The notes under the pieces are model-generated. The model made no database searches. It was not told the origin of the DNA and saw only the letters and a list, made by a program, of their open reading frames with translations. Positions 1-50,163 of a stretch of DNA of 50,163 nucleotides are shown piece by piece. Position numbers and translations under genes: made by a program. This stretch comes from Nemertoderma westbladi (taxonomy: Eukaryota; Animalia; Xenacoelomorpha): the NCBI GenBank assembly GCA_032718475.1, contig JAUCBJ010007127.1, positions 1 to 50,163 on the forward strand, given 5' to 3'. Numbering within the stretch: position 1 is the stretch's first letter; the number at the start of each line of letters is the position of its first letter.

Positions 1-361
1 ATGAATATGCTATGGTTGGTTGATGCAACGACACGAACCAATACGCGCGGGTGGTAACAGCTGTAGGAGTAAGGAGGGCATCGTGAGGTTAGGCTACGCG
101 TAGGTGATAGGCAGCGATTGGTTGAAGGTAACGAGGCGAATCAATATTGATGGTGACAGATGGTCATTAAACACCTCGATTTAAGGTAGAAATTTGGCAT
201 TTTTTAATTGCCTCCGAGATGTGGCCCGTAGCCCAGGCTAGGGAGGAGATAGCCGAGGGCTATGCTTCTCCTACTACTCACAATATCAGGAACTCATCCT
301 AACTGCTCAAGACCTTCCACAGAACACTGGAGTTATCGTAGTCCGAGAATACTTCAGACAG

Positions 362-958
362 TTGAATATGGATAACAAGTACACCTGGAACTTCGTTGCT
401 ATTTGCGATCGAATCACGAAAGGTGTATTTTCGGAGACTAGAAAAGTGTTACGCGCGCGAGGTGATTGGAGGATGGCGGCTATACAATACCGCCACGAAT
501 TCTTGTTGACTCATGTGCCAGTGGGGTCATTGACCGCTGAGAGGATACAGGAACAGAGGATCGCAGCGACCACAGCGACGACCGCTGGAGCTCAAGGCTC
601 GCGGAAAGAACCAGGAGGAGGGGTCCAAGACAAGCGTCAAGTCAAGGACGACCACTATCACTCTATTATAGAAGCACAAAGGTTGCAGCGCAAGGCGCAG
701 GGAGCGTCGGAAAAAGCGCGAGTGCAACTGCAGAAGGAAGAGTTGGCGGAAGCGACCACGGGAGCAAGACAATTGGGACGAGGCCGAGGGAGAAGTACCA
801 GCCGAGAGTCTGTTGGGGCTCAGGGAACATCGTCGCCGGTTCCGGGGAGTGACGCCTCACGGACGCCGTCAACAGAGTCTACAGGAGGTAGACTGGTGTA
901 TCTGGGAAAAGGGCGAAAGAGGGTAGCGAGCCCAAAGAACCCAGGAGCGGGTCGATGA
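362..958 (+). pseudogene. Degraded ORF of unknown (probably transposon-derived) origin
   Basis: 198-codon ORF from a TTG. The same frame continues upstream to about 198 but is interrupted by a TAG near 239. Low-complexity basic C-terminus; no recognisable domain. Confidence 0.25.
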
Positions 959-3900
959 TACATTATAGCACAGGGCGACAGCATCATCGATATGCATCAT
1001 CGTCGCTCTGATGTATATTGTAGCATTTAGAAATATTCGACTAGACTCATATACACTAGTTGAGCTGTTTTGAATTTATATTATGAGAGAGGCGAAGGAA
1101 GTGATTGGGGAGACAAACCTGCGGGTTTGGCTTACTCCTTTCACTTGCCCTAGCAAAATTTTTTATATTTGATCTTGTATGTAGTAATCATTATGTAGTA
1201 CGAACGAGAAACAATATTTTGTAAATTTAATTTGAATGAGAGAGATAATATTTGTAAATTTAATTTGTATGCAATTCATTATGCAATATCTATAGCAATA
1301 TTTTGTAAATAGTAGGATTTATAGTATCAAGTATTTAGATTATTTGGAAGAAATTTATTTGTTTTGTATACATCACCTTATACTCTTCTACAGTTGGAGG
1401 GAAACATTATATGATTTCCCTTGGAGCGGTGTTACGGTATATGGCGCTGTATCCACATTATTAGCCATTATGCAGTATAATATATTAGTCCGTTATACTG
1501 TACGCAATATTAGTCCGTTGTGCAGCATAATATTTTAGATAAGGCATAATAGCGAGGTGATATTTAGATAGGGAAATCAAAACGCCCATATATTTTGAAT
1601 TCATCCATTTTGTATAGTATGTAGCCCTACCTACGTAATTTTGTATTAGGATATAGGTAGATAGTTCCAGGGTAGCAAGTTTAGTCGGACCCTGGATTTT
1701 GTGCTTGCTGTTATTAGCTTCAATAGGGCTAGCATATAGGGACGCTATCCTGACCATTCCGCAGCCAGGGACATGATCCATTACCATATATGGTAATAAT
1801 TTGAGGGTTTGGGGAGCAATAGGGCTACAATCCGGCCTCCTTATTGGACTAACTGCTTCCAGGTTGGTCTAATGCTAGCGCGGACTGGAGAGCCAATAGG
1901 AGAGCGATTGAGTCACCCTATTGCATCACCCCACTCAGATCACCTATAAATTGGCGGTTTGCCGGTAGAGCTGTACCTTATTCACCTTACTCACCTACAA
2001 TCCCTATTCACCTTCTTGACGGATATTTGTACCATTAAGTTAGAAGTATAATTTAGCGTATTTCTGCAATTTTCTATCTTTTGATTAATTTCTCGAGATG
2101 ATTTGCTAGTGCGATTATTCTTGATTGCGTTTCTCAATCAACCCTATCGATTACTGCTAATTACAATCGGAACTATGATTTCTACCTATTTTGTTAATGG
2201 TTCTATGTGATTCCTTTCTACGCAATAATCCTAAGGGATTTCTGAGACTGTCAGACTTTGTGATTTTGCATGCGCCGCTACGGTAGCTATTAGCATAATG
2301 GAGGGCTAAGGTGCCAGTAGGCGGTGGGCACATCGGGGGGTTGAGCGACTAAGGGAGTGCGGAGGATTCAAAAGCGGGCAACGCTGGCTGGGGGTCACCG
2401 TTGCGGTCGGGCATTTCGCACTGTAACATGCAGACCATTCGCCGGTACAGTAACTAGGGGGCTGATGATCCAGGTTTCGTCTCTATTTAGTATTAGGGGG
2501 GCAGGAATCGGGTTAGTTAGGAAGCCTAGATGTATCCGGGAGAGGCCTGCGCGTATTACAGCGTGGAGTGTGGAGTACGAATAGTGAATCGCACAATTGT
2601 GGGCTATACAGTAGTTAACTGCATAATTGCGAACTGTGATTGCTGACGCTGATTGGACGGTGTGTTACTGAAGTGTGCCTATGATTATGAATGTTTAGGT
2701 AGGCGCCCCTTTCTCTTTGATTGATTTCTATTTCTTAGTTACAACAAATAATTACTGATTAGGTCAAAGTAATACGGCAATTTAGGCTATTACTAGCGAA
2801 ACCTGTTGCGTAATAAATTAGAATTACGCATTCTGGAACTCTTAGTAATTAGTACGCTGTTACATATTTGTGACTGTAATTGATTAATAAAATTAAGAAT
2901 TAGCACGCAGCATAGCGGAGAGTAGCTAAGGTAATAATTAGAGTACTGTAAACTATTCACGCTGAGCGGTTATTTGCATTAGCGGGCAATAAGCCAGATC
3001 GCATTATTCAGTACGCACAATACGCTAGTAATTTGCTGGCCTAAAGCCAGCGGCAGGCAAGTTTAGACCCAGAGCGGTATTATCCACGTAGAAACAAATT
3101 ACTGTATCATTTTGATTATTTTAAATATTCTCGCATTCACACATTACGTTAGGGAACCCCCAGTATTCGCGATTAGAAAAGACGTAGGCAATAGCGTGCT
3201 TTAATAGTGATAAAATTAGGCGTAAGAATACTCTGAGTGCAAAGCCTCTCGCACTCGTCTTAAGTAAGCTTAGGGAGCCGACTCGGGTTTATTGTTTTGG
3301 TTATTCCCGCGTGGCTCATAGATTCGAACAGTTAGCTCTCTGTCGAGCAATCGGTAGAGAAAGGAACAAGCGATTTTGCAGGAGCCGTGTAAATTTAGTA
3401 AATTATATTAGCGGACGGCAGATTAGCGCCATCTAACGGTAAGTAGCGGTTTTGTATTTAGCAACCTTTACAATTTAGTAATATCACGCTCCTGATCCCC
3501 TTTACTTAACAGTAGAGCAGTCTTTGTGTCTTATTGGTTAGGCGAGAGCTCATTAGGTTGGCAGAAAGGTATTAACGGGTATTTGTCTGTTCAACAGTTC
3601 TGCTGTTAGTATAGGTGTCGCGGTTGTTTATCACCTGTTGAAATGGGAACCGAATCTACAAAATCTTCTCACTCTGGATCTCGAGGGAGAATATTAGTAT
3701 GCAACACCGCCAGTATAATATACAAAGAATGTTCCCACATAGCCCGTGTAAATGCAGATGTAAATGAATTGGGGTTGAGCTGATAATGAAACTGTAATTA
3801 AAGATGTAATATTATGGTTTAACCCCCGGTGACGCGCTTTCTTATTTTTTCCATTTCTGAACAAAACCATAATATTAAATGTCGATGTACTCAGAATGTC

Positions 3901-4089
3901 CCCTATTTCCCCAATATGACTTAAAATGTCCGCTGATTTCTCTCTCCATATTTCTCTATGGTAACTAATTCGATTTCTTATATAGAAGATTTCTAAAAGA
4001 TAAAAACTGTAGTAGCATTTTTCATTAGTCTTCTTCTCCCTACGTAGTAATAGCAAAAAAATCAGTTACAAATAAAACAATTGCCAGCC

Positions 4090-5300
4090 ACATTTTAACA
4101 ATCCCATTCCATTACCATTAAGATGAACCAGCTCGATAATGGGTCTCCTTGTTTCACGCCCTGTGAGATTACTACCGATTCACTCAGTTCATTGAGGTTA
4201 GGACTCTCAGGTGAGTTCTTGATTCGCTGTAGAGGAACTATTTAATGAAGGGATGCAGGATCCCCAGCCGTGCTTGGACCTGGGACCTCCGGGAACAGGG
4301 AGGGATGAGTAAAGGGAGACGAGCCACATATATGACGGTTCTGATGTGCATGCTTCAACATGCTGAGCAGCAGCCAGTTGGTACCCCTGTATTCATTGCA
4401 TGAAGGCATTTGCTAATAGCTAAGCTACTGTAGCTTGCATTTGGCTTGACAACAGTATGTGTTGTGATAATGGTGATCAGTCTATGTTGCTCGGCCCATG
4501 CTGAGTTATCTAGCTTTGGGTTCAAAATAGTTACATCTTGTCTTAATCTCCGAGGTTAGTAGTATCCTGCAAGTAACCACGTGATGAAGTGACCTGAAAG
4601 GTGGTCAGAAGGGATCCGCCATCCAGTCCAGAACTGGAATCCATTATCATCTCCATGAGCAGGTTTTACGGGTCAAAATGAGAAATGAGCTCCCAACACG
4701 TTTGGTTAACTTGTTTCAGAATCCTTTTATCAAGTGCGCTTTGTGTGTCAAACATGGTGGCCCAGAAATATTTTTATCCTATGGCATTGATTTCTGTTCA
4801 TTAGAACATGTACCTTAGAGGATTGACTCAATCCAACACTTCGAGTTTTTCTTCATTAGGTATTGCTCCCTCTGATAGTAGTACCTCCTCCTTTTTTAGC
4901 GCTCTATCCGGTGGAGGGCGCGGTGTCCTCCTGGTCTGGTCTGATCTTTGACCTTTGGCAGTTCGGCTCCTTGGTATGAATGCTTCGAATGAGCTTTCGA
5001 TGCAATCTTTTGTTTCTTGCCTGAGGTTCCCATGGTTCTGACTAATATTGAATAGCATCTCATGATCTCTCATGGGGAACTTCTGAAGAAGTTTTATGCC
5101 AATCAATCCAGTTGGCTTCATCCTGTTGTATCTCCGATTCCTCTGATCCCCAATTTCCAGTATCATTGAATAGCTGGGTGCGAACAGGTTGGTTCTTTAC
5201 AGTAGTGGGCTGCTGCCGTCGTAATAACTTATTTTATATAAATTGATCATCCCAAGCGGGATGATTCTACATCTCAGGATCATTTCTGCATTGGCTGCAT
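4090..5300 (-). mobile_element. Decayed non-LTR retrotransposon reverse transcriptase (R2/NeSL-like) fragment
   Basis: Minus strand around 4130-4190 translates ELSESVVISQGVKQGDPLSSW, the RT GVxQGDPLS motif. Surrounding frames are broken by stops; extent approximate. Confidence 0.5.
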
Positions 5301-6499
5301 AGTAGCTGCCTCGGAGATAAATGTCGAGCTCTGGCTCGGTGTAAATGCTGCACCTACACGTACTGTATGCCTACTCCTACCCACCTACACCCACTTGTAG
5401 GCAGGTTAGTAAAGAAGCAGGTTACATACTGTAGGCGGATGGAAACAAACCAAAACAATATACGAGAGTTATGAATATTGAAGAAAACCCATCTTAATTC
5501 AGAACCAACAGACAGTTAAAAGTAAAACTAAAGTAAATTAATTTTCTTCAGCGTTAGGCAAGAGATTACTACGCACAAAGTCTGACGACTTATTTCCAGT
5601 GCGGTCCCTCCAGAACTTTACTCCTCAGAGGAAACTCCAGTACTCATTTAGCTACCATTTAAGGATGCAAGGCAGAGATGCGCCCAGGCTAGCCCCCTTC
5701 AAAGCATTCTTGCCGAAACGAAAACTGATGTGAAGTCAATGCAACCACTACCCCAAGATGGCACCTACAGTATGTATGTATAGGCGATGTGTCTACCGGT
5801 TTACGGTACATGTGCGTGTTGGCATAGCCTGCGCATGTGCAGGCGGCTCACCCAGAAAAAACCGGTGTGACTCAAAAATATATATGTTACGAATCATATT
5901 TCATGAAATATAATTTTCAAAAAACGTCTCAAAAAAAGTGCCAAAAGTAGGGTTAAATAATGGTGTTATAACTCGAAAACCTCCAAATATATTTTAAAAA
6001 ACCGTTTTAACTTTTAGAAAGAAATATATTTTTAGGAAATGTCATAAAATTTCAGATTCCCAACTGCGTTTGTTTCAGAGTTTTATTAGGGTTAGGCCAA
6101 ACATTGTCAAATTTTTGCTTTTCTGGGCGAGTGTGAATAAAACTCGTGACTAATCGACATCTTAAATTTTTCCATCGTAGAAATTTCAACCTTCGTTGCA
6201 TCGATAATTAAAAAATGAGAATTACAATTTAATCAAGGAAGTATGCCTGATTCTATCCTTTTTTGTTCACAAATTTGAAAAAGTAAACTTTATTTTGAAA
6301 ATTATTGTTCTATAACATAACTTTATTAATTCATCGCTAACGTTCTAACTAAAGGCCAACATGAAGTACAGTATGTTATAGAGCAACGAATGGTCTACAC
6401 TACGTTTTCCCGCATTGCCGATTGGTAACAAACTTGAAATGACGTAATTGATCAACGCATAAAGTAGCAGATTTGGTTTATTGGTATGGAACTAATTTC

Positions 6500-6770
6500 G
6501 CACTACCAAATCGCCAGGACGACATATTTCCTAACTTTATATCGCAGAGCGACATTATTTCTCAGTATGTCCCAACGCAATATATTTACTATGTATTTCA
6601 GTATATCCAGTATGTCACCGCGTCATTATTAGGTTGTTCTAGAAAGTTTAAGTGCAAAACTACAAATAATTCTACCACATAAATCTTTTACGGCCCTCGT
6701 TCTATTATTTCACTAAACAAAATCACTCGTGCCGTAACGCTATAATGTGCTATTTTATGAGCAACGACGT
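6500..6770. repeat. Dispersed repeat; partial direct copy at ~7328-7395 and inverted copy at ~9665-9915
   Basis: CAGTATGTCCC..TTTACTATGTATTTC..CAGTATATCCAGTATGTCACCGC recurs at 6563 and 7328. TTCTAGAACAACCTAATAATGACGCGGTGACATACTGGA at ~9827 is the reverse complement of ~6605-6643. Confidence 0.7.
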
Positions 6771-6922
6771 AATATAGTTAGTATTTAATTGCTCTAAATG
6801 TTGGGTCGAAATGCCGGCGTTTAATGATTTCCCTAGAGAACTCCAACCCAACCACTGATCAGATGTGGGCAGAGGATTTACAGAATTTAATAAACAATTT
6901 CAATTAATCATATTTCCTAACA

Positions 6923-7330
6923 GGTTACAGAGTTGAAAGAGTTAGTTTACAGGTTACATGATACAGAGATAGGGAATTCAGCCATTACACAGTATCAGCA
7001 AATGGCTCCTGGGTTAATAAAGCAAAAAGATGGGCTGAAGATTCAACAAAGAGTTGATGGATCTGTTGACTTCTATCGCAACTGGGATGAATATGTTGAA
7101 GGATTTGGTGACCCGAATACCAACTTTTGGTTGGGGTTGGAGACGATCCACAAGCTGAGTAAAGCCGGGGTGCAGTTGAGGGTCGATTTGTGGTTCAACA
7201 ACGAACACAAATACGCGGAATACAACAACTTCTCTATCGGATCAGCTGCAACTAATTATCGCTTACATGTATCCGGTTACCATGGTACTGCTGGTGACGC
7301 ATTGGAGTATCACAACGGTCAGCCATTCAG
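6923..7330 (+). pseudogene. Truncated fibrinogen-related domain (FReD) exon/pseudogene
   Basis: IQQRVDGSVDFYRNWDEYVEGFGD..NFWLGLETIHKL..LRVDL..KYAEY..F.IG.....YRLHVSGYHGTAGDAL.YHNGQPFS. Homology stops at PFS where a dispersed repeat begins; the C-terminal TxDxDND/WWY part is missing. Acceptor-like CCTAACAG ends at 6922. Confidence 0.75.
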
Positions 7331-9048
7331 TATGTCCCTACGCCATACATTTTACTATGTATTTCCAGTATATCCAGTATGTCACCGCATCATTCTAAAT
7401 ATAATTACATGACGTCATTCGAATACACACTATACACCTAGTCCTGGAAAATATTTTCACCCATGACACCAATATTAAATTACTTGTTAATGAATCCAAC
7501 TGCACATGCAGATTTTTGACAAGATAGTATAACAAATCAGCCTTTATCACTTCTCATGTTCTAGAAACTGGATAATAAGTATCTTAAGATGATTCTGATT
7601 GTGAGATATTCACCAACCCATTAGTGGAGGTGGAAACGTTCCAGAACAAACTACAAGCAGCTACTGATAAAATGGTTCATCATGCATATGTGAATGTACA
7701 TATTAACTGGTATAGTGGTTGCCTGATGGCAGAAATCAGTAACTAACTAATTGGGGGAAGTTTCATTTATATCCGGTTTACTCTTAATATTATGCGAATT
7801 CTTTGATTTTTTAGGTGAGGAAAAGATGGAGTCATTATATTCCCCATCAAATCGAAAACTGTTGTATTCTTCATGAACTTTCACTGCTCATTAAGGCAAT
7901 CAAAGGAGCGGAGTTGCTTTTAATTGCCACCTGTGTTACATGGGATTAGATACAGCGGGTGGCATGTGTTACAATTATATGGATGGAGGGAGGTTCAGTA
8001 AGTTTAAGGACAAGTGTTCTATTTATTATATAACATAAAAGAGAGATGGTTGTTCAGTGTAGTTTGGAATAAATATTTAAGCTTGGATGTTGTTTTATTG
8101 CATTTTGCTAAAAATATTCCAAAATGTGTGTCCCAAATGTGCCACTAAACTCAAAAATATCAACCAAAATATCCATAAATCCTTAGGCCTACTGCTAAAT
8201 GAGTAGGCCTGCCTAGGCCAAACAGTTTCATCTCTGGTGTGTGATTTCAAGTGGGAGACCGCACTGGAAATGAGTCGCCAAACTATATTTGATGACTGAA
8301 GGTCAATAAATCTTTACTTTTGAATTGTTAGGATTGGATACAGTTGCAACAGTTGAGAATCTCCCATACCGTTGTATCTGATGAATCACTCGTATTCGCG
8401 TTCCTCCAACTTCACTAGAGAGAATCGTTACAAGCTGCAATCCGAGTATTGAAACAAAGCCTATCTGATCCTCTGGAATCTCGCTACTGAATCATTTACA
8501 TCTGCGTCCTGATGTAATCTCGGTTCCTCCCACAGTACCAGTACAAACCGAACCACTCAACTCTATTCCATAGTAGAGCGATCATCCAACCGGGATGGGC
8601 AGATGTGGGAAATCAATAAACTTATCAGCCTCACATTTCCCTAAGGCAGTGTGATCCCGATATTCCCTAAATCCCATTTCAGCAACGAATCGGCACATTT
8701 TTCCCATCTGGACAAACCAAATATTCCCAAAACGTGCTCCTTCAATTAAACTTTACCAAAATAAATTAGTTCAGTTTGTAATCATACAGTTTAGGCCTAT
8801 TATAGTAACCCATAAAATAAAACGATTTGATACCCAGAGGATGAGGTGCAGTTACGACTAAATCCTAGTAGTCCTAACGTAGCATGAGATGCGTTCCCAG
8901 TAGGGTAATCTTACACCAGTAAGCCTAAAGGTCCTGTAATAGTCATTAACCTTTGCAAATTAATGACCTCATTTTAATACCGGATGGATTATTTATTTGC
9001 TTTTACCTTAATCGCTTTTACCTATTGTTTCTCTTGAAGTTCCCAGGT

Positions 9049-9567
9049 CAATAATGGGATAAATAGGAAGCCCAGAGTTCGACCAATAATGGGATAAATA
9101 GGAAGCCCAGAGTTCGACCAATAATGGGATAAATAGGAAGCCCAGAGTTCGACCAATAATGGGATAAATAGGAAGCCCAGAGTTGACCAATGGGATAAAT
9201 AGGAAGCCCAGAGTTCGACCAATAATGGGATAAATAGGAAGCCCAGAGTTGACCAATGGGATAAATAGGAAGCCCAGAGTTCGAATAATAATGGGATAAA
9301 TAGGAAGCCCAGAGTTCGACCAATAATGGGATAAATAGGAAGCCCAGAGTTCGACCAATAATGGGATAAATAGGAAGCCCAGAGTTCGACCAATAATGGG
9401 ATAAATAGGAAGCCCAGAGTTCGACCAATAATGGGATAAATAGGAAGCCCAGAGTTCGACCAATAATGCGATAAATAGGAAGCCCAGAGTTCGACCAATA
9501 ATGGTATAAATTGGAAGCCCAGAGTTCGACCAATAATGGGATAAATAGGTATTCCGGAGTTCGACCA
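9049..9567. repeat. 35-bp minisatellite, ~15 copies (CCAATAATGGGATAAATAGGAAGCCCAGAGTTCGA)
   Basis: Head-to-tail copies with no unique spacers; two shortened variants. Confidence 0.95.
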
Positions 9568-12199
9568 TCTCAGACTTGAATCGGATCCAAAAGAATTCAC
9601 TCACATTCAAGTCTCACCCGTTGCGCTGTATGTTTGAACATTTACTAACTATATTATACGTCTTTGTTCATAAAATAGCACTTTAAAGCGTTACGGTTTA
9701 GGACACGAGTGATGTTGAAACGAATAACAAAACGAGGGTCGTAAAAGTTTAATGTGCTAATTATGAACACTGGCGAATCTAATTTTATTTATTTGTGCGG
9801 AATTATTTGTATTTATGCACTTAACGTTCTAGAACAACCTAATAATGACGCGGTGACATACTGGAAATAATGTCGCACTGCGATGTAAAGTTGGAATATA
9901 TGTCGCCCTCGACAAATTAATTCCCCACAAAAAAATATATAAAAATAATTTCAGTACTGGTAAAGCAATGCAATTCTAGTAACATAGTCCAATGACTCAC
10001 TGAGTGAGTTTAATCAGGTTAAATGTTCTTACTTTCTATTCATCGCATGTTGGGGGTGTTAATTAATTAAAGTCTGAATGTAATAGTAGAATATTTCTAC
10101 TCTATTGCGTATCCAGTTGGCCAAATAACACGAAATGCCCATAATTCTACCCACAACATTATTTGTAATCAATTATAATTTAGAAGCAGAATTTGTCCAG
10201 TTTTTAACAAGGACGACTGGCTGTATCCGTTGTTAGTAACGCGTTCAGCTCCCTGCTGCCTACCCTACCGGTACTGGAGTGCAGTAAACCGACTCACACT
10301 GCTGTCGCTAATTGGTCCTCTATTATGTGTCCATAGCTGCTGATCCTCATTAGTGGCTAGGAATAACAGGACTACAGTCTGGCTAAAACAACTTCCTACA
10401 AAAAATATCGATAATCAAGCAATTTAATCTTCTGAAATGACCTGAGCTGTTCAAATAATTCGGGATGCTTTACAAACTCTGTTTGGTTTTATTTCTTAAA
10501 ATTAATTTATTTAGTTTGTTTTAATTTTTTTTTGTTTTGCTGTCTTCTTATACATATTTCACGCTATATTGCTGAGCACTATTGTATAATCACGTAGAAT
10601 GTCACACTGCTGATAAGGCGGGGTAGTGATAGAAGAGACCAACTGGTACTGCTATACATTATATTCAGATAAAATATTTGTTACTTTCAACTCCTTATTC
10701 TTTTTGAACTTATTGAGCTTTAAAAAATTATTTTTTTCTTCAGACGTCAAGCCAGGGATTACGCACAAAGTCTCTTAGGGTAGGTTATTCTGTCTGTGCA
10801 GCTATATTGCAGCCCCTCCTACTAATCTCTTTACAGTGTAAGACCCCAGATCCCTTAAGTTTGGGTTAACTATTGGGTTAATTACATCAGATCATCATTA
10901 CATCAAATACATCCGATACAATGTTCACTTTACAAACGAGGCATTGTAATACATCGGTAGTAATATAACAAGCCACACCCTGCAGTAACGACGTAGTTTC
11001 GTCGGTTTTATCTTTCATGCTGTCGTATAACTTTTTCCTGTGTAACAATTTGGTCTACTGTATTGTGGTAGGCCGGTAAGATGGAAAGTGGATGACAGCC
11101 AATAATATTCCTAAACGTGTGCTAAAAATAGAACTGCATGCCTCATTGCGTTGCTTGGTTACAGTGGACTTGCACTTAAACAATATATCCGACACTAGTA
11201 CAGCCTCCTCTGTACGCGAACTTAAAAATAAAAACGCATAACAGAGATACTCTCGAGCAGAAAAACACGTCCTACTTTAATGGACTTTCTTTGTAAGGCC
11301 ACATTACCATAAATTATGAAGGCCATAGTTTGACGCATTCTATTAAGCCGGACTATGTTTGTTTGCTACGGGCTAACATTGTGAATAGCGGAGTTTTGAC
11401 AGGTCCATCATTAAAAACAAGCCTGAATCTGCCCTAGTACAGTAGGCCTATTTAATCAACAGTATTCTCCCGGTGGTGGTAGAGTAGTTTCCCCTCTAAA
11501 GTAAATCCTTATAATCTGAAAAAAACATTAATTTCCTTTATTTTTCAAGCAATTATTATTCATATTTACAGTAACTGATGGTACCGGTACGGCAGTAGAT
11601 TAAACCGCGATGATTAATCTACATTATTCCCCCTCATACAATCACGTATTATATAGTTTTCTATGGTTGGCCTACCATTGTTTATCAACCAGGAGGGTTC
11701 CATCCCACCGGCCAACCAACCCAACCAACTCACAATGGATCCACCGCTATTCTACTGGCTGTAAGTTTTTTATGCTCCACTTTGAATCTCCCAGGTAACA
11801 GAGCGTCCTGAGGCTTCCCAACGATGTCCCTCCTTATCTCTATATAAGAAACGTAACCCTAACCAACACAAGTATTATTATTCATCACGTAAACGCTCAC
11901 GCTACAACCAACGACTACTTTCATTATTGAGTTCGATTAGTAATTTGATCTAATTAATATTTTGAAATATTATTTATTTTATTTCGAAATGTTTAAGGTG
12001 TAACTTCATCGGTATTAAATATTGTCTTTATTTGAATTAATTATTCAAGTTAATTAAACAAAAAGCTTAAACTGGTTTGTAATAAATTACTAAACTTAAA
12101 AACAATAATTTTGATATACTTATAGCATCAATTAGCTAATAGAATCCTTCAGATATTACATTATTCCTTGCGTGGAAGAATATAGTAAATGTTTTAACA

Positions 12200-12690
12200 G
12201 ATTCGAGTTGGTAATATTCTTGTCATCAATAATATGATAACCAAATGGAATCAGGAGGGGTTTCCTAAAAGTTACCAAATTCTTTATACTTATTCTTTTT
12301 ACTTTACATAATCGTCTCCAGAAAATGTGAGAGTTGTGACTGAACGAAAATTATCATGAAAGTGCGTCACAAGATGGGGATTCCGGTGATGTGAATTGAA
12401 TTGTAATTGAATCATGTACTGTACAGTTTGTTCATTTTCAATAGTAAATTTAATTCTAAAATATATGGAAGCAATCGGATGAATTGTCTTTGTTTGAATT
12501 GACTTCTGGGGAGAAATTTTTTAAATTGCTAATTATACAAAATCCTCAATGATACTAGTTGGGCATCAGTTGGATTATTGATGACAATAAAATTTCCTAC
12601 CAAAATCATCCAAAACATTTACTATATATACTAACTCCCATGCCCATGCAAGGCTCAGTGACAAAACGGTTAATATGTGCCTGACTACTA
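12200..12690. repeat. Dispersed decayed repeat (possibly LINE-derived); second copy ~42380-42725
   Basis: Shared blocks TAAATTGCTAATTAT.CAAAATCCTCAATGATA and CCAAAATCATCCAAAACATTTACTATATATACTAACTCCCATGCCC..CAGTGACAAAACGGTTAATAT. Confidence 0.6.
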
Positions 12691-13870
12691 GGCGGTCGGT
12701 GCCATCTTGGTTCTATCTGAAGCATTCTAACAGCACTGTTGTCTGTTGAATTTTGATGGTGATGCTTGTCGACATGAGAAAGCCATGGGAATCCTTCCTA
12801 TCAACTTTATCAATGATTGCATGCAATGTCTCTCCCTGTGGTTATTATATTCGGTAATTAATTAAATTAACTACCGGTAGGCTATTTTTCAATTTTGGTT
12901 CCTAGGAATTTTGTGATATTGTGATCGTTTTTAGCTGCAAAACAAAAATCATAACTACGGGTTTTCAAGAATAGGGTATGTTTACATTATTGGTACATTA
13001 ATGCGATTTAGTGTGGATGAGGGTGCACACACTAGCGCACCTGTACATCAGACAATATAACGCTTAGGGATATATAAGCCTTACTCAATCACTCCGAGCA
13101 CAGGACACCATCCTCGACCAGTTGCCATAATAACCAGAAATCAATAAATTAATAGATTTACGACTGGGGGATTCGCTTGCTTTGCGCTTCTTAGATAATA
13201 ATTCATGTTTTCCCTTTTGTCTGGGTCGTTTAATTTTTGGTGACAGTATTGTTGACCTGGACAAAATAGATATTCATCGCTGTCCAATATATTGTGCTGA
13301 TGCACACAAAGAGCAATTAATTTGTGTTCGAGATAAACTAGACATCTCTCAAAAAAACCTCATGGTTAATTTGCTTTTCTTACAGCTAATGCAGAAAGCT
13401 TCTGATGTACTGCACATTACTATGACACGTAGACAACCTTGAATGCCTAACCTACTAATTCCATCAAACACTTCAATTAAATCCATATCTCTTCATTGTC
13501 TTTCACTAATTAATAATTCATCATTAATACCACCTACGTAAACAGAAACATGAAACTCTCTAAAAAGAAATCGTCTCAAAGGATTATTAATCACTTTCAC
13601 TTTATGGTAACACTGACACCGGATACCTCCAACCCCCCGAACCTCCAACAATAAATTACTCAATCAATACATATACATCATCCTTGACGATGACAGGCCA
13701 ATTGAATTAATTTGCTCCGAAACTCAAGATAAATTGATGTGTCAAATCGTGTTTGTTTTCTATTAGAAATTGTAATCGATTATTAACGAAACTAGATTAA
13801 CGAAACGACAGGTTGTATTTTGAGATAATTGAAGCAGTTTAGGTTCTTGGAAATTACTCCAAGAATATGA

Positions 13871-14225
13871 CTATTACTACTAGGTCGAGCGAACTCGGAC
13901 AGTGGAAATGAGATTCTTCCAGGCTTCCCGATTCTCCATAGTTGTCGCAATTTCATTTCTCTCAAGTGCAGTGGCTAGCTTTCCTTGTGTTGGTTGCCAG
14001 AAAAGTAGATCTGGTTTGATCTCATATTTACTTCTCCAGCAGTGCCCACTGAATCTTAATCTGCGTTCACGGAGGGTGGTTGATACAGGTGGTATTGTAC
14101 CATAAAGCTCGGCGTTTGTCATGTGTTGTCTCCAGCTGATGTTTAGGGCTGCCCTTAGTAGTGTTGTGTAGCAACCATAAATTCGATTTTCAAGTGATGT
14201 TCATGTCTCACTTCCGTATATAAGC
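13871..14225 (-). mobile_element. RTE-clade LINE 3' fragment (family A)
   Basis: MTNAELYG..RERRLRFSGHCWRS..LLFWQP with a short (TAG)n-like tail; nearly identical to 43002-43540 and 49260-49592. Confidence 0.85.
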
Positions 14226-14289
14226 GCTGAATGAATGAATTGTGGAAATATACTTTTGCCACCACCATGCAATCCACAATTGGCATGCA

Positions 14290-14815
14290 ACAATGCAGCG
14301 TGCATTAAGAATGCTATGCCGGCTTATCAACAAAGATGCACCGCCAAAACTCCCTATCCCCCATGACTTTCGCGAGATTATCCGCATCTTCAAGGCCTGT
14401 GTCTTTCAAGAGGCTTCTCAGAAACTCATGGGTTGTCCACCATGCTTATTTTCTCCATGGGGCTGCCAAAGCACAAGATTATGCACAGGCTAATCCTCAC
14501 GGTGAAAACAATGTCCTGCTGAGCGGAGGCGGCTTTGTAAAAGTGACAAGCTTGGAGAGACCAATAGGACACCTCCAATTGTTATATAGTGTCTGGTTGG
14601 AGATGTGTGCATTGTACTTGACACAATGAACCCGGCGTAGCATTCTTGTGAATGTGCCATCCAGAGATTTGGTGTCCTCAGCAGTTAGAGCCCAGCATGG
14701 ACTCACTCCTATAGAGGAGTACTGGAACTACTGCTGCTTTAAATAATTGGACCCTAAGTGTCCGATGAATTCTATATACTTCCAAATTCTGGAAAGCCTA
14801 TTCAAGGCTGCCTCC
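14290..14815 (-). mobile_element. RTE-clade LINE 3' fragment (family B)
   Basis: WALTAEDTKSLDGTFTRMLRRVH..; DNA nearly identical to ~45145-45650. Confidence 0.85.
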
Positions 14816-16097
14816 CTTAAGTAAAATTCCTCAAAATAAATCAACACATATTAACTCATAATAATTATGAAATGTTGTAAACGGGACAGATTATGATAAT
14901 ACTACGACATTTATGGCTGATACGAATTAGCAATCAGATTAAATTTCCCAAAGCAGGAAATGAAATAGTGCCGATAACCGAATCTCGGTAGGAAGAGGAG
15001 GGGGGATGCAATTATATTCCTATATAGAAACACGGGATCACTTTAAGGAAAGGGGTTGGTTGGGCTGTCACCTGATCTACTGTGGGGGTGGGAATGATTG
15101 TTTGGGGGGGGGTGTTTGTAGTGCGGTGGTCCGAGTTGAATTGGCGTTGAATAAGATTGTTTGCGCATCGCTTTCATTCCCGGCCGATGATGCCGCTTTA
15201 CTGGGTTGCCTGTTGCGCACCAGTTAACCAACCAGGACCGGGACGGTATCAGCTGGTGATCCCCCCGCTCACGTTGTACAGGCTGTGTAACAGCAGCTAC
15301 CGGCTACACGGTTGGTTGGTTGGTGTTGGGGGGCTTCGAGTGAGTGAGTGGGACTTGCGTTGGTTCCCAAACCGATCGATTTCGCTAGAATAAATCTCGG
15401 TCGGTCTCCAGTAAACTCTTTACAACAATAATTATTAATTTATTCGTTGGTTTATCATAATTTCATTGTTATATATCATTATTGTTTTAATTATTTGATT
15501 TCTCATTGTATATATTTATCTACTGGTGTGGCAACAAGGTTATTGTAACGGCTTTTATAAACATTCTGCAATGATGGTGAGTTGAATATTTAATCCGTAG
15601 TTTCTATAAGCTGTTGATATTTACAGTAGGTCTCTATTTATATTTATGATTATATTCATATATTTATAATTGATAACGAAGTTATTCTTCTCATTATGAT
15701 ATACCAACTGTTAGGTTTTCGTATTAATATAAACTCCGTCGCGTAGAGTGTATCTTCTGTATAGTAACGGTAATACGTTTATAACAGCCGTTGTGAGAGA
15801 AGTTAAGAATATAATTCAAAATTACTAATTCAGCAGTTATAACTTATAATTAAACCGATACACACGAATCTCAAAACAATAGTATTATTGTTGGTGGAGG
15901 CGACGCCCACTGGTGGCAAAATGGATTAAAGGATATGTAATTGTTCGTGAATTATTAGAGCTGGGACCAGGATTTGAACCAGCATCCCAACTGCAGAACG
16001 AGCTATATAACATATACAGTAAAAATTAATTAAATATTTAACCATTACTATATACTGTAATGACCTCGTTCATTTGAATAGAGCATTCTTAATCACG

Positions 16098-16396
16098 CTA
16101 CAGGGTACCTGGTACATGGTACAGGGTACCTGGTACATGGTACAGGGTACCTGGTACATGGTACAGGGTACCTGGTACATGGTACAGGGTACCTGGTACA
16201 TGGTACACGCTACATGGTACCTGGTACACGCTACATGGTACCTGGTACATGGTATACGCTACATGGTACCTGGTACATGGTACCTGGTACATGGTACACG
16301 CTACATTGTACCTGGTACATGGTACACGCTACAGGGTACCTGGTACATGGTACACGGTACATGGTACCTGGTACATGGTACATGGTACATGCTACA
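16098..16396. repeat. 7-bp-based minisatellite (GGTACMT/GCTACAT) with a 21-bp higher-order unit
   Basis: CAGGGTACCTGGTACATGGTA tandem copies decaying to the right. Confidence 0.95.
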
Positions 16397-18030
16397 TTGG
16401 ACTTGCCAATTGTGGTTTGCTTGGTGGTGGCAAAATATTTCTTGAGCCAGAATCTCAATGTGCAGCTTCAATGCAGCCTGCCCATTATAGATAGATAGAA
16501 TTGATAGAATAACCTAAAAGAAGTTACATTTGTTTTAACATTTATATTAAGTGTTTATCTTGATGAACACGTTTTTTTAATTTCAACCTGGATTGAAATT
16601 AATATAAACCTAGGTTGATAATAATTTTAAAGTTGTAATGGAGACGTGATTGAATATAAATTGATTTCGTTCAGCTGTGCCTGTGATCCATACAGGATGT
16701 CGAACCCAGTCCAGTCCCGTTTCTCTTTGCATAAAGATAAACTTTGACTAAATTTTCAGATAATTTTGATTCTATAAAATGTTGCCTTGCATAATATCCG
16801 ATGACATAACGATATGCAGTGCAGTGGGTCGACGCTATTAGGATTTACCGCTTACAATAATGTTATTTAGCTTCACCCACAAGATATTCTAAGTGACAAG
16901 TTCCCTAATGGCAGATGAAAAATTACTTATCTCTAATTGGAATCGACAGGAATTCCGGAATTAAAACATGTTTTGGGAGCCGTCAACCTACCGAACACTG
17001 CTGTAAACGTAAAATCATTGGCGAACAACACATATATTATTTATTGAAAGTCTCCCAACTTCCCATCAACTCATCAAGGACGTTTTTCATTATCTTCCTG
17101 AGTGATGCATTACCATCGAGGCTTCCGTTTACTGCACCGCCTTCCCCCGTACCGGTGCCGGTAGAACGGCTCTCCTGTACCGGACCCCCGCTGACCAGTA
17201 TCCACTCCTACACGATTCACTGTGATACACTGGTGTTAGAATGACATTCAATTAGATACTGTCAGTGTATTTCTCTGTTATGGATTCTACAGCACTTATA
17301 AGTTTACAAAATTATATTCGTGTGATTCTATCTAATAATTATTATCTAATCTATGAATGATTGTTTTTCAAAATGTATGTTAAACTTTGCGGTTAAAATG
17401 GTAATATGAATGTATTAAAATTCATAATCTCATAAGTTTTAGTATTTAGTTTATTAAGTAATTTTTCACATATTATCCGAATTTAGGAATTGTTATTTTG
17501 TAATGCGTAAGTAATCCCAAGAATGAATTCTATTGATCGAATAACATTTTAGATAAATAGAACTGTCGCAATATACTTAGGGTTTGTAATCTATTAATTA
17601 TTAACTATTATTATATATTGCATTTTAATTCCAATCACAAATTTCCAGAAGATTGTAATTGGACGAAGCAGATTTGTGTAGCTATTCTAGTTGACCTTTG
17701 ACCTAATTATAATAACAATGAATTTTTCAATGCCACTTTTTAATGTTTATTTATGTAAAAGTTATATAATTTTTGATTGCGGTATATAATAATTGAATAA
17801 ATACAATATAATAAATAATATAAATGTTTACATTATATATATAAGTGTCTATTTTATTTTATATTATAGTTTATAGTAGTTTTTTTTAGAAATTAAGTTT
17901 TTATTTAGTCATGTTATACAGTAATATTCGGTAAGTATTATTCTATATACATATTCATATTTGTCTGTACAAAAGCCTAAATTACAAATATATATAATTA
18001 TGAATTAATTAATATAATATATATTTGTAG

Positions 18031-18306
<276 letters not shown>

Positions 18307-19488
18307 TAAAGTGTAGGCTAATTAACCCGCGATAAACCTGCCACTGTATGCTAAATTCACTGCCCCCATAGGGCCTACTACTGTATTATACTCACATACC
18401 AATGTACTAAAATTAGTCAAATTAATACCCCTTCAAACACAATTTAACTCACCCACTCACCTATTTATACTGTATACTCCTCATCCATTCAGTCTCAATG
18501 GTAGGTGACCCACTCACTCCATAACATAAAACTTTACCGTCTTTTTGCTATTTTTTTTGCTTGCCGAGTGATTGGGGCGGCTTTGTTTCTGGATCTGTCA
18601 TCATTGACCATAATGAACCATAATTGATCATGTCACCCGCCCATTCTGCCCTCATTCATCAACTCCTTCACACACTCGACCTCACCTTGCACCTACTCAC
18701 TTCAACCCATTAATCCCTTCTTTCTAAACCGTCACTCATACTGTATCATGCATTGCTTCATTCTCTCTACCAACCATATCGTATATATAGTGATTCAATA
18801 ACAATCCCATACACTCACTCCCCCGCACAGAGATACAAAATCTGTGTCATAAAATATAAATTGTACTAATAGTGTAAAGTACCCTACCTGATTGGTACCA
18901 ACTGCAGTGGTAATTGAATTTAACATCGACTGGATCGAACTAATTTAGTAAATTGGACGCGGATTACTGGGTTGGCGCGCTATTAATCAGAAGGTTGCAG
19001 ACATTGTTGTGCTACTTAAACTCACTCTCGCTTTGGAGGGGGTGGTGTGCTATTGGGTTGCAGACATTCTGCACGGTACTTACTGCTTCGGGGTGGTTGG
19101 GGGAGATTAGCATCAGTATAATGCAGATTGATTTTAATAATGTGATGGGTTTAAAGTCACAAAGGCAGGATGTACCGGTAGGTAATAGGGTGTTTTATAT
19201 TAACCATAACCAAACAACAATATATTGAAACGTTATTATTTATTTATTATTTAATGTTTATAAAATTATTGGCATAGAGAAAGTTCATCTAAAACTACTT
19301 GCATTATCTTTTTGATTTTTTCTTATTTTGCTTAAATCAAAAACTGCCACAAACTTTGTGATATTTGTGAGACCTAAACAAAGACAGGTCATAACGCTAG
19401 TGGTTAGCAAACAGGTGTAATATATGTCATGGTGTCATAATAACATTGCCTTCTAACTAGAATAATAATTGTATTGTTATGACCACAG

Positions 19489-19611
19489 GATTCTGGTGCT
19501 AAAATTAACATATCGGATGGATCTACAAGCAGTGAACGAATGGTGACATTAACGGGAAACCCTGAAACAATAAACACCGCGTTCAGAATGATAGCTGAGA
19601 AGTTCGAAGAG
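19489..19611 (+). CDS. PCBP: PCBP next coding exon, rest of KH1
   Basis: CACAG|GAT acceptor; 41 codons DSGAKINISDGSTSSERMVTLTGNPETINTAFRMIAEKFEE, matching PCBP ESGARINIS..ERIVTITG....AF.MIA.KFEE; donor GTAAGA at 19612; phase matches the previous exon. Confidence 0.9.
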
Positions 19612-20685
19612 GTAAGAATTTAATTACAACTAATTATTATTATATGACTTCCAATAATAATAACTTTATTCTATATTTACAACAATAATTACAAAACTTT
19701 TATAGGAAAATTAATTTATTTTTATATTCACAATGTAATTCTAAGAAATTTAAAAAAAAAAAATGACATGAAAAATGAAAATCACTTTTCAAGTTACTTA
19801 ATAATTTTTAAATTTGCTTTTCAAGTTACTTAATAATTTTTAAATTTGCTTTTCAAGTAACTAACTAATTTAAGTAGGTCTAAGTTATATTATTTATATT
19901 AAATAATATTCATATTGATTATTTATTAGTTCAACATGTTATATAATTCCTCTGGCTAAAAAAGGGATTGCTTAATGGATAATAATATTATTATACCCGA
20001 GGCCTATTGGCTTTTACCAATCAGACAAATCAGATGAAAGTTAAAATCAAATTTATAGGCTTGGAAGCAACTGAATTCGGACTAGTTTATGTGAATATTT
20101 AAGGACAATTATTTAAAAAAATTCATAGGGCGGGTGAATTGATTAACCCCAACGTTTTGATACCATTGATCATCAGCTGTGATCAAATAAAGTGGTACAT
20201 TATAAGCCGATGATGTAGATTATATTACAATATCTCAGAATAATGCATCGTTTAGAAGCACCAGATGGAAAGGAATGTTGGAAACAATTATATAATAATT
20301 ATTATTAATTGGTTATTATTAATTAAATAGTTCAAATAATTAATCGGGTACAGCATTTATAGCCTGGTATACTTATAATATGGTTTAAGAGTCAAATTTA
20401 ATAATTAGAAAATACAACACAAACAATTCATATTATTTAAAATTATTTAAGTAAAATAAGAAAATAAAATTATAAATTTTAATATTGTAAAATTTATACA
20501 TTTCAGTTGATGAGAATTGATTAACACTTTATCAGAAATACTTGTTAATTAATTATATAATAAATCGATTGATAAATATATGAGTAAATATATAAGTAAT
20601 ATTCATGTGGTTATATTAAAGTGGTTATAAATAAGAAAGAAAATAAATACTGCAAATTAAATAAACATTAATGCGTCTTTATTAA

Positions 20686-22441
20686 GGGGACCATCACCCC
20701 AATTGGTGTGGCAATTTTCGAAAATTTACAAAATATTCAGAAAGAAAAACATTTTTTATTTGTTTGTAGTTTGTTATACTGTAATAAGATATATAAATAT
20801 CACTTCACTAAAAATATTATAACTGCACTCTAAATAAAAGGGTAAATTAAACAAAGACATAAAAATGTTTTTTTTTATATTAAAACAGTCTTTGATCAGT
20901 TAAATAAAAAAAGCGCGCTGGTGGAAGAAAAACAGGATTAATTTACTGTGCGGCTGGTCATAGGGGTGGGGTCGAGTTTGTAGTTCGATAGAAGGATTTT
21001 CATCGATTTAATCCATCGAGTGATTTTTTCATCACACAGCATTTTTCTAAATTTGAAATTTTTTAAATTTTTTTTTACCTTTTTAATATAAAAAAATATT
21101 GAAATTTTTCAAAAATTTTCGCTATTTTCATCGATAAAATATGAAAAATTGAAAAATTACCCCAGGTAATGGCGGATCCATAAATGCACAAAATATTTGT
21201 GTAAACAAGAACAACAGCATTTATGGCTGGTTTTCATGAGTCTTTGTATAAAACAACCTTTTTCTCAGTTTGTCGATTTTTAAATTTTTCATCACTAAAG
21301 TCCCTACTACTTTTTAATATTTGTTCAATTATTGTCATCAAACGTATCTATCGGGGCCTACCAAAATGTTCAGCAGCTTTAGGGCTACAATCGTGAGTTT
21401 TGCTACCAAAATGTCCAGCAGCTTTAGGGGCTACAATCGTGAGTATTGCTACCAAAATGTTCAGCAGCTTTAGGGCTACAATCGTGAGGATTGCTACCAA
21501 AATGTTCAGCAGCTTTAGGGGCTACAATCGTGAGTATTGGATTTGTAAAACTGGCCCCTTCGATATTCTAGAACCGATTTTGTAACTGCTACATTTTTTT
21601 GTCTTTCTCAAAATATTTGATCCCCTAACCCCCATATATTTTCCAAAAACAATAATTTTGTGCTAAAATTTTCATAGAAGATGGCCTACATATCGGCACT
21701 TATACGACATGGGTACCTACATTTTCACATTTTTTTTAAACCTCTGTATTTTATGTAAAACGGTATGCATTGTACATTTATTAATCACATATGTTACATC
21801 TGCATCATTATGCTTTATTATGATCTTGATTTACAGAGGCGTACAAGACGTGTAAAGCCATGCTTTGTAATTAGATTCAAAGTGGGAGTGGCACTACACT
21901 CTTCATTACAACACTCAATGTTACTGTTAACATTGTCAGATGGTAATATACTTTTTTTCACTTTAATAACAGTGCAGAAATCTTTTCAATTGTCCCGTGT
22001 CAATGTATGCTTGGACGTCATTAGATATGTATCGTTTGTTCTATACTGTATCCGTGTAAAACATTATTAAATACCTGTAAAACACAATAAATGTTCTAGA
22101 ACAATTGTAACTGATATAGTAACAATCCGAATAAGGCAGAAAAATTTCAAATTGTAGGTACCCAATACCCATGTCGTATAAGTTCCTTCATATCTAGGTC
22201 AATTTTTCCAAAGTCTTGGACCGAGAACTGCAACCCAGTTTGTACCACTTATCCTTCTACATGATCAATTTTACATATAAATGCCTCAAAATGGTACAAT
22301 TTTTGAATAGACCGACCTGCGTAAAACATACCATATTTTACGAACAAAGGGGTTTACAAAGCTATCCATCGCAGATCATTGTGTTAAAGTTTCAGCACAG
22401 TAGCTTTATAAATAAAAAATAGATTTGGAGTGATGGTCCCC
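20686..22441. mobile_element. Non-autonomous DNA transposon, Kolobok-like
   Basis: ~17-bp TIRs GGGGACCATCACYCCAA (20686-20702 and 22425-22441); left flank TTAA, right flank TAAA. TTAA target plus purine-purine termini fit Kolobok. Broken Cys-rich minus-strand frame near 21820-21960. Confidence 0.55.
21358..21539. repeat. 45/46-bp tandem repeat x4 inside the Kolobok-like element
   Basis: CTACCAAAATGTTCAGCAGCTTTAGGG(G)CTACAATCGTGAGTATTG repeated four times. Confidence 0.9.
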
Positions 22442-22494
22442 TAAAAATATTATTACGAAATAATTGATATTTTTACTTCTAATTTGAAAATTTA

Positions 22495-23679
22495 TTAAAA
22501 TCGAATTTTCATTTCAACATGTGTGATAGGAGATGAGTTATGGGTATACCAAAATATACCCCTAGGGTACTCCAAGTCATAAATTCCATTTAGACTGCAG
22601 ACAGAACACACGTTATACCACCATGCTGCGCTCTGAGAAACTGCACAGTTCCCGCCATTGTTGCCATCATTATCTCTATCTTTAGTCGTAAACTCTTGGC
22701 CATTGAGGTTCGCGTGCTGAGATCCTTGGTATTCGTATACCATGCTGTCCCCAGCCGTTCCGCTGTAACCAGAGATGTCTAACTTATAATTATCAACAGC
22801 TGATCCAACTCTAAAGGAGGAATATTCCGCGTATTTGTGGTCATCATCCCACCACATGTCAACTCGCAGAATGACCCCAGCCTCAGTGAGTCTGTGAATG
22901 CTCTCTAAACCCAACCAGAAGTTAGCTGTAACATCTCCAAAGCCCCTCAAGTAACTGTCCCATTCGAGGAAGAAGTTCTCATCGCCGTTAACCCGCCGTT
23001 GTATTACGAGCCACGGACCATCCGGAACTGTTGCGTCGCACCGAATTAAACCGTTTACTCCATAAGAGTTGTTGTAGATCTTTATCGAATTATTCTGCTG
23101 AAAATGAGGGCAAATCTCCGCGTGATTGATATCCAATACTAGATGGAGTATTTCACTAATCTGCTGTTTCACTTCAGGAAAAAATGTATCATGTTCCTTG
23201 AGCTTACTGCTTAACATATTCCCTTGGTATTCTATCTTGCTAAGTATCTCGTTTTTATAACTCATTGACAAGCAGATGATAGCAATCATGGAGGCCAATA
23301 CCATAATGAATCCAATATTGATTAGGATTATAACTGTTCGCCATTGTGACTTATTCTTGGAATCTTTGTGCTTGTCGAAGGCAGAGCGAGCAATCTCGTT
23401 TGGTGTTTGTGGTTTTATATCGTATATGACGCTGCGATTTAGGCTGGAGTGGTGCGAGTTATTATCCAAATGACTTTTATTCATTTCTTCCCGTCGAATG
23501 CGTTCCATGGAGTTGAAGTTTTCCTTCCCTACGTATTCGTAGTCAGTTATCCCTGTGTTCGTTTCATAGGTGTTACTGGGGTATCGAGTGTTTGATTCGT
23601 AGGTGTTACAGGGGTTTGCAATGCCAAATCTAGTTGTAACATGCCCCATCTCTAATCGTCGGCAGTGTTCATCGGACAT
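22495..23679 (-). CDS. Type II transmembrane fibrinogen-domain (FReD, FIBCD1-like architecture) protein, 394 aa
   Basis: N-terminal hydrophilic tail, TM helix VIILINIGFIMVLASMIAIICL, helical neck, complete FBG domain (WLVIQRR, FWLGLE, GTAGDS, FTTKDRDND, WWY, CSLNG, EMKIR). Acceptor TTTCAG 5 nt before the ATG. Confidence 0.9.
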   Translation of the reverse strand: MSDEHCRRLEMGHVTTRFGIANPCNTYESNTRYPSNTYETNTGITDYEYVGKENFNSMERIRREEMNKSHLDNNSHHSSLNRSVIYDIKPQTPNEIARSAFDKHKDSKNKSQWRTVIILINIGFIMVLASMIAIICLSMSYKNEILSKIEYQGNMLSSKLKEHDTFFPEVKQQISEILHLVLDINHAEICPHFQQNNSIKIYNNSYGVNGLIRCDATVPDGPWLVIQRRVNGDENFFLEWDSYLRGFGDVTANFWLGLESIHRLTEAGVILRVDMWWDDDHKYAEYSSFRVGSAVDNYKLDISGYSGTAGDSMVYEYQGSQHANLNGQEFTTKDRDNDGNNGGNCAVSQSAAWWYNVCSVCSLNGIYDLEYPRGIFWYTHNSSPITHVEMKIRF

Positions 23680-24199
23680 GATATCTGAAAGAAAAATTAG
23701 TTGTATTTATATAATTCTGTCATTCATAAATCCATACCAAAATACATACATTTATTATCCATGAGTCATGCAAATTCTAAATGTTAAATAAATAAAAATA
23801 TAAATACCAAATTAATCTGGATTATAAAGACTGGTGTCTTTCACACCATCACTTCCCTCTCACCAGTCGAGTACCTCAGAACAAGATCATGCACAGGTTA
23901 ACCAGTTGAAGGGTAGCAATATTTAACCAAACTCTGCTCATCCGCCGTGTCTACTGCGTGGTTCTGTTTAGTAGAATGTTGCTGTTTGGGCTTTTATGAG
24001 AACTGGGTTAGTACCAGTATCCAATGAAGGCGACATCCTCTTGTTAAACCACTGCTGCGTCGCTATTGCTGTGTGTATGAGCCTGTTTACTGTTTAGTGC
24101 TTTTCACTGCCTGTTTTCAGCAGACATGGTGGTCAGGCAATAAGTATCTACAATTTTTGCAACTTTTATCAGAATGAGTGGGACTCATTCTGAATTGAA

Positions 24200-24560
24200 C
24201 ATAATTGTGGGGCGAGCTACGAATTAAGAGAGCTTTAGCATATGGGTACCATTAACGAGTTGTCTATCGTTGTCCTCATAAATTTCTGATCGCTAATTAC
24301 TCGCTTATTCCTTGACGAAATTGAAACAAACTTGGAACGTATGTAGTACGTCAAACGTTTAGAAAGAATCTGAAGTTTGGTCAATAATCAGACTGTCTGT
24401 CAGTCGGTACCGGTAGTTTCAGACTTTTGATAAAAACCTAAATATGTCAGTCAATCATTGATGAAATTAAACCAAACTTGGTAAACATGTGGTCTGTGAA
24501 AAATTTCGAAATTGTTTACACCCAGACTTCTCTAGTTCATCTATCTGACGCAAGGGGGGA
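24200..24560. repeat. Dispersed non-coding repeat; related inverted copy ~41130-41635
   Basis: GTGGGGCGAGC.AC vs GTGGCTCGCCCCAC; TTGATGAAATTAAACCAAACTTGGTA vs TACCAAGTTTGGTTCCATTTCATCAA. Confidence 0.5.
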
Positions 24561-25012
24561 ATTGATATAAACATAAAGTAGCTTTAATTATAGTTTATCC
24601 AACCATCAGATTAATCTGAAATGTAGTAAGAGTGTCCTATGAGCATTGCTATTTCTTAAACTTAAATAGAATAAGTAGTCAAGCTAACGAAGTAGTTGAG
24701 CAAACAGAAACAAGTACTCGGAAACACAGCTTACCCGGGTTAACCATGTCGGGTTAGCCGAGTCTCGTGCTGCGCGAAGGCCTCAGGAATGTGTATTTTT
24801 AGCTTATTGCTTTATTTTTAATAATTTTTTTCATTTATTCATATTTAATATATTTATATATTTATGTGCAGTTAATTAGTTAGCCTACTCTTTTTGTATT
24901 TTTAGTTGATTGTCAATGTTCAGTTCCGATATCTACATAACTTTGTAGTCAACTATAACAACATACTGTGTCTAGAAACTGACCGACTGGATTTATACTA
25001 TACTATTCAATT

Positions 25013-25018
25013 CATTCA
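25013..25018. other. Left target-site duplication CATTCA
   Basis: Identical to 40081-40086, directly abutting the TIR. Confidence 0.93.
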
Positions 25019-25890
25019 AGTAGTAGGGTCTTGGCCGGCTCTGTGACACTTGGACCTCACTGACACCCATTGGGTGTCATATGACACCCAATTATCACCC
25101 TATGGGTGTCATTGGGTGTCATTGGCGCCAGACTGTCTGGGTGACACCTCCCAATTAGGCTAATTAGACCCTAATTGACAGGTGTCATCAATTAATTAGT
25201 TCAATTAAACCCTAACAGGTGTCATATGACTCCTAATTAGGGTTTAATTGATTATCCTAATTAATCAGACTGATTAGCGCCCTGACACACAATGGGTCAT
25301 CAGTTAGGTCCAAGTGTCACAGAGCCGGCTCAAGAGGGTGTCATAAGTGACACCGCAGCTCTTTTATTCATTAATATCTATTTATTTATATTTAATTTTA
25401 ATTAATTATTTGCATTTTATTTTATTCGTATTTAATTCTAAATTAATTATTCATTTGTACTTTATGGGTATACAGCTCCCTTACTGGTAACTAATTACTC
25501 CAGACAGCTTTATCGTTGACCTTTGACCCCCCAATTAGCTTTAACCAAGCAACAGCATATTAATGATAGTTGTATCCAAGCGCCCCTGCCCCCCACCCCG
25601 TGACAGCTCTGATTACTAATTACTCGTACATATATCCAACCGCCTGTAGTTCCATAGTCTGCCGCTAGAGGGCGTATTATCTGAAAATTAACATATTATA
25701 CATATTTAACTATTTATTTGTACCTAATTTTAATTAATTATTTGTATTCTATTTGACTTTATTTATTCATTTGTACTTTATTTTAAATTAATTAATTGTA
25801 TTACTTTTACTTTATATATTGATTTCTATTTTTAGATTAATTTGGTTTTATATTACCAATGAGATCACTATGACATAATGTCTATTTTTA
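25019..25890 (+). repeat. Left terminal inverted repeat (872 bp)
   Basis: Reverse complement of 39209-40080; same length; no mismatches in the segments I compared by eye. Confidence 0.95.
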
Positions 25891-26044
25891 GCTCTATGGT
25901 TTATAGATCCCTTATCGTTAACTTTATAATCTTTCCTCTCGCGGCCCCTTTGTCTTCGTTATTCAATGGCGCCATTCTGTCTACCATTGAATAACATTGG
26001 GCAATCATTATCTCGCCTGATGTAACGTCATCAAAGCTGCTCTC

Positions 26045-26149
26045 TGATTGGTTTAATTATACAGTCTTTTCTCCCTCCTGTTCCCTGATTGGCTAACCCA
26101 TTCTAGCCCCCTCTATAATAGCCCCCGTTCACCACATTCCCAATCATTG
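26045..26149 (+). promoter_or_regulatory. Putative Pol II promoter of the 569-aa ORF
   Basis: Two inverted CCAAT boxes (CTGATTGG at 26045 and ~26084), TATAATA at 26114, Inr-like TCATTG with its A 32 nt after the TATA start. Confidence 0.55.
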
Positions 26150-26239
26150 TCTCTTTGTTTTCCTGAAAAGTTTTAATTATTTTCGTAAAAGTATTTATTT
26201 ATTTTTATTTCCTAAACGAGTTACCGGTACACAATCACG

Positions 26240-27949
26240 ATGGCACATTCAGAAATCAGCTATTCAAGCAACGATCTGGTTTGCAACGAAAATCAGTTTA
26301 TGCTACAAGACAACTCGTTTGGTCTATATTTCGATTCGGCGAACAAACTCTTCCCGTTAACGATAAATACAACCTTAAACCAACCCATCCCGATTCCGGC
26401 AAACTACGCGCACTTTATTTTCCGCGCCTGCTACGAACTTCACGATGGACAATATCAAACCCTCGACGATAATAAACTTCATTCCTCCAACCACGGTTTC
26501 AAACTTTTAAAAAGGGACAACAAAATCACGTTCAATCTAACTACTTCGCCCGAGACGTTTACGATTCCAACTAGTATAGTCGATTTTATTCGAGAAAACA
26601 TCAACCAAGATGTGGCAAATCGTCTACTGGGTTTAACCACTCTCGTAACCTCCTTCTTCTCCGATGATCGCTTATTTGATTTTCATAGTATCGCAAACTC
26701 GATTCTTCTTCTCATCTGGAACTCGTCGACTCCGACCGAGGAAGAGGAGACTCGTTTCTTTAAACTTTTCGACAAGGATGTTCTCGCTTTCGGCGAGAAA
26801 TTGAATGAGCTCACATGCTTTTTCGCCAATAAAGTCTCCTATTACTTTGGATTCAATTATAGAGTTGGCACCTATGGAAGTATTAACCCAGTGAAACCAC
26901 TCGAGTTAATAAAGCTGGAAGACACGGTAAACAGTTCATGGATCACATTTTCCGTCGCCTGCGCCAATTTATTTCAACAATATGTAAACATCTGTCGCCC
27001 TTTTATTAATCCTACTACTCACCTTGTCCTAAAACCGGGTAATTGGGTTGCTTTTGACTATTGCACTTTTGGGTTTGTTACAAATATTCGGAACGAGCGC
27101 AATTTAGCGATCACCAATGGCTACGAGGTTGACGATGGAAAGGCTATTGTTTCTTCTAGGGGCATGATTCTTCTTACACCAAGCGAGGTCGGCGAATTGA
27201 AATGGTTCGATTCAACCGTCGAGGATAGTGAATGTGTCTGCTACGATGAACTTAACGTATACAAAGACAACATTTCCGAGCGAATATCGTTACAAAGTTG
27301 TATCAGTGATTCAGAAATTGATTTACAGATAACCGAGAGAAAATTTAACGAATCCTTTACTATAGCTAACACGATTCAAGCGCGCGAGGCTCTAATCAGA
27401 TTCAAGGCTATGGCTATACAATTTGCTTTCAAACCAAAGCAGATTACGATCCCCAATCATCAGCGCTATCTCATAAATAGCAATATCGCAGCCTTTATCT
27501 ATAAGTTCAAATCCGAAAAATATGTTGGTATCTGGCCCATTTTAATGAAAGACGAAGAGAATACCACTTTTCAGTTCACCAACGGTCTCAATATTAGGGG
27601 CAGCGATTTTCTCGCGATAAATATAACCAACCCACCCAACTCTCACTACTATCTCAGTCCTTACATTCATATCGAGAACAAACCAGCAGAAATTATATTC
27701 ACCAATACGAAAAATACCAACACTATCACCCTATCCAACGACTTTACCATCGCGCGCCTTTTCGAATTACTAAAACGTTCTCTCAGAGAAGGCATCTTTC
27801 TCCCGCAGCAAACACACCTTAATCTATTTCACCCCCCAAGAAAAGGCTATCTCAACAATCTATTAAAGAGAAAATTATCGCAACCATTAATAGTATCGGA
27901 CCCTAAAAGGGTTAAACCAGTTATTCTCGGAGGCCAGCAACCCTATTAA
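26240..27949 (+). CDS. 569-aa element protein with putative tandem PC4-like (ssDNA-binding) repeats and C-terminal NLS
   Basis: Long intact ORF with promoter and ATTAAA downstream. aa 409-460 and aa 261-322 align by eye with the PC4 core. KRK...PKRVK is NLS-like. The ORF is secure; the fold is inferred. Confidence 0.6.
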   Translation: MAHSEISYSSNDLVCNENQFMLQDNSFGLYFDSANKLFPLTINTTLNQPIPIPANYAHFIFRACYELHDGQYQTLDDNKLHSSNHGFKLLKRDNKITFNLTTSPETFTIPTSIVDFIRENINQDVANRLLGLTTLVTSFFSDDRLFDFHSIANSILLLIWNSSTPTEEEETRFFKLFDKDVLAFGEKLNELTCFFANKVSYYFGFNYRVGTYGSINPVKPLELIKLEDTVNSSWITFSVACANLFQQYVNICRPFINPTTHLVLKPGNWVAFDYCTFGFVTNIRNERNLAITNGYEVDDGKAIVSSRGMILLTPSEVGELKWFDSTVEDSECVCYDELNVYKDNISERISLQSCISDSEIDLQITERKFNESFTIANTIQAREALIRFKAMAIQFAFKPKQITIPNHQRYLINSNIAAFIYKFKSEKYVGIWPILMKDEENTTFQFTNGLNIRGSDFLAINITNPPNSHYYLSPYIHIENKPAEIIFTNTKNTNTITLSNDFTIARLFELLKRSLREGIFLPQQTHLNLFHPPRKGYLNNLLKRKLSQPLIVSDPKRVKPVILGGQQPY

Positions 27950-28199
27950 TATAAACAGTCTCTATTTATTAAAAACTGTTCTGATTATATCTTTTGTTAT
28001 TGTTGATGTTCTTATATTATTTATTATTAATGTTGTTGGTAAATTATTTATCCGTTGTTGTTATATTATTTAATATTGATGTTGTCGGTAAATTATTTAT
28101 TCTTGTTTCCCCATATTGTTTAAAAATATAAGATGTTTAACCGGTTATTTTTCATTTTTCTCTACTAGTTAATCTATTCTATGAGAGCGAGCCATGAAG

Positions 28200-29900
28200 T
28201 AAGTGAGTCTCAGCATACCATTAATGACCCCTACTGCTTCTTCGTAATCAATTTGAATGTTAACCCCTAAATAAACAGCCAATCCCTATGAATTCTTTAC
28301 AAACTCGATATGCAAGTTGTTTATCAGAGCTGATTTAATTAAAATATATTATTTAGCGATTTTCGTGATTAATGCTATAAATTATATTCACCAAAATGAA
28401 AATATCCACCCTATTACTCTATCCATCAAGCGATGCTTTGTATGTATTGATGGCGAGCAAAGTTTTCAGGGCGACCACCTCTAGGCTGTAAGTACGCTGT
28501 TCTGTCCTATCATAGACACTCTGTCTTTTAGATGCTTCACTGTTAATATTAAGCCGTTAGCCATGGCGCCGCTGATAAGCCGCGAGGATATTCAAAGGCT
28601 TTGGTTTGATTGTTCGTACTATGGATAGTTCAATGAAATCATGAAAGGGAGGGCCGCATGGGGTTGAAAGTGATAGCCCCTCATCCTTATTTTCCCGAGA
28701 AATTCTTAAAGGCGACTATGAATAGAACAATGAAACATTAAAGGGAGGACCGCATATGATGGGAAATGATAGGCTTTCAACTGCCTTTGCCCAGATTTGT
28801 GTAAGTTCGAGGGAGGATGTAGAGGAAAATATACTCGTAGCTTTAATGCCCCATTTGATTAAAGTAGAGCAAATTTAGCTTTCACCTAAGGGTTATCACT
28901 CCTTGCAACTGCAAAATTTAAAATTCTATCTATGATGTATTCACTATAACTCGTTTGCTGATATTATTTCATCGCGAAATTAAAAGCATCTGCTATCACT
29001 ATTATTATAGTATATTATCTAAACTAGTGACACCGAGTTGGAACAGATAGGATAATTGCACTTTGTTATGTTTTAGGTTAGTAGCTTTAATCATAATACT
29101 ACCGGGCTATAAAATGTTGTATAAATATCGGGGGGAGGGTCATAATGACCCCGATCGAGGTGGGGAATCGAAACTATGACAATCTGTATATCCTATTTTG
29201 TGTTTACTTTTTATATTTTCCACGAAGCGAGAGCAAAAATTTAAATTTCCTGAAAATTTCTGAGTCTCAGCACACCATTAATGATCCCTATGCCTTCTTC
29301 GTAGTCAATTTGAATGATAATCCCTAAATCCCTATATTTTTCATAAAAACCCTCAAAACTTTACAAATTTTGAAAAATCGGCTAATATAAAATGCCCCAT
29401 AGTTTCAATAAAAATGGTACTCGAAATGTGAATACAATGCTTCCACTTCATCAAGGTGAAACCTTAACGAAAACTATCCTGATCCACACTCGATTTGTAA
29501 ATACATTGCATCCACTTTTACCCAGATGGAGCATTTGTATTGTATTTAAGATTTATTTTCATGACTCACATAATAACCCCAATACTACCGGCCTATAAAA
29601 TGTTGTACAAACACCGGGGAGGGTCATAATGACCCTGGTCGGGGGTAGGGAATCGAATCTATGACAATCTGTATATCCTATTTTGTGTTTACTTTTTATT
29701 TTTTCCGTGAAGCGACGGCCAAAATTTAAAATTCCTGAAAATTTCGCGGATAGAGAATTATAAATATAATTGGTGAGCATAGTGCTACGCGAAGGCTCCA
29801 TGGCAGATGTATTTTAGCTATGGACTCGTATATCCATTTTACTCTACTATAGCCAGACTGTCTTTGAGGTGCCCCGTTAGCCTTGGCGCCGCTAAATCTG
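28200..29900. repeat. Internal non-coding region of the element built from imperfect duplications
   Basis: 28204-28270 resembles 29261-29328; 29093-29250 resembles 29581-29745; 28513-28580 resembles 29854-29895. Confidence 0.75.
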
Positions 29901-29994
29901 CATGAGGGCCGGCCGGTAAGCGAGATATCTCTATTGCTAATAAGCTTGAGGGCCCAAATAAGGCTAACATTCATATGCTATATCCCATAGTTAT

Positions 29995-30080
29995 TACCGA
30001 TATATAATTACTACTGGCTCCTAACGACTTATCACTGTACCGATATATAATTACTACTGGCTCCTAACGACTTATCACTG
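29995..30080. repeat. Perfect 43-bp tandem duplication upstream of the acidic-ORF promoter
   Basis: TACCGATATATAATTACTACTGGCTCCTAACGACTTATCACTG x2 (29995-30037, 30038-30080). Confidence 0.95.
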
Positions 30081-30143
30081 GGAGCCCTTTAATTAAAGCC
30101 GCCGCTCGTTGAAACTGTTGCGTTGCTCCCTCTGCGTTGATGC

Positions 30144-30181
30144 TATATAAACCGAGTTGGGACCTTCATTCGTCATCAGTT
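30144..30181 (+). promoter_or_regulatory. TATA box plus initiator for the acidic ORF
   Basis: TATATAAA at 30144-30151 and TCAGTT at 30176-30181; AATAAA at 30718 after the stop. Confidence 0.65.
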
Positions 30182-30266
30182 TTGACATCGAATAATTCAC
30201 AAGTTATTGTAAACTTTTTTCATTTTTAAACTTTTGCGTTTACAATTTATCGAGTTACTATTTATC

Positions 30267-30686
30267 ATGGCTTCCACCACCAGCACCCAGCTAGCCGCCT
30301 CCGTGACACCGGTCTCCACCACAGCTACACCCGTCACCACCATATCCAACGCTACCATCACCATCACATCCAGAAGCGTCGGTACACAGACCACGGAGAG
30401 CAGGTCGGAAGCGGTAACTCCCTATGGCCGTTTTATGAGGGACCAGGAAGAGGAAATGGCGTGGGAGGAAGATTTGTTTGATCGGGAGCTCGAGATTCGA
30501 GCACTGGAGGAGGAGAGGTTGGAGCGACTTCGGACCTCCTCCAACTGGTACGATCAATATTTGTATCAGGAATTTCTCGAGGAAGAGATAGCGGCGGCTG
30601 AGGAGAGCAGGTATAAACATCCCTTTCCCCAGGAAAACTGGGAGGAAACAGAAGATTTCAGGGAGGAACCATGGTGTAAGTTTTAA
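30267..30686 (+). CDS. 139-aa S/T-rich then acidic/aromatic protein with an LC8-type TQT motif
   Basis: ATCATGG start context at 30267, GC-richer than flanks, own TATA/Inr and polyA signal; RSVGTQT; E/D-rich C-terminal half studded with W/F/Y. Confidence 0.7.
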   Translation: MASTTSTQLAASVTPVSTTATPVTTISNATITITSRSVGTQTTESRSEAVTPYGRFMRDQEEEMAWEEDLFDRELEIRALEEERLERLRTSSNWYDQYLYQEFLEEEIAAAEESRYKHPFPQENWEETEDFREEPWCKF

Positions 30687-31164
30687 TTAATACTAACATT
30701 CCTTTATAATATGATATAATAAAATAGGTTAAAGCAATAAGCAGATTGAGTAGAAATTAATTTGAGTAATTACAATAATTATAAAGTTATACGAATTACC
30801 AAGATGATTATAAAGCAATTACATAAATAATAAATTATTATTTACTTATAAAATAAATTATTTCTTTTCTCATAGGCTAAATTATATTCTATCGCTGAGG
30901 GCTCAGAGTTAGTTTTCGCTGGAGCGAGCGAGATGGGAGGATTGGGAGCGCAGTAGAGGGGTGACAGTTGGACCTCACTGTGAAAACGAATAAATTAGTG
31001 TTACTAATGGGGGGCTGATGAGTTATAATTCTATGGAGTGGAGAAAAAAGAGTCATAAAGAACTTTATTTGTTTAATTATACTTTAGCTATCCATACTTA
31101 TTTTATTGTTTCTACGGTATAGGCCACCAGAAAACCCAGATTTGTACAATTGTGAACAATTTTA

Positions 31165-31302
31165 TCAAATGTGTACCAGTGTAATGTAATGTTGTTGAAC
31201 GGGACAATTGAACATAATTTTCCGCCAAAGGAAAAAATTAATAGTTTTGAAACGTTTAGTAATCTGGAAACTCTCTATAGTTTGCAGCGAACTGTTACTC
31301 AT
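31165..31302 (-). CDS. Possible 45-aa micro-ORF
   Basis: TTTTCAG|CTATA-ATG acceptor context; MSNSSLQTIESFQITKRFKTINFFLWRKIMFNCPVQQHYITLVHI; minus-strand AATAAA near 31100 and 31065. Confidence 0.25.
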   Translation of the reverse strand: MSNSSLQTIESFQITKRFKTINFFLWRKIMFNCPVQQHYITLVHI

Positions 31303-32446
31303 TATAGCTGAAAATGTGATAAGGATTTTGTTTACCTTTATTAAAGTGTGCGGTTAATAGTGTCTAGTAGGCCCATAGTTAGTGATGTTAAGGCATCTTC
31401 TGGTGTTTCTCTGTGCCCTCTCGGTGTCAGACTAATGGCGCGACATCTCCCTACACTAAATTAATTATTCAATGGTCTAGCCTCCTCCATTCACATATCC
31501 CATCCACTCCTATACACTCCATGAACCTCCATGTGGTCTTGTATGTAGTTCTCTCTCTACCATTATAGCCCATGTCCGCAATGTTACGCCCGAGGGGGCT
31601 CTCTCGTCTACCTGATATCAGACATACAGGCCCACCGCACACAAAGCCTTTGTCGATCCCAGCAAGTTAGCCTCCTGCTGTGTGATCTTTTATATCCAAA
31701 TAATGTCTGATGGTTGCGCATAAAAATTTTGCTTACTATTACACAATTATATTAGTATTAGGACTATTTATCCATAATAATTATATTAGAATTATAAATG
31801 TATTTACCCCACAATATTTATTACTATTAGATGTATTTATTCAAGAAATTATATGTTTTTATAATATACTTTGGAAAATTAGTCGACTAAGTCATAATTT
31901 TTAAAACTTTAAATACGGGTTGAGTTATTTTATAAAGTTAAGAAGAATGAACCAATAGAGGGAGCCTGAAGTCTAATCTCTTGGCCTTTACTCCCATTAA
32001 CTCCCAAGGTTGCATACTATCACTATAGCTGGGAGAGTCGAAGCTAGAGTATATGCTAGAGTTAACCAAGAGCTAGGAAAAAGAATAATGCTCTTCTAGG
32101 GTCCAAACTCACGACCTTCTAATTAGAAAACTAAGCAAATAATCAGCTTGAAGGCCTTAGACCCTTAATCGGAGGCATCGAGCAGCCAATGAGAGAGCAG
32201 ATGCGAGTACAGTGGTAAAGCCCATCCATAGTGAGATAGCGTTGCACTAGCTCTCAAGGATAGTTATACTCACCATTCAAATATCCCTCGCAAACCAGAG
32301 TCCCCCAACATCTAAAGTATTACACTTCAATGCAAAATATATAATGCAATATAACTCGAATATTTCTGTTTTTTATAATATAAATAATGATTGTAGCATA
32401 AATTTATAATTTCACATAAATATAATGTGAAAATTCACTTTAATAT

Positions 32447-32950
32447 AGAGTAACTAACTAAACATGTAATAGGATATACAGATGGTCATAGGTTCGACCC
32501 ATTCTCGTATCCCGTTTTATGGAAAATATAAAAAGTAAACATAGAATAACTAGAGTAACTAAACTAAACATAAAATAGGATGAACAGGTGGTCACATGTT
32601 CGATCCCTACTCGCGACCATTATAAATCCAACACAAAATAAGTTAAACCAGGGTTCGAATCCTAATCATGAAAATATAAAAAGTAAACATAGAATAACTA
32701 GAGTAACTAAACTAAACATAAAATAGGAAAAACAGAAGGTCACGGGCTCAATCCCTACTCGTATCCCGTTTTATGGAAAATAAACAGGAGGTCATAGGTT
32801 CAATCCCTACTCGCGACCATTATAAATCCAACACAAAATAAGATAAACCAGGGTTCGAATCCTACTAATGCAATTATAAAAAGTGGGTAACACGGATGGT
32901 CACGGATTCAAACCCTACTCACGGAAAAATAAAAACCAACACAAAATAAA
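32447..32950 (+). repeat. Complex tandem array carrying seven Pol III B-box/tRNA T-arm-like motifs
   Basis: GGTTCGACCC 32491, GTTCGATCC 32598, GGTTCGAATCC 32652, GGCTCAATCC 32745, GGTTCAATCC 32797, GGTTCGAATCC 32852, GGATTCAAACC 32904, separated by A-rich repeated spacers. Confidence 0.8.
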
Positions 32951-32987
32951 TAATATAGTAAACTTTCATGTATATCATAGTAAATAG

Positions 32988-33503
32988 CTAATTTAATAAT
33001 AAAGTTTGTAAAATAGATAATGATTCGGGGAATTCACCGGCTGGACACATGGAAACGATTTTATTACTATGAAATACACTGAAATATGCACGTCCTATAT
33101 ATATTCTAATCGCGCAAAATAATTCGGGGGTATAGCTAATAAATATTGCTTTATTATTAAATGTATGATGTCCACATTTTTTCATTAATAATTTAAAATT
33201 AACACTTGGAAAAATAATAGTTCGTGTTTCGGTATTAAGTTTCAAATTTTGTAATTGCATACCGATAGTTTGTTTTAAATAAAGCAATTCACTAGCTAAA
33301 TTATTGCACAGGCCTACAATTGTTACTGCGCCGCTGGGAAATAGCATTATAGTTGAATCGTCACCTTTGTAGATAAACATGTTTGGTTTTAAGCATCTTT
33401 GACCTGTAATTTGCTGTGAAATTTTCTCTAGTTCAAATTTGGCAATGTTTTTTCCGGTGAACTGTTTATTGGTTATTTCTATTTTGTTGTTCAATTTCTT
33501 ATT
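32988..33503 (-). CDS. TBP-fold (TATA-binding-protein-like) protein, terminal exon without a 5' ATG
   Basis: Two TBP-type repeats: STIMLFPSGAVTIVG resembles TALIFSSGKMVCTG; SYTPELFCAIRI..FSVFHSNKIV resembles SYEPELFPGLIY..LLIFVSGKVV; IEITN...FELEKIS resembles PQLQN...LDLKTIA. The frame opens immediately after acceptor ATTTTTCTAG (33513-33504). Confidence 0.72.
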   Translation of the reverse strand, partial: NKKLNNKIEITNKQFTGKNIAKFELEKISQQITGQRCLKPNMFIYKGDDSTIMLFPSGAVTIVGLCNNLASELLYLKQTIGMQLQNLKLNTETRTIIFPSVNFKLLMKKCGHHTFNNKAIFISYTPELFCAIRIYIGRAYFSVFHSNKIVSMCPAGEFPESLSILQTLLLN

Positions 33504-33517
33504 CTAGAAAAATAAAA

Positions 33518-36500
33518 TTAAATTCTAGTAGGGGGGATTACTACTCGTTTCGCCGGTCTAACAAGCTTAGTGCTATAGTGTCCATATGGTTTGCTGCTAT
33601 ATTTACTACTCCAATATGATTTCGTATCCCAGAGCGTTAGTGCCTTCTTATAGACATGACCAGTAAAAATTTGATGCTTTCTAGAAGTGAAGGTAGAGTT
33701 ATAGCGGAAGAGCATTGCCTCGTTTTCAAAACAGTCTGCATAATCCTCGTGTGTTAGTTGCTTAGCGACAACCGATCTAGATACTCCTTTGGCGGTTTTC
33801 TTGATTGGGGCATCATAGGATTGAAAACTGTAGACCTTTGGTTTAAGGAAAACCCACTGTTTATACTGCAAACCGCAGCTCTCATCTTTTACGAAGCCGA
33901 GAGCCGCTTTGTGTTTAATGGTATAGAGTGGATGTGTTGTACTGTAGTTGGAAGTATCTAGGAAACCACCCTCAAACATTGCCCGTAGAAAGGTTAGCTG
34001 TGGTGTATTAGTTACGCTTAGCATTAGAGAATCCGTGTCACCGGCTAGACAGCGAATCTGGCAATCCAGTTTTTGTTCTAGAGGCTTCAGTTTGTTGTAA
34101 AATAGGTCGTACATCTGTAGCTTAGATAGATCTAGTATAGTGCAACCGATGAACACGCCCTGATTTAGGCAAACAGCCTCTTTAGTGAAAGTATGACCAC
34201 TCAAGTTGGGGGTAAATACAACAAACGATTCGTGATTGGGCTTGGCTAAGAGCAAATCGCATTGTTCGTCGCTATTGCATAACCTGAAAGAAACGCGGTC
34301 TCTAACCTTTTGGAGGCATTTCCCATACAAGGCATTGTTCATCAACTTATAAAATAGGACCTCGAATGGGTTATTTGCCGACTGTCTTTTATTTGTATTA
34401 AAACTAATGTAGTCCTTGAAAATATATTTTTGTGAGAAAGAGTAGACCCTATGTACTTGTGTAAGTTTAAGACCGAGCTTCAAATAGAGTTGAAGTAGCT
34501 TAATATGGATACCGTATTCAACCTTATTAAACTGATGTAGTAGTAGCTTAGTACAGGTATCGTTGTATGGTCTACAGGTGGCCCTATCGGTGAGATTGTA
34601 ATGCTCCCAAAGATCTTCCATGTATTCGCTAAGAAAGGATTTAGGGACTGACATCTTCTCCGCTCCTAGAGGCAGATCGGCGGTCAAATCATGAATTTCT
34701 TTCGGATAATGTAGATCAACTATGCAATAATAACCAGTATCCCCACTCGCGTCTACTGTAGCTAGGTCTATGGGGGTAGTTACGAGTTTAATATTAGCGT
34801 AGGGAAGTTTCTGGCTCAGGGCGCAGCCGTAAAGGTTATTCGCATCGATGGGAATTAGATATTTCTCGGGGAGACTGGAGTCATAGTCGGGTTTATCGGG
34901 GATATTTGCGTCTACGGAATGTGTATTCAAGAATACTAGACCACCCCTAATATTTGTTTCAAAGTCCGAGTAGATGGAAGCGTCTGATAGTAATTGAATT
35001 TCTGATTGCGTGAATTTCAGCGCCGCGTCGTAAGTTAATCCAGGGGCAGTGAAGTACATTACGGGCTCGAGTCCATAATTAGTAAGACAGAGGGATCGGA
35101 ACTGCTCGAAAGTATCAGCCAATAGGGTAACATCTAGAACCAAATAGCCAATCATATAGTCGAAGATTGTTAGACAGTTTAATTCATCCCAAGTAGTAAG
35201 CGCGCGCTGATAGTTTTCTGCGCTACATTGTTCCAATTTGAGATCATTATAGAAGCTTTCTAATGGGGGGAGTGTAGTTTCGTGTAGGTTTGAAATATTT
35301 TGAATATAGGAATATGGGAATACACCCTTGTTTTTTATTGTGTTATCGCTAATGTTGGGATAGAGTTGGGTCATTTGAGCTAGTGTATGGGGTATGGCTG
35401 TTGCTAGGTTACTGTTATTTTTAGTGAGATAACTACTAAGATTATCTAGGCTGGCAGTCATAAACTGATAGGAATCTAGAAAATTAATGGAGATACTTTC
35501 TTTAGCGTTGGCTGTTGGTGTACTCGGATCGATTGGAAAGCTAACTTTAAGGTGAATATAAGTTTCGGTGTTTTTTGGTATTACACTCATTTTCCAGTGT
35601 GTTCTAGAACTATCGGTCATTCCTTCTTTTAGTAGTAAATGCATATCGAATTTCCTCAAGTTATGAAATATAATATAAAAATTATTCCGTTTTAGGGAAA
35701 GTTTCCTGTTGCAGCTGACGCAAGCAGCCCCTCGATACTCCCCGCTATAATGATCATGATCGCGGACTTTGGTGCTGAGATTGTCATTGAGGTTTAAATT
35801 ATGCGAATCGGGGGTTAAATTACAGTTGCAGACGTAGCATTGTGTAGCGTTATTAAAGTCAGTTTGCTGGCTAGTAGTGAGTTGCATGGGGGCGTGTGTG
35901 TTTGTACTAGAAATGGACCAATCGTATAACTCCCTACAATGACTTTCCATAGCGGTTAGAAAGTCGCGCATTATGTGGTTACTGCCATCGTCACGGAAAA
36001 TTTGAACATCTGTTTTAGGAGGGTTAATTAATTTTTGATTTGGTACTGTATAAAAGGCTGCCGCGCTAGCTATATGTTTCTGTGGGAGTTTAATATTGTT
36101 TGTAGGTTCTAGAATAGTTTCAATGTCGGCGTATATACAGAAAGGTGGGGATAGAGTCTTATCGTACCTGTCAAATTTAACCAAGAGATTTTCGGGCATA
36201 TACTCGAGCTGGCGTTTACCCGTATAGCAGCGCTCTCGATGTTCTCCCAGTGATTTGTCAGTGTAAAAGGCTCTGAGACAGCGTTCGCAGTGCGTCTTGT
36301 TGCCGGTAGAAGTAGCTTTAGTATTTATTAATCTATCTATGTTAGTAATAGCTACATAGTGGGCAGGGTTTTTGGTTGTGGCTTCGATAAATAATAAGTT
36401 TAGTACAGTTTTACCGGAACAGTGCGCGCTATCTGGTTGACTTAAAATGGAGAGTTCTTCCGTATTACTCCAATAAAGAAGGTTTATACAGTATATAGGG

Positions 36501-37573
36501 TTGGCTTTCAGAAACTGGGGAATACCAGTTACTCTGTCCACCGGGAAACTTAAATTGGAAAAATCAAACATGTTTAGAAAAGGGGTATACGTTGAAATTC
36601 TTTTGATATTATTTTGTTTTCTATCAATTTTCTTATAATTTGCGGCGGCCAATACTGCGTATTTAAAGCATTCCCCCAGCGGGCAGTCTACGCTTACGGT
36701 ACATTTTTTATTTAATAATAATTTAGAATTATTGAAGCCTTGACCCTTTAAATAGGGGTTGCGTTGGGACCGCGCAATCTCAATAGTTATTCGCTCGATG
36801 GCTATTATGCGCCAACCCGAGCCGAGGCAGAGAAACACGCTTAACAGTTGATCGATACGATTGACGGCGCTAGAAAACCAGTTATTAAAGTCGCTATTAT
36901 TTAGAATTTGATTATTGTTACCGCTAGATTTAAAACAGAATGATTCAATTTGAAATCCCTCGCTCGTTTCACGCTCCATTACGATGTTGATTGTAAGCCA
37001 GACTCTTAAAAAAGTTCCCATGGCACTACGTAAATGGCTACTAACGTGTTCTTGAATGTGTGGAAAATTTTCATTTAATGTTAATTCTGCGTCGAGTCTT
37101 GTTTCTGCGAGGTCGTTGTTATAGGTAAACAGTCGTCCGTGTGCGCTTCCGTTGGAGGGGGGTTGAAATGGATTGTTTGGGGAAATAGAATCTCGTGAAG
37201 TTGAAGGTTCATTATTGGAGCCGCCGCCGCCGACTTGTTCTGGAGTAGAGTTGATGGGGGATGAGTGGGAGGTAGTCGGAGTTTTGCGTTTCCGCGAAAA
37301 AAGTCGAGTGTAGCATTCATGCTCAGAAAAGGATGACAGGGTGAGCGAATCCCCGCAGCGGCAATCGGCTGGCTCGTTTACGTAACTAAATCCTGTTCCC
37401 CCCTGAGGACACGAAGCAAGATGGCCAATCAGCGTCTTCTTTTCCGAAGACCAAGTCGGACAGCAGTCGCATCGATATTGCGCGAAATGAGTTTTAATAT
37501 GGCGAGATAAATTATCACTCCGCGTCTCTTTGTCGCAGATGGGGCAGCTGACTTTATTGGTTGATCTTGGCAT
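33518..37573 (-). CDS. Protein-primed family B DNA polymerase (Polinton pPolB with endonuclease VII/HNH-like insert), 1351 aa
   Basis: Exo motifs IYADIE, FHNLRKFD, YLVLDV; KGVFPY; Pol motifs DANNLYG, KLMNNALYGK, GDTDS, PKVY, AKG. N-terminal C2H2 finger, terminal-protein GSGW motif, vOTU-like CFKYAV..HY, and CxxC..VRDHDHYSGEYRGAACxxCN. Confidence 0.96.
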   Translation of the reverse strand: MPRSTNKVSCPICDKETRSDNLSRHIKTHFAQYRCDCCPTWSSEKKTLIGHLASCPQGGTGFSYVNEPADCRCGDSLTLSSFSEHECYTRLFSRKRKTPTTSHSSPINSTPEQVGGGGSNNEPSTSRDSISPNNPFQPPSNGSAHGRLFTYNNDLAETRLDAELTLNENFPHIQEHVSSHLRSAMGTFLRVWLTINIVMERETSEGFQIESFCFKSSGNNNQILNNSDFNNWFSSAVNRIDQLLSVFLCLGSGWRIIAIERITIEIARSQRNPYLKGQGFNNSKLLLNKKCTVSVDCPLGECFKYAVLAAANYKKIDRKQNNIKRISTYTPFLNMFDFSNLSFPVDRVTGIPQFLKANPIYCINLLYWSNTEELSILSQPDSAHCSGKTVLNLLFIEATTKNPAHYVAITNIDRLINTKATSTGNKTHCERCLRAFYTDKSLGEHRERCYTGKRQLEYMPENLLVKFDRYDKTLSPPFCIYADIETILEPTNNIKLPQKHIASAAAFYTVPNQKLINPPKTDVQIFRDDGSNHIMRDFLTAMESHCRELYDWSISSTNTHAPMQLTTSQQTDFNNATQCYVCNCNLTPDSHNLNLNDNLSTKVRDHDHYSGEYRGAACVSCNRKLSLKRNNFYIIFHNLRKFDMHLLLKEGMTDSSRTHWKMSVIPKNTETYIHLKVSFPIDPSTPTANAKESISINFLDSYQFMTASLDNLSSYLTKNNSNLATAIPHTLAQMTQLYPNISDNTIKNKGVFPYSYIQNISNLHETTLPPLESFYNDLKLEQCSAENYQRALTTWDELNCLTIFDYMIGYLVLDVTLLADTFEQFRSLCLTNYGLEPVMYFTAPGLTYDAALKFTQSEIQLLSDASIYSDFETNIRGGLVFLNTHSVDANIPDKPDYDSSLPEKYLIPIDANNLYGCALSQKLPYANIKLVTTPIDLATVDASGDTGYYCIVDLHYPKEIHDLTADLPLGAEKMSVPKSFLSEYMEDLWEHYNLTDRATCRPYNDTCTKLLLHQFNKVEYGIHIKLLQLYLKLGLKLTQVHRVYSFSQKYIFKDYISFNTNKRQSANNPFEVLFYKLMNNALYGKCLQKVRDRVSFRLCNSDEQCDLLLAKPNHESFVVFTPNLSGHTFTKEAVCLNQGVFIGCTILDLSKLQMYDLFYNKLKPLEQKLDCQIRCLAGDTDSLMLSVTNTPQLTFLRAMFEGGFLDTSNYSTTHPLYTIKHKAALGFVKDESCGLQYKQWVFLKPKVYSFQSYDAPIKKTAKGVSRSVVAKQLTHEDYADCFENEAMLFRYNSTFTSRKHQIFTGHVYKKALTLWDTKSYWSSKYSSKPYGHYSTKLVRPAKRVVIPPTRI

Positions 37574-38283
37574 CTTGAATCTAGAAAAATATGTTGATTA
37601 TTTATAAAAATAAAAAATACTGTATACGTGCTAAAAATAAAGTAAAACAGTAGGTATTAATTGGTTACTAGGCAACAATACTGTGTTTGTATAGTTAGGC
37701 CTATTGCTGTATTGTAGCAATCAGCCAGTGAAACATAAAGCAGACCGTCGGTAGTGTCTAGTGTGGAAGTGTTAGTGTACCAGCGGTCAGATAGTGGCGA
37801 TAACCAAGACACAATAGCGATGGCAGTTATTATTCGTGGAAAGAGGGTCTATAAACAGCAGTCAGTCAGTGCAGTAGTGCTAGTGATATAGTCTGCTACA
37901 AGTCAGACGTACCGGTAGCGTTAACCAATAGAAATCAACGATAGGCTTAGCTAATCGCTGTGTGAGATCTCAGTTAGTCAGTAGGATATATAGTGAAAAC
38001 TGCAGTATTCATTGTTGTTCAATAGGGTCTATATCGCTACTATGATGGCATTAGGCTAACTCGAATGATGGGTTATCGGTAGTTGGGTAGACAGGCAGAT
38101 AGACAGATGTAGGCCTATTGATCGAATGCTTCGATCACGGTTTAGGCTATCGGTACCACCGCAGTCTGACAGTAATTAATAATGAGCCTACTGCAATACT
38201 GTTGTACCGGTAGACATTAAATGTAAATTGTTTGCTAGCGGCATCGATAGTACCGTCAGATGGTGGAAGGGAAGGCAGATTTT

Positions 38284-38720
38284 ACTTACGGTGTTAGTAA
38301 ATATTCACGGAAAGAAGAAGTTTGGACGTTCGTGAGGAAGTTGGTTGACGTGGACGATGAGAGAATTTATTAACCGATAGAGCGGAATGATATCGGAAAT
38401 TAGAAATAATGGAATATTACGCGGCGGATATGCGGAAAGTTTGTTGTCGACGATGAGCAATAGCACGGCGAAATGACAATAATACAACTCTACAAGTGGG
38501 TTGTTGACTGATGATAACAAATAAATATTCTTAATAAATAATATTAAATTCGAAAACAAAATAATGGTAAATGATGTTAATTGTAAATTGCAATTGAATT
38601 AATGACCTAATATATTGATGGGGACTTATTAAATAGCAATTCGGTTAGTAAGGGAGGCCCTTGTCTCTTAAATGAGCCAATCAGAACGCAGCAGCAGAAA
38701 TGAAGCCCGCTGATTGGCTG
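38284..38720 (-). promoter_or_regulatory. Putative promoter and non-coding leader exon of the minus-strand (pPolB) transcription unit
   Basis: CCAAT boxes at ~38677 and ~38713; minus-strand TATTTAA starting at 38635; Inr-like TCATT with A at 38603 (32 nt); ATG-free stretch down to donor GTAAGT at 38289-38284; acceptor ATTTTTCTAG at 37590-37581. Confidence 0.5.
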
Positions 38721-39208
38721 TTCATGCATAAGCGGTAACCAGGGCAACTTCTCGCGTTGATGAATCTATTAGAAAACTCTTGTAAGCATCTTGACTAATT
38801 ATATTGAGTTGGCTGTATAACAGAAGCAGGTCTGGTGCAAAGGAAAGGGATTAGTAGAGAGGAATGCGTGATTAGAGGCGCTTCATTGTTATGATACGGG
38901 TTGCCTGGATATAGGAAAGGGACAAAGCGACGTCGGCTATAGTGGGAACAATGGAGGGCCGCTTGAGCATTAGCCTTGGGCGATATACGGATTTGCTGTA
39001 GTCAAGGCCGCGATGGGATTATTAGTGAGTCATCGGGGGGGAGGCTAACAGACGGGACCGCTCATTTATATTTGCCTTGGGGTATACGTGTAGATTCACT
39101 GCCTGTCGTATCTAGTTAATGAATAATGATGGCAGAGGAGGGGCCCCCGCCGATGAACGTAGTTGATAGTTGCCAGTAGGGAGCCGTATACCATAGCCAT
39201 TATAAAGT

Positions 39209-40080
39209 TAAAAATAGACATTATGTCATAGTGATCTCATTGGTAATATAAAACCAAATTAATCTAAAAATAGAAATCAATATATAAAGTAAAAGTAATA
39301 CAATTAATTAATTTAAAATAAAGTACAAATGAATAAATAAAGTCAAATAGAATACAAATAATTAATTAAAATTAGGTACAAATAAATAGTTAAATATGTA
39401 TAATATGTTAATTTTCAGATAATACGCCCTCTAGCGGCAGACTATGGAACTACAGGCGGTTGGATATATGTACGAGTAATTAGTAATCAGAGCTGTCACG
39501 GGGTGGGGGGCAGGGGCGCTTGGATACAACTATCATTAATATGCTGTTGCTTGGTTAAAGCTAATTGGGGGGTCAAAGGTCAACGATAAAGCTGTCTGGA
39601 GTAATTAGTTACCAGTAAGGGAGCTGTATACCCATAAAGTACAAATGAATAATTAATTTAGAATTAAATACGAATAAAATAAAATGCAAATAATTAATTA
39701 AAATTAAATATAAATAAATAGATATTAATGAATAAAAGAGCTGCGGTGTCACTTATGACACCCTCTTGAGCCGGCTCTGTGACACTTGGACCTAACTGAT
39801 GACCCATTGTGTGTCAGGGCGCTAATCAGTCTGATTAATTAGGATAATCAATTAAACCCTAATTAGGAGTCATATGACACCTGTTAGGGTTTAATTGAAC
39901 TAATTAATTGATGACACCTGTCAATTAGGGTCTAATTAGCCTAATTGGGAGGTGTCACCCAGACAGTCTGGCGCCAATGACACCCAATGACACCCATAGG
40001 GTGATAATTGGGTGTCATATGACACCCAATGGGTGTCAGTGAGGTCCAAGTGTCACAGAGCCGGCCAAGACCCTACTACT
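39209..40080 (-). repeat. Right terminal inverted repeat (872 bp)
   Basis: Reverse complement of 25019-25890; ends CCCTACTACT. Confidence 0.95.
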
Positions 40081-40086
40081 CATTCA
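40081..40086. other. Right target-site duplication CATTCA
   Basis: Identical to 25013-25018. Confidence 0.93.
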
Positions 40087-41836
40087 TATCTCTATTATTA
40101 TTCCATTACTCGATTCAAATTAATTAAAGCCTTTTAATCGCTGTACATTCATTATTCCCCCCTGTACGATTTCATCCTCTAAGAATACTTAATCATAAAA
40201 TCTTAGATATTCGGTTATCGGTTATATACAAATTAAATTAATCAGAATATCCAATTAGATAAAACTACCCCTAGAAGGCCTAAACAAAAATCTACATAAA
40301 TGTAGTCAAGATGAATAATTAATTAGTATAATCATAGTTTTTATGATTTCTGGAATGGGGCAAAGTGCAGCTTAATATTGTATCTACTACTGTAGGAGAA
40401 TTACTTCTACTATAAGGATGCTTGTATATCGGTAGGCGGTGTCGTATATACGAAGCTAAACCAGTCAGTAGTAGTAGATCTCCCCCCTGGGCAAACCTGG
40501 CAGTTGTCTTGGAGTTGAACTAAAGTTCCAGAACCTTATGACTTGCTTTACGTCCCGAATAGGCCTCCTGTGCTTCGCTACCTCAACCTTAATATTTCAA
40601 TTCAAGATTTGTAATCCTCCAGAATACCTACTGTAGTGTAACATTCTGACAGACAGCCATGACATGAATTCTATTGTAATCAGCAGAAGAAGCTCTGTAT
40701 CTCAGTATGATACTTTTTTAACAAAGAAACTTCATTGCAAATTGAAATACCTAATTATGTAAATAATATAAATTCATGTTTATTTACTTACCTAGCTTTA
40801 TTTACTTTGTTTTTATTTATGTAGATTAGCAATAATGGAAACCAAACACAGACACTATTGTATTTTATTTAAAAAAAAAACAATTAAACACGATATGTTA
40901 CGTTGCAATGAACACAATTGAATTGAGCTCTACATATTAGATTTTAACTTATCTGCCTAAATTGCTATAGTTGAGTTCGATAGACTTTGTAATTTAAAGA
41001 AAAATCACATGATTTTATCAGTGAAGATAAATGTTTGAGAATTCGGTAGAAGGGGGTGTCACCCCATGTAACTGTAAATATTGATATTCCAAAACCTTTA
41101 ATATTTATATTGTAAGGCGACATGTGGCTTTATTTATTCAGATAAATAGAACAAAGTCGATACACAACGACCTGCTATTTAAACTTTATGTCATTGATCA
41201 CGTACGTGGGGACTTCGCGCAGCACCTAAGTCCAGATGAGCCTATGCGTAGAGGTACAATTTGTGGACGTAGTCGTTCGCCTCCTAGCGGCAGACCGAGG
41301 AACTGTAAATGTCTGTCTGTGAGCAGAATTTCAGCAATGCTCGTAGGTCACTCCTACCAAATTTCAGATGAATATGTTGGATGGTTCTATAATTACAGCT
41401 ACCTTTTCGTTTATGTCAATTCGCCCCCTAGCGGCAGACAGATTTACTACAGAAGTCTGTCTCTCGGTACAATTTCTAAACTTTTGATAGACTACAGATG
41501 TACCAAGTTTGGTTCCATTTCATCAAATATTGACCGACTTATTAGCGTTCAAACTTTTCCGACAACGACGGACGGGTCCACTAATTATACACTTACACTA
41601 AGGCTCACGTGGAATTACGTGGCTCGCCCCACATATAAAAACATAATTATTGGTATTAGTCCAGCAGATTTTGCATTTTACCTTGCATGGAAGTATATAA
41701 TAAATGTTTTTATTCCAAAATTGTAACATTACTCAACGCCGATTGTATTAACAGCGAGTTGTTATTTTGCACTTTACAACTTTAGAGGACATTACAGTAT
41801 TGTATTGGCCTGTACATTTCATATTGCATTTGGTGT

Positions 41837-41927
41837 TATTGTTTACGTGGTAACCATTGACGGCGTTAAGTAATGTTCACTACGGGGACATTACTTAACG
41901 CCGTCATTGGATACCACGTAAACAATA
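41837..41927. repeat. 91-bp near-perfect hairpin (40-bp arms, 2 mismatches, 11-nt loop), MITE-like
   Basis: TATTGTTTACGTGGTAACCATTGACGGCGTTAAGTAATGT / ACATTACTTAACGCCGTCATTGGATACCACGTAAACAATA; TA at both ends. Confidence 0.85.
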
Positions 41928-43001
41928 GGTGGAAATTTGCCTGACAGCCAGATAGGCCTACTGCAATACCTACCGGTAGGCGGGGCAGGGTATAGCTATT
42001 AATAACCAGTGGGGCCTAGCTATATTATTATAACATGGCTCCAAACGCCACCATAAATATAAGCTAACTTATTTATAACATAATTTATATCATTTTTACA
42101 TTTATTTATACAGCAACTAATATAATTGGTGCAGTTTCTATCACTTATACTGTAAGTTATAATGTATATGTAAAATCATTTCGTAATGTTACAATTTTGG
42201 AATAAAACTACATACATACTTGGTGCAAAGTACTTTACAGTGTTCTGATCCTCGTGGATATATTTTCACTCACTCACTAACGTTCCTTCGTGAAACAAAG
42301 CCACTCGGATCATCACACTGTAAAGTGCTACTTTACACACAAGTATGTAAATAGTTATTATGTACTGATTCGGGTAGGACAAATTGTTGTCATCAATAAT
42401 TCGACTAATGACCAACTGGCATCACTGAGGGTTTTCCTCAATGTTACCAAATACCATATGGCAATAATAGATGTAATAATTTCAACTTCCATCCCTATTT
42501 ATTGAAAAACGAACTTTAAATATTCGGATGAATTGTCGTAACCGTTGCGTGCCGGGGGACAATTTATTAAATTGCTAATTATTCAAAATCCTCAATGATA
42601 TAAGCTGGCATCAGAAATCATCAAAATTTCCCACCAAAATCATCCAAAACATTTACTATATATACTAACTCCCATGCCCTGCCCAGCCCATGTAAGGTTC
42701 AGTGACAAAACGGTTAATATCTGCCGGACTTGGTGGACGTATGGGCAAGAAACAATACCTAAAGAATAGCAGACAAGTATAGGCAAACTAAACGCTAAAC
42801 ATGTGTCATGTCATTGTTTCCATTTCTGTACATAACCATAATATTAATTACATAATATCATTAATTACAGTAGCAGTAACAGCTCATCTCCAATTAATTT
42901 AATAAACATATCAACTGATTCTCTTCCCCTCTCAATGAGAAACAATAATTGCATCAATTTGTATCAAAATAGGTATATTTTGTCAATTTAATCTTATAAT
43001 T

Positions 43002-43540
43002 TACTACTACTAGGTCGAGCGAACTCGGACAGTGGAAATGAGATCCTTCCAGGCTTCCCGATTCTCCATAGTTGTCGCAATTTCGTTTCAGTATCCCTTT
43101 CAAGTTGATCTATATGTTATGGCAGGTCGTCCACGACTACGCTTTCCTTGAGTTGGTTGCCAGAGAAGTAGATCTGGTATGACCTCGTCTTTACTTCGCC
43201 AGCAGTGCCCACTGAATCTTAATCTGCGTTCACGGAGGGTGGTTGATACAGGTGGTATTGTACCATAAAGCTCGGCGTTTGTCATGTGTTGTCTCCAGCT
43301 GATGTTTAGGGCAGCCCTTAGTAGTCTTGTGTAGCAACCATCAATTCGTTGTTCAAGTGATTTAGTCAGTGTCCAGGTCTCACCCCCGTAAAAAAATACA
43401 CTTTCCACTGTGGCTCGAAAGAACTTAGTCTTCAGGTGCCTGGAGAGATCTGATTTCCAGATGGTATCCATTTTTGATAGAGCTACCCAAGCCTTTGCTT
43501 TCCTAACTTCTATGTCCTTTTTGCTACTCTCTATCCATTA
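43002..43540 (-). mobile_element. RTE-clade LINE 3' fragment (family A)
   Basis: FFRATVESVFFYGGETWTLT..RIDGCYTRLLR..RRLRFSGHCWR..RSRGRP; (TAG)n tail at 43002-43012. Confidence 0.88.
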
Positions 43541-43703
43541 TCCGATCTTATAATTTATTGTATTTGATATCGTCTGCAATAAATTAAATGACCACATTTT
43601 TGCTATTAAACTTATTCATTTAAATGCATTGTAGATTACAACAATCAGTCTAAATTGTCATCATAAAACACTTAATTTTACTGAGTCAACGTAATGAATG
43701 AAA

Positions 43704-44825
43704 TTAATTGAAACTCGCTTGTAATTTTGGTACTCTTATTTTCATTTCCACCCGAGTCAGCTCCAAACTGAAAGTAGACCAGAATACCCCTTTTGGATAT
43801 GTCATTCCGTAATGTCCGTTTAGATTAGCATAAGTACATGAAGCATACCACCAAGCACCAGACATGCCGGTAGCACAATCAGAAGAAGTCACGGAGTTAT
43901 CTCGATCTCTCGTGGAGAATGGCTGTCCACTGCCGTAGAGTAAACCTCCAGGGGAACCGTACAGTATTGAATCCCCCGCAGTACCGCTGAATCCTGACAA
44001 ATCTAATTCGTAATTACTAGCGGCCGATTTCACCTGGAACGAGGTATATTCCGCATACTTGTGTTCCCCATCGGAATCCCAAAGATCGATCCTTAGTGGA
44101 ACACCACCCTCGGATAATCTATGGAGACTCTCTAACCCTATCCAGAACTCGTGAGTGACGTCACCGAACCCGCGGAGGTAACTGTGCCATCCTCGGAAGA
44201 AATCCACTGAGCCGTTTACTCTCCTTTGGAACACCAGCCAAGGACCCTCCGGGAATCTGGTATCACAACGTATTAAACCTGAGAGCCCAAAGGAGCTGTT
44301 GTAGAAATTAATTGTATCATTTCTTTGGCTTTTTGGGCAGAATTCGGTATTTTTTAATATCAATACGCCTTTTAAATCTTCCAATTGTTTCATTAATTTA
44401 ATAAATTCCCTCTCTTGCGAATTTAGTTGACTAGTTAATAAACTTCCCTGCACATTTACCTTGTCGACAAATTCTTGTTTATCACCAACCATTAGAAATA
44501 TTATTACCAAGGCAGTGGCTAACAGGAATAGGAATCCAATGTTAAGTATGATCATAACTACCAACCAATAGTTTTTCATTGTTGGCTCTTCTTGCTTTTT
44601 ACCATCTTTCAACAGTTCAACATAATTAGATTCTGCCAACCCATTGGGTTTATATTGATTATATATGACATTATTCGAAACAGGGTCTTTTTCTTCTTTT
44701 GTTGGTTGACTTTTTATAGAATGTAAATTGCAACTTGACATATCCTCATAATCAATAGGTATTTCGTTAGTTGCTTGGACATCAGCTAACTCGATCGATT
44801 TAATGTTTTCTCCATCAGCAGCCAT
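43704..44825 (-). CDS. Type II transmembrane fibrinogen-domain (FReD) protein, 373 aa, paralog of 22495-23679
   Basis: Tail, TM helix WLVVMIILNIGFLFLLATALVIIFLMV, neck, full FBG domain (WLVFQRR, FWIGLE, GTAGDS, FSTRDRDN, GAWWY, ANLNG, EMKIR). Acceptor TTTTCAG 14 nt before the ATG. Confidence 0.9.
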   Translation of the reverse strand: MAADGENIKSIELADVQATNEIPIDYEDMSSCNLHSIKSQPTKEEKDPVSNNVIYNQYKPNGLAESNYVELLKDGKKQEEPTMKNYWLVVMIILNIGFLFLLATALVIIFLMVGDKQEFVDKVNVQGSLLTSQLNSQEREFIKLMKQLEDLKGVLILKNTEFCPKSQRNDTINFYNSSFGLSGLIRCDTRFPEGPWLVFQRRVNGSVDFFRGWHSYLRGFGDVTHEFWIGLESLHRLSEGGVPLRIDLWDSDGEHKYAEYTSFQVKSAASNYELDLSGFSGTAGDSILYGSPGGLLYGSGQPFSTRDRDNSVTSSDCATGMSGAWWYASCTYANLNGHYGMTYPKGVFWSTFSLELTRVEMKIRVPKLQASFN

Positions 44826-45104
44826 CTATATTTGTATCTCTGAAAATAAAATTATTTGTATCTGAAAATATAATATTAAATTTATGGATCATCAATTAAT
44901 TGCTTAATTCATTAATTCAATTAATTAATTTATTAACAAATCAATTAATTAATCAGTGTATTTTAGTAAATGTTTTTAGAATAATGGCAATGTCCTCCGC
45001 ATATTAGGCAGTTATTAGTTCTCTGTCCTTTGCTACCGTGGCCTAGCCTGAAAGACGCAATAATAAAATGTAAAATATTAACTAAAATGTATTATATAGG
45101 TCAT

Positions 45105-47350
45105 ACTACTACTAGGATCGGCATGCTGCATTGTAGCTGCATTTTTAAGAATGCTGTGCCGGCTTGTCAACAAAATTGCACCGCCACAACTCCCTATCAC
45201 CCATGACATTTGCTAGATCATCCGCATCTTTAAGGCCAGTGTCCTTTAAGATGCGTCTCAAGAAAGTCATGGGCTGTCCACCATGCTTATTCACTCCATG
45301 AGGCTGCCAAAGTACAAGATTATGCACTGGCTGGTCCTCACGGCGAAAGCAATGTCCTGCAAAGCGGAGGCGGCTTTATTCTAGTGTCAAGCTTGGGGGA
45401 ACCAATGAGACACCTCCAATGTTATATAGTGTCTGGTTGGAGATGTGTGCATTGTACTTGACACAATGAACCCGGCGTAGCATTCTTGTGAATGTGCCAT
45501 CCAGAGATTTGGTGTCCTCAGCAGTTAGAGCCTAGCATGGACTCCCGTAGAGGAGTACTGGAACTACTGCTGCTCTAAATAATCGGACCTTAAGTTTCCG
45601 ATTAATTCTCGGTGACTTCCAAATCCTGGAAAGCCTATTCAAGGCTGCCCATGCCTTTCCCTTACGTATTCGAAGGTCCGGATCCATGATCCCAGGTAAC
45701 AGAAGTCGTCCACATGCTCAAGCATACCATCCTTTGAGCTTATGCTCATCCGATCAGAGACTTGCTGAGGACTTTCAAAGTTAACTGTCAGAATTTTGGT
45801 CTTTCTGGAGTTAATAAAAAGACCAACACTAGAAGCAGCATGTTCTAATGAGCTGAGGAGCCGTTGGGCTCCCTCTAATGATTCTGAGAGTACTCCTAAG
45901 TCATCAGCAAAGTCTAGATCAGTTAGGTACTTGGCAGGATTTCCTCGACTTCTGGAGCCAGTAAGTGGAGTTATCATCACCCCATCATCATTATAATGAT
46001 CTAAGGACATGCGTAGAACATAGTCAACCACAATAATGAACAAGAATGGTGCAAGTGTGTCTCCTTGGAGACGCCCCATAACACTTCAAATGGTTCTGTG
46101 TCACCGTCAACAGTAGACACAAATGTTGTCGAACCATCATATACTGATCTGATTGCTGCAATAATTTCATCAGGAATCCCATATAATGAAAGTATGCTGA
46201 ACATACGTGAGCGAGAGACTGAATCAAAGGCCTTCAAGAAGTCAACAAAGATAACAGCCAGATGCCTGTCTTTCTTTTTTGATAACTCTTCAATTATCCT
46301 TCTAAGTGCCAAAATGGGCTCCATGGTCCCACGACCTCTACGGAACCCATTCTGATTTCCACGGAGCAGTCTCTCAATGGGATCCCTGATGCGATTTAAT
46401 AGAATCCTATTGTATAGCTTTGCAGCAATCGAGATCAATGAGATTCCCCGAAAAGAACCATAGAGTGTTAGGTTGCCCTTCTTGGGAACTGGCACCAACT
46501 TATTTGTTTTCATTTCTTGTGGGACTCTTGTTGTTCGGTACATGTCTACTATGATGGGATAGATGAGCTTTAAACACTCAGGTATTTTAAAGACCTCAGG
46601 GGGAACACCATCTACTCCACTGGCACGATTGGTCTTAATGCTCTTTGCAGCAGCCTTCACTTCTGCAAAGGAGATATCGCCAATGGGAATATCTGGGAGT
46701 ACAGACTCAGACACTTTTACTTCTATAAAGTTATCAGGCAATACCCTGTCATTATTTTTTCAAGCGTTTTCAAAGCTTTTCAAAGTGGGCTTTCCAACCA
46801 TTGAGGCGATCGGCTGGTGGTTGGTTGGCTTTTCCGCCCAGTAAGCAGATTGATCGATTTCCATGCCTGGGATGATTGCCTGCTGTCGTCAGCATCATTG
46901 ATGGCATCAACCTGTTGGTTTATTAGCTCCTGTAGATTAACAGAGTACTGCCTGTTCAGGGACCTAGATGCAGCCTTAACTGCATTCTTGGCCGCTGTAG
47001 TCTGTTAGAGCCGGGACTCTTTCTGCGCCTTATGAAGGTCATTTCGGCACTTCTGAATTTTGTTGTCAGTCCAGGGGGCCCTTTTCCTGTTTCGAGGGTA
47101 TACAGGAACTGTTTCTGCAGCTGCTAACTTAACTGCTTCTGTAAAGGCAGTATAGCCCTCACAGTGATCTGCCGCCTCAGAGGCAAGAGCCTCATACCTG
47201 TTGCTCAGCTGTAGTGTGAAGCTGGATCTCACACTTGGCTGTTGCAACAGAGAGGACCAGTCATGCCGCGGCAAGGCAGATTTCGTTGTTCTGCTAGCAC
47301 GCAGACTAAGTCTTACCTTGGCCACAATAAGGCGGTGATCACTGGTGAAT
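45105..47350 (-). mobile_element. RTE-clade LINE (family B), 5'-truncated, frameshifted RT
   Basis: ASGVDG, PKKG, FRGISL, NQNGFR, FVDFLKAFDSV, QGDTLAP and DFADD motifs spread over several broken ORFs; (TAG)n tail near 45105. Confidence 0.92.
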
Positions 47351-47497
47351 ATAGGTCATGATTAGAAATGGAGATCAAATTAACTAAATAAATGAATACG
47401 AGTCCATGTTCTCTATAACGAATACAAGTAAACGTTTTCTGATACATAAACGTCTAAAACTGTTGCGGGTCCTTACGCCCTCTCGCCTCTGATCCTA

Positions 47498-47611
<114 letters not shown>

Positions 47612-48861
47612 CTAAAATATCGTAGAGGCCTTCAGTTATGATTCGCTGGTTCCCAATATTACACTAATATTATTATACTACTATATTATTATACTAAAAT
47701 TAAAATTAAAATATGCGACCAACTTGCGCTTTTATATTAATGGCGACACAAAATCATCAATGATGGTAGTTTGAACATCAACGATTTACTATATACTCCC
47801 AGACGAGGTTTAGTGGAAAACTTAAATTAACTTAAAATCATTTATTTCACAACCCACAGAGTCATCTATATCATAGGATTCAATTTTATTCGTGTGGGTT
47901 TTCTAATTGACATTATAATGATAACATCCACCGCTAAATGAATGCGATGATCGTTGAATTAACATACAGTAGAACATCATCTCTAATGAATTATTATTGT
48001 AATTTGAAACTAAATCCTCTCGGGAAGCTGCAGATACCAAAGAAAAGCTATCCAATCCACCTTTATAAATATTTTGTAAAAAAAACGCAATTAAGTTTGG
48101 GATTAAGAATGAGATAGTATAGCTCTAGGCTACAGTGCCAGTACTCGACTCTCACTCTATGCATGCCTATATAATATGGTGTATTATATATCCCTAGACG
48201 ATATAATACTGTGTTTCTGATTAAAATTGTTAGTAAGTCGGTCAACTTGGATTACAGAACAGCTAGGGAAATCATTAAGTTCTAAATTATAATTACTATG
48301 TGGATAATGTAAGAAGAATCACGTTTAAATTACATGAATTATATGAAAAATTTACAAAACGTCAGAAGGGCAAGGAATACTTAGGACCCACTTGGCATAG
48401 TTGTCAATCCGTTATCTTGAATTCACATCCTATCCGAGAACTACTAGGAAGCCAAGGTAGTGTTCGTTTCGGCAAGAATGCTTTAAAAGGACTAGCCATA
48501 TCGATTATAATATGCCTAGCATCCTTAAATGGTATTTATGGTTGATAAATGATTACCAGTTTAATTTGTAGATTATAAGTCTGTGTCTGGGCGGTCCGCA
48601 TTGGAAAAAATTCGTAACACTTTGTGCGTAATCCCTGGCCTATCGCCGAAGACTTGAATTTCACTCTACTTAACATAGTACATTCATTTGGTAAGAATAG
48701 GATATTGAGCTCACTGCTAAGTGTAATACCGTTTACCAAACCAGTTTCGGTAGAATCCAGATCGATGTCCACCACACAAGGTGTACAAATGTACATCCTC
48801 CATGTAATATATTGTGAGTTCGAGGCAAAACTCGGTGGTGGTAAGTATTTTATATTACAGG

Positions 48862-49592
48862 CTGGTTATTGGTCGCGGCTTTGGATTATTGTGACACAGA
48901 AGCTCAGGTACTCTTACCAGATGGTATAACTGATTTCTTCTCAATCCTGGCTGATATACTACAAGGTGACACATTGTCACCATCACTATTTGTAATTGTG
49001 CTGGATTACGCAATGAGGACGGCCAGAAAGGGTGGAGATCTGGGATTCACACTACAAGAACGCAGAAGTAGTAGATATCCGGCAACTACAGTCACCGACA
49101 CCGATAATTTGCGGATGACATCGCCCTGTTAATGGAAGCCTGACATCAATAATAAGCAACCAAAGAATGATGAACACTTTAAGTACCTTGGGTCATTAAT
49201 AGAGAGCAGCAGAAAAGGCATAAAGCTAGGGTAGCTCTATCAAAAATGGTTATGATTTGGAAATCAGACCTATTTCGTCAGAAGATCAAGTTCTTTCGAG
49301 CTCAGTGGAAAGTGTACTTTTATACGGGAGTGAGACCTGGACACTGACTAAATCACTTGAACAACGAATTGATGGTTGCTACACAAGACTACTAAGGGCA
49401 GCCCTAAATTTCAGCTGGAGACAACGCATGACAAACGCCGAGCATTATGGTACAATACCACCTGTATCAACCACCCTCCGTGAACGCAGATTAAGATTCA
49501 GTGGGCACTGCTGGCGAAGTAAAGACGATGTCATACCAGATCTACTTTTCTGGCAACCAACTCATGGAAAGCGTAGTCGTGGACGACCGACT
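48862..49592 (+). mobile_element. RTE-clade LINE fragment (family A), RT core to C-terminus, degraded
   Basis: LQGDTLSPSLF; SVESVLLYGSETWTLT..RRLRFSGHCWR..RSRGRP. Confidence 0.88.
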
Positions 49593-50163
49593 AATTAATT
49601 GGTAGGTGATTGAAAGCCTTTTTTAATAATATTAACTTTAAAATGTAAGTATAATATGAATCTGAGATTGAGAAAAAATCCTGACCATAATAAATCTGAC
49701 CAATAAAATATTAAAGATTTATGAATGTTATTTTTAGTCAAGTTTATGCAACACCAAAGTGGCCATTCCCATACAGAAAAATGTTAAAAACTTCGAATAA
49801 TGTTATATATAATATGTCATATTAATATACCATAAAAATAATATTAATAATGCTGATATACGGCATGTTAATTTAAATAATAACATCGGTACTGACTCAA
49901 TTATTCATAATAATATTTACAACTCACTTGAATGTTGCTATAAGATATACGCAAAATTAGCGCTTTATTTCATTATGCCATAATATAATGGAAATATTAA
50001 TAAATATCTAATAAATTAGTCCAGTTAAGATGAGTCTCATACTGTAGCAGTACAATATATGTCTTATAAGCAACTTAATCTTAATCGCTATAAATTGAAT
50101 TTGAATTACTAAGTTGCCATTCTCCAATTAGTTCTATTGGATAATTATGTCGACAATAAGTAT

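Follow-up and report, generated by a model that had tools for sequence, protein, structure and literature searches.

Non-autonomous Polintons are included in Repbase. As described in the available parts of the sources cited here, Polintons are defined as integrase-encoding elements (PMC5499653); MCP, PRO and ATPase are missing from nine Polintons (PMC4028283), polB-less Polinton insertions are mobile in Pieris (bioRxiv 10.1101/2025.02.07.637071), and in C. elegans pPolB and TIR occur without INT at 10 loci (bioRxiv 10.1101/2024.01.15.575659). TBP-like genes are labelled in the MELD viruses (PMC8502044; bioRxiv 697771), and the available text of PMC11161782 presents a TP-vOTU-pPolB layout and plasmids derived from Polintons. 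According to the accessible portion of its report, a large survey retained only integrase-linked polymerases (bioRxiv 10.1101/2023.08.22.554363), a filter by which integrase-less families would be missed by design. The available text of three further sources (PMC6431247, PMC13215967 and 10.64898/2026.10.13.758929) contains nothing closer to the element described here, and a literature search, with most of the subscription literature and the supplements lying outside it, identified no published Polinton family that combines pPolB and TBP and lacks integrase and capsid. The gene content tabulated for those nine Polintons without a capsid may bear on this point.

The element, about 15 kb in length (25019-40080), lies on a contig of Nemertoderma westbladi (JAUCBJ010007127.1, assembly GCA_032718475.1); the window, i.e. 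the whole stretch of DNA that was analysed, comprises 50,163 nucleotides. Re-measurement agrees with the original prediction in that the element is bounded by 872-bp TIRs that are 100% identical (25019-25890 and 39209-40080), is flanked on both sides by the 6-bp TSD CATTCA (25013-25018 and 40081-40086), encodes an intact pPolB of 1351 aa, and contains few other substantial ORFs, namely three (569, 139 and 130 aa). When extended to 879 bp, the TIR match retains 99.8% identity, and the TIR termini begin with AGTAGT. The features are as follows.

25013-25018, plus strand: left copy of the TSD, CATTCA, single in the empty allele
25019-25890, plus strand: left TIR, 872 bp, starting with AGTAGT (sequence comparison)
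26240-27949, plus strand: ORF569, orphan protein (ATG ORF, 569 aa)
28350-31056, no strand: variable central region, present in part of the family only (depth drop and joints)
30267-30686, plus strand: ORF139, threonine-rich and then acidic, minority cassette (ATG ORF, 139 aa)
31057-32960, no strand: non-coding central block of high depth (relative to pPolB)
32988-33503, minus strand: putative TBP-like gene (homology, including codons upstream of the first ATG)
33518-37573, minus strand: pPolB, 1351 aa (ATG ORF, Pfam, motif alignment)
38289-38740, minus strand: predicted promoter and non-coding leader exon (sequence inspection)
39209-40080, minus strand: right TIR, same as the left one (sequence comparison)
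40081-40086, plus strand: right copy of the TSD, CATTCA (sequence comparison)

In addition to the four main ORFs, the list of ORFs (ATG start, at least 80 aa) contains three short ones, two of which are 80 and 82 aa long and one of which is antisense to ORF139; a Pfam search with these three gives no match. The four main ORFs account for 49% of the interior, so that about half of it is non-coding, whereas the complete relatives of this element are gene-dense. The first ~310 nt of the left TIR form a long fold-back (arms 25029-25079 and 25283-25335), with a predicted folding energy as ssDNA of -112.7 kcal/mol, a value calculated without a shuffle control; the same TIR contains, at 25662, what we take to be a CTCF-like motif. 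The flanks of the element carry fibrinogen-domain genes and reverse-transcriptase fragments, a content indicative of an animal host.

The stretch is present in four DNA runs (X1-X4) that come from one organism and three studies. A contig of 1422 nt from X2 spans the empty site: it aligns to 24753-25018 and 40080-41242 without any difference and contains one CATTCA, and its depth (149) is in line with the values of 159 and 173 for adjacent contigs that are single-copy. X1 contributes a single-copy contig with a depth of 22, which aligns to 40080-41004 without extending into the TIR. Both X1 and X2, further samples from this organism, are empty at the site, and the single CATTCA of the empty allele identifies the 6-bp repeat as a true target duplication. 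Together with the multicopy state of the family (see below), the empty site implies that this copy inserted recently and stems from that family. The search for empty CATTCA sites suggested along with the original prediction was successful, and the claim of a recent, precise insertion of an element without an integrase of its own is supported by the empty site.

A Pfam search started with pPolB identifies PF03175 (E 5.8e-18) and, further, an Endonuclease VII-like insert and a C2H2 finger. An alignment with ten relatives reveals intact exonuclease and polymerase motifs. The search for homologs yields 395 proteins, the best matches showing 37-39% identity. Among the top-ranking variant sites listed for pPolB, 9 of 13 are synonymous, and among the top-ranking indel positions listed, 16 of 17 are non-coding and the single coding one is 3 nt long; this pattern is taken here as a sign of selection on pPolB and the coding frames. 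Inspection of the sequence upstream of pPolB suggests a promoter (38289-38740, minus strand) with CCAAT boxes and a TATA-like element, and a leader exon predicted to end at the donor-like GTAAGT near 38289. The acceptor-like sequence TTTTTCTAG precedes the ATG of pPolB, and an acceptor-like sequence is found before the polymerase ATG in the relatives as well.

The genes that would be expected next to such a polymerase in a canonical Polinton are not detectable. The four main ORFs show no match to the rve integrase in Pfam, and among 135 short frames (at least 30 aa, outside pPolB and ORF569) none matches an integrase, capsid, ATPase or protease family in Pfam at E 0.1. When 882 ORFs of 86 related loci were compared with the element by tblastn, the matches were confined to pPolB and the TBP-like frame, the matching ORFs being polymerases and six TBP-like proteins. 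A set of 12 profiles derived from the relatives, which covered integrase, ATPase, capsid, penton-like, PLA2 and other genes, was run on all six frames read through stops and gave a best domain E of 0.63, the best E being 0.68 for the integrase profile, which was built from 26 sequences; the TBP profile, as a positive control, found its target in the element with E 1e-14. Accordingly, no packaging ATPase is detected by Pfam, by the 882-ORF tblastn or by the relative-derived profile, and no double jelly-roll major capsid or penton protein by the 882-ORF search, the relative-derived profiles or profile comparison with ORF569; the negative result for the protease is based on the Pfam scans and the 882-ORF tblastn, without an adenain profile from the relatives. 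Alignment A4 is presumed to be penton-like from its motif pattern, and a PDB sequence search gave no confirmation for alignments A3 or A4. The element thus contains no detectable remnants of integrase, capsid, ATPase or protease genes, and the six-frame profile and tBLASTn searches for intact or decayed copies, proposed with the original prediction, bear it out in this respect. It shares with canonical Polintons the protein-primed family B polymerase, the long TIRs, the simple-repeat termini and the 6-bp TSD, and is best described as a Polinton-like replicon that falls outside canonical Polintons by its lack of integrase and virion genes.

The TBP-like frame (130 aa from the ATG, 32988-33380 on the minus strand; 171 aa from stop to stop) matches TBP in a Pfam search started with the 171-aa frame (E 0.0015) and in the ESM Atlas (0.95, with 29 of 30 matches in TBP clusters and a low recognition score). 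Neither a search against PDB sequences nor a word-indexed sequence search gives a match, and the single-sequence AlphaFold model (pLDDT 34) is unusable. The homology to TBP extends some 32 codons upstream beyond the first ATG (33380) and starts directly behind the same acceptor-like TTTTTCTAG that precedes pPolB, which suggests that this gene is probably spliced. The sequence matches indicate that the TBP-like gene is real.

Clear TBP homologs are carried by six related loci. In a tree of 88 polymerases (midpoint root; loci with fewer than 500 aligned residues and 100 of the 120 listed proteins were excluded), the pPolB of the window, all six TBP-bearing loci and P0003 (KAG1653152.1 from Nymphon striatum, among the closest relatives) form one clade with FastTree support 1.0. 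Outside this clade, none of the 17 loci of at least 8 kb contains TBP, within a set of loci that was retrieved with an alignment of the closest matches of the window and is therefore biased toward the TBP clade. Inside it, all four loci longer than 13 kb encode integrase and ATPase, and three of the four also a major-capsid homolog, a label based on weak Pfam Capsid_N matches (E 0.007 and 0.0006) and on homology among the loci (tblastn). Because TBP co-occurs with integrase and virion genes in this clade, the TBP-like gene is a trait inherited from a clade of complete elements and does not take the place of the virion module. The original prediction, in which a transcription-like gene kit was carried instead of that module, finds no support on this point, also because no search with ORF569 or ORF139 pointed to a function in transcription.

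Depth in the runs reveals a multicopy family. In X1, individual contigs within ORF569 and pPolB reach depths of 1006-1975 compared to about 22 in the flanks (45-88 times), and the summed-bin depth of pPolB amounts to ~130-160 times in X1-X3, summed contig depth not being equivalent to copy number. We read these values as some 50-150 copies of the pPolB, ORF569 and TBP-like genes, i.e. dozens to more than 100; the element is not a lone copy. The ratio of ORF569 to pPolB depth is 1.0 in X2, 1.1 in X3 and 0.4 in X1, and the depth of the TBP-like gene is close to that of pPolB and ORF569 in X2 and X3. The middle of the element has a different representation: at 28351-28801 and 29704-30154, depth lies between roughly one third and 40% of the pPolB value, and it drops to 6-13% at ORF139, near which there is a TATA-like box (30144). 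The middle of this copy (~28.3-31.0 kb) is a minority form within the family, and ORF139 is a minority cassette; the majority middle could consist of diverged non-coding cargo or of the missing integrase/virion module. An alternative central form that joins 29914 to 31534 is present in X2 only, at 12% of the pPolB depth, and is not seen in X1, X3 or X4; being shorter, it implies that module-less middles occur beyond this copy. X4 has low depth, with parts of the middle and of pPolB uncovered.

These observations appear best compatible with a reduced, self-replicating multicopy Polinton subfamily that is integrated in trans by the integrase of a related element, a reading to which we give an even chance. 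An ancestor from the TBP-bearing Polinton clade would have lost the integrase/virion module, with the replicase subsequently kept under selection. Host Pol II would transcribe a spliced leader that feeds both pPolB and the TBP-like gene, protein-primed copying would start from the TIR ends, and a related element of that host would provide a retroviral-type integrase acting in trans, which would generate the 6-bp duplication; the central slot might swap small cargo such as ORF139. No helper was found in the contigs, and this reading does not explain why a TBP-like gene is retained when late genes are absent in cis.

Such retention would be accounted for if the family were an ordinary one, with most copies complete in the central slot and this copy a deletion or cassette-swap derivative moved by its siblings. 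This explanation is possible, if somewhat doubtful. It draws on the finding that about 60% or more of the copies differ from this one at ~28.3-31.0 kb, on the integrase, ATPase and capsid genes of the large clade loci, and on defective yet mobile Polintons reported in the available text of bioRxiv 10.1101/2025.02.07.637071 and 10.1101/2024.01.15.575659. It is countered by several features of the element itself, in which neither a remnant nor a truncated end of an integrase or virion gene is left and in which the extensive organised non-coding interior fits a long separation from late genes. The TBP-like protein, too, is more diverged here (Pfam E 0.0015) than in the complete relatives (5e-12 to 2e-18), as would be expected after such a separation, and the sole alternative joint seen at high depth is shorter, not longer.

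The TBP-like gene would find a role, again, if the element were one segment of a bipartite endogenous dsDNA virus that is still inserting, with pPolB and a TBP-like late-gene switch encoded here, and with integrase and virion genes located, behind TBP-dependent promoters and without a polymerase, on a partner that has the same TIRs. In the relatives, ATAAAC occurs in 24 of 56 gene-upstream windows of 70 nt, compared to 2-6% of random windows (it is rare in L002), so that the TBP-like protein might plausibly serve late genes that are absent here; the element itself shows no enrichment of ATAAAC and has no late genes behind a variant TATA box. Depth provides further clues: the inner TIR reaches 1.3-1.5 times the pPolB depth per end, and the central block 31057-32960 reaches 2.5-3 times in X1 and X2 and 7 times in X3. 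In addition, ORF139-like sequence adjoins a TIR end in other contigs (a joint of 30762 to 39984, in X1 and X2), and Vesanto virus is an example of a segmented pPolB virus whose segments have terminal repeats resembling one another (in the available text of PMC8363768). However, a partner in a 1:1 ratio predicts a depth of 2 times, more than the observed inner-TIR value, and the excess at both the inner TIR and the central block is likely to be inflated by polymorphic non-coding DNA; short non-autonomous derivatives could also produce it, and no partner sequence is seen in the contigs. We regard a bipartite virus as an unlikely explanation. Within the central block, repeats of two kinds, tRNA B-box-like and TAAAC, form an array at 32440-32960 that matches no tRNA or Rfam family; TAAAC is found 10 times compared to 2.4 +/- 1.4 expected, an excess inflated by tandem repetition.

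ORF569, which is preceded by a host-type promoter-like sequence, has no relative in any of the libraries searched and appears to be an orphan. Pfam searches with the whole protein and with 10 pieces of it gave nothing at a useful E value, and there is no match in PHROGs, the ESM Atlas or IMG/VR, nor, at near length, in a set of 5.8 billion sequences; no match was found among 3415 ORFs of related loci, and no significant one among PDB sequences. The single-sequence AlphaFold model has a pLDDT of 30 and is unusable. The only match among 1.84 billion representatives, P0121 (E 5e-7), was rejected given that its score is the sum over seven Ig-like repeats, and a PC4-like reading, which came from inspection, was backed by no search. 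A role as a replication accessory, e.g., a single-strand DNA-binding protein, is a guess that no test supported. That ORF569, a large protein retained in the family and without a recognised fold, is a capsid protein or recombinase of highly derived sequence that makes the element autonomous or particle-forming is very improbable, given that its 37-residue N-terminal similarity to adenovirus hexon is non-significant (E 0.18), that profile comparison with the major capsid and penton-like alignments of the relatives yields probabilities of 0.1% and 3%, that the element has no ATPase or protease partner, and that AGTAGT termini together with a 6-bp duplication are consistent with the standard Polinton integrase.

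The occurrence of an element that is multicopy, polymorphic in its insertion and devoid of a recognisable integrase indicates that the Polinton integrase can probably act in trans on a polymerase-bearing replicon. It would provide a natural case of the passage from a Polinton to a satellite, a plasmid-like replicon or a segmented virus, and poses the question of the role of a TBP-like protein in an element without late genes.

The closest relatives among the systems tested are Polintons/Mavericks (adintoviruses) of the OTU-pPolB type, in particular the complete, TBP-bearing L002, L019, L022 and L068. With the TBP-bearing Polintons the element has in common long AGTAGT-ended TIRs, the 6-bp TSD, the domain layout of pPolB and the TBP-like gene; unlike the complete ones, it encodes no detectable integrase, ATPase, major or minor capsid protein, protease or PLA2, and carries the orphan ORF569. 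As far as the available parts of the respective sources go, the capsid-less Polintons (PMC4028283) share with it the concerted loss of the virion module, whereas here the integrase is lost additionally, and the polB-less Polintons of Pieris, which keep integrase and virion genes and lose polB, are its mirror image. The C. elegans loci without INT are likewise TIR-bounded and miss a core enzyme, implying mobilisation in trans, but the available text of bioRxiv 10.1101/2024.01.15.575659 does not describe them as an intact, selected multicopy family. The MELD viruses, too, combine a TBP-like gene with an adintovirus-like PolB in a mid-size linear dsDNA element; in the accessible part of PMC8502044 this TBP is a gene label, with no clade association or late-promoter role given. 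Finally, the bidnaviruses, including Vesanto virus of Drosophila, and the fungal cytoplasmic linear plasmids are Polinton-derived pPolB replicons without the jelly-roll module (PMC8363768 and PMC11161782, as far as available); these are ssDNA viruses or cytoplasmic, whereas the element described here is nuclear, with a 6-bp TSD and with a predicted Pol II promoter and predicted splice signals.

The element (25019-40080) is inserted between two genes of a cluster of apparently intronless genes that encode fibrinogen-domain proteins, two of the three (Pfam PF00147, E-values of 3e-46 and 2e-48) with a hydrophobic N-terminal segment. The members of this cluster in the window and the repeats of the flanks are as follows.

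Fibrinogen-domain genes and flanking repeats
6921-7412, plus strand, fibrinogen-domain gene
22495-23706, minus strand, fibrinogen-domain gene
43704-44825, minus strand, fibrinogen-domain gene
45639-47355, minus strand, broken non-LTR retrotransposon (RVT_1, E 5.5e-14)
13872-14773, 43002-43537 and 49222-49598, dispersed non-LTR retrotransposon fragments
9049-9567, left flank, 35-bp tandem array
16099-16397, left flank, 7/21-bp tandem array
21358-21539, left flank, 45-bp tandem array

Just inside its left end, the element contains a nested fold-back of about 310 nt (25029-25335) composed of GGGTGTCA-type units, with a mirror copy in the right TIR. Each TIR also includes a 54-bp segment (25640-25694 and 39405-39459; also found at 41434) bearing a CTCF-like motif; this segment is common to other sequences in the DNA runs and has loose ends on both sides. 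In the centre of the element, the direct repeats 29095-29260 and 29581-29745 are inverted relatives of the B-box-like array (32416-32953). A distinct depth peak at 28802-29703 perhaps corresponds to a repeat common to other elements.

Elements of the TBP-bearing clade contain further small genes near the polymerase gene (L002, 7050-8940; L019, 11223-13486 and 17647-18138; L068, 12317-12943), none confirmed by Pfam, which by eye look like genes for PC4-, exonuclease- or OB-fold proteins. In the related 15.9-kb locus L080, where integrase, ATPase and capsid searches gave no match, the pPolB gene (849-6012) appears, on inspection, to be intron-split and to have both a C2H2 array and a long extension at the N-terminus; inspection likewise points to a dUTPase-like frame at 11297-11770.

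What the first reader, a model, noticed from the sequence alone, without database searches (positions are those of the whole stretch)
32988..33503. Element-encoded TATA-binding-protein-fold gene directly downstream of pPolB
The ~170-aa frame shows the two-repeat TBP pattern (ITN/LEKI, MLFPSGAVTIVG, SYTPELF, SVFHSNKIV). By-eye alignment keeps three of the four DNA-intercalating Phe positions of TBP. It is far too diverged to be host TBP. TBP homologs are established in large nucleocytoviruses but are not a core Polinton gene, and I do not know a description in this context. Inference: it may redirect host Pol II/III to the element's own TATA variants (TATAATA, TATATAAA, TATTTAA) or act as a decoy.
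Basis: partly seen in the sequence, partly recalled or inferred. Interest (0 to 1): 0.85.

Follow-up and report, generated by a model that had tools for sequence, protein, structure and literature searches.

The report
Startless TBP gene in capsid-less Polinton
A virus-like jumping element in an animal genome has no detectable capsid or integrase genes, yet keeps an open, very divergent gene related to TATA-binding protein that lacks an early start codon, is likely spliced onto the DNA-polymerase transcript, and would help control transcription of the element's family.

Summary
The TBP call holds. The 171-codon frame (32988-33503, minus) scores 35.6 bits against a profile of 31 TBP-family proteins seeded from a Polinton gene (shuffles at most 8.3), and its alignment-guided model matches TBP best in three fold searches. 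Three of four intercalating Phe are kept, but six second-repeat residues invariant in all 31 relatives are lost. It lies in a young 15,062-bp Polinton-type element (879-bp perfect TIRs, 6-bp TSD) with intact pPolB and two orphan ORFs, and no detectable integrase, capsid, ATPase or protease. Best reading: an inherited Polinton TBP, spliced from the pPolB unit, acting on family promoters (0.4); a decaying relic is the main rival. No RNA data. The three TATA variants share no private box. TBP is labelled on a PolB element in Starrett 2021, two other Polintons found here carry it, and this scan found Maverick TBPs before on other DNA. New here: the stripped element, the missing start, the degenerate second lobe.

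The parts
32988..33503 (-). TBP-like frame, 171 codons plus stop; first in-frame ATG at codon 42
33504..33520 (-). Splice-acceptor-like site (pyrimidine tract plus YAG) overlapping the pPolB stop; the exon would begin at 33503 in phase 0 (inferred)
   Evidence: 10 of 12 pyrimidines, among the top 7 of 186 YAG sites on this strand in 32000-38700
33518..37573 (-). Protein-primed family B DNA polymerase, 1351 aa, intact, N-terminal C2H2 zinc finger; acceptor-like YAG 7 nt before its ATG
   Evidence: PF03175 E 5.8e-18, zf-C2H2 E 0.001; relatives 33-39% identical; context
36692..36700 (-). Donor-like ACC|GTAAG site in phase 0 after pPolB codon 292; candidate source of a start for the TBP exon (inferred)
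   Evidence: one of only two GTAAG sites on this strand in 38700-33504
38284..38720 (-). pPolB promoter-like region (two CCAAT boxes, TATTTAA at 38635, initiator at 38605), ATG-free 314-nt leader, donor-like site at 38289
   Evidence: ATG-free leader p = 0.027 in shuffles
25019..25897 (+). Left terminal inverted repeat, 879 bp, begins AGTAGT; 6-bp TSD CATTCA at 25013-25018
39202..40080 (-). Right terminal inverted repeat, 100% complementary to the left; TSD copy at 40081-40086
26240..27949 (+). Orphan ORF, 569 aa, behind CCAAT boxes, TATAAT (26114) and initiator (26144)
   Evidence: no hit in Pfam, NCBIfam, PDB or the Atlas; promoter
30267..30686 (+). Orphan ORF, 139 aa, Thr/Ser-rich then acidic-aromatic, behind TATATAAA (30144) and initiator
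32478..32949 (+). Array of seven B-box-like repeats just beyond the TBP stop; two inverted copies at 29164 and 29649
   Evidence: 19 matches in the window against 6.85 +/- 2.5 expected, 0 of 100 shuffles

Best explanation
The frame encodes a very divergent TBP-family protein, likely inherited from a complete TBP-carrying Polinton, likely expressed as a spliced exon of the pPolB transcription unit, and predicted to bind AT-rich promoter DNA and regulate promoters of its own element family. Shown: homology to TBP and to TBPs of complete Polintons; position inside a young TIR/TSD-bounded element; no early ATG; no TATA-plus-initiator site of its own. Inferred steps: (1) host Pol II fires the CCAAT/TATTTAA promoter at about 38605; (2) splicing to the acceptor at 33504 brings in a start, because codons 8-41 match the first TBP strand and helix and so must be translated; the donor (pPolB codon 292, another exon, or a trans-spliced leader) is unknown; (3) the saddle binds and bends DNA with three Phe and one Asn, with altered or looser specificity because the second repeat has lost its Asn, Pro and Thr-Gly; (4) one stirrup Glu (E127) remains and might still contact TFIIB; (5) targets would be the two orphan-gene promoters here or, in trans, the virion genes of an autonomous helper that must also supply integrase.
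For: Profile, hhalign and Atlas agree on TBP. The model (pLDDT 77.4, pTM 0.65) has TBP as every listed row through rank 44 in PDB and the top five, Z 9.1-10.2 over 157-161 residues, among 48,161 chains. Polintons with integrase, ATPase and pPolB carry a TBP: L001 has it about 0.9 kb downstream of pPolB on the same strand, L082 has a cellular-like one, Pfam E 1.3e-36. The frame is open across both repeats despite a branch of 7.4 changes per column, which neutral decay would rarely allow (inference). TATA-plus-initiator geometry precedes the other three ORFs and not this one. Host introns in the window use the same GT-AG signals. Contigs from three studies cover the frame.
Against: No direct evidence of function or expression. 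Six residues invariant in 31 of 31 relatives are changed in the second repeat (N95T, E125T, P130C, G147N, T153C, G154P), and model confidence there falls to 56-79. GC3 is 0.25 against 0.42-0.63 in the other three ORFs. The three promoters share no private motif and look host-readable. There are no virion genes in this element for a late switch to act on. The acceptor's phase is partly built in, since the stop that bounds the frame is itself the YAG. The fold model was guided by 31 TBP-family rows; the single-sequence model failed (pLDDT 32.5). TM-scores are only about 0.5, rmsd about 5-6.
Confidence: 0.4

Rival explanations
1. A decaying relic. The gene served virion-gene transcription in a complete ancestor; after those genes went it lost its start and is drifting, carried along behind pPolB.
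For: No early ATG; six invariant second-repeat residues lost; low GC3; no virion genes left; one DNA joint in X1 removes the last 16 codons in some copies (32653 to 33036).
Against: The frame is open over 171 codons with both repeats in register although very far from any relative; identity to L001 is 25% for TBP and 31% for pPolB, so it has not drifted much more than the polymerase; perfect TIRs and TSD show a young copy.
Confidence: 0.25
2. A decoy or dominant-negative TBP. The better-kept first lobe occupies TATA DNA or host TBP partners, while the degenerate second lobe fails to assemble a productive complex, damping host or helper-virus transcription.
For: Lobe asymmetry: N12, L25, P40, F55, G58, G64 kept, while the second repeat loses one of two stirrup Glu and the Pro; PMC12529657 (passages) ties the acidic stirrup to TFIIB binding and the Pro to TATA specificity.
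Against: E127 and both second-repeat Phe are kept; KSHV ORF24 lacks the acidic stirrup residues yet activates, so their loss does not imply a decoy; no target identified.
Confidence: 0.15
3. A replication aid. The saddle bends the AT-rich tracts inside the TIRs to help protein-primed initiation, which would explain why it shares a unit with pPolB and survives the loss of virion genes.
For: Shares strand and predicted promoter with pPolB; TIRs hold repeated AT-rich tracts (families D5, D9); same side of pPolB in L001. Origin bending by host factors in adenovirus is recalled, not tested.
Against: In L082 the TBP gene lies far from pPolB on the other strand; 79 of 80 pPolB loci show no TBP, though only 14 hold 5 kb or more of flanking DNA; copies in X1 and X4 keep the TBP side while losing most of pPolB.
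Confidence: 0.1
4. A Pol III-side factor. The protein joins a TFIIIB-like complex at the B-box arrays beside the gene, making a small RNA or a chromatin boundary.
For: Seven B-box-like sites begin 40 nt beyond the stop, with two inverted copies 3 kb away; TFIIIC sites act as boundaries in fission yeast (PMC4502379, PMC7474672; search listing only).
Against: No tRNA gene or Rfam match; no such cluster in L001, L081, L082, L084 or any other of the 85 loci; no clear A box by eye.
Confidence: 0.07

Closest known systems
Polinton/Maverick (adintovirus, MELD) elements with a TBP-like gene: label 'TBP' in the Fig. 5 legend of PMC8502044; L001, L081, L082 found here
   Same: pPolB, long TIRs with AG..CT ends, 6-bp TSD, and a stand-alone core-sized TBP-family gene; 25% identical to the L001 protein over 168 columns.
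   Different: No detectable integrase, capsid, ATPase, protease or pX; the L001, L081 and L082 TBP frames have an ATG ahead of the first strand and keep the second-repeat residues that this one has lost. The figure itself was not visible, so which element carries the label is unknown.
Cellular TBP family (Pfam PF00352; eukaryotic TBP, archaeal TBP)
   Same: Two-repeat saddle; N12, F55, G58, G64, F129 invariant with archaeal TBPs L083 and L085.
   Different: 15-20% identity, below the Pfam cut-off, first Phe missing, second-repeat Asn, Glu, Pro, Gly, Thr-Gly missing; mobile-element context.
Beta/gamma-herpesvirus TBP mimics (KSHV ORF24, EBV BcRF1) with the TATTWAA late box (PMC12529657, passages)
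   Same: Virus-encoded TBP fold with a remodelled DNA face; the pPolB promoter here has a TATTTAA box; U58 and BcRF1 appear in the fold search (E 4.6e-4, 5.5e-3).
   Different: ORF24 is a large multi-domain protein in a six-protein complex and needs all four Phe; this is a bare core with three, no partner genes, and TATTTAA occurs 8 times in the element.
Nucleocytovirus TBP homologues
   Same: Best viral fold matches (EsV-1-53 E 9.8e-8; Heterosigma virus TBP E 1.6e-6).
   Different: Those viruses mostly carry their own RNA polymerase or further transcription factors (recalled); this element has none.

Membership tests
TBP family (PF00352) | Profile score above the Pfam gathering cut-off | tested here: not met
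   18.8 bits against 22.9; linked through an intermediate profile at 35.6 bits that itself matches 35 PDB TBP sequences
TBP family (PF00352) | Two-repeat saddle fold | tested here: met
   Alignment-guided model; TBP top; model guided by TBP-family rows
TBP family (PF00352) | Four intercalating Phe | tested here: not met
   F55, F129, F144 kept; first position K39/P40. The 31 seed relatives also lack it (Arg-Pro)
TBP family (PF00352) | Two base-contacting Asn, the specificity Pro, acidic TFIIB stirrup | tested here: not met
   N12 and E127 kept; positions 95, 125, 130 changed; roles from PMC12529657 passages
TBP family (PF00352) | Binds and bends TATA DNA; recruits TFIIB | not testable with these tools
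   needs biochemistry
Polinton/Maverick | Long TIRs, AG..CT termini, 6-bp TSD (features recalled) | tested here: met
Polinton/Maverick | Protein-primed PolB | tested here: met
Polinton/Maverick (autonomous) | Retrovirus-like integrase | tested here: not met
   22-locus profile, best E 0.086 inside the element; no tblastn hit. So a non-autonomous derivative, not an autonomous member
Adintovirus | Capsid proteins, packaging ATPase, protease | tested here: not met
   profiles from 3-12 ORFs each give no hit under E 0.3 inside the element; the 569-aa orphan is unassigned and was not folded, so a very remote structural protein is not excluded
Herpesvirus-type vTBP late switch | A private TATA-variant box shared by late genes | tested here: inconclusive
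   three different boxes here; TTAAGC before 5 of 14 genes in L001, but an equally strong TATAAA before 4 of 8 genes in TBP-negative L052

The most novel reading that the evidence does not exclude
The element makes a composite transcription factor by alternative splicing: the phase-0 donor after pPolB codon 292 joins the polymerase's zinc-finger and N-terminal domain to the TBP exon, so that zinc fingers supply the sequence specificity that the worn saddle has lost. A capsid-less, integrase-less Polinton would thus run its own promoter-selection system from one transcription unit.
Probability: 0.12. Interest if true: 0.8.

Novelty: new variant of a known kind. Interest (0 to 1): 0.5.

Why it matters
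How Polintons regulate their genes is barely described: of six searches joining Polinton/Maverick/adintovirus with TBP, TATA, promoter or splicing terms, the only statement on a TBP gene that I read was a figure label. A TBP kept in an element with no virion genes tests the late-switch idea from the other side: if it is expressed and under selection, Polinton TBPs do something besides switching on capsid genes, or act in trans on a helper. It would also be a natural TBP with a remodelled second lobe, and a case of spliced gene expression in a group usually annotated as simple ATG-to-stop ORFs, so such genes would be missed. If it is a relic, it is an ordinary step in the decay of a Polinton.

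Tried and rejected
Single-sequence searches found no relative: 0 of 55 candidates, 0 at E 0.001 among 1.84 billion representatives, only an E 2 hit in PDB, none in viral or metagenome contigs, none in NCBIfam. The family profile found nothing in viral contigs, nor did pPolB. The single-sequence fold failed. No genome is held, so no autonomous helper could be sought. No RNA holder listed; X5, a guessed RNA run of another organism, has no cover over the frame. Per-site variation among copies over the frame could not be obtained, so selection is untested. Complex of the TBP frame with ORF139 residues 50-139: no verdict, score 0.00. The tree (36 rows, none left out) does not place the protein. Read-through or a frameshift from pPolB rejected: the frames differ and an in-frame stop directly precedes the TBP frame. 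A start at codon 42 rejected as the sole start: it removes strand 1 and helix 1, where the Pfam match lies. No ATG-bearing micro-exon with a phase-0 donor was found between the promoter and pPolB (crude donor matrix from recalled frequencies; host donor scores were mis-indexed and redone). No internal TATA-plus-initiator site in the last 1.5 kb of pPolB. ORF569 resembles neither penton-like ORF of L001. A trans-spliced leader ending in AUG can supply starts in flatworms (PMC9851317, passages), but the host lineage was not established. PMC10748475 and 10.64898/2026.10.13.758929 gave no TATA passages (term searches). One supplement of PMC8502044 held as text had no TBP hit; figures and bioRxiv supplements were not visible and may name more TBP-bearing elements.

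Full report
Observation. The minus-strand frame 32988-33503 is open for 171 codons and carries the motifs quoted. It starts 14 nt after the stop of a 1351-aa protein-primed polymerase (33518-37573; PF03175 E 5.8e-18). A stop-free run this long arose in 1 of 300 shuffles of the element's non-coding DNA.

Setting. The frame lies in an element at 25019-40080 (15,062 bp) bounded by 879-bp inverted repeats that are 100% complementary, with AGTAGT ends and the 6-bp duplication CATTCA on both sides. These are Polinton/Maverick hallmarks (recalled) and show a young insertion. The flanks are those of an animal: fibrinogen-domain genes, retrotransposon fragments and a KH-domain gene with GT-AG introns (KH label by eye). 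The host lineage was not established. Besides pPolB and this frame the element holds only two long ORFs, of 569 and 139 aa, both without a match. tblastn with 14 ORFs of a complete relative hit only pPolB and this frame under E 0.1. Profiles of integrase, ATPase, penton-like, protease, pX and two capsid clusters built from the 80 pPolB loci gave a best E of 0.086 inside the element (one capsid cluster is anchored by a Pfam double-jelly-roll hit; the penton-like label is recalled). So this is a non-autonomous derivative with an intact polymerase. Contigs of three studies (X1, X3, X4, all organism A) cover the frame, with many variant sites along the element; depth is not used as copy number.

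Is it a TBP? Alone the protein is an orphan: 0 of 55 candidates, 0 hits among 1.84 billion representatives. Pfam gives TBP at E 0.0015, under the cut-off. In the Atlas all 30 feature hits are TBP clusters, best 0.95, though the recognition score of 1797 makes that weak evidence. The firm link came through pPolB neighbours. Among 1435 ORFs from 80 pPolB loci, one stood out, L001:7791-8399 (E 9.9e-6, next 0.48), 25% identical over 168 columns. It has 30 relatives among 61 candidates, all PF00352; their genomic context is unknown. A profile of those 31 proteins, without the window frame, matches 35 PDB sequences, all TBP (best E 1.1e-21), and scores the window frame at 35.6 bits; the next of 432 window ORFs scores 2.9, the best of 2000 shuffles 8.3, the reversed protein -0.7. 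hhalign gives 92%, E 5.4e-7. Folded alone the protein gave nothing (pLDDT 32.5); with the 31 rows it gave pLDDT 77.4, pTM 0.65 and two strand-helix repeats. Foldseek found 46 PDB matches at E 0.001 or better, every listed row through rank 44 a TBP, TM about 0.5. The Foldseek-free search of 48,161 chains put five TBP chains first (Z 9.1-10.2, 157-161 aligned, rmsd 4.6-5.3), the next at 7.8. Viral TBPs lead the viral library. The model was steered by TBP-family rows, so the fold matches are not independent of the profile result.

How worn is it? Against the 31 relatives and two archaeal TBPs, the first repeat keeps N12, L25, F55, G58 and G64; F129, F144 and E127 are kept in the second. The first Phe is absent here and in the 31 relatives. 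Six positions that are invariant in 31 of 31 relatives and present in the archaeal proteins are changed, all in the second repeat: 95 (Asn), 125 (Glu), 130 (Pro), 147 (Gly), 153-154 (Thr-Gly). PMC12529657 (passages) describes the four Phe, two Asn, the Pro and the acidic TFIIB stirrup as TBP's determinants. A tree of 36 rows gives the protein an end branch of 7.4 and no supported place: it is no recent copy of a cellular TBP, and its donor cannot be named. GC3 is low (0.25 against 0.42-0.63).

Distribution. L001 is a Polinton with pPolB, integrase, ATPase, pX and a capsid-cluster ORF, and its TBP lies about 0.9 kb downstream of pPolB on the same strand. A scan of genome contigs with the family profile returned 5 loci from 105 pattern matches: L082, a Polinton with pPolB, integrase, ATPase, protease and a cellular-like TBP far from pPolB; L081, a 4-kb fragment with a TBP beside two penton-like ORFs; L084, a broken fragment; and two archaeal TBPs. 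Only 1 of the 80 pPolB loci has a TBP (profile on all 1435 ORFs; Pfam on 232 candidate ORFs), but only 14 of them hold 5 kb or more outside pPolB. TBP is thus a recurrent accessory gene, not a core one.

Expression. A TATA-like box followed 20-27 nt later by an initiator occurs at three places in the 13.3-kb interior, one ahead of each ATG-bearing ORF (26114, 30144, 38635), and nowhere for the TBP frame (the three TATA variants were chosen after viewing). Two of the three have paired CCAAT boxes. Downstream of the pPolB promoter run 314 nt without an ATG (p = 0.027) to a donor-like site at 38289; an acceptor-like YAG lies 7 nt before the pPolB ATG. The TBP frame begins directly behind a YAG with 10 of 12 pyrimidines, among the top 7 of 186 such sites. 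Because the Pfam match and the first strand and helix lie in codons 8-41, a working protein must start upstream of codon 42. The leader has no ATG to give. Of 202 GT sites on this strand only two read GTAAG: the leader donor and one in phase 0 after pPolB codon 292. That would fuse the zinc-finger and N-terminal part of pPolB to the TBP; it may also be a chance product of Val-Ser codons, and its overall donor score is low (0.6 against 3.8 and 6.4 for two host donors). A trans-spliced leader AUG (known in flatworms, PMC9851317), a non-AUG start, or loss of the start are the alternatives. No RNA evidence was available. In DNA runs X1 and X4 a joint skips 3229 nt of pPolB, ending it near codon 278 and sparing the acceptor, but also removing the codon-292 donor, which does not favour the fusion.

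Mechanism. Most likely (0.4) the gene is a spliced, early product of the pPolB unit that binds AT-rich promoter DNA with changed specificity and regulates promoters of the family, here or on a helper. The case rests on homology, an open frame at great divergence, and the layout; binding, targets and expression are untested. Rivals are a decaying relic (0.25), a decoy (0.15), a TIR-bending replication aid (0.1) and a Pol III role at the adjacent B-box array (0.07).

What is known. PMC8502044 (term passages and section 10 read) and its preprint (passages) label a TBP-like gene in the legend of a figure of elements with adintovirus-like PolB; that section is on non-animal datasets and says nothing on function. 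The other papers listed were seen as listings only, apart from two term searches. Herpesvirus TBP mimics are well studied (listing; passages). Earlier notes of this scan report Maverick TBPs with matching boxes before virion genes in at least two other genomes; they are unchecked AI notes, gave me the late-switch reading as a lead, and show the theme is recurrent. No look-alike of this element was indexed.

Verdict. A real, very divergent TBP-family gene in a stripped Polinton: a new variant of a known kind. The distinctive points are its retention without detectable virion or integrase genes, the missing start with an acceptor in its place, and the worn second lobe. Interest 0.5.

Noticed in passing
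window 32478-32949 (+); 29164 and 29649 (-): Nine B-box-like repeats resembling the 3' half of a tRNA (resemblance by eye), in two inverted groups flanking ORF139; joints in DNA runs suggest the array varies in unit number among copies.
   Followed up: partly
window 33510-36740: DNA joint in two studies that removes most of pPolB, ends it near the conserved Gly277, and keeps the N-terminal domain and the TBP acceptor.
   Followed up: partly
window 26240-27949: 569-aa orphan with a basic, NLS-like C-terminus and a CCAAT/TATA/initiator promoter; no match anywhere searched; not folded.
   Followed up: partly
window 30267-30686: 139-aa orphan with an acidic-aromatic tail like an activation domain (by eye); differs at many sites from other copies and has no cover in X4.
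   Followed up: partly
window 26217 and 30251: CGAGTTAC lies 16-23 nt before the ATG of both orphan ORFs; only three copies in the 50-kb window.
   Followed up: no
window 32273, 32112-32073 (-): Strong donor-like and acceptor-like sites, one pair 40 nt apart, hint at a further spliced unit or a host repeat in 30700-32300.
   Followed up: no
window 18031, 23679, 44825: All three host genes inspected have an acceptor-like AG within about 20 nt before the ATG, as expected for 5' UTR introns or trans-splicing.
   Followed up: no
L001 (whole), L082 (whole), L081: Polintons with TBP genes; L081 and L082 sit in records titled as bacterial MAGs and are probably mis-binned eukaryotic-element contigs. 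TTAAGC precedes 5 of 14 L001 genes.
   Followed up: partly
window 25019-25330: The outer TIR holds many TGACAC/GTGTCA repeats and an internal 30-bp inverted repeat (I25), candidate binding sites at the ends.
   Followed up: no

Follow-up and report, generated by a model that had tools for sequence, protein, structure and literature searches.

An important question raised by this locus is how translation of a TBP-like frame might begin when the frame, which lies just 14 nt from the stop codon of a pPolB gene, has no start codon nearby. The window, that is, the whole stretch of 50,163 nt analysed here (Nemertoderma westbladi, contig JAUCBJ010007127.1), carries both genes on its minus strand. The original prediction was that identical splice acceptors in front of them belong to an adenovirus-style unit, and that the TBP start comes from a donor inside pPolB, from a spliced leader ending in AUG, or from non-AUG initiation. 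Our tentative answer, which we hold to be possible rather than probable, is that pPolB and the ATG-less TBP-like gene form one alternatively spliced unit in which pPolB would supply the start.

The element and its genes

Both genes belong to a 15-kb Maverick/Polinton with long terminal inverted repeats (TIRs), a target-site duplication and pPolB:

25013-25018 and 40081-40086: 6-bp target-site duplication CATTCA, on both flanks of the element
25019..25897, no strand: left TIR, 879 nt, starting AGTAGTAG, 100% complementary to the right arm
39202..40080, no strand: right TIR, 879/879 identical to the left arm
26240..27949, plus strand: 569-aa ORF with its own TATA and CCAAT motifs
30267..30686, plus strand: 139-aa acidic ORF, behind TATATAAA and TCAGTT
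33518..37573, minus strand: pPolB, 1351 aa, with a C2H2 zinc finger, putative terminal-protein (TP) and vOTU domains, endonuclease VII-like insert, exonuclease and polymerase
32988..33503, minus strand: TBP-like ORF, 171 codons, with no in-frame ATG before codon 42

The TIRs (879 nt, 100% identity) and the duplication are those of a Polinton, as is the protein-primed family B polymerase (PF03175, E=5.8e-18); AGTAGT at the element ends is presumably the Maverick/Polinton end motif. All frames of the element are open. In its six frames, however, 34 family profiles, made from ORFs of relatives and labelled by our reading of those sequences, matched neither the retrovirus-like integrase of an autonomous Polinton nor the capsids (major and minor), packaging ATPase and maturation protease of an adintovirus or virion-forming Polinton, a very divergent virion protein being possible in the 569-aa ORF. 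To judge from these frames, the element seems stripped of the virion genes that TBP might serve. The 569-aa ORF had no usable match in searches and no confirmed locus in a scan of viral contigs, a scan with the TIR ends gave one match only, which was unrelated, and neither tRNA genes nor relevant Rfam families were found in the window.

A search with pPolB gave 822 homologs. In a tree of 66 rows (FastTree; last 900 residues, other pPolBs being left out), a clade that has complete Maverick contigs includes the window protein with a support of 100. The limits of its terminal-protein domain (~150-275) and vOTU (Cys302) are those suggested by motifs and by 10.1101/2024.03.18.585575.

A TBP fold without a start codon

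Open from 33503 onwards in phase 0, the TBP-like frame lacks a nearby ATG, as had been claimed: the first one in frame is codon 42 (33380), and it is preceded by an out-of-frame ATG with A at -3 (33396). The structure model (pLDDT 81, pTM 0.67) has the two-repeat saddle of TBP; Foldseek pairs it with human TBP (E=1.4e-7, TM 0.63), PDB ranks 1 to 44 among the matches listed are all TBP entries, and BFVD contributes viral TBP-like matches. In sequence, the ORF reaches 18.8 bits against PF00352, under the cut-off of 22.9, with ~18-20% identity to cellular and viral TBPs. Single-sequence searches with the frame found nothing, the homologs being found only via a profile from three relatives, and a fold computed without an alignment was poor (pLDDT 32). 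The model thus shows that the frame without ATG, itself intact, encodes a genuine TBP fold; its binding to TATA DNA and TFIIB is putative.

The family comprises 300 stand-alone proteins, most of which have their Met 4-10 residues ahead of the first strand; measured from a conserved Asn, the nearest upstream Met is at a distance of 4-10 residues in 85 of 120 homologs (exactly 5 in 59). In the window protein, residues 9-41, which lie upstream of the first Met, are modelled as strand, helix and strand and keep the near-invariant family positions N12, L25 and P40. Since these residues are folded and conserved in the model and the alignment, and since the 171-codon frame is fully open, the frame lacks its start codon and an upstream start is needed, which bears out the earlier contention that the fold requires residues before the first Met. 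Among 110 loci, three relatives carry a TBP, and in each of them it is a stand-alone gene that has an ATG; no locus could be confirmed when viral contigs were scanned for TBP.

Readthrough or frameshifting from pPolB was considered and rejected: the TBP frame is shifted and is closed by its own TAG (33506-33504).

Acceptors, donors and competing starts

The predicted signals around the two genes are the following:

38603..38717, minus strand: predicted Pol II promoter, with CCAAT/ATTGG at 38717 and 38681, TATTTAA at 38635 and TCATT at 38605
38290..38603, minus strand: predicted ATG-free leader exon, 314 nt, 0 ATG
37581..38289, minus strand: predicted intron 1, 709 nt, from the donor ACC/GTAAGT to the acceptor TATTTTTCTAG, with 5 ATGs
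36692..36700, minus strand: candidate internal donor ACC/GTAAGC (36697), in phase 0 after codon 292, at the TP/vOTU boundary
33504..33514, minus strand: second acceptor TATTTTTCTAG, within the 14-nt gap that separates the pPolB stop from the TBP-like frame
32930..32997, minus strand: ATTAAA, overlapping the TBP stop, as the predicted poly(A) signal of both genes, then a U/GU-rich tract

The window has just two copies of ATTTTTCTAG, both on the minus strand (37590-37581 and 33513-33504), in agreement with the original prediction (expected copy number 0.37; at least two copies in 5 of 100 shuffles). Anchored on AG, the identity extends over 11 nt upstream and 1 nt downstream. Among 1338 acceptor-like sites drawn from the window and fetched loci, 0.15% of pairs share the last 10 nt and 0.06% the last 11 nt; the 12 nt common to both acceptors therefore exceed the usual likeness of acceptor-like sites (~0.1% of pairs). 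A second 10-mer is common to both regions, downstream (P=0.005, found post hoc), and this observation suits a direct joining of leader to TBP better than a pPolB-TBP fusion.

The pPolB ATG (37573) is 7 nt past the first AG. In 3 of 9 clade relatives, a similar acceptor precedes the pPolB ATG by 11-17 nt, compared with 1 of 49 other pPolBs, and such acceptors also stand ahead of two host fibrinogen-domain genes, by 5 and 14 nt; before the start of other clade ORFs, a comparable acceptor was found in 1 of 27. Upstream, the promoter motifs, whose CCAAT, TATA-like and Inr-like labels we assume and whose function is presumptive, and the leader, which contains no ATG where ~3 are expected (P(0)=0.02), were found where they had been described, as was the GTAAGT donor at 38289. 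Because this ATG-free leader has a host-type donor, and because acceptors lie near starts in relatives and host genes, the sequence supports the view that both AGs act as cis splice acceptors within a single transcription unit; the spliced junctions of the adenovirus-style proposal are predictions. In one sequencing run (contigs, whose RNA status is a guess), short pieces ~99% like the 3' half of pPolB include none across either acceptor, which makes the run neutral as to splicing.

Two acceptor-like sites had been overlooked: a second T-rich acceptor for intron 1 at 37630, and a third TTTTCTAG/ATTC inside pPolB at 35475, in phase 1, produced by Phe-Leu-Asp codons. The latter, together with a density of ~0.6 T-rich YAG sites per kb in the non-coding DNA of the element, is what one would expect if the AG at 33504 were unused and the T-rich spacer were ordinary AT-rich DNA, TBP then being a 5'-clipped relic or relying on an internal promoter, for which TATAAGA at 33652 is a possible candidate. 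This explanation is improbable: it leaves aside the 12-nt identity at two gene starts, the open 171-codon frame and the intact fold, and a transcript from an internal promoter would meet the out-of-frame AUG first and still lack an in-frame start.

An ATG-bearing micro-exon in intron 1 was tried with the best 14 + 8 of 70 in-frame donors and rejected, none of these donors having its ATG upstream of that of pPolB.

In the preferred reading, transcription would start near 38603 and the ATG-free leader would be spliced from 38289 to 37580, both mRNAs ending past the TBP stop. Retention of the 3194-nt stretch 36697-33504 would give the full pPolB of 1351 aa; its removal via the weak donor ACC/GTAAGC would bring pPolB codons 1-292 in frame with TBP, giving a protein of 463 aa that keeps the pPolB zinc finger and terminal-protein region ahead of TBP. 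The junction would fall just beyond the linker of the proposed vOTU cut; because it adjoins this linker, cleavage could, speculatively, free TBP and a spare terminal protein. That a capsid-less, integrase-less Polinton makes a TP-TBP fusion through one weak donor, which vOTU may split into a transcription factor and a spare replication primer, is likewise possible rather than probable.

How good is this donor? The minus strand between 38700 and 33503 has only two GTRAG sites, ACC/GTAAGT (38289) and ACC/GTAAGC (36697), the latter being the sole one within the 4-kb pPolB gene. Scored with a weight matrix of textbook frequencies, it is first of 70 in-frame candidates on intronic bases and second overall, and just 8th of 203 GT sites by the full matrix; the phase-0 site at 34306 (AAG/GTTAGA) outscores it and, like it, lies among changed conserved residues. 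Synonymous shuffles of pPolB contain a phase-0 GTRAG somewhere in 90% of cases, ACCGTAAG in 6.6% and, given Val-Ser, a GTRAG at the exact 36697 site in 21%. Ser294, which gives the donor its +5 G, replaces an Asn present in 169 of 171 aligned pPolBs, and the window pPolB departs at only 3 of 57 columns as conserved as this one. However, 4 of the 8 conserved columns in residues 251-300 are changed; the divergence thus involves the whole block to which Ser294 belongs, and the argument from this residue is weakened. The four ORFs of the element have few GTRAG sites on their sense strand (2 versus 6.5 expected, P=0.028, one of five patterns tried), the scarcity of GTAAG alone not being significant (P=0.23). 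At the donors of a host KH-domain gene in the window, GTRAG (3/3) is combined with weak exonic bases, the first donor being a presumed one. Of the three routes proposed for the start, the phase-0 donor at 36697 is the best supported, and this support is modest.

Counted in favour of the fusion were the folded residues before Met, the host-like GTRAG donor, Ser294, the scarcity of GTRAG, the 14-nt gap, the poly(A)-like signal and the acceptor before the pPolB ATG in 3/9 clade relatives. Counted against it were the frequency of phase-0 GTRAG in shuffles, the stand-alone nature of TBP relatives, none of which has the fusion, and the nearer acceptor-like site at 35475 (phase 1), which would compete. 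A TBP Pfam domain was in none of 120 pPolB homologs among the matches listed.

Another explanation, which is unlikely, is that the leader is spliced directly to 33503 by a skip of 4786 nt, so that a stand-alone TBP, like those of its relatives, is made from a near-cognate start in the first ten codons or has lost its canonical one in this copy or lineage. Possible near-cognate starts are UUG (codon 4) and AUA (codon 8), both of which have A at -3; the usual position of Met in the homologs falls in its first codons; and an acceptor followed within a few bases by a start is the layout of pPolB, the host genes and the relatives. The 12-nt identity and the shared 10-mer suggest that the start cassette of pPolB was the source from which the 5' end of TBP was copied, and loss of the start would suit an element in which virion genes seem absent and TBP has changed at 6 of 19 highly conserved columns, versus 13 of 138 for pPolB. 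However, near-cognate codons are common in A-rich DNA, the out-of-frame AUG with A at -3 lies downstream, initiation at codons other than AUG is weak, and of two identical acceptors the proximal one should usually be preferred. Moreover, the identical TIRs and open frames leave little time for a start to be lost in the window copy.

A tiny intron of 38, 41 or 59 nt could instead remove the pPolB stop and create a pPolB-TBP fusion of ~1510 aa; the donors would be 33541, 33544 and 33562, all in phase 0. GTA is found 38-40 nt upstream of all three acceptors (37630, 37580 and 33503), the background being 5.5% per site (4-nt window), but no clear peak at 38-41 nt emerges from the remaining 26 acceptor-like sites in the window (6/26 versus 0-7 in other bins). 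The candidate donors lack -1 G as well as +5 G, whereas host introns in the window have GTRAG donors and are ~100 and 1212 nt long, and the pPolB tail KRVVIP, which would become intronic, resembles conserved tails in relatives. This explanation is quite improbable.

Hardest to credit is a host spliced leader ending in AUG that would be trans-spliced at 33503. The spliced leaders of parasitic flatworms reported in the portion of PMC12582326 consulted all end in ATG, and the TBP frame, in phase 0 at an acceptor 14 nt past the upstream stop, is arranged in an operon-like way. With spacings of 7 nt at pPolB and of 5 and 14 nt at the two fibrinogen-domain genes, however, an AUG leader would be out of frame at all three; pPolB is served by promoter motifs and a cis donor of its own, and no SL RNA was found in the window. 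This one of the proposed routes is unsupported here.

Comparison with known systems

Adenoviruses, for which Polintons are the proposed ancestors, have terminal protein and polymerase as split genes whose expression relies on alternative splicing, and Maverick genes are generally annotated as intronless. If true, splicing of a Polinton at its TP/vOTU boundary would be a living parallel to the adenovirus split; it would link the TBP of the Polinton to replication, by an E2B-like strategy inside a transposon, and would warn that Polinton ORFs lacking an ATG may be active spliced genes rather than relics. We found no spliced start of a Polinton TBP in print.

The closest system is that of Mavericks/Polintons with a group-2 type pPolB, the alpha adintoviruses, which, in the parts of PMC8502044 and PMC8097293 consulted, share long perfect TIRs, a 6-bp TSD and a TBP-like gene, in addition to a PF03175-type pPolB with an OTU-like Cys/His pair. 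Polinton TBP genes are thus already in print, the TBP label standing in a figure legend of PMC8502044, and there is a TBP gene in the nearest contigs (L031, L024 and L019) too. In contrast to group-2 Polintons, the window element gave no sign of integrase, capsid, penton, ATPase or protease, and its TBP abuts pPolB without an ATG of its own; intact vertebrate Mavericks are described with intronless genes in the pages of PMC8097293 consulted. With cellular TBP (PF00352) and the TBP-like proteins of giant viruses and herpesviruses, the window protein shares the two-repeat fold, but at ~18-20% identity and without its own start codon. Flatworm SL trans-splicing would give a Met at the phase-0 acceptor but be out of frame at that of pPolB.

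Finally, adenovirus E2B (pTP and Ad-pol), as excerpted from PMC11304566, is one unit that yields terminal protein and polymerase by means of common 5' exons, alternative junctions to terminal exons and a common 3' end; the window element has candidate donor, acceptor and 3'-end motifs for such a unit. Hexon, penton and protease seem absent from the window element; moreover, TP and polymerase are separate ORFs in adenovirus E2B, whereas in the window element TP is fused to polymerase, and a TBP fold would here take the place of the alternative last exon.

The element and its setting

The window contains a Maverick-type element whose 879-nt inverted repeats start with AGTAGTAG and are 100% complementary, with a CATTCA duplication on both sides. 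Since the repeats are perfectly identical and the target-site duplication is clean, the element was recently inserted. Outside it lie fibrinogen-domain genes, fragments of reverse transcriptase, and an intron-containing KH-domain gene that we take to be PCBP-like; the host is therefore likely an animal.

25019-40080: Maverick-type element, 15,062 nt, bounded by 879-nt inverted repeats
26240-27949 (+): 569-aa ORF, intact, with its own CCAAT/TATA motifs
30267-30686 (+): 139-aa ORF, Thr-rich and then strongly acidic with Trp/Phe, preceded by textbook TATATAAA and TCAGTT
17931-19612 (+): KH-domain host gene; its donors are GTRAG and one intron is 1212 nt long
22495-23679 (-), 43704-44825 (-), 6921-7412 (+): fibrinogen-domain genes, two genes and one fragment

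Four ORFs are evident in the element. The plus strand carries those of 569 and 139 aa, the minus strand the 1351-aa pPolB (the protein-primed family B polymerase) and a TBP-like frame of 171 codons. Searches of Pfam, PHROGs, the Atlas, viral contigs, and the relatives’ gene families gave no match for the 569-aa ORF, whose start may loosely resemble penton N-termini. The 139-aa product, by its sequence, may be an activation-domain-like protein. When 34 gene-family profiles, built from 110 related loci, were run against the six frames of the element, only polymerase, zinc finger, and TBP matched, apart from opposite-strand hits, and neither integrase nor virion genes were detected. The pPolB clusters with metagenomic contigs (support 100; FastTree, 66 rows). 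By our own reading of their sequences, two such contigs, L031 and L024, are Mavericks close to complete: both have ORFs for an integrase, an ATPase, and a penton-like protein, and L024 has one for a capsid as well. From this clade placement and the profile scan, the element is a Maverick derivative that appears to have no integrase or virion genes of its own; any integrase for it would need to be supplied in trans.

Repeat units of 44-105 nt lie directly past the TBP stop (32416-32949) and at 29159-29260 and 29644-29745. They bear GGTTCRANYCC, a motif similar to a Pol III B-box or a tRNA T-loop, and account for three of its seven matches in the window; ARAGORN found no tRNA. Elsewhere in the non-coding part, a 40-nt stretch from GTGAGT to TTTTTCCTAG (32112-32073, -) has the look of a small intron, with no surrounding ORF.

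The matching acceptor-like sites and a probable pPolB leader

The original prediction took identical 10-nt acceptors before the pPolB ATG (37590-37581) and the TBP-like frame (33513-33504) as signs of an adenovirus-style alternatively spliced or trans-spliced unit. The coordinates of the acceptors, donors, and motifs were all confirmed on re-check. The 10-nt identity is present, but the 10-mer alone hardly exceeds what the window would give by chance: 5 of 100 shuffles do as well. The identity really spans 12 nt, and both copies stand at gene starts; among 1338 acceptor-like sites, 0.06-0.15% of pairs share their final 10-11 bases. A third TTTTCTAG within pPolB is made by codons, and the word is therefore possible without being a designed acceptor. 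It is quite likely that the two are acceptors and that splicing makes some use of 33504.

Upstream of pPolB, two CCAAT boxes and paired TATA-like and Inr-like motifs are followed by 314 nt without ATG (P=0.02), ending in the putative leader donor ACC/GTAAGT (38289); the next 709 nt, ending at the pPolB acceptor, contain five ATGs. Three of the nine clade relatives whose 5′ end is complete have a T-rich YAG 11-17 nt before the pPolB ATG, versus 1/49 other pPolBs, 1/27 other clade ORFs, and 11/364 ORFs elsewhere. An acceptor shortly before the ATG also occurs in two host genes, the fibrinogen-domain genes with a single coding exon and a predicted N-terminal membrane helix, with TTTCAG 5 nt upstream of the ATG in one and 14 nt in the other; in the KH-domain gene, one exon opens with ATG directly after AG. 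A spliced 5′ leader on pPolB is likely.

The TBP-like frame and its missing start

Homologs of the TBP-like frame (32988-33503, -) are encoded by L031, L024, and a third relative, L019. A profile of these four sequences, in a search restricted to 92-308 aa in which fusions could not show up, found 300 proteins, with PF00352 in all 120 listed. The model predicted from 89 sequences (pLDDT 81) matches human TBP at E=1.4e-7, and its residues 9-31, upstream of the first Met (42), form the first strand and helix. The frame is fully open and deviates at 6 of 19 highly conserved columns. Sequence and model thus mark it as a real gene without a start. In all three relatives with DNA context, the TBP-like gene has an ATG of its own and lies on the same strand as pPolB, 1-5.5 kb downstream of it, with intervening small genes that are absent from the element:

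L024 7791-8402: TBP-like gene
L019 5182-5739: TBP-like gene
L031 14573-15142: TBP-like gene

The start codon had been proposed to come from elsewhere. The internal donor at 36697, after pPolB codon 292, would join the terminal protein (TP) part of pPolB to the TBP frame and so supply it, a plausible but unproven route to which we give somewhat less than an even chance. This donor is the sole GTRAG on the pPolB coding strand, where 3.8 would be expected (P=0.09), against 10 on the opposite strand. It is in phase, has ACC in common with the leader donor, and is of the same type as the three host donors seen. It lies past the GSGW motif and a linker, ten residues ahead of the Cys in the CFKY motif; domain mapping would place it at the boundary between TP and the OTU-like protease (vOTU), because the layout in 10.1101/2024.03.18.585575 is TP-vOTU-EXO-PALM, with a cut proposed between the first two. 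Its +5 G hinges on Ser294, which is Asn in 169/171 homologs. Against this route, 90% of synonymous shuffles are expected to give a phase-0 GTRAG, the motif around Ser294 has drifted as a block, a phase-0 GT at 34306 scores higher, and an acceptor-like site at 35475 would compete. No pPolB-TBP fusion was seen in the three TBP-bearing relatives with DNA context.

The main rival, which we consider unlikely, is direct splicing of the leader to TBP with a near-cognate or lost start. It is favoured by a second 10-mer common to both acceptors, behind them, and by the homologs, where the nearest Met, in gene-caller predictions, lies 4-10 residues before a conserved Asn in 85/120 (column absent in 11). 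Tiny introns might provide the start, as GTA occurs 38-40 nt upstream of three acceptors, but their donors are poor and the window has no peak at that intron size, which makes this improbable. Slightly less probable again is a spliced leader ending in AUG, which would require a flatworm-type host (PMC12582326).

Comparison with published systems

A TBP gene in Polintons is not new, since such genes are labelled in figure legends on Polinton-type viruses (PMC8502044; preprint 10.1101/697771). Among the open-access papers listed, none describes a spliced TP-TBP or pPolB-TBP product, which hints at novelty. Vertebrate Mavericks are described as intronless in PMC8097293, and the adenovirus pTP and polymerase mRNAs, according to PMC11304566, have their 5′ exons and 3′ end in common.
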